The translations under genes and the position numbers were made by a program. From an uncultured Pseudomonadota bacterium (GTDB lineage: Bacteria; SAR324; NAC60-12): DNA of 22,558 nt. This document shows positions 1 through 22,558 of the stretch, one piece after another. The notes under the pieces were generated by a model. That model searched no databases. It worked only from the letters and a program-made list of their open reading frames with translations, and was not told the DNA's origin. Location: assembly GCA_913020725.1 (NCBI GenBank), contig CAJWCD010000051.1, forward strand, positions 1 to 22,558, given 5' to 3'. Every line of letters starts with the position of its first letter. The stretch's first letter is position 1.

Positions 1-2
1 GT

Positions 3-146
3 GGTGGGGAAGTCTTATTGACCATCATTGCGGTGGTTCTTTGGATTGGCTGGCAAATCTGGCAGATCAAGGCTGAAAATGCCGGCTATGACGAGCAAGT
101 GGCAAAACTGCAAAGAAACCTGCCCAAAGCGGTTTCTGGAGATTAG
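3..146 (+). CDS. 3' end of a small membrane protein (partial)
   Basis: Frame 3 is open from the window edge: GGEVLLTIIAVVLWIGWQIWQIKAENAGYDEQVAKLQRNLPKAVSGD*, TAG at 144-146; one hydrophobic helix then a charged tail. Confidence 0.65.
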   Translation, partial: GGEVLLTIIAVVLWIGWQIWQIKAENAGYDEQVAKLQRNLPKAVSGD

Positions 147-147
147 A

Positions 148-217
148 TCACCGGACTCCGGTGAGTGATTTGAGCTCTGCCTGAACGACGTTGCCGCACC
201 GCGTGTGCGGCGGCGTT
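148..217. terminator. Two hairpins between convergent genes (possible terminator region)
   Basis: TCACCGG-act-CCGGTGA (148-164) and ACGTTGCCGCAC-cgcgt-GTGCGGCGGCGT (~188-217, with G-U pairs); no strong U-tract. Confidence 0.35.
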
Positions 218-376
218 CCTGCCTCCTTATGATTTTCAGAAAAACACGGCTCCTGAACGGAACCGTTCCGGCGGGTCAGTCGCAGGTTTTTCCCGGAATC
301 CAATCGGTTCTGGATAGTGGGACTTGTGCCTGTGAACGCCGAGAAATTTTTGCGCGGGAACGACCGAACGGTTCAA

Positions 377-841
377 TCAACCCTGGGCGGCATGATCGAG
401 GATGGTTTGGAATTCCTGCGGTGTAACAGGCTGGACGGAGAGCCGCTGGCCTTTGCGCAGGAGCAGCATGTCTTCCAGTCCGGGAAGGGTGCGGAGTTCA
501 GCAAGGGGGATTGGGCGGGGAAACTCGGATTCGAACTTCACATCCACCATAAACCAGCGCGGGTTTTCGGGAGTGCTTTTGGGATCGAAGTGGTTGCCGC
601 CCGCATCCCAACTGGTGTGATCGGGGTAGGATTCGCGCACAACCGTGACGGTGCCAACGACAGAGGGGTTGATGTTGCTGTGGTAGAAAAGGGCGCGGTC
701 TCCCAACTTCATCTCGTCGCGCATCAGGTTGCGGGCCTGATAGTTGCGCACTCCATCCCAGCACTCGGTCTGCTCCGGCGAGTTCTTGAGGTCTTCGAGG
801 GAAAAATCGTTAGGTTCCGATTTTAGCAGCCAGAGTTTCAT
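377..841 (-). CDS. EVE domain protein (THYN1/DUF55 family)
   Basis: MKLWLLKSEP..FS..L, WDGVRNYQARN.MRD.MK.GD..LFYHS, DPKS..ENPRW.MVDV and RLSVQPV motifs; ATG at 841 overlaps the upstream stop (ATGA). Confidence 0.95.
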   Translation of the reverse strand: MKLWLLKSEPNDFSLEDLKNSPEQTECWDGVRNYQARNLMRDEMKLGDRALFYHSNINPSVVGTVTVVRESYPDHTSWDAGGNHFDPKSTPENPRWFMVDVKFESEFPRPIPLAELRTLPGLEDMLLLRKGQRLSVQPVTPQEFQTILDHAAQG

Positions 842-1182
842 GCGTCCTCGTCCGGAAGCACGTCGCGTCCGACGCGGAAGGGTTCCATGCGCATCGCCGG
901 ACTGTGCTTGCGCACCCAAAGCCGGACGCGCTCGACGGTCACGCCATTGGGTCCGGTGAGGCTGGGTTGCTCCTCGGCGTAAATCACATCCTCGCTGCGG
1001 AACTCAAAAGCCGTGCCCTGCGGCTCCAGCGGACGGGTGAGCAGCAGCAGCATGTTGGGATTGTAGTGCTGGCGGAGGGAACCGATGAAGGCCACCGCCT
1101 CCGCCTCAAGGTCGTGGAGCGACTTGTGGTAGGGTGCGACGGCGAAGAAATCCCCCTCGCCGAGCAGAGTCTGCGCCGTCAT
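838..1182 (-). CDS. Conserved hypothetical protein, 114 aa
   Basis: ATG at 1182, 8 nt after the ilvC stop; ATGA-coupled to the EVE gene; FIGS.R.H..FEF..ED...EE.P...G....VRLWV..PF.V pattern resembles a small deltaproteobacterial family; no catalytic motif recognised. Confidence 0.8.
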   Translation of the reverse strand: MTAQTLLGEGDFFAVAPYHKSLHDLEAEAVAFIGSLRQHYNPNMLLLLTRPLEPQGTAFEFRSEDVIYAEEQPSLTGPNGVTVERVRLWVRKHSPAMRMEPFRVGRDVLPDEDA

Positions 1183-1190
1183 GTTTGCCT

Positions 1191-2240
1191 TCAGATCTGA
1201 GCATTCTCCGGGCGTAGCGGACGCAACTGTTTGCCGGCTTCCCACATTTCCTGCCCGTCGATCACTGCGAGTTCCTTTTCCAACTGCTGGCGGTAGTCGT
1301 CGCGGGAATTGGACTCAATGGCGATCTGTGCCTCAGTCCCGGCCTTGACGCTGTCATAACATTCCTGAATCACGGGCTTGAGCACTTTGTGGAACTTGGG
1401 AGCCCAGTCGAGCGCACCGCGCTGTGCAGTGGTCGAGCAGTTTGCGTACATCCAGTCCATGCCCTTCTGCGAAACCAGTGGGTAAAGGCTTTCCAACGCT
1501 TCCTCGATGGTCTCGTTGTACGCCTCGGAGGGGGAATGCCCCTGCTCGCGCAACACTTCGTACTGAGCGAGGAACGCGCCTTGGAGCATGCCCATCAGCA
1601 CACAGCGCTCGCCCGTGAGGTCGCTGTACACCTCCTTCTGAAAGCTCGTCTCAAAGAGGTGCCCGGAGCCAATCGCGAAGGCGGTGGCAATCGCTCGGTC
1701 ACGGGCCTTGCCGGTCGCGTCCTGATGAATCGCGAAGGAGGCGTTGATGCCGCGTCCGGCGAGAAAGTGGTTGCGCACCGTCAGTCCAGAGCCTTTGGGG
1801 GCGACGAGGATGACATCGAGGTCGCTCTTGGGTACGATGCTCGTGTGCTCCTTGAAGATAATTCCGAAGCCGTGCGAGAAGTAGAGTGCGTTGCCGGGCT
1901 GGAGCTTGGACTGCACCATCGGCCACATCTGGATCTGTCCGGCATCCGAGAGCAGGTATTGGAGAATCGTTCCTCGTGTGGCGGCTTCCTCGATTTCAAA
2001 GAGCGTTTCGCCCTCAACCCAGCCGTCGGCCAGCGCCTTGTCCCAACTGCGTCCTCGGCGCACTCCGAGGATCACCTTGAAGCCCTGATCGCGCATGTTC
2101 AACCCCTGTCCTCGTCCTTGAGGTCCGTAACCGAGAATCGCCGTCACTTCCTCGTCGAGGATGCTCTTGCAGCGCTCTATCGGATAATCCGTGCGCTCGA
2201 TAATGATTTCCGAATGGCCGGCGATGTTGATCTCCTTCAT
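1191..2240 (-). CDS. ilvC: Ketol-acid reductoisomerase, Ilv5/Bacteroidota-like type
   Basis: GYGPQGRGQGLNMRD Rossmann motif, LLSDAGQ, FSHGF, VAPKGSG, SDLTGERCVLMG, GMDWMYANCSTTAQRGALDW; AAGGAG RBS upstream of ATG 2240. Confidence 0.97.
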   Translation of the reverse strand: MKEINIAGHSEIIIERTDYPIERCKSILDEEVTAILGYGPQGRGQGLNMRDQGFKVILGVRRGRSWDKALADGWVEGETLFEIEEAATRGTILQYLLSDAGQIQMWPMVQSKLQPGNALYFSHGFGIIFKEHTSIVPKSDLDVILVAPKGSGLTVRNHFLAGRGINASFAIHQDATGKARDRAIATAFAIGSGHLFETSFQKEVYSDLTGERCVLMGMLQGAFLAQYEVLREQGHSPSEAYNETIEEALESLYPLVSQKGMDWMYANCSTTAQRGALDWAPKFHKVLKPVIQECYDSVKAGTEAQIAIESNSRDDYRQQLEKELAVIDGQEMWEAGKQLRPLRPENAQI

Positions 2241-2457
2241 CGAATTGCTCCTTGAATGTGCAGTGAATGGGACGACTCTGTCCCGGATTTGGTTATTCCA
2301 AATACGATGGCGGGCAGTGGGGGGAAAGTCAATCCAATCAAGCATGACGGGATCCTCTTGAGCAATCTGAGGCTGAGGCTCTCCGGAAGTGGTCCGGGGG
2401 GAGTGTTTCCTGCAACTCTGAAACGCCGCAAGGTGCTGTGAGCAGACGAAGCCAGCC

Positions 2458-3210
2458 TCACGCTTTGATGTTGATGCGGCTACCTTGCTGCTCGACCTGC
2501 TGGGTTTCTTCTTGCAGGCCGACGAGTCCGCCGAGCTGACTGATCATCTCGATCGCTCCGAAGAGCAAATGCTCCTCGCCCTGATCCTCCATCATTTTGG
2601 CAAAAGAGCGGTGGACGGACTCGGTGGATTCCATCAGGCGGGCGAACTGGGGTTGTTTGAGAAGGGCGAACGCCTTGAGTTGATCATCCTCATCGCGTAT
2701 GAAATCGGCAAGCTCCTCGCCCAATTCATTAATGTTGTCGAGATCGAGGCGTTTGTATTCCGGAAGTCCCTCGATCTGCTTGCGGGTTTCGTTGGTGAGT
2801 TCACGGATGCGGGTGTGAACGGCGTTGCCAAACTGCTCTGCGGCCTCGGGCTCCAGCAATTGCTTGCGGGCGACGTTTTCGTAGCTGGAGACGATCATGC
2901 CGTAGGAGCGGCGGATGGTCATTGTCTCGCCATGCGATTGTGGCGAGCGGATGTTGTTCGCTTTGCTGTCACGCGGCATCTTCTGCTTACCGATCTGCGG
3001 CGACATTTCCGCCATACGCTTGCCCTCACGCTGCACCGACTCCGAGATTTCCTGCTCGGTTTGCTTGGGTTTAACAGAGGTTTTCGCGTCCTTGGCAGAG
3101 GGTGGATTTCCTGCTGTGGGCTTGGCCTGCTCCACGTCCGGCTCGGAGTCCGCCGACTTTGTGGCATTGGGCGTGGCGGGCGTGGCGGTCTTTTGGGAGG
3201 AAACTTGCAT
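2458..3210 (-). CDS. Hypothetical protein, 250 aa
   Basis: Long ORF with a low-complexity N-terminus, helical core and C-terminal GSRINIKA tail; start uncertain (no clear RBS). Confidence 0.7.
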   Translation of the reverse strand: MQVSSQKTATPATPNATKSADSEPDVEQAKPTAGNPPSAKDAKTSVKPKQTEQEISESVQREGKRMAEMSPQIGKQKMPRDSKANNIRSPQSHGETMTIRRSYGMIVSSYENVARKQLLEPEAAEQFGNAVHTRIRELTNETRKQIEGLPEYKRLDLDNINELGEELADFIRDEDDQLKAFALLKQPQFARLMESTESVHRSFAKMMEDQGEEHLLFGAIEMISQLGGLVGLQEETQQVEQQGSRINIKA

Positions 3211-3314
3211 TTTTTCGCATTAGGAGTTCCAGAACTGCTGTGCGGGGCGACATTCAAGAATCCCGCCAGTGCGGTAGGTCCGCCTGCAACCCCCTGCATT
3301 TATGGACAAAGAGC

Positions 3315-3343
3315 TTGAATCCTCATGTGCATTTCGGTATTAT
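3315..3343 (+). promoter_or_regulatory. sigma70-like promoter for the pfa operon
   Basis: TTGAAT (3315-3320), 17 nt spacer, TATTAT (3338-3343); ~87 nt before the pfaA ATG in the divergent intergenic region. Confidence 0.55.
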
Positions 3344-3429
3344 TTCAAGATGAATTCTCTCCCCCATTTTGGCCCCGTTTCCGGCACCGCTCGCCCACTC
3401 AGCTTTTGTGCTGAAACCGGAATTTCCGG

Positions 3430-6400
3430 ATGACCACACCGATGCCTGACAACACCCCTACTCCGCGACGCCTCGCCGATTGCCCCATCGCAATCGTAGG
3501 CATGTCCGCTCTCTTCCCCGGCGCTCCGGACCTTGAGCACTACTGGGACAATATCCTCAAGAAGGTGGACAGCATCATTGAGGTTCCGGAGTCGCACTGG
3601 GAGATCGCAGATTACTACGACAAGGATGCCAGTGCCCCCGACAAGACTTACAGCCAGCACGGCGGGTTCATTCCGGAAGTTGATTTCGATCCGATGGAAT
3701 TCGGCATCCCGCCGAACCTGCTGGAGCAGACCGATTCCTCGCAACTGCTGGGATTGCTTGTCGCCCGCACCGCCTTGGAAGACGCTGGCTACATAGAGGC
3801 GACCGCTGCCCTCCGCGAGCGCACGGGCGTGATCCTTGGCGTGACCGCCGGCATGAAACTGCTGGGGTCGCTCAATTCGCGGCTTCAGTACCCGATCTGG
3901 GAGCAGGTGCTGCGCAAGTCCGGACTTTCCGAAGACGAAACCACAAAGGTTGTGGAAAAGCTCAAGGCCGCGTATGTGAAGTGGGAGGAGGCTTCGTTTC
4001 CGGGACTGTTGGGCAACGTCATCGCCGGGCGCATCGCCAATCGTCTCGACCTTGGCGGCACCAATTGCACGGTTGATGCCGCCTGCGGAAGCTCACTTGC
4101 CGCGATGAAGATGTCGGTCAACGATCTCGTGGACGGGCGCGCCGACATGATGATCACAGGTGGAGTTGACACGGACAACTCCCCGTTCATGTACATGTGT
4201 TTCAGCAAAACACCTGCGTTCACCAAAGATGATCGTGTGCGCCCCTTCGATGCTGAATCCAAAGGCATCCTGATCGGCGAAGGCTTGGGCATGGTGGTCC
4301 TCAAACGACTCGCGGATGCAGAGCGTGACGAGGATCAGATCTACGCCGTCCTCAAGGGCATCGGCTCCTCCAGCGATGGGCGTTTCAAAAGCATCTACGC
4401 CCCTCGTGCTTCCGGACAGGCCCGCTGTCTGCGTCGTGCCTATGAGGATGCCGGAGTCGCACCGAACAGCATTGGCCTCATTGAAGCGCACGGCACCGGA
4501 ACTGCTGCCGGGGATGTCACGGAATTTGAGGGACTGCGTGAGGTTTACTCCGCAGCCGCAGTGCCTGCACAATCGGTCGCTCTTGGCAGCATCAAGTCGC
4601 AAATCGGTCACACCAAAGCCACCGCTGGAGCTGCCGGACTCATCAAGACCGCGCTTGCGCTGCACCACAAGGTGCTGCCCCCGCTCATCAATCTGGAGCA
4701 GCCCAATCCCAAGCTCGATGTCGCCAACTCCCCGCTCTATCTCAACAGCGAAACCCGCCCGTGGATTACCACTGGTGCTCCGCGTCGTGCGGGCGTGAGT
4801 TCTTTCGGGTTCGGCGGCACCAACTTCCATTTTGTGCTGGAAGAATATCAGGCCGCGCAAACGCAAGCCTTCCGGATGCAGTCGACTCCCAAACTGGTGC
4901 TGGTTTCCGCAGAATCTCCGGACGCCCTGAAGGCACGGTGCCAAGAGTTGGTCGGACGCCTCGGTGGTGACGAGGGCGAGCAAGCGTTCCGGGAATTGGC
5001 AACGGCTTCTGTTGAGCAACAACCCGCGCAAGCACACGCACGGCTTGGGTTTGTCGCCGAAAATGCGACCGCTGCCGCAGATGCTTTGCAAACGGCTTTG
5101 ACCACCTTCGAGAAAAAACCGGAGGACGAGGCGTGGTCACTCAAGGGCATTGCTTTCCGCAAGCAGGGCATGGACCCCAAGGGCAAGGTGGTCGCGCTCT
5201 TCTCCGGACAGGGTTCGCAGTACCTCAACATGGGGCGCGAACTCTTCCTGAATTTCCCGCCGCTGCTGGAGCCTTATGGCCAAATCAACACGCGGTTTCA
5301 GGATTCCGGACAAACGCCGATCTCACAGATCGTCTTTCCTCCACCTGCGTTTGATGATGACACCAAGCAGGCACAGGATTCCGCCCTGCAACTCACTCAA
5401 CACGCGCAACCGTCCCTTGGCGGATTCAGTGCCGGACTCTTCAAACTCCTGAAAGCCGCCGGATTCCAAGCGGATTTCACTGCCGGACACAGCTTTGGGG
5501 AACTGACCGCGCTCTGGGCTGGAGGTGTGATTTCTGAAGAGGATTACTACACGCTCGCCTACGCCCGTGGACAGGCGATGAAGGCTCCTGACGATCCGGA
5601 TTTCGACGCAGGCACGATGATGGCGGTGATGGGCAAGCTCGAAAATCTGGAGGACGACCTCAAGGAATTCCCGGATGTGGTGATGGCGAATCTCAATTCA
5701 CCTAAACAGATGGTTGTCGCTGGACCCAAAGCTGTGGTGCAGGACGCTCATGCGGCACTCAAGGCGAAAAAATACAATGCCGTGCTGCTGCCCGTTTCTG
5801 CTGCCTTCCACACTCCGCTCGTGGGTCACGCACAAAAGCCTTTTGCCAAAGCCATCCGCGCCGTGAAATTTCAGAAACCGAAAATTCCGGTCTTCTCGAA
5901 CACGACCGCCAAAGCGTACCCGGACGATCCCAAGGCGATCCAGCAGCAATTGGAGGAACACATCCTCAACTCTGTGCGTTTCCGCGAGGAGATCGAAAAC
6001 CTCCATGAAGCCGGAGGGCGGGTTTTCGTGGAGTTCGGTCCGAAGAACGTCCTCACCAAGCTGACGGAAGCGGTTTTGTCCGGGAAGGACTTCAGCGCTG
6101 TTGCGCTCAACGACAGTCCAAAGAAGAACAGTGATCAGCAATTCCGGCAAGCGGTCGCGCAATTGTGCGTCCTCGGCTTGCCGTTGCAGGGTTACGACCC
6201 TTACGGGTGGGAACGCACCAAGCCCAAACGCAAGCGTTCGCCGTTGACGATGCCGATGAGCGGAGCAAACTATGTCAGCGCGGCGACCCGCAAAGCTTTT
6301 GACGATGCCATGAACGACGGTTTCCAGATCAAATCCGGCGGTTCCGGTTCCGGCAATGCCCCGGCGACTCCGAGTGCGATGCCCGGCAGATTCACGCCAC

Positions 6401-7941
6401 CACCCAGTTCCATGGCCGCTGCTCCGGCGCAACCCAAACCTGCGACCGTTGCCACACCCTCCAGCAGTGCGGCCCCAAGTGTTTCACCAAGTCCTGTTTC
6501 CATGACTCAACCAACAACCCCCATGACCGTCTCTTCCGTTGCACCTTCCGGAGTGGACGCCGCCGGGATTTACCAATATCAGCAATCCGCCCTTCAGGTT
6601 CATCAGCAGTATCTGCAACAGCAGGGCGAGTATTCCCGGACAGTGTTGCAACTGCTTCAGCAGCAACTGCAACTCGTCTCGCAAGGCCAAGCGATCCCGG
6701 AACCGGTGTCACAGAGCATGCAATGGTTCCACGCGCATCAAGGCGAAACCCTGCGCGTGCATGAGCAATACCTCCAGCAACAGGCAGAGCAGATGCGGGC
6801 CATCACTGGAACTGCCCCACTTGCTTCCCCTGTTGCTCCTGTTGCGGCTCCCGTTGCCATCTCGGCCCCACAGCCGCAACTCATGCCTGTGGCTCCGGCA
6901 CCAATGGCTGCCCCGCCGATGATGCCGCAGCCGACGATTCCGGCTCCGCAAGTCACTACGGCTTCGGCTCCAGCCCAACTTCCGTCCGCCACACCTGTGG
7001 CTCCAGCCGAACCTGCAGAAGACGTGGAGTCCGTGTTGTTGAGCGTGGTTGCCGAAAAAACAGGCTATCCCCGCGAAATGCTCGAAGCCGGAATGGACCT
7101 CGAAGCCGACCTTGGTGTTGATTCCATCAAGCGCGTCGAAATCCTCGGAACATTGCAAGATCAGATTCCCGAACTGCCGACCATCCGGGGCGAAGAATTG
7201 GGCGAATTGCGCACCCTCGCACAAATCACCGACTACCTCAAAAACCAGCTTCCAGAAACCAGCGCGGGTGTGCCACCCCGTGCTTCCGAGGTTCCGGCTC
7301 CGGAGGCGAATGCTTCCAGCGGCAGCGATCCTGCCGCAGCTTTGCAGGCAGTCATCAGCGAGAAAACGGGTTATCCTGTCGAAATGCTGGAGCTCGGCAT
7401 GGAGTTGGAAGCCGACCTTGGCGTTGACTCCATCAAGCGTGTTGAGATCATGTGGGCGATTCAGGAAAAATTTCCGGAACTGCCGCCGATCAACAATGCC
7501 GAGGTTGCCGAACTGCGCACCCTCCAGCAAATCACAGATCACCTGCAAGCCAACCTCTCAAAAACTCCAATCAACGGGGGAGAGGCCACCAACGGTTCCG
7601 GAGAGGACAGCAGCAACGGACACACGGTTTTCCAGCCGGATGTTGAAACACTGAGCAGCAACCTGTTGGCGATCATCGCAGAAAAAACCGGCTACCCCAC
7701 GGACATGCTCGAACTCAGCATGGACCTTGAAGCCGACCTTGGGGTTGATTCCATCAAGCGCGTCGAAATCATGTGGGCGGTGCAGGAGAAATTTCCGGTC
7801 CTCCCGCAACTCAACAACAGCGAACTCGGCGAACTGCGCACCCTCCAGCAAATCATTGACCGCCTCGCCACCGAACTGCCCGGACTCCCCACGGCGGCAC
7901 TGGGCGCATCCCCGGCAACAGCGCAAAAAAAAAACCTTTAG
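3430..7941 (+). CDS. pfaA: PUFA synthase PfaA-like, N-terminal part: KS - MAT - Gln/Pro/Ala linker - 3x ACP
   Basis: KS DAACGSS, EAHGTGT, GHTKATAG; AT GQGSQY, GHSFGE, SAAFH; three LEADLGVDSIKRVEI ACP motifs; ends AQKKNL* at an A10 run. Confidence 0.93.
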   Translation: MTTPMPDNTPTPRRLADCPIAIVGMSALFPGAPDLEHYWDNILKKVDSIIEVPESHWEIADYYDKDASAPDKTYSQHGGFIPEVDFDPMEFGIPPNLLEQTDSSQLLGLLVARTALEDAGYIEATAALRERTGVILGVTAGMKLLGSLNSRLQYPIWEQVLRKSGLSEDETTKVVEKLKAAYVKWEEASFPGLLGNVIAGRIANRLDLGGTNCTVDAACGSSLAAMKMSVNDLVDGRADMMITGGVDTDNSPFMYMCFSKTPAFTKDDRVRPFDAESKGILIGEGLGMVVLKRLADAERDEDQIYAVLKGIGSSSDGRFKSIYAPRASGQARCLRRAYEDAGVAPNSIGLIEAHGTGTAAGDVTEFEGLREVYSAAAVPAQSVALGSIKSQIGHTKATAGAAGLIKTALALHHKVLPPLINLEQPNPKLDVANSPLYLNSETRPWITTGAPRRAGVSSFGFGGTNFHFVLEEYQAAQTQAFRMQSTPKLVLVSAESPDALKARCQELVGRLGGDEGEQAFRELATASVEQQPAQAHARLGFVAENATAAADALQTALTTFEKKPEDEAWSLKGIAFRKQGMDPKGKVVALFSGQGSQYLNMGRELFLNFPPLLEPYGQINTRFQDSGQTPISQIVFPPPAFDDDTKQAQDSALQLTQHAQPSLGGFSAGLFKLLKAAGFQADFTAGHSFGELTALWAGGVISEEDYYTLAYARGQAMKAPDDPDFDAGTMMAVMGKLENLEDDLKEFPDVVMANLNSPKQMVVAGPKAVVQDAHAALKAKKYNAVLLPVSAAFHTPLVGHAQKPFAKAIRAVKFQKPKIPVFSNTTAKAYPDDPKAIQQQLEEHILNSVRFREEIENLHEAGGRVFVEFGPKNVLTKLTEAVLSGKDFSAVALNDSPKKNSDQQFRQAVAQLCVLGLPLQGYDPYGWERTKPKRKRSPLTMPMSGANYVSAATRKAFDDAMNDGFQIKSGGSGSGNAPATPSAMPGRFTPPPSSMAAAPAQPKPATVATPSSSAAPSVSPSPVSMTQPTTPMTVSSVAPSGVDAAGIYQYQQSALQVHQQYLQQQGEYSRTVLQLLQQQLQLVSQGQAIPEPVSQSMQWFHAHQGETLRVHEQYLQQQAEQMRAITGTAPLASPVAPVAAPVAISAPQPQLMPVAPAPMAAPPMMPQPTIPAPQVTTASAPAQLPSATPVAPAEPAEDVESVLLSVVAEKTGYPREMLEAGMDLEADLGVDSIKRVEILGTLQDQIPELPTIRGEELGELRTLAQITDYLKNQLPETSAGVPPRASEVPAPEANASSGSDPAAALQAVISEKTGYPVEMLELGMELEADLGVDSIKRVEIMWAIQEKFPELPPINNAEVAELRTLQQITDHLQANLSKTPINGGEATNGSGEDSSNGHTVFQPDVETLSSNLLAIIAEKTGYPTDMLELSMDLEADLGVDSIKRVEIMWAVQEKFPVLPQLNNSELGELRTLQQIIDRLATELPGLPTAALGASPATAQKKNL
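7021..7880 (+). repeat. Three tandem ACP domain repeats
   Basis: EKTGYP..MLE..M.LEADLGVDSIKRVEI....ELRTL.QI three times (~7021-7254, ~7336-7560, ~7645-7880); DNA repeat gaagccgaccttggNgttgaNtccatcaagcg. Confidence 0.9.
7925..7941 (+). other. Candidate -1 frameshift / transcriptional slippage site
   Basis: GCG CAA AAA AAA AAC CTT TAG; A10 at 7925-7934; A_AAA_AAC at 7929-7935 in the correct phase; the -1 frame is open 7860-10478. Confidence 0.6.
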
Positions 7942-10478
7942 CGCCTGAGTCGGCTTACTCCGTCACAGTCAACCGACCACGCCTGCTCACCCTGCCCGCA
8001 CCGGATCGCCTCGAATCGGCGCTTCCGGACACCCCAACCTGCTTGCTCACCGATGATGGCACCGCGCTGACTCCCGCCGTCGCGTCACGACTTCAGCAGG
8101 AGGGTTGGACGGTGCTGCTCTGGCGCGTTCCCGGAATCACCAACAAAACCTCCCCTCCCTTTGAAAAAGGGGAAATCCCTCCCGTCCCCCTTTTGCTAAA
8201 GGGGGGAGGCGTAGCCGGAGGGATTTCGGAACGCCGTGAGTTTCCCGCCAATCTCCAAATTCTTGAACCGGAATCGCTGGACGATTCTGCAATTGCCGCG
8301 ACCCTCGCCAAAGCCGGAGCAGCGATCGGCAGCTTCCTGCATCTGCATCCTCCCGCAAATCCGGAATCTGCTGCACTGAATCTTGATGCCGGAGCCAACA
8401 CCTTGGTGCAGCATGTCTTTTTGCTCGCCAAGCACCTTCAACCCAAACTCACTGCTCCAACGGATTCCGGACGACGGTATTTCGTCTGTGTGGTCCGTCA
8501 GGACGGGCAGTTGGGCACCTCCGGAACCGGAATCAACGCAGTGGCCGGAGGGCTTTCCGGATTGACGAAAACCCTGCAAATCGAGTGGCCCACCGCCTTT
8601 TGCCGCACCGTGGATCTTGCGCCGGAGTTGACCGCAGAGGAAGCCGCCCAACGGCTTACCGCAGAACTGGCCGATCCCGATGGACAGACGCAGGAAATCG
8701 GCTGGAGTCCGCAAGGGCGCGTGGCGTTGCTTCCAGAAATCGCGGACATGGCCCACGAGGCGCAGGTGCCTTTTCCGAAAAAACCCGTCTGGCTGGTGAG
8801 CGGCGGGGCACGGGGCGTGACCGCCGCTTGTGTGCTGGAACTCGCCCGTCGGCACCCCGGAACCTTCCTGCTGGCCGGACGCTCTCCGTTAGAAGATGAA
8901 CCACAATGGGCTTCCGGAATCGTGGAGGATGCTGCGCTTCGACAAGCTGCAATGCAAGCGCTGCAAGTCGCAGGTGAAAAACCGACCCCGGTGAAGGTTC
9001 GGCACCTCGTGGGGCGCATCAACGCAAACCGTGCCATTCGTGCCACGCTGCAACAGCTTCAGGATTCCGGCAGCACCGGAGTTTACGTCAGTGCCGATGC
9101 CACTGAGGCCACCAAACTCCGTGAGGCGATTGCTCCGCACGTTCAGCAGCAGGGTGCAATCACGGGCGTGATCCACGGCGCGGGGGTGCTAGCTGACAAG
9201 CTGATTGAAAAGAAAACCGCGCAGGATTTCGATGCGGTTGTCGGCACCAAGGCGCACGGACTCAGAGCTTTGCTGGACGCCATTGACCCAAAACAACTTT
9301 CGCACTTGCTGCTGTTCTCGTCTGCCGCTGGATTCTATGGCAACGGCGGGCAGTCCGATTACGCCATCGGCAACGAAATCCTCAACTGCGCCGCACTTGC
9401 GTTTCAGCAAAAACACCCAGATTGCCATGTGGTGTCCTACAACTGGGGGCCGTGGGAAGGCGGCATGGTTACGCCGGAACTCAAGCGCATGTTCGAGGAG
9501 CGCGGGGTGCAGGTGATTCCAGTTGCGGACGGAGTGCGCATTTTTGCCGATGCTGCTGAAAATCGCGGGCATGACCCGCTGCTATTGATTGGGAATTCGC
9601 TGGCAGCACAGTACGAGCCGCCTCCGGAAGTCAAGCGGACTCGCCGGGCTACACGGACACTGACCGCCGCACAAAACCCGGTACTCGTAGATCATATGAT
9701 TGGCGAACACGCCGTAGTTCCTGCGGTCTGTGCGTTGGGCTGGATGGCAGAGGCTGCGGAGCAACTGGCGCCTGGATACCGTCTGGAGGCCTGTGAGGAT
9801 TTTCAAGTGCTGAAGGGCATCGTCTTCGACGATTCGCTTGCAGAATACTACCAACTTGAATTGGCAGAAGTTGAGCGCGAATCTGGAACCCGCAGCGTGG
9901 TGGTGGCGACGATCACCAGTTCCGGCGGAAAACTTCCACGCCCACACTACCGCACCCGCTTGCACCTCACTAAAGCTACGGCAGATTCACCGGTGAGCAA
10001 CCTGAAAACCGGAAACTGGAAACCGGAAACCGGAAACCGAAATTTTTACAAAAACGGCACCCTCTTCCACGGTCCCAAGTTTCAGGGCATTCTGCGGGTC
10101 GGGGAACTGACTGAACAACGCTTGCTCGCCGAGTGCCGAATGCCGACATGGTCTGACACCGAGCACGGACAGTTTCGAGCACGCCCGTTCAATCCCTACA
10201 CGCTCGATCCCGCGTTTCAGGCAATGTTGGTGTGGGCACGAGCGATCCACAACGCTGGAAGTTTGCCCCTGAAATTGGCACGGCTGGAACACTTTCAGGC
10301 GATCCCCTTTGACACGTCTTACCTGCTGGATCTGCGTGTCCAGAACCACTCGTCCACAGCCCTTGTTGCCGATCTTGACCTCGTGCTGGATGACGGACAA
10401 GTTGCAGCGCGGATGCTCGGAGCAGAAGTCACGCTCAGCAAAAACCTCAATGCCCTTTTCCTCAAAACTGCGGCATGA
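7935..10478 (+). CDS. pfaA: PfaA C-terminal part in the -1 frame: KR - PKS-type DH
   Basis: -1 frame reads PLAPESAYSVTVNRPRLLTLPAPDRLESALPDTPTCLLTDDG..., which is PfaA-like upstream of the called TTG (8043); KR GGARGVT, HGAGVLADK, FSSAAGFYGN.GQSDYA; DH DHMIGEHAVVP and LFHGP.FQG. Confidence 0.9.
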   Translation, partial: PLAPESAYSVTVNRPRLLTLPAPDRLESALPDTPTCLLTDDGTALTPAVASRLQQEGWTVLLWRVPGITNKTSPPFEKGEIPPVPLLLKGGGVAGGISERREFPANLQILEPESLDDSAIAATLAKAGAAIGSFLHLHPPANPESAALNLDAGANTLVQHVFLLAKHLQPKLTAPTDSGRRYFVCVVRQDGQLGTSGTGINAVAGGLSGLTKTLQIEWPTAFCRTVDLAPELTAEEAAQRLTAELADPDGQTQEIGWSPQGRVALLPEIADMAHEAQVPFPKKPVWLVSGGARGVTAACVLELARRHPGTFLLAGRSPLEDEPQWASGIVEDAALRQAAMQALQVAGEKPTPVKVRHLVGRINANRAIRATLQQLQDSGSTGVYVSADATEATKLREAIAPHVQQQGAITGVIHGAGVLADKLIEKKTAQDFDAVVGTKAHGLRALLDAIDPKQLSHLLLFSSAAGFYGNGGQSDYAIGNEILNCAALAFQQKHPDCHVVSYNWGPWEGGMVTPELKRMFEERGVQVIPVADGVRIFADAAENRGHDPLLLIGNSLAAQYEPPPEVKRTRRATRTLTAAQNPVLVDHMIGEHAVVPAVCALGWMAEAAEQLAPGYRLEACEDFQVLKGIVFDDSLAEYYQLELAEVERESGTRSVVVATITSSGGKLPRPHYRTRLHLTKATADSPVSNLKTGNWKPETGNRNFYKNGTLFHGPKFQGILRVGELTEQRLLAECRMPTWSDTEHGQFRARPFNPYTLDPAFQAMLVWARAIHNAGSLPLKLARLEHFQAIPFDTSYLLDLRVQNHSSTALVADLDLVLDDGQVAARMLGAEVTLSKNLNALFLKTAA
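8149..8227 (+). repeat. Hairpin repeat element (one partial plus one full copy), in frame in pfaA
   Basis: cctcccctccctttgaaaaagggg, then GAAATCCCTCC-cgtcccccttttgctaaaggggggaggcgtagcc-GGAGGGATTTC. Confidence 0.85.
10006..10040 (+). repeat. Heptamer tandem array (AAACCGG)x5
   Basis: aaaccgg aaactgg aaaccgg aaaccgg aaaccga, within the pfaA DH region. Confidence 0.9.
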
Positions 10479-11608
10479 GCCAAAATTGTGATTTTCTCGT
10501 GATCGGTGCGGGCATGGCCGGAGCCTCGGTCGCCTACCACCTTGCTGAACAGGGGAGCGTCCTCGTGCTTGAACAGGAACCGCAGCCGGGCTACCACAGC
10601 ACCGGACGCTCTGCCGCGCTCTATTCCGAAACCTACGGCAACGCAGCCATTCGTGCACTCACGACGGGTTCCGGTCCTTTCTACCGCAACCCGCCGGACG
10701 GATTTGCGGAGTATCCGTTGATCCAACCACGCGGGGTGTACTGGATCGCCCGCGAGGACCAGTTGGACACCCTGCAAAAAACTTATGACGAGATTCAGAA
10801 ATTTTGTTCGACCCTGCGCAAACTCGGCCCCGCCGAAGCCTTTGAGCGCGTTCCCGTGCTGCGTCCGGATTATGTGGCTGGAGTCGTGGAGGAACCGGAG
10901 GCACAAGACCTTGATGTGGATGGCATCCACCAAGGCTTTCTGCGCGGATTGCGACAGCGCGGCGGTTCTGTGATCACCGAGGCCGAGGTGCAATCCGGTG
11001 CATTCCAAGACGGAGTTTGGAGCATTGAAGCCGAGTCCGGACGCTACACCACTCCGGTCGTGGTCAACGCAGCGGGCGCATGGGGTGATGTCGTGGCCAA
11101 ACGCTGTGGCATCGCTCCGGTTGGGCTGGTTCCGAAACGCCGCACCGCCATGCTCTTTTCACCGCCGGAGGGCATGAGTTCCCGCAACTGGCCGCTCTTC
11201 GCCGATGTCGATGAGCAATTCTACGTCAAGCCGGAGGTGGAGCATCTGCTTGGCTCACCTGCCGACGAAACGCCATCCGAGCCGTGCGATGCGCGCCCAG
11301 AGGATTGGGACCTCGCTGTTGCTGCCGAACGTATTGGGCAGGCAACCACGCTGGAAATAGAGCGCATCTCCCGAAAATGGGCCGGACTGCGCACCTTTGT
11401 TGCGGACAAGACCCCGGTGGTGGGCTACGCTCCCGCACACGAGGGCTTCTTCTGGCTCGTTGGGCAAGGCGGCTACGGCATCCAGACCGCTCCGGCCCTT
11501 TCGAGAACCGCCGCTGCGCTAGTGCTGGGCCATCCCGTTCCGGACGACCTCACCGCCTTTGGCGTCCGCGCTGATGCCTTGTCGCCGGAACGACTGATGA
11601 TCCCCTGA
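10475..11608 (+). CDS. FAD-dependent oxidoreductase, D-amino acid oxidase family (DauA-like)
   Basis: VIGAGMAGAS dinucleotide-binding motif, QPGYHSTGRSAA, VVNAAGAW, WAGLRTF, GQGGYGIQT; ATGA overlap with the pfaA stop. Confidence 0.92.
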   Translation: MSQNCDFLVIGAGMAGASVAYHLAEQGSVLVLEQEPQPGYHSTGRSAALYSETYGNAAIRALTTGSGPFYRNPPDGFAEYPLIQPRGVYWIAREDQLDTLQKTYDEIQKFCSTLRKLGPAEAFERVPVLRPDYVAGVVEEPEAQDLDVDGIHQGFLRGLRQRGGSVITEAEVQSGAFQDGVWSIEAESGRYTTPVVVNAAGAWGDVVAKRCGIAPVGLVPKRRTAMLFSPPEGMSSRNWPLFADVDEQFYVKPEVEHLLGSPADETPSEPCDARPEDWDLAVAAERIGQATTLEIERISRKWAGLRTFVADKTPVVGYAPAHEGFFWLVGQGGYGIQTAPALSRTAAALVLGHPVPDDLTAFGVRADALSPERLMIP

Positions 11609-11629
11609 GGTTTTTGCCCTTTGTGCATC

Positions 11630-11911
11630 ATGCCTGAAACACTGCAACCCTCCAAACCTGTTCCGGACACCTTGAAAGGATGCCTCTGGTCCTACGACTT
11701 TGACACACTGGATGTCGTCCAAGATGCGTGGCGGATCATCACCAACGTCCTCATCTATGGAGACATTCCGGCTCTCAAATGGCTGTTTTCCACCTATTCC
11801 CGGAAAGCCATCAGCAATGTCGTCGAGTACCCCTTTCGAGGAGAGTGGGATGCAAAGTCACTGTTTTTTTGGCCGGATATTTTCAGGTCGATCAGGAGAA
11901 AAAAACATTGA
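11630..11911 (+). CDS. Small DUF6922-like protein, 93 aa
   Basis: LWSYD...LD......II..VL.YG....LKWL...Y pattern recognised by eye; lower GC than the flanks. Confidence 0.6.
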   Translation: MPETLQPSKPVPDTLKGCLWSYDFDTLDVVQDAWRIITNVLIYGDIPALKWLFSTYSRKAISNVVEYPFRGEWDAKSLFFWPDIFRSIRRKKH

Positions 11912-12004
11912 AATCATTAGAAATCCAAAGGTAGCTCTCATCTTAGATACTGATCTTCCCAAACTCCGGGCGCAATATTTTTCAAAACCCTGATTCGACT
12001 CCCC

Positions 12005-15000
12005 ATGCCTGAACCCATTGCCATCATCGGCCTAGCCTGCCTGTTTCCGGGGGCAACCACTCCAGAGTCTTTCTGGCAGAACCTGCTTGCCGGAGCCGAC
12101 TCCCGTACCGAGGCCACCGAGCGGCAGATGCACACCGATCCTGTGTGGTTCAAGGCCGACCGCAAGGGAGTCACCGACCGCTACTACTGCACGCAGGGCG
12201 GTTACATCCACGACTTCACCTTTGACCCGGAAGGCTTTCGTGTGCCAGCAGCACGGCTGGCCGGACTTGATGATGTCTTCCAGTGGCCGCTGCACGTCGC
12301 CCGTGAGGCGTTGCGTGACGCAAACTTGCTCGATGATCTGGAACGGCTCGCCCGCTGTGGGGTGATCCTCGGCAACCTCTCATTTCCAACGAAATCCTCC
12401 AACCACCTCGCCCTGCCGCTCTATCGTGAAGCGTTGGAGCCAGTGCTGCAAGACTTGCTGGGCCGTCCGGATTTCCGGCTGCCGGGATTTTCAGAAATCC
12501 CCCCCATCCCCCCTTTGCCAAAGGGGGGAGTAGAAGGAATTTCCGCATCGGGAAAAGGTGAGGCACCGGAAAACCTCGGCATCGCCGGGAAACCCGCCAC
12601 CTTGCTTGCCGAAGCTCTTGGACTCTCCGGGCGCAGCTACGCCTTGGACGCGGCCTGCGCCTCGTCGCTCTACAGCATCGGCCTTGCTTGTCACACCCTT
12701 TGGTCGGAAAGGTCTGATCTCATGCTCGCCGGAGCGGTGAGCGCGGCAGATCCGTTTTTCGTCAACATGGGTTTTTCAATCTTTCAGGCGTATCCGGAAG
12801 TTGGAAAAAGTCGTCCGCTCGACCGCACCTCCGGAGGCTTGTTTGCCAGCGAGGGTGCAGGAATGTTTGTGCTAAAACGACTCAGCGTCGCCGAGCGCGA
12901 CGGCGACCGCATCCACGCGCTGATTTCCGGAGTCGGCCTGTCCAACGACGGGCGCGGGCAATTCGTCCTCAGTCCAAACCCCAAGGGGCAGCAGTTCGCC
13001 TTTGAACGGGCCTATGCGAGTTCCGGGGTTGATCCGCAGTCGGTGGACTACATCGAATGCCACGCCACCGGAACCCCGCTTGGCGACAAAGTGGAACTCA
13101 ATTCGATGGAGGCGTTCTTTGGTAATTCCGGCACAGTCCCGCCCATCGGCTCGGTGAAATCCAACCTTGGACATATGCTCACCGCCGCCGGAATGGGCGG
13201 AATGACGAAGGTGATCCTCGCGCTTCAACAGGGTCGGATTCCGGGAACCATCCATGTCGAGCAACCACACAGTTCCGAAAACGGAACCTTTGCTGCCGAG
13301 CAGATTCTTCGTGAAACCACCGACTGGCCACACAACCGTCCGGAACGCCGTGCCGCTGTGAGTGCCTTTGGCTTCGGGGGCTGCAACGCGCATTTGATTT
13401 TGGAAAATTCCAGAGGGGCAAAGTTCCAAAGTTCCAAAGGGGAAAGGGGAGCCACCAAACCGACCACCGACCACCGACCACCGACCACCTCCTTGGCCAT
13501 CATTGGAATGGACGGCATCTTTGGAGAATTCAACGGAATCACTGCGATCCAACGGGCCTTCCTCAATGGAGAGCAAGCTTTCCGCAGCCTTCCGGAAACG
13601 CGCTGGCGTGGCCTTGGAATTGAGAGTTCCAAAAGTGATGGAGCCTCCACCAGACCGGAAACTGAAAACCGACCACCGACCACCCTGCAAGGAGCGTGGC
13701 TGGAATCCTTTGAAATGGATTTCCTGCGCTTCAAACTGCCCCCGAACCCACAGGAGCGGCTGATCCCGCAGCAGTTGCTGACGCTGGAAGTGACCGACCG
13801 CGCACTTCAGCAGACGAGTCTGAAAGCAGGCCAGAACGTCGCGGTGCTGGTGGCGATGGAGGCCGAACTGGAACTGCACCGCTTTCGGGGTCGAGTGAAT
13901 CTTGCCAAGCAAATCGAGGACGGATTGACCGTCTCCGGAGTCACACTCAGTGCCGAACAGCAAGTGGAATTGACGAAGCTCGCGCAGGATACTTTGTTGG
14001 ATGCAGTGCCGGTCAACCAGTTCACCAGCTTCATCGGCAACATCATGGCCTCGCGCATCAGTGCGCTCTGGGATTTCTCCGGCCCGGCATTCACGATCTC
14101 TGCCGAGGAAAACTCTGCACTCAAGGCGCTGGAGGTTGCACAAATGCTACTGGAGTCCGGTGTCGTTGAGGCGGCAGTGGTGGCGGCGGTTGATCTTGCC
14201 GGGAGTGCAGAATCGGTCATGTTGCGGGGTCGGGGGATGTCGCAGGGCTGGACTCCGGGAGAAGGAGCCGGGGCCGTGGTGCTGAAACCATTGGAGCAGG
14301 CCCAAGCCGATGAGGACATAATCCATGCCGTTGTGGAAGCGGTAGCCTTCGCACGGGAGGGCACTCCGGACTCGGTGGCTGTTTCGGCAAAAATTGCTTT
14401 GGAGTCTGCTGGGTTGACAGCGGATCAAATTGGTTTGGTCTCCCTGCACACCTCCGGAATTTCGGAGGTGGATGCAGCGACAGCAACCAGCCTTCAACAA
14501 ATTTATTCCGCAGCCGTGCTTAGCAGCGCTTCCGCTCACCTCGGCCACACCTTTGCTGCTTCCGGGATGGCTGCGCTTCTGCAAACGGTGGTCGCGCTGC
14601 GGCAGCGCACGATTCCCGGAATGCCCTCTGAATCCCGTCCGTGGTTCTGCAACGCCGGAGACGAACCACGCCGCGCCGCAGTGAGCAGTTTGGGGCAGGA
14701 TGGCTGTGCGGCGCACCTCGTGTTGTCGGAAACACAAATCTGCCCCGGCCCCACTTTGGCAAAGGGGGGGGATGATTCCGTGCCGATGAAGAGGGGAGGT
14801 GCATCCGTGGTGGAAACGGGCGGCATTACGATCATGCCCTTGGTAGCTGCGGATGTTTCTGGATTGAGAACACAGCTCGATGCGCTGGTGCAGGATTTAG
14901 GAGCCAACACCGCACTGCCCAAAATGGCGCGGCAAGCGTTTGAAACGCAACGCGAGGTGCAAGGTTCGTTTGCATTAGCACTGGTCGGGGACTCGTTGGA

Positions 15001-18000
15001 GGAACTGCGGCAAGAAGCGGAAGCGGCAAAGTCCGGGATCGAGGTTGCACTTGATTCGGGAGCAGATTGGGTGACTCCACGGGGCAGCAGTTTTTCGCCG
15101 CAACCGCTGGGGCCGGAAGGCAAGGTGGCCTTCACCTATCCTGGTGGGTTCAACAGCTACATCGGCAACAGCCGCACACTCTTCCAACTGGTTCCGGAAC
15201 TCCACGATTCTATGGGTTCCTACACCAACCGACTTGCTGATTTGTTGCATGACCACAAGCTCTATCCACGCTCGTTGCAGCGGCTTTCGGAGTCGGAAAT
15301 CGAGTGCTTGCAGGACGAGTTCGTCAACACGCCGATTGCAATGTTTGAAAGCGGAATCACTACCGGAGTGCTGCACACGCAGGCATTGCGGGAGGGTTTC
15401 GGACTCGAACCGCAGCTTGCGTTCGGCTACAGCATGGGCGAGGTGACGATGATGTTCGCGCTCGGCGTCTGGGGTCCAATGGACCCGATGAGCGACCTCC
15501 TCAACGTCTCTCCGCTTTTCAAGGAACGACTCTGCGGGCCGATGAACACCGTGCGCGAGGCGTGGGAGCTTGGCCCGGACGAGTTTCGGCAGGAAACGCT
15601 TTGGCAGTGGTACACCCTCCGCAGCACTCCGGAAGCCGCCCAAGCTGCCATTGACCGGGAGGAACGCGCTTACCTGATCCTCATCAACACCCCGCAGGAG
15701 GTTGTGATGGCCGGGGAGCCTGCTGCCTGTGAGCGCGCCGCGCAAACTCTGGGTGTGGAACCACATCCAATCCAAGTCACCGATGTCGTCCACTGCGCTC
15801 CCGTCAAGGCGGACTACGATGAAGTAAAGCGCGTCCACACCAATCCGGTGGTTTCCCAACCGGACATTCGCTTCTACTCCGCTGACACCTACGATGTCAC
15901 CGAACTGGACGCAGACGGACTAGGCGACAACATCGCCCGCATCTACGGGCGCACCGTTGATTACACCAAGCTCATCGAGGCGACCTACCGCGACGGCGCG
16001 CGGATTTTCGTCGATCTCGGTCCCCGCGTGAGTTGCGCGAAATGGATTGCCGAAACGCTGGGGGAGCGTCCGCACTTGGCTGTCGGCATGAGCCGCCGAG
16101 GAGTGGACGACCGCGTGCAGGTGATCCGGACGCTGGCCCGGCTTTACAGCCACCGTGTTCCACTCGACCTCGAACGGCTCTATCCGGAAGTTCCGGAACG
16201 CCCTGCCAAGCAACTCGTGCAGACCATCACGCTCGGCGGCGAGCCGATTCAGACGATTTGCGTGGAGGAAAACCGGGCGAAGTTCCGGGTAGCAGAAACA
16301 TTGGATTCACCGCAGAGGCGCGAAGAACACAGAGAAAATCCCCCCCGGCCCTCCTTTGCCAAAGGGGGGAGTGCTGCGTTGGTAGCGCAGGGCGGCGCAC
16401 CCGTGCTTGTCGGAGGACTTGGTGCTTATCCACATCAGGTCGATTCCGCGCATTCCGCCTTTCTTGGTCTGCGGCACGAAGGGCTGCGCCAAATGGCGGC
16501 GGCGATCCAACAACAAATGGGAAATCCTCAAGAAATCCCCCCCAACCCCCCTTTGTCAAAGGAGGGAGATGGCGATCACCCCGCAACCAAACCAAGCACC
16601 GAGCACCTCGCACCGAAAACCGAGCCTCCAATCTTCGACAAACAGGACTTGCTGGAATTCGCAGGCGGGAAGGTCGCCAATGTCTTTGGTCCAGAATACG
16701 CCGAGTACGACACTTTTCGGCGCTGTGTGCGGTTGCCGATGGAACCGTACCTGCTGGTGAGCCGTGTCACCAAGCTCGCTGCCAAGCGTGGTGTGCTTGA
16801 GCCTTCGACGATCACCACCGAGTACGACATTCCGGAAGATGCTTGGTACTGCACCGACGGGCAAATCCCGTGGGCGGTGGCGGTCGAGTCCGGACAGTGC
16901 GATTTGTTGTTGATCAGCTACCTTGGCATTGATTTCGAGAATCAGGGCGAACGCGTTTACCGTCTGCTCGACTGCACCCTCACCTACCTCGCAGACATGC
17001 CCCGCGCCGGGGAGACACTACGCTACGACATCTGTATCGATTCCTTCGCCCGTAGCGGCGGGACGCTGCTGTTCTTTTTCCGCTACGAATGCTTTGTCGG
17101 TGAGCGCATGGTGATGCGCATGGATGGCGGCTGTGCAGGTTTCTTCACCAACGAGGAACTGGCGGAAGGCCAAGGCGTGATTCGCACCGCCGCCGAAGTG
17201 GGGGCGCGGGCCAACGCTCGTAAGCTGCACTTCGAGCCGCTGCTGCGCTGCGAGAAAACCACCTTCACCCGCGAGGAATTGCTGGCACTCAGTTCCGGGA
17301 ATCCCGCACGCTGTTTTGGGGCGCACTACGCCCAGCCGGGGCGCAACCCCTCTTTGAAAACGGCTCCGGAACAGTTCCTCATGCACGACCGCATCGTCAA
17401 GCTCGACCGCAGCGGCGGACCGTGGGGTTGCGGCTTGGTGATCACTGAAAAAGACCTCGCTCCGGATCACTGGTATTTTCCTTGTCATTTCAAGGACGAT
17501 CCGGTGATGGCCGGTTCGCTGATGGCCGAGGGTTGTGTGCAGTTGATGCAGTTTTTCATGCTCGATCTTGGGCTGCAAACGCACACGCAGGACGCAACCT
17601 TCCAGCCGATCCACGGCATGTCGCAGATCGTGCGCTGCCGAGGGCAAGTGATTCCCAGTGATCCAAGGCTCACCTACCGCATGGAGGTCAAGGAAATCGG
17701 ACTCGAGCCGATCCCCTATGCCCTTGCCGACATTGACATCCTGCTCGGCGACCGCATTGTGGTGGACTTCCGCAACCTCGGTGTGCAGTTGGTTGAGAAG
17801 GGCAGCAGCTTCCGGCTCACCCAACAATGGTTCGAGCAGAACCCCGACCGTCCGGCGTTGAAATCCCCCCTCAATCCCCCCTTTGCCAAAGGGGGGGAAG
17901 CGAAGCCGGGGGGATTTTTCCCTAATGAAAGAGGAGAGTTGCTAGCACAAACCGCAAACCGCACACCGCAAACCAAAAACATCGCAGACGACGCGCAACT

Positions 18001-19129
18001 TTGGGAATTCGCGCTCGGTGACGTGGCCAAGTGCATGGGTTCGGATTATGCGGTTTACGCCAATCGTCCCGTGCAGCGCAACCCCAACAGTGACCTGCAA
18101 CTGCTCTCGCGGGTGCAGAGTTTTACTGGAACACGCCGCAAGTTTGAAGAACCGATGCGTATCGTCGGCGAATACGATGTGCCTGCCGAGGCGTGGTACT
18201 TCCGGGACAACGCGCATCCCTCGCAACTGCCGTATGCGGTGCTGATGGAAATCGCGCTCCAGCCCTGCGGCTTCATCTCGGCTTACTCCGGTGCGCTTTT
18301 CCATTATCCGAATCTCGACCTGCACTACCGCAACCTTGACGGCAACGGTACGCTGCTCGCCGATCCGGATTTACGTGACAAAACCATCGTCTCCGAGATC
18401 ACCCTGAAAAGCACAGTCGCTTCTGGGAACACCATCATCCAAACGCATGACTTCGCACTCTTCGCTGATGGCAAAAAATTCTATTCCGGAGACACCGTGT
18501 TCGGCTATTTCACGGACGAAGCCCTGACGAATCAAGTGGGATTGGATGGCGGGAAGTTGGTTCCAGCTTGGCTGGAATCTGTAGGAACGGGTGATGCCCA
18601 CGAACAAACGGTCATTTGCTGGAATCTAGCCGAATCGTCCGAGCCATGCTTCCAAGCTCCGGAAGGTCGTCCGCACCAGCGTCTGGCGACACGGCAACTC
18701 AATTTGCTGGATGAACTCCGCATTGTTCCGGACGGAGGCAGTTCCGGGAAGGGTTACGTCTATGGCCTGCGCACGGTTGATCCGGAAGATTGGTTCTTCC
18801 CTTGCCATTTCCACCAAGACCCCGTGATGCCCGGATCGCTTGGCGTGGAGGCGATTCTTCAGGCCATGCAGGGCTTCGCGCTTCAGCAAGGGCTTGCCGA
18901 ACGTTTCCAGAATCCGCGTTTCGGCTGGGTGCAGAAACGCACCGCGTGGAAGTACCGGGGTCAGATCATCCGAGAGACGAAGCGGATGCAGCTAGAAGCC
19001 CATGTCACCGACGTGCAGGAACACCTTGATCAGACGGTGATCACTGCCAACGCCTCGCTCTGGCGCGACGATCTGCGCATCTACGAAGTCACGGATTTGC
19101 GCCTCGCCCTGCGGGAAGCGGCAGCTTAA
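12005..19129 (+). CDS. pfaBC: Fused PUFA synthase PfaBC-like: KS - CLF - AT - FabA-type DH/pseudo-DH pairs
   Basis: KS DAACASS, ECHATGT, GHMLTAAG; KS-like domain lacking the Cys (SAEENS); AT GYSMGE; two DH sites WYFPCHFKDDPVMAGSL and WFFPCHFHQDPVMPGSLG. Confidence 0.93.
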   Translation: MPEPIAIIGLACLFPGATTPESFWQNLLAGADSRTEATERQMHTDPVWFKADRKGVTDRYYCTQGGYIHDFTFDPEGFRVPAARLAGLDDVFQWPLHVAREALRDANLLDDLERLARCGVILGNLSFPTKSSNHLALPLYREALEPVLQDLLGRPDFRLPGFSEIPPIPPLPKGGVEGISASGKGEAPENLGIAGKPATLLAEALGLSGRSYALDAACASSLYSIGLACHTLWSERSDLMLAGAVSAADPFFVNMGFSIFQAYPEVGKSRPLDRTSGGLFASEGAGMFVLKRLSVAERDGDRIHALISGVGLSNDGRGQFVLSPNPKGQQFAFERAYASSGVDPQSVDYIECHATGTPLGDKVELNSMEAFFGNSGTVPPIGSVKSNLGHMLTAAGMGGMTKVILALQQGRIPGTIHVEQPHSSENGTFAAEQILRETTDWPHNRPERRAAVSAFGFGGCNAHLILENSRGAKFQSSKGERGATKPTTDHRPPTTSLAIIGMDGIFGEFNGITAIQRAFLNGEQAFRSLPETRWRGLGIESSKSDGASTRPETENRPPTTLQGAWLESFEMDFLRFKLPPNPQERLIPQQLLTLEVTDRALQQTSLKAGQNVAVLVAMEAELELHRFRGRVNLAKQIEDGLTVSGVTLSAEQQVELTKLAQDTLLDAVPVNQFTSFIGNIMASRISALWDFSGPAFTISAEENSALKALEVAQMLLESGVVEAAVVAAVDLAGSAESVMLRGRGMSQGWTPGEGAGAVVLKPLEQAQADEDIIHAVVEAVAFAREGTPDSVAVSAKIALESAGLTADQIGLVSLHTSGISEVDAATATSLQQIYSAAVLSSASAHLGHTFAASGMAALLQTVVALRQRTIPGMPSESRPWFCNAGDEPRRAAVSSLGQDGCAAHLVLSETQICPGPTLAKGGDDSVPMKRGGASVVETGGITIMPLVAADVSGLRTQLDALVQDLGANTALPKMARQAFETQREVQGSFALALVGDSLEELRQEAEAAKSGIEVALDSGADWVTPRGSSFSPQPLGPEGKVAFTYPGGFNSYIGNSRTLFQLVPELHDSMGSYTNRLADLLHDHKLYPRSLQRLSESEIECLQDEFVNTPIAMFESGITTGVLHTQALREGFGLEPQLAFGYSMGEVTMMFALGVWGPMDPMSDLLNVSPLFKERLCGPMNTVREAWELGPDEFRQETLWQWYTLRSTPEAAQAAIDREERAYLILINTPQEVVMAGEPAACERAAQTLGVEPHPIQVTDVVHCAPVKADYDEVKRVHTNPVVSQPDIRFYSADTYDVTELDADGLGDNIARIYGRTVDYTKLIEATYRDGARIFVDLGPRVSCAKWIAETLGERPHLAVGMSRRGVDDRVQVIRTLARLYSHRVPLDLERLYPEVPERPAKQLVQTITLGGEPIQTICVEENRAKFRVAETLDSPQRREEHRENPPRPSFAKGGSAALVAQGGAPVLVGGLGAYPHQVDSAHSAFLGLRHEGLRQMAAAIQQQMGNPQEIPPNPPLSKEGDGDHPATKPSTEHLAPKTEPPIFDKQDLLEFAGGKVANVFGPEYAEYDTFRRCVRLPMEPYLLVSRVTKLAAKRGVLEPSTITTEYDIPEDAWYCTDGQIPWAVAVESGQCDLLLISYLGIDFENQGERVYRLLDCTLTYLADMPRAGETLRYDICIDSFARSGGTLLFFFRYECFVGERMVMRMDGGCAGFFTNEELAEGQGVIRTAAEVGARANARKLHFEPLLRCEKTTFTREELLALSSGNPARCFGAHYAQPGRNPSLKTAPEQFLMHDRIVKLDRSGGPWGCGLVITEKDLAPDHWYFPCHFKDDPVMAGSLMAEGCVQLMQFFMLDLGLQTHTQDATFQPIHGMSQIVRCRGQVIPSDPRLTYRMEVKEIGLEPIPYALADIDILLGDRIVVDFRNLGVQLVEKGSSFRLTQQWFEQNPDRPALKSPLNPPFAKGGEAKPGGFFPNERGELLAQTANRTPQTKNIADDAQLWEFALGDVAKCMGSDYAVYANRPVQRNPNSDLQLLSRVQSFTGTRRKFEEPMRIVGEYDVPAEAWYFRDNAHPSQLPYAVLMEIALQPCGFISAYSGALFHYPNLDLHYRNLDGNGTLLADPDLRDKTIVSEITLKSTVASGNTIIQTHDFALFADGKKFYSGDTVFGYFTDEALTNQVGLDGGKLVPAWLESVGTGDAHEQTVICWNLAESSEPCFQAPEGRPHQRLATRQLNLLDELRIVPDGGSSGKGYVYGLRTVDPEDWFFPCHFHQDPVMPGSLGVEAILQAMQGFALQQGLAERFQNPRFGWVQKRTAWKYRGQIIRETKRMQLEAHVTDVQEHLDQTVITANASLWRDDLRIYEVTDLRLALREAAA
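12494..12543 (+). repeat. Hairpin repeat element inside the pfaBC KS domain
   Basis: gaaatcccccccatccccccttt-gcc-aaaggggggagtagaaggaatttc; encodes EIPPIPPLPKGGVEGIS. Confidence 0.85.
13404..13486 (+). repeat. Octamer-period array followed by (ACCGACC)x4
   Basis: aaaattcc agaggggc aaagttcc aaagttcc aaagggga (13404-13443); accgacc x4 (13459-13486); KS-CLF linker. Confidence 0.85.
13654..13681 (+). repeat. Heptamer array in the CLF domain
   Basis: accggaa actgaaa accgacc accgacc. Confidence 0.75.
14736..14777 (+). repeat. Degenerate hairpin repeat element
   Basis: aaatctgccccggccccacttt-ggc-aaaggggggggatgatt; encodes ICPGPTLAKGGDD. Confidence 0.7.
16336..16371 (+). repeat. Hairpin repeat element
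   Basis: aaatcccccccggccctccttt-gcc-aaaggggggag; encodes NPPRPSFAKGG. Confidence 0.8.
16532..16568 (+). repeat. Hairpin repeat element
   Basis: gaaatcccccccaacccccc-ttt-gtc-aaaggagggag; encodes EIPPNPPLSKEG. Confidence 0.8.
16591..16625 (+). repeat. Heptamer array in the AT-DH linker
   Basis: accaagc accgagc acctcgc accgaaa accgagc. Confidence 0.75.
17861..17917 (+). repeat. Full-length hairpin repeat element with 10-bp terminal inverted repeats
   Basis: AAATCCCCCC-tcaatcccccc-ttt-gcc-aaa-gggggggaagcgaagcc-GGGGGGATTT; encodes KSPLNPPFAKGGEAKPGGF. Confidence 0.88.
17951..17978 (+). repeat. Heptamer array between DH modules
   Basis: accgcaa accgcac accgcaa accaaaa. Confidence 0.75.
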
Positions 19130-19132
19130 CCC

Positions 19133-19777
19133 TCACTGCGGCTGAAAGCTCCGGAATTGTCCGAAGCCGCTGCAATAGCGCAGGGGGGAGTCGCGTCGCA
19201 CCGGCTTCCAGCCCACCTCGAAATTCACATCCCAGAGCGACTGCCGCAGGTCGCGGAACAGCTCGAAGCTGTCCGGGTCCACCCAGAAGAAGAAGTAGGT
19301 CTCTGCTGGACGGTGCTGGTCCAGCAACCGCTCCAGCACGCCGCCGCTGCGTTGAAACTCATGCCACCACTGTCCAGCGTTGGGCTGCGGTTGGAAATCG
19401 AGGCAGTGGGCGTGTCCGGAAATGGGGGTGAGGGTGACATCGTAGCCCTCCAGCGCGAGTTCGGTGGGCGGTGGAACGTCTCCGGAAAGCCGCTCCTGCA
19501 ACTTTAGGTACACCTCGGCGCGGTCGAGGTGCAGCACTTGGTTTTTCCGGAGCAGGAAGAACAGTCCAGATTTTTGGGAGTAGTGGGACCACGGGATGAC
19601 AACCTTCTCCGTGGCTTTCTCCAGCTTGCGGGTTTCCGGGGTGGTGTCCTGAGCAGCCGTGAGGGTGAGCAGCGCGACGAAGGTGGTGAGCAAGATGAGG
19701 ATGCCGACGCTGTTGGAGACGATGTCCACCAGCGAATCAAGATTGAGTGTCGTGAGGCCGGAAGACGGACGGCGCAT
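19133..19777 (-). CDS. Membrane-anchored hypothetical protein (ExbD/TolR-like N-terminal topology)
   Basis: Basic N-terminus, LDSLVDIVSNSVGILILL transmembrane helix, soluble domain with V.PDSF..F..LR...GW.P; starts 2 nt after the TPR gene stop. Confidence 0.75.
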   Translation of the reverse strand: MRRPSSGLTTLNLDSLVDIVSNSVGILILLTTFVALLTLTAAQDTTPETRKLEKATEKVVIPWSHYSQKSGLFFLLRKNQVLHLDRAEVYLKLQERLSGDVPPPTELALEGYDVTLTPISGHAHCLDFQPQPNAGQWWHEFQRSGGVLERLLDQHRPAETYFFFWVDPDSFELFRDLRQSLWDVNFEVGWKPVRRDSPLRYCSGFGQFRSFQPQ

Positions 19778-19779
19778 GG

Positions 19780-21525
19780 CTAGTCGACCACTGCCTTCTC
19801 CAACCGCTGATTAATTTCGGCGGCCTCCACCTGTTTGCGGAACCAGCCCGTGACCCCCTCGGCGAGGTCTTTGCGACCATTAGCTTCACAGACTTCGAGC
19901 GCCCGCTTGAATACCTGCTGATCGGGAATGAAACTGAGGGCCAGCTTGAAACAATGCATGGCCTCCTCAATGATGCCATCGCTCACATGCTTCTCGGCTT
20001 CTTCAAGTTCCCGCTGCACCTGTTTCTGTTTTTCCGTGTTGTCCAACATGCGACGCATCGCCTCCAACTCCCGGATGCGTTTGGTGTTGCCCAAATCCTT
20101 GTAGACGTTAAGGGCGTGTTCGATGAGTTGGTCGGAGGCGTGGATGCTGATGGCCTCATCCAGCAGCAGAGCGGTTTTGGCGGCTTCGCCATCCTTGAGG
20201 GCCACTCCGGCCTTGTGAACCAGCAGGCTGCGAAGCGACTTCAGTCCTTCCAGTGGCTCCGGAGCATCACTGTCCAGAACATGGGCACGCAGATAGGTGG
20301 TTTTGGCCTGCTCCAACTCGTTGGTGGTGGTAAGCATCTTGGCGATGCGCACCAGTGTTCCAGGATCATGGATTTCCGAAACCAGCGGCGTGTAGATTTC
20401 CAGCGCCTTCTGCACACTGCCCTCTTCCTCCAGCTTCACGGCTTCCTCCAGAAGTGGCGTGATGTGGTAACTGCCTTTGGAGATTTCCAGCAGTTTCAAG
20501 GTGCGGAAGAAATAAACCCGGGCTTTCCCAAGGTCTCCAGTCTTTTTGTACATTACCCCGAGGTTCACACAGGAATAGCGGTGGGAGGGATGCTTGTGGA
20601 GATACCGCAACTGCACATCAATGACGCGGGGAGAAAGTCGCCGCACGGCCTGCGCAAGAATACGGAAACAGACAAGATCGCGCTCCATCTCATCCTCGTA
20701 CTGGACATGCTCCAGCGCCCAATGCGCGATCCTCCCTTCTTCTTCTGCCAACGCGACGATTCCCAACGCCCACATCAGTTCGGGATCACGATCCTTGAGC
20801 GGCCACTGACGAATATGATGGGCCAGCTTGGGAAGGTCCAGTCCAAAGCCCCCCTCCAGATGCGGCGTCTCCCCCACCGGAGGCAGTTCTCGCTCGGCTT
20901 TGGCCAGTACGGTTTCTTCTATGGCAGCATCAAAATCAGCCGCATCGTCGTCTGGTTCTAACGCTGAATGGGTTGCTTCGGCAGCTGCGGCCCCCTCTTT
21001 CTCCAACACTTGCTTCTGCAATTCTTCAAGAGGTGGAAGCAACGGTTCGAAATCCGGCAAAATGAAGCCCGGTGCCTGCTCAAAAGGCTGGAGGGCACTG
21101 ACGGCGGCACCGTCCACATGGTCGGTGCGGGCGATGGTAGCCGCAAGATTGTACGCCGGAAATTGCACGTTGGGATTGTGGCGGAGGCAATGCAGATAGA
21201 AACGCTTGGCCGATTGCCAGTTGCCCTGCCGACGCTCGGCGTTTCCCAGTTGGTTGGCAAGGTCGAGGTCGTCCGGATTCTTGGCAAGCAAATTGGAGCC
21301 GAGCGACTTCAGTGCCTCCACGTCGTTGGCAAACTGAGGATCCTCAAACAGTTCCTTGATGGAAGCAAGCGCCTCCTCGTGGCTGAGGGCCAACGCCTGA
21401 TTGAACTCGACCATCGCCCGGTCATAGAAGTGGTGCTCAAGCAGATGAACGCCTTCCTCAAGGGCGTGGTGCAGTTGCTCCTCGGAGTGGTTGGTGCTGA
21501 GGCCAAGGGTATCGAGCAGAGACAT
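19780..21525 (-). CDS. Tetratricopeptide repeat protein
   Basis: Several TPR-like units (NQLGNAERRQGNWQSAKRFY, VNLGVMYKKTGDLGKARVYF); 581 aa. Confidence 0.85.
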   Translation of the reverse strand: MSLLDTLGLSTNHSEEQLHHALEEGVHLLEHHFYDRAMVEFNQALALSHEEALASIKELFEDPQFANDVEALKSLGSNLLAKNPDDLDLANQLGNAERRQGNWQSAKRFYLHCLRHNPNVQFPAYNLAATIARTDHVDGAAVSALQPFEQAPGFILPDFEPLLPPLEELQKQVLEKEGAAAAEATHSALEPDDDAADFDAAIEETVLAKAERELPPVGETPHLEGGFGLDLPKLAHHIRQWPLKDRDPELMWALGIVALAEEEGRIAHWALEHVQYEDEMERDLVCFRILAQAVRRLSPRVIDVQLRYLHKHPSHRYSCVNLGVMYKKTGDLGKARVYFFRTLKLLEISKGSYHITPLLEEAVKLEEEGSVQKALEIYTPLVSEIHDPGTLVRIAKMLTTTNELEQAKTTYLRAHVLDSDAPEPLEGLKSLRSLLVHKAGVALKDGEAAKTALLLDEAISIHASDQLIEHALNVYKDLGNTKRIRELEAMRRMLDNTEKQKQVQRELEEAEKHVSDGIIEEAMHCFKLALSFIPDQQVFKRALEVCEANGRKDLAEGVTGWFRKQVEAAEINQRLEKAVVD

Positions 21526-21867
21526 GGCGTTCTCATTTCTTGTGAAGCTTCCGGAGTTTCAAACACCGCAAGCTCTGAGGTTTTAGTCTCCCTCCTTCGG
21601 ATCACCTTCCGTGGTGGACTCTGAGGCAGGGGGAGCCGCAACGACTCCAAGCGGCTGAATCCATGCAAAGTTAAGTCCGGAACCGATTACAGGACAATCC
21701 AGCCCTCGTGCAAACGCAGCGCGCCCGCGCTATTCGGGATTGGAGATGGGTTTGGGCGGGGCGACGCGCACGGAGGCGGACAGCGGGTTGCCTGCCACAT
21801 CAAGGTTCTCACCGACTTTCAGCGTGTCCGAATCCTGAGCGAGCAGGCCTTGTTTGGAGAGTTTCTC

Positions 21868-22335
21868 CTACTCCACCGCTCGCTCCTTCTCTTTGCGGAA
21901 AAACTCGACCTTGTGCTGGAGGTGTTCTCCAAGGCCTCCGATAAGGGTGAGCCGTTTCTGGCAGTCGATTATGCGGTGATCAATGCGTTTTTGCAGCTCG
22001 GGATCATGGTGTTGCTCTCGCAACTTCTGGAAACCGGCTTCGGCCTGTCGGTAATGCTCCCGCCCTTGAGCCAGCCGGGCCAGCCCTGCCTTGCTCTCCG
22101 TGCGAAACAGCAATTCCTCACCCATCCGGTAGTGACACCAGCCCAGATCCCGGTGGGTGTCTGGAGAGGTCTCTCCGTGCTGTTCCGCGTTTTGCTCAAA
22201 CAACTCGATGGCGGTTTCGTAGTTCTCCGCCCGCATGTGTTCAACAGCGGATTGGTACACGGAACTGGTGTCCGAGGGCTGGACCGGAAAGTCGGGCTGG
22301 TCCGTGTGGATCTCACTGTCGTACTCTTCGCTCAT
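21868..22335 (-). CDS. TPR-like hypothetical protein (possibly extends past an in-frame TAG to 21730)
   Basis: ATG at 22335 with AAGGA upstream; YETAIELFEQ..HRDLGWCHYRMGE TPR-like unit. Confidence 0.75.
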   Translation of the reverse strand: MSEEYDSEIHTDQPDFPVQPSDTSSVYQSAVEHMRAENYETAIELFEQNAEQHGETSPDTHRDLGWCHYRMGEELLFRTESKAGLARLAQGREHYRQAEAGFQKLREQHHDPELQKRIDHRIIDCQKRLTLIGGLGEHLQHKVEFFRKEKERAVE

Positions 22336-22558
22336 AGTCACATCCTTGTGTAGGCCCCAGAATATACAGGGGATCATGGATTGAACTTGGAATGCTAACA
22401 CATTTTGAGAAGTATGCACAACTCATCAAAAAAAGCGTATTTCCTGCTTTGCACTTGTGTTTCTGCAAACCCTAGAGCCTGTTATGCCCTTTGAAGAGGT
22501 GAGAGACTATCGTGTGGGACAAGTAGTCCTGCACTCCACTCAATGACAGGATCAAGCG

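Follow-up and report, generated by a model that had tools for sequence, protein, structure and literature searches.

Why would the pfaA gene of a PUFA synthase, whose domains are otherwise in place, run out of frame in its middle at a run of ten adenines? This question is raised by a stretch of 22,558 nucleotides (hereafter the window), which is contig C51 of the 3.45-Mb, 204-contig genome of an uncultured marine SAR324 bacterium. The initial annotation proposed a programmed frameshift at the ACP/KR boundary, making either two isoforms or a phase-variable locus. The locus contains the following elements.

3430..7941, + strand: pfaA 0-frame ORF (KS, MAT, three ACPs), the no-slip product of 1503 aa and about 161 kDa; from Pfam, TIGR02813 and active-site motifs
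7651..7875, + strand: third and last ACP domain; from Pfam and motif
7863..10478, + strand: −1-frame ORF, the C-terminal half of PfaA (pseudo-KR, KR, DH); from Pfam KR and PS-DH, TIGR02813 and a structure model
8151..8232, + strand: hairpin repeat element, in frame, inside the pseudo-KR domain; from comparison, fold and model
10475..11608, + strand: DAO-family FAD oxidoreductase gene, overlapping the end of pfaA by 4 nt; from the ORF list and Pfam
12005..19129, + strand: fused pfaBC (KS-CLF-AT-DH-DH), 2374 aa; from Pfam and profile

The 0 frame of pfaA runs from an ATG at 3430 to a TAG at 7939–7941, keeps its KS, MAT and ACP active-site motifs intact, and scores 1780 bits against TIGR02813 (cut-off 1010). 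The second half matches profile positions 1799–2582 with 590 bits, which is below the cut-off by itself; together, the two halves tile the profile, and catalytic motifs are present in both. Downstream, pfaBC contains two FabA domains and reaches 132.6 bits against TIGR02816, slightly below the cut-off of 144.3, while pfaD is found above its profile cut-off on contig C62 of the same genome. By its domains, active sites and partner subunits pfaBC and pfaD, the locus is predicted to encode an iterative FAS-PKS of the PfaA/PUFA-synthase type, a class in which pfa-like clusters also make lipids other than PUFA, according to the accessible text of PMC3098273. Its predicted architecture is that of Type D, with pfaA divided into KS-AT-ACPn and KR parts and a fused pfaBC, and with 3 ACPs rather than 5. 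The canonical single-chain PfaA (Type A/B, TIGR02813) has the same domains in the same order and differs in having one frame and no run. The hairpin repeat, which is missing in the two other genomes of the genus, folds with −42 kcal/mol and is disordered in the structure model, lies outside the recoding signal.

The break itself occupies a short interval behind the last ACP.

7925..7934, + strand: A10 slippery run, including the in-phase heptamer A_AAA_AAC (7929–7935); from sequence and conservation
7939..7941, + strand: 0-frame stop TAG, two codons past the run; from sequence
7946..7948, + strand: +1-frame stop TGA, four codons past the run, where translation ends if the transcript has lost one A or gained two; from sequence
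7962..8027, + strand: conserved pseudo-KR start, with a predicted 9-residue strand and an L-P-x-P-D motif, upstream of the called TTG at 8043; from column conservation and model

No other A/T run of nine or more occurs in the window, and the whole genome has just three A/T10 runs, this one included. As first described, the KS-MAT-3ACP frame ends at this run with A_AAA_AAC in phase, giving 1503 aa. Two details of that description needed adjustment. The stop does come soon after the third ACP, but at 21–24 codons, slightly above the 15–20 noted; likewise, the −1 frame is open through 10478 with the KR and DH domains, but from 7863 and not 7860, since 7860–7862 is itself a stop codon. One extra A at the run gives a computed protein of 2349 aa, in agreement with the KS-MAT-3ACP-KR-DH product of about that size expected from an added A or a slip. 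Across computed run lengths of 7 to 14, A8, A11 and A14 give 2348–2350 aa, and all others give 1502–1506 aa.

The preferred reading, to which we assign a probability of about 0.6, is that RNA polymerase slippage at A10 produces both a short and a full-length PfaA. The gene would be out of frame at the conserved A10 directly past the last ACP, and the polymerase would slip there, so that one gene yields KS-MAT-ACP3 as the short protein and KS-MAT-ACP3-KR-DH as the full-length one. Transcripts with A10 and most other lengths would stop within 2–4 codons, and those with A8, A11 or A14 would be read through. Because only the latter encode the long product, the long form would be a minority and yet the only source of KR-DH in the synthase. 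A single RNA record spans the site (151 nt, depth 3, from one of three RNA runs), and it carries A12, i.e., two extra A's. Compared to A10 in the DNA, this one record is as slippage predicts, although an RT, PCR or sequencing error, a strain variant or DNA could also explain it, and A12 does not encode the long form.

The run is conserved within the phylum. All 88 genomes of SAR324 were searched, of which 51 match the KR half; the junction was resolved in 48, including one locus (L128) taken from the pattern scan described below. Two loci start after the ACP, and another (L017) has A10 and a stop with no scored KR match. The pfaA gene is split in 39 of the 48, every one at −1 and every one at A9–A11. 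It is fused in seven that nevertheless keep A10–A12 and in two without the run; three paralogs are likewise fused without it. No split allele in the phylum has a run below nine A's, A_AAA_AAG is used in 0 of 37, and the 0-frame stop lies 1–3 codons past the run in most. The run, the stop of the 0 frame and the continuation in −1, which were the three elements to be looked for in relatives, are thus all kept. In the genus designated g12, all 14 genomes are at −1 and 13 have A9; the longer runs (L033 and L027) arose by substitution, with the frame unchanged. Mild 3′ structure is seen in genera g2, g3 and g5 (mean z −1.6 to −2.0). Separately, one SAR324 locus (L023) has a stop codon within its last ACP, and another (L006) has an N-gap there.

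Similar junctions are found well beyond SAR324. A pattern scan of GTDB, in which A9 had to lie at a fixed distance behind an ACP motif, returned 72 loci from Chloroflexota, Bacteroidota, Planctomycetota, Desulfobacterota, Nitrospirota, Elusimicrobia, Opitutae, Pseudobdellovibrionaceae, Pseudomonadota and SAR324, which describe spread and not frequency because they were chosen on the run and one linker range. The position of the run exceeds chance. It follows the last ACP in 72 of 72 matches, the 98 ACP motifs further upstream in these loci are in no case followed by A9, and only 4 other runs of A≥9 occur in 217 kb of scan loci. In 48 of the 72, the run is carried in frame, in a fused gene.

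Unbiased samples were drawn by protein similarity alone, with each centre genome dropped. Matches were found in Gammaproteobacteria (15 of 400 genomes), Desulfobacterota (18/251), Flavobacteriaceae (4/301), Planctomycetota (36/201; 30 loci extracted), Saprospiraceae (41/271; 39 loci extracted), and 4 of 14 plasmid hits were included; in a phylum-wide Bacteroidota sample, the centre genome was the sole match (1/401). Combined with SAR324, these samples contain 84 split alleles, 73 fused alleles and 5 without a frame call. A slip signal is present in 84 of 84 split alleles, as A≥9 in 71 and as an in-phase −1 heptamer in 13, and the offset is −1 in 80 of the 84. Alleles with A≥9 comprise 67 split at −1, 4 split at +1 and 11 fused; the other 62 of the 73 fused alleles lack such a run. 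The 13 short-run split alleles use A_AAA_AAG (8), G_GGA_AAG (2) or A_AAA_AAA (3), mostly with a hairpin 5–6 nt downstream (mean z −1.3). Split genes with a slip signal account for 3 of 3 resolved alleles in Flavobacteriaceae and 34 of 37 in Saprospiraceae, where A≥9 alleles show mild 3′ structure (mean z −1.15, n = 24). No split allele occurs among the 19 resolved in Desulfobacterota or the 27 resolved in Planctomycetota, each with one fused A≥9 allele, and the signal is therefore patchy. In Gammaproteobacteria, 10 of 16 sampled loci are fused without A≥9. The fused gene of Persicobacter sp. JZB09 also lacks A≥9 but holds G_GGA_AAG together with a hairpin of −20 kcal and a −1-frame stop three codons later; in P. 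psychrovividus, this G_GGA_AAG motif is found in a split gene.

Fused alleles hold the run at a GC content of up to 74%, with nearby stops in the two other frames, at medians of 5 and 1.5 codons. AAG makes up a third or more of the Lys codons of the window. Because the run is kept at such GC contents with AAG available for Lys, the constraint acts on the nucleotides. Over 98 junctions, 89 have stops within 12 codons in both non-KR frames, whereas random positions give 0.52 and 0.49 for the single frames; two loci with no clean frame call (L075 and L079) were excluded from this test and from the tree. In a FastTree phylogeny of 164 KR sequences (midpoint root, without support values), the 102 alleles with a run imply at least 11 changes of frame state, and the run itself was gained or lost 21 times, compared to a shuffled mean of 50. 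These tree and frequency counts are descriptions and not tests, because related alleles are not independent. Four alleles are split at +1 and cannot be joined by a −1 ribosomal shift, so the signal is independent of frame. Both shift directions within one family are the criterion for slippage in Antonov 2013 (PMC3711429, in the portion available). The conserved A≥9 run and its frame-independent use are the marks of programmed transcriptional slippage that these sequences appear to carry, and the run is very probably a real and widely conserved programmed recoding site.

Could the break instead be a fault of the assembly or of the gene? A 204-contig assembly invites this suspicion, and A11 would be expected if a base had been lost. 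However, A10 and not A11 is read in an independent DNA run, where a contig of 1047 nt and depth 31.5 covers the site with 12 substitutions and without gaps, and the same break is present in 39 genomes of the phylum; assembly error was rejected on these grounds. Both halves also keep their catalytic motifs and pfaD is present, which argues against a decaying pseudogene, and the chance of either fault is regarded as negligible. It might also be that the halves are two genes, with a KR-DH protein that acts in trans and has a start of its own or a coupled one, which is what the literature on pfaA1/pfaA2 assumes, and with the run incidental. Type D clusters are described in this manner in the accessible sections of PMC3098273 and PMC4882568, and Aureispira AmpfaA and AmpfaB in E. 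coli gave a little ARA (PMC5067506, in part). Moreover, the conserved Val at the pseudo-KR start is frequently GTG in Saprospiraceae (GTC in the window), and the catalytic KR of Anaerolineales begins at its own ATG further downstream. Against this, an ATG occurs within the first 25 KR-frame codons in 1 of 48 split alleles, and the downstream half lacks a conserved start codon. In an alignment of 83 sequences, the conserved segment starts at 7962, 27 codons ahead of TTG 8043, and the TTG itself is a core Leu. The AlphaFold model of the KR-DH half (pLDDT 90), whose fold matches PKS pseudo-KR/KR didomains (E 2e-25), predicts a strand at residues 12–20 (pLDDT about 95) and places the TTG codon mid-way in the next core strand, beyond the conserved motif. 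The initial annotation had pointed to the lack of an evident RBS at this TTG; its score is indeed weak (−3.2 kcal/mol), but this is uninformative as an argument because the real pfaA and pfaBC starts are equally weak (−3.5 and +0.4 kcal/mol). Finally, a true split needs neither a slip signal, found in 84 of 84, nor a fixed frame offset, and separate genes are very improbable. A second break in Anaerolineales was considered as a second slip site and rejected; it is an ordinary gene start.

If the site is programmed, the shift may be made by the ribosome on unaltered mRNA, with A_AAA_AAC or A_AAA_AAA as the site of −1 frameshifting; slippage would then be absent or contribute the smaller share. 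An in-phase heptamer is present, although this is automatic in any run of A≥9, and the split alleles are at −1 in 39 of 39 cases in SAR324 and in 80 of 84 overall. This bias is also compatible with slippage, since added A's are reported in falling proportion from one upward. Also in favour of the ribosome are the 13 of 13 split alleles without A≥9 that carry heptamers, most with a nearby hairpin, so that ribosomes probably act in some relatives; Persicobacter, where a split allele and a fused one each hold G_GGA_AAG and a hairpin; the mild 3′ structure in g2, g3, g5 and Saprospiraceae; and the place of A_AAA_AAG and G_GGA_AAG among the strongest E. coli motifs (PMC4066793, accessible part). 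The window locus, in contrast, has no such aid. The 3′ stem (gtcgg/ccgac) suggested earlier is part of the minimum-energy fold, but its z is +0.45 and 134 of 200 shuffles fold equally well, so that it did not hold up. A search for stimulators (a 3′ hairpin by folding without pseudoknots, or an upstream SD) found none at this locus; SD sequences are not enriched upstream of the run (37% vs 32%), and no 3′ structure is seen in the genus (mean z 0.05, n = 3). Slippage in the window is favoured because the run never falls below nine A's in SAR324, although 6–7 would suffice for a ribosomal shift, and nine is the slippage threshold given in the available parts of PMC5009743 and PMC1088944. It is favoured as well by the absence of A_AAA_AAG from SAR324 split alleles, by the use of all three frames in the family, including +1, by a genus without hairpin or SD, and by close stops in both non-KR frames (89/98), as in Thermus dnaX. 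Ribosomal frameshifting as the main agent is rather doubtful, yet it is the strongest of the alternatives. A further alternative is phase variation, in which replication slippage at the run turns the synthase on in a subpopulation. A10 runs are mutable, and all three frames are found across taxa; nevertheless, frame and length are stable within lineages, as in g12, where even the longer runs arose by substitution. The independent DNA run yielded variant contigs elsewhere in the stretch and no indel at the run, with the limit that rare variants are lost in contigs. In 39 genomes, moreover, the majority state would be one with an essential half of the enzyme switched off. The phase-variable locus of the initial annotation is thus a poor fit and is held to be very unlikely, whereas its two-isoform idea is supported by in-frame alleles that keep the run; of slippage and the ribosome, the former is favoured at this locus.

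On the slippage reading, what would the short form do? In split alleles, recoding is required for any KR-DH at all, while fused alleles have no such need. The run is nevertheless kept in 11 fused alleles of the unbiased samples and in 48 of the 72 scan loci, together with close stops, which suggests selection for the short form too. KS domains dimerise, and selection may act on the short form itself, whose probable role would be to bring additional malonyl-loaded ACPs and KS into mixed dimers; this is a weaker part of the proposal. The run and its frame would then set the ratio of carrier to reductase. This role is plausible because ACP number controls PUFA yield (PMC5067506, in the part available). 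The short form is not needed family-wide, since 62 of 73 fused alleles lack the run, and it would be optional across the family because most fused alleles of Gammaproteobacteria, Desulfobacterota and Planctomycetota have no signal. A 48-fold gain has been reported when fused SopfaA replaced AmpfaA (accessible part of PMC5067506); this fits the model but is not counted as evidence because the ends of the cloned fragments are unclear.

Recoding of this kind has precedents. For dnaX tau/gamma, one gene gives a long and a short subunit at a domain boundary, as proposed for pfaA, with A9 slippage in Thermus thermophilus, −1 shifting at A_AAA_AAG in E. coli and a two-ORF dnaX with A10 (available parts of PMC5009743, PMC3711429 and PMC1088944). 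The dnaX systems described there also use slippage in some taxa and the ribosome in others, have long- and short-default layouts, and place stops in both other frames. They differ in that dnaX encodes a replisome subunit with experimental proof, whereas pfaA encodes an iterative lipid megasynthase known here from sequence. In tssM1 of Citrobacter rodentium (A11) and tssM3 of Yersinia pseudotuberculosis, an A-run precedes an early stop and slippage restores the long product; function depends on the two products and on their ratio, and an inverted in-frame allele exists (PMC4256274, in part). That case concerns a secretion-system membrane protein in two species only, compared to an enzyme in which the run is kept across many phyla.

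A further close relation is to the Type D pfa clusters of Psychroflexus torquis (pfaA1/pfaA2) and Aureispira marina (pfaA/pfaB), where PfaA is divided at the ACP/KR boundary and pfaBC is fused, as here (accessible text of PMC3098273 and PMC4882568). They are published as two genes, and the window locus differs by its 3 ACPs and the inserted oxidoreductase gene. The likeness in slip signal is drawn from their families, Flavobacteriaceae and Saprospiraceae, and not from the junctions of the two named species; a primer in the supplement of PMC5067506 had no match among 248 loci, so that the A. marina junction was not among them. In cyanobacteria, the Hgl-type systems combine a KS-AT-ACP gene with a small pseudo-KR gene, which we take to be hglE and hglF. 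One record, a plasmid PKS gene of Nostoc flagelliforme, ends at A9 with the next ORF open across the run in +1; there, however, the catalytic KR-DH is a further separate gene.

The word "frameshift" is absent from the accessible text of PMC3098273 and PMC4882568, a term search of the available parts of PMC11804610 and PMC5029812 found nothing on it, and no such cluster appears in the available text of the GeneTack paper (PMC3711429) or two of its three supplementary files. A literature search on recoding of pfaA, PUFA synthase, polyketide synthase and hgl, which scarcely covered subscription papers, found no report. The class of mechanism is thus already known from dnaX and tssM, and its use in a PfaA-type enzyme family was not found in print. 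On balance, we lean slightly toward a still wider proposal: the ACP/pseudo-KR boundary of PfaA-type synthases would be a family-wide recoding site, where one gene would give a short subunit for loading and carrying as well as a full-length reducing subunit, both of them required. Lineages would flip the default and swap between polymerase and ribosome, and each of the published "pairs", pfaA1/pfaA2 and those of cyanobacteria, would in fact be a single recoded gene.

Few non-mobile bacterial genes are subject to conserved recoding, and the literature search gave no published case for a fatty-acid or polyketide megasynthase. If the proposal is true, "split" synthases are misannotated, in that the start called for their second ORF is false and cuts off a conserved strand. 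Native split genes in E. coli would then depend on the slippage rate of the host, which would offer a simple handle for PUFA engineering. Cultured Persicobacter, Flammeovirga, Desulfobacter and Nostoc would provide a natural series, similar to that of dnaX, for studying how slippage and ribosomal frameshifting replace each other; among these, pfaA is split in Desulfobacter vibrioformis and fused with the run in Flammeovirga. For the synthase itself, a short subunit of the enzyme complex would have gone unrecognised, with consequences for the balance between tandem ACPs and reducing domains.

The polyunsaturated fatty acid synthase gene pfaA lies in the window between divergent upstream genes and a downstream gene, pfaBC, with which it shares a GC-rich hairpin repeat. 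The features concerned are as follows.

Neighbouring genes and repeat copies in the window
1191-2345 (-), ketol-acid reductoisomerase, upstream of pfaA and divergent from it
2458-3210 (-), hemerythrin-like ORF (a weak match, below the cut-off), upstream and divergent
8151-8232, hairpin repeat copy in pfaA, in frame with its host gene
10475-11608, DAO-family FAD oxidoreductase, follows pfaA, whose stop it overlaps by 4 nt, and precedes pfaBC
near 12508, 14764, 16349, 16547 and 17876, further hairpin repeat copies
19780-22419 (-), TPR proteins, downstream, on the strand opposite pfaA

The repeat copies in pfaA and pfaBC, with a unit of about 80 nt, are all in frame, and the first of them has a folding energy of -42 kcal/mol. 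This pfaA copy adds about 27 residues, which are absent from both same-genus genomes and are disordered in the predicted structure. A regex search of the genome found 25 copies, many of them within long ORFs. The element is similar to coding-region palindromic elements.

A-runs at the junction that follows the last ACP are also found in synthase loci of other genomes. On a Nostoc flagelliforme plasmid (locus L131, 8048-8056), an A9 run lies at the end of a type I PKS, and the next annotated ORF, a "hypothetical protein" whose annotated start is downstream of the conserved strand, is open through this run in the +1 frame. Anaerolineales loci (L059, L062, L071 and others) retain an in-frame A9 3′ of the last ACP; here the pseudo-KR (about 240 codons) is the last domain in the gene, and a separate ATG starts the catalytic KR. 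In a fused Desulfobacterota allele (L165), one linker holds two A-runs, of 11 and 10. Locus L023, in genome G032, has a stop codon within its last ACP, eight codons short of the domain end, with an intact A9 junction downstream; this stop reflects either inactivation or an assembly error.

Two gammaproteobacterial split alleles (L136 and L139) carry A7 at the junction, preceded by an SD-like sequence (-8 to -9 kcal/mol) and followed by a two-part hairpin common to both, an arrangement like that of E. coli dnaX. On Persicobacter plasmids (L132 and L207), the junction contains G_GGA_AAG and a conserved hairpin; one species is split, while the other is fused and has a -1 stop nearby. With both orientations present, these two loci form a natural test pair for ribosomal frameshifting.
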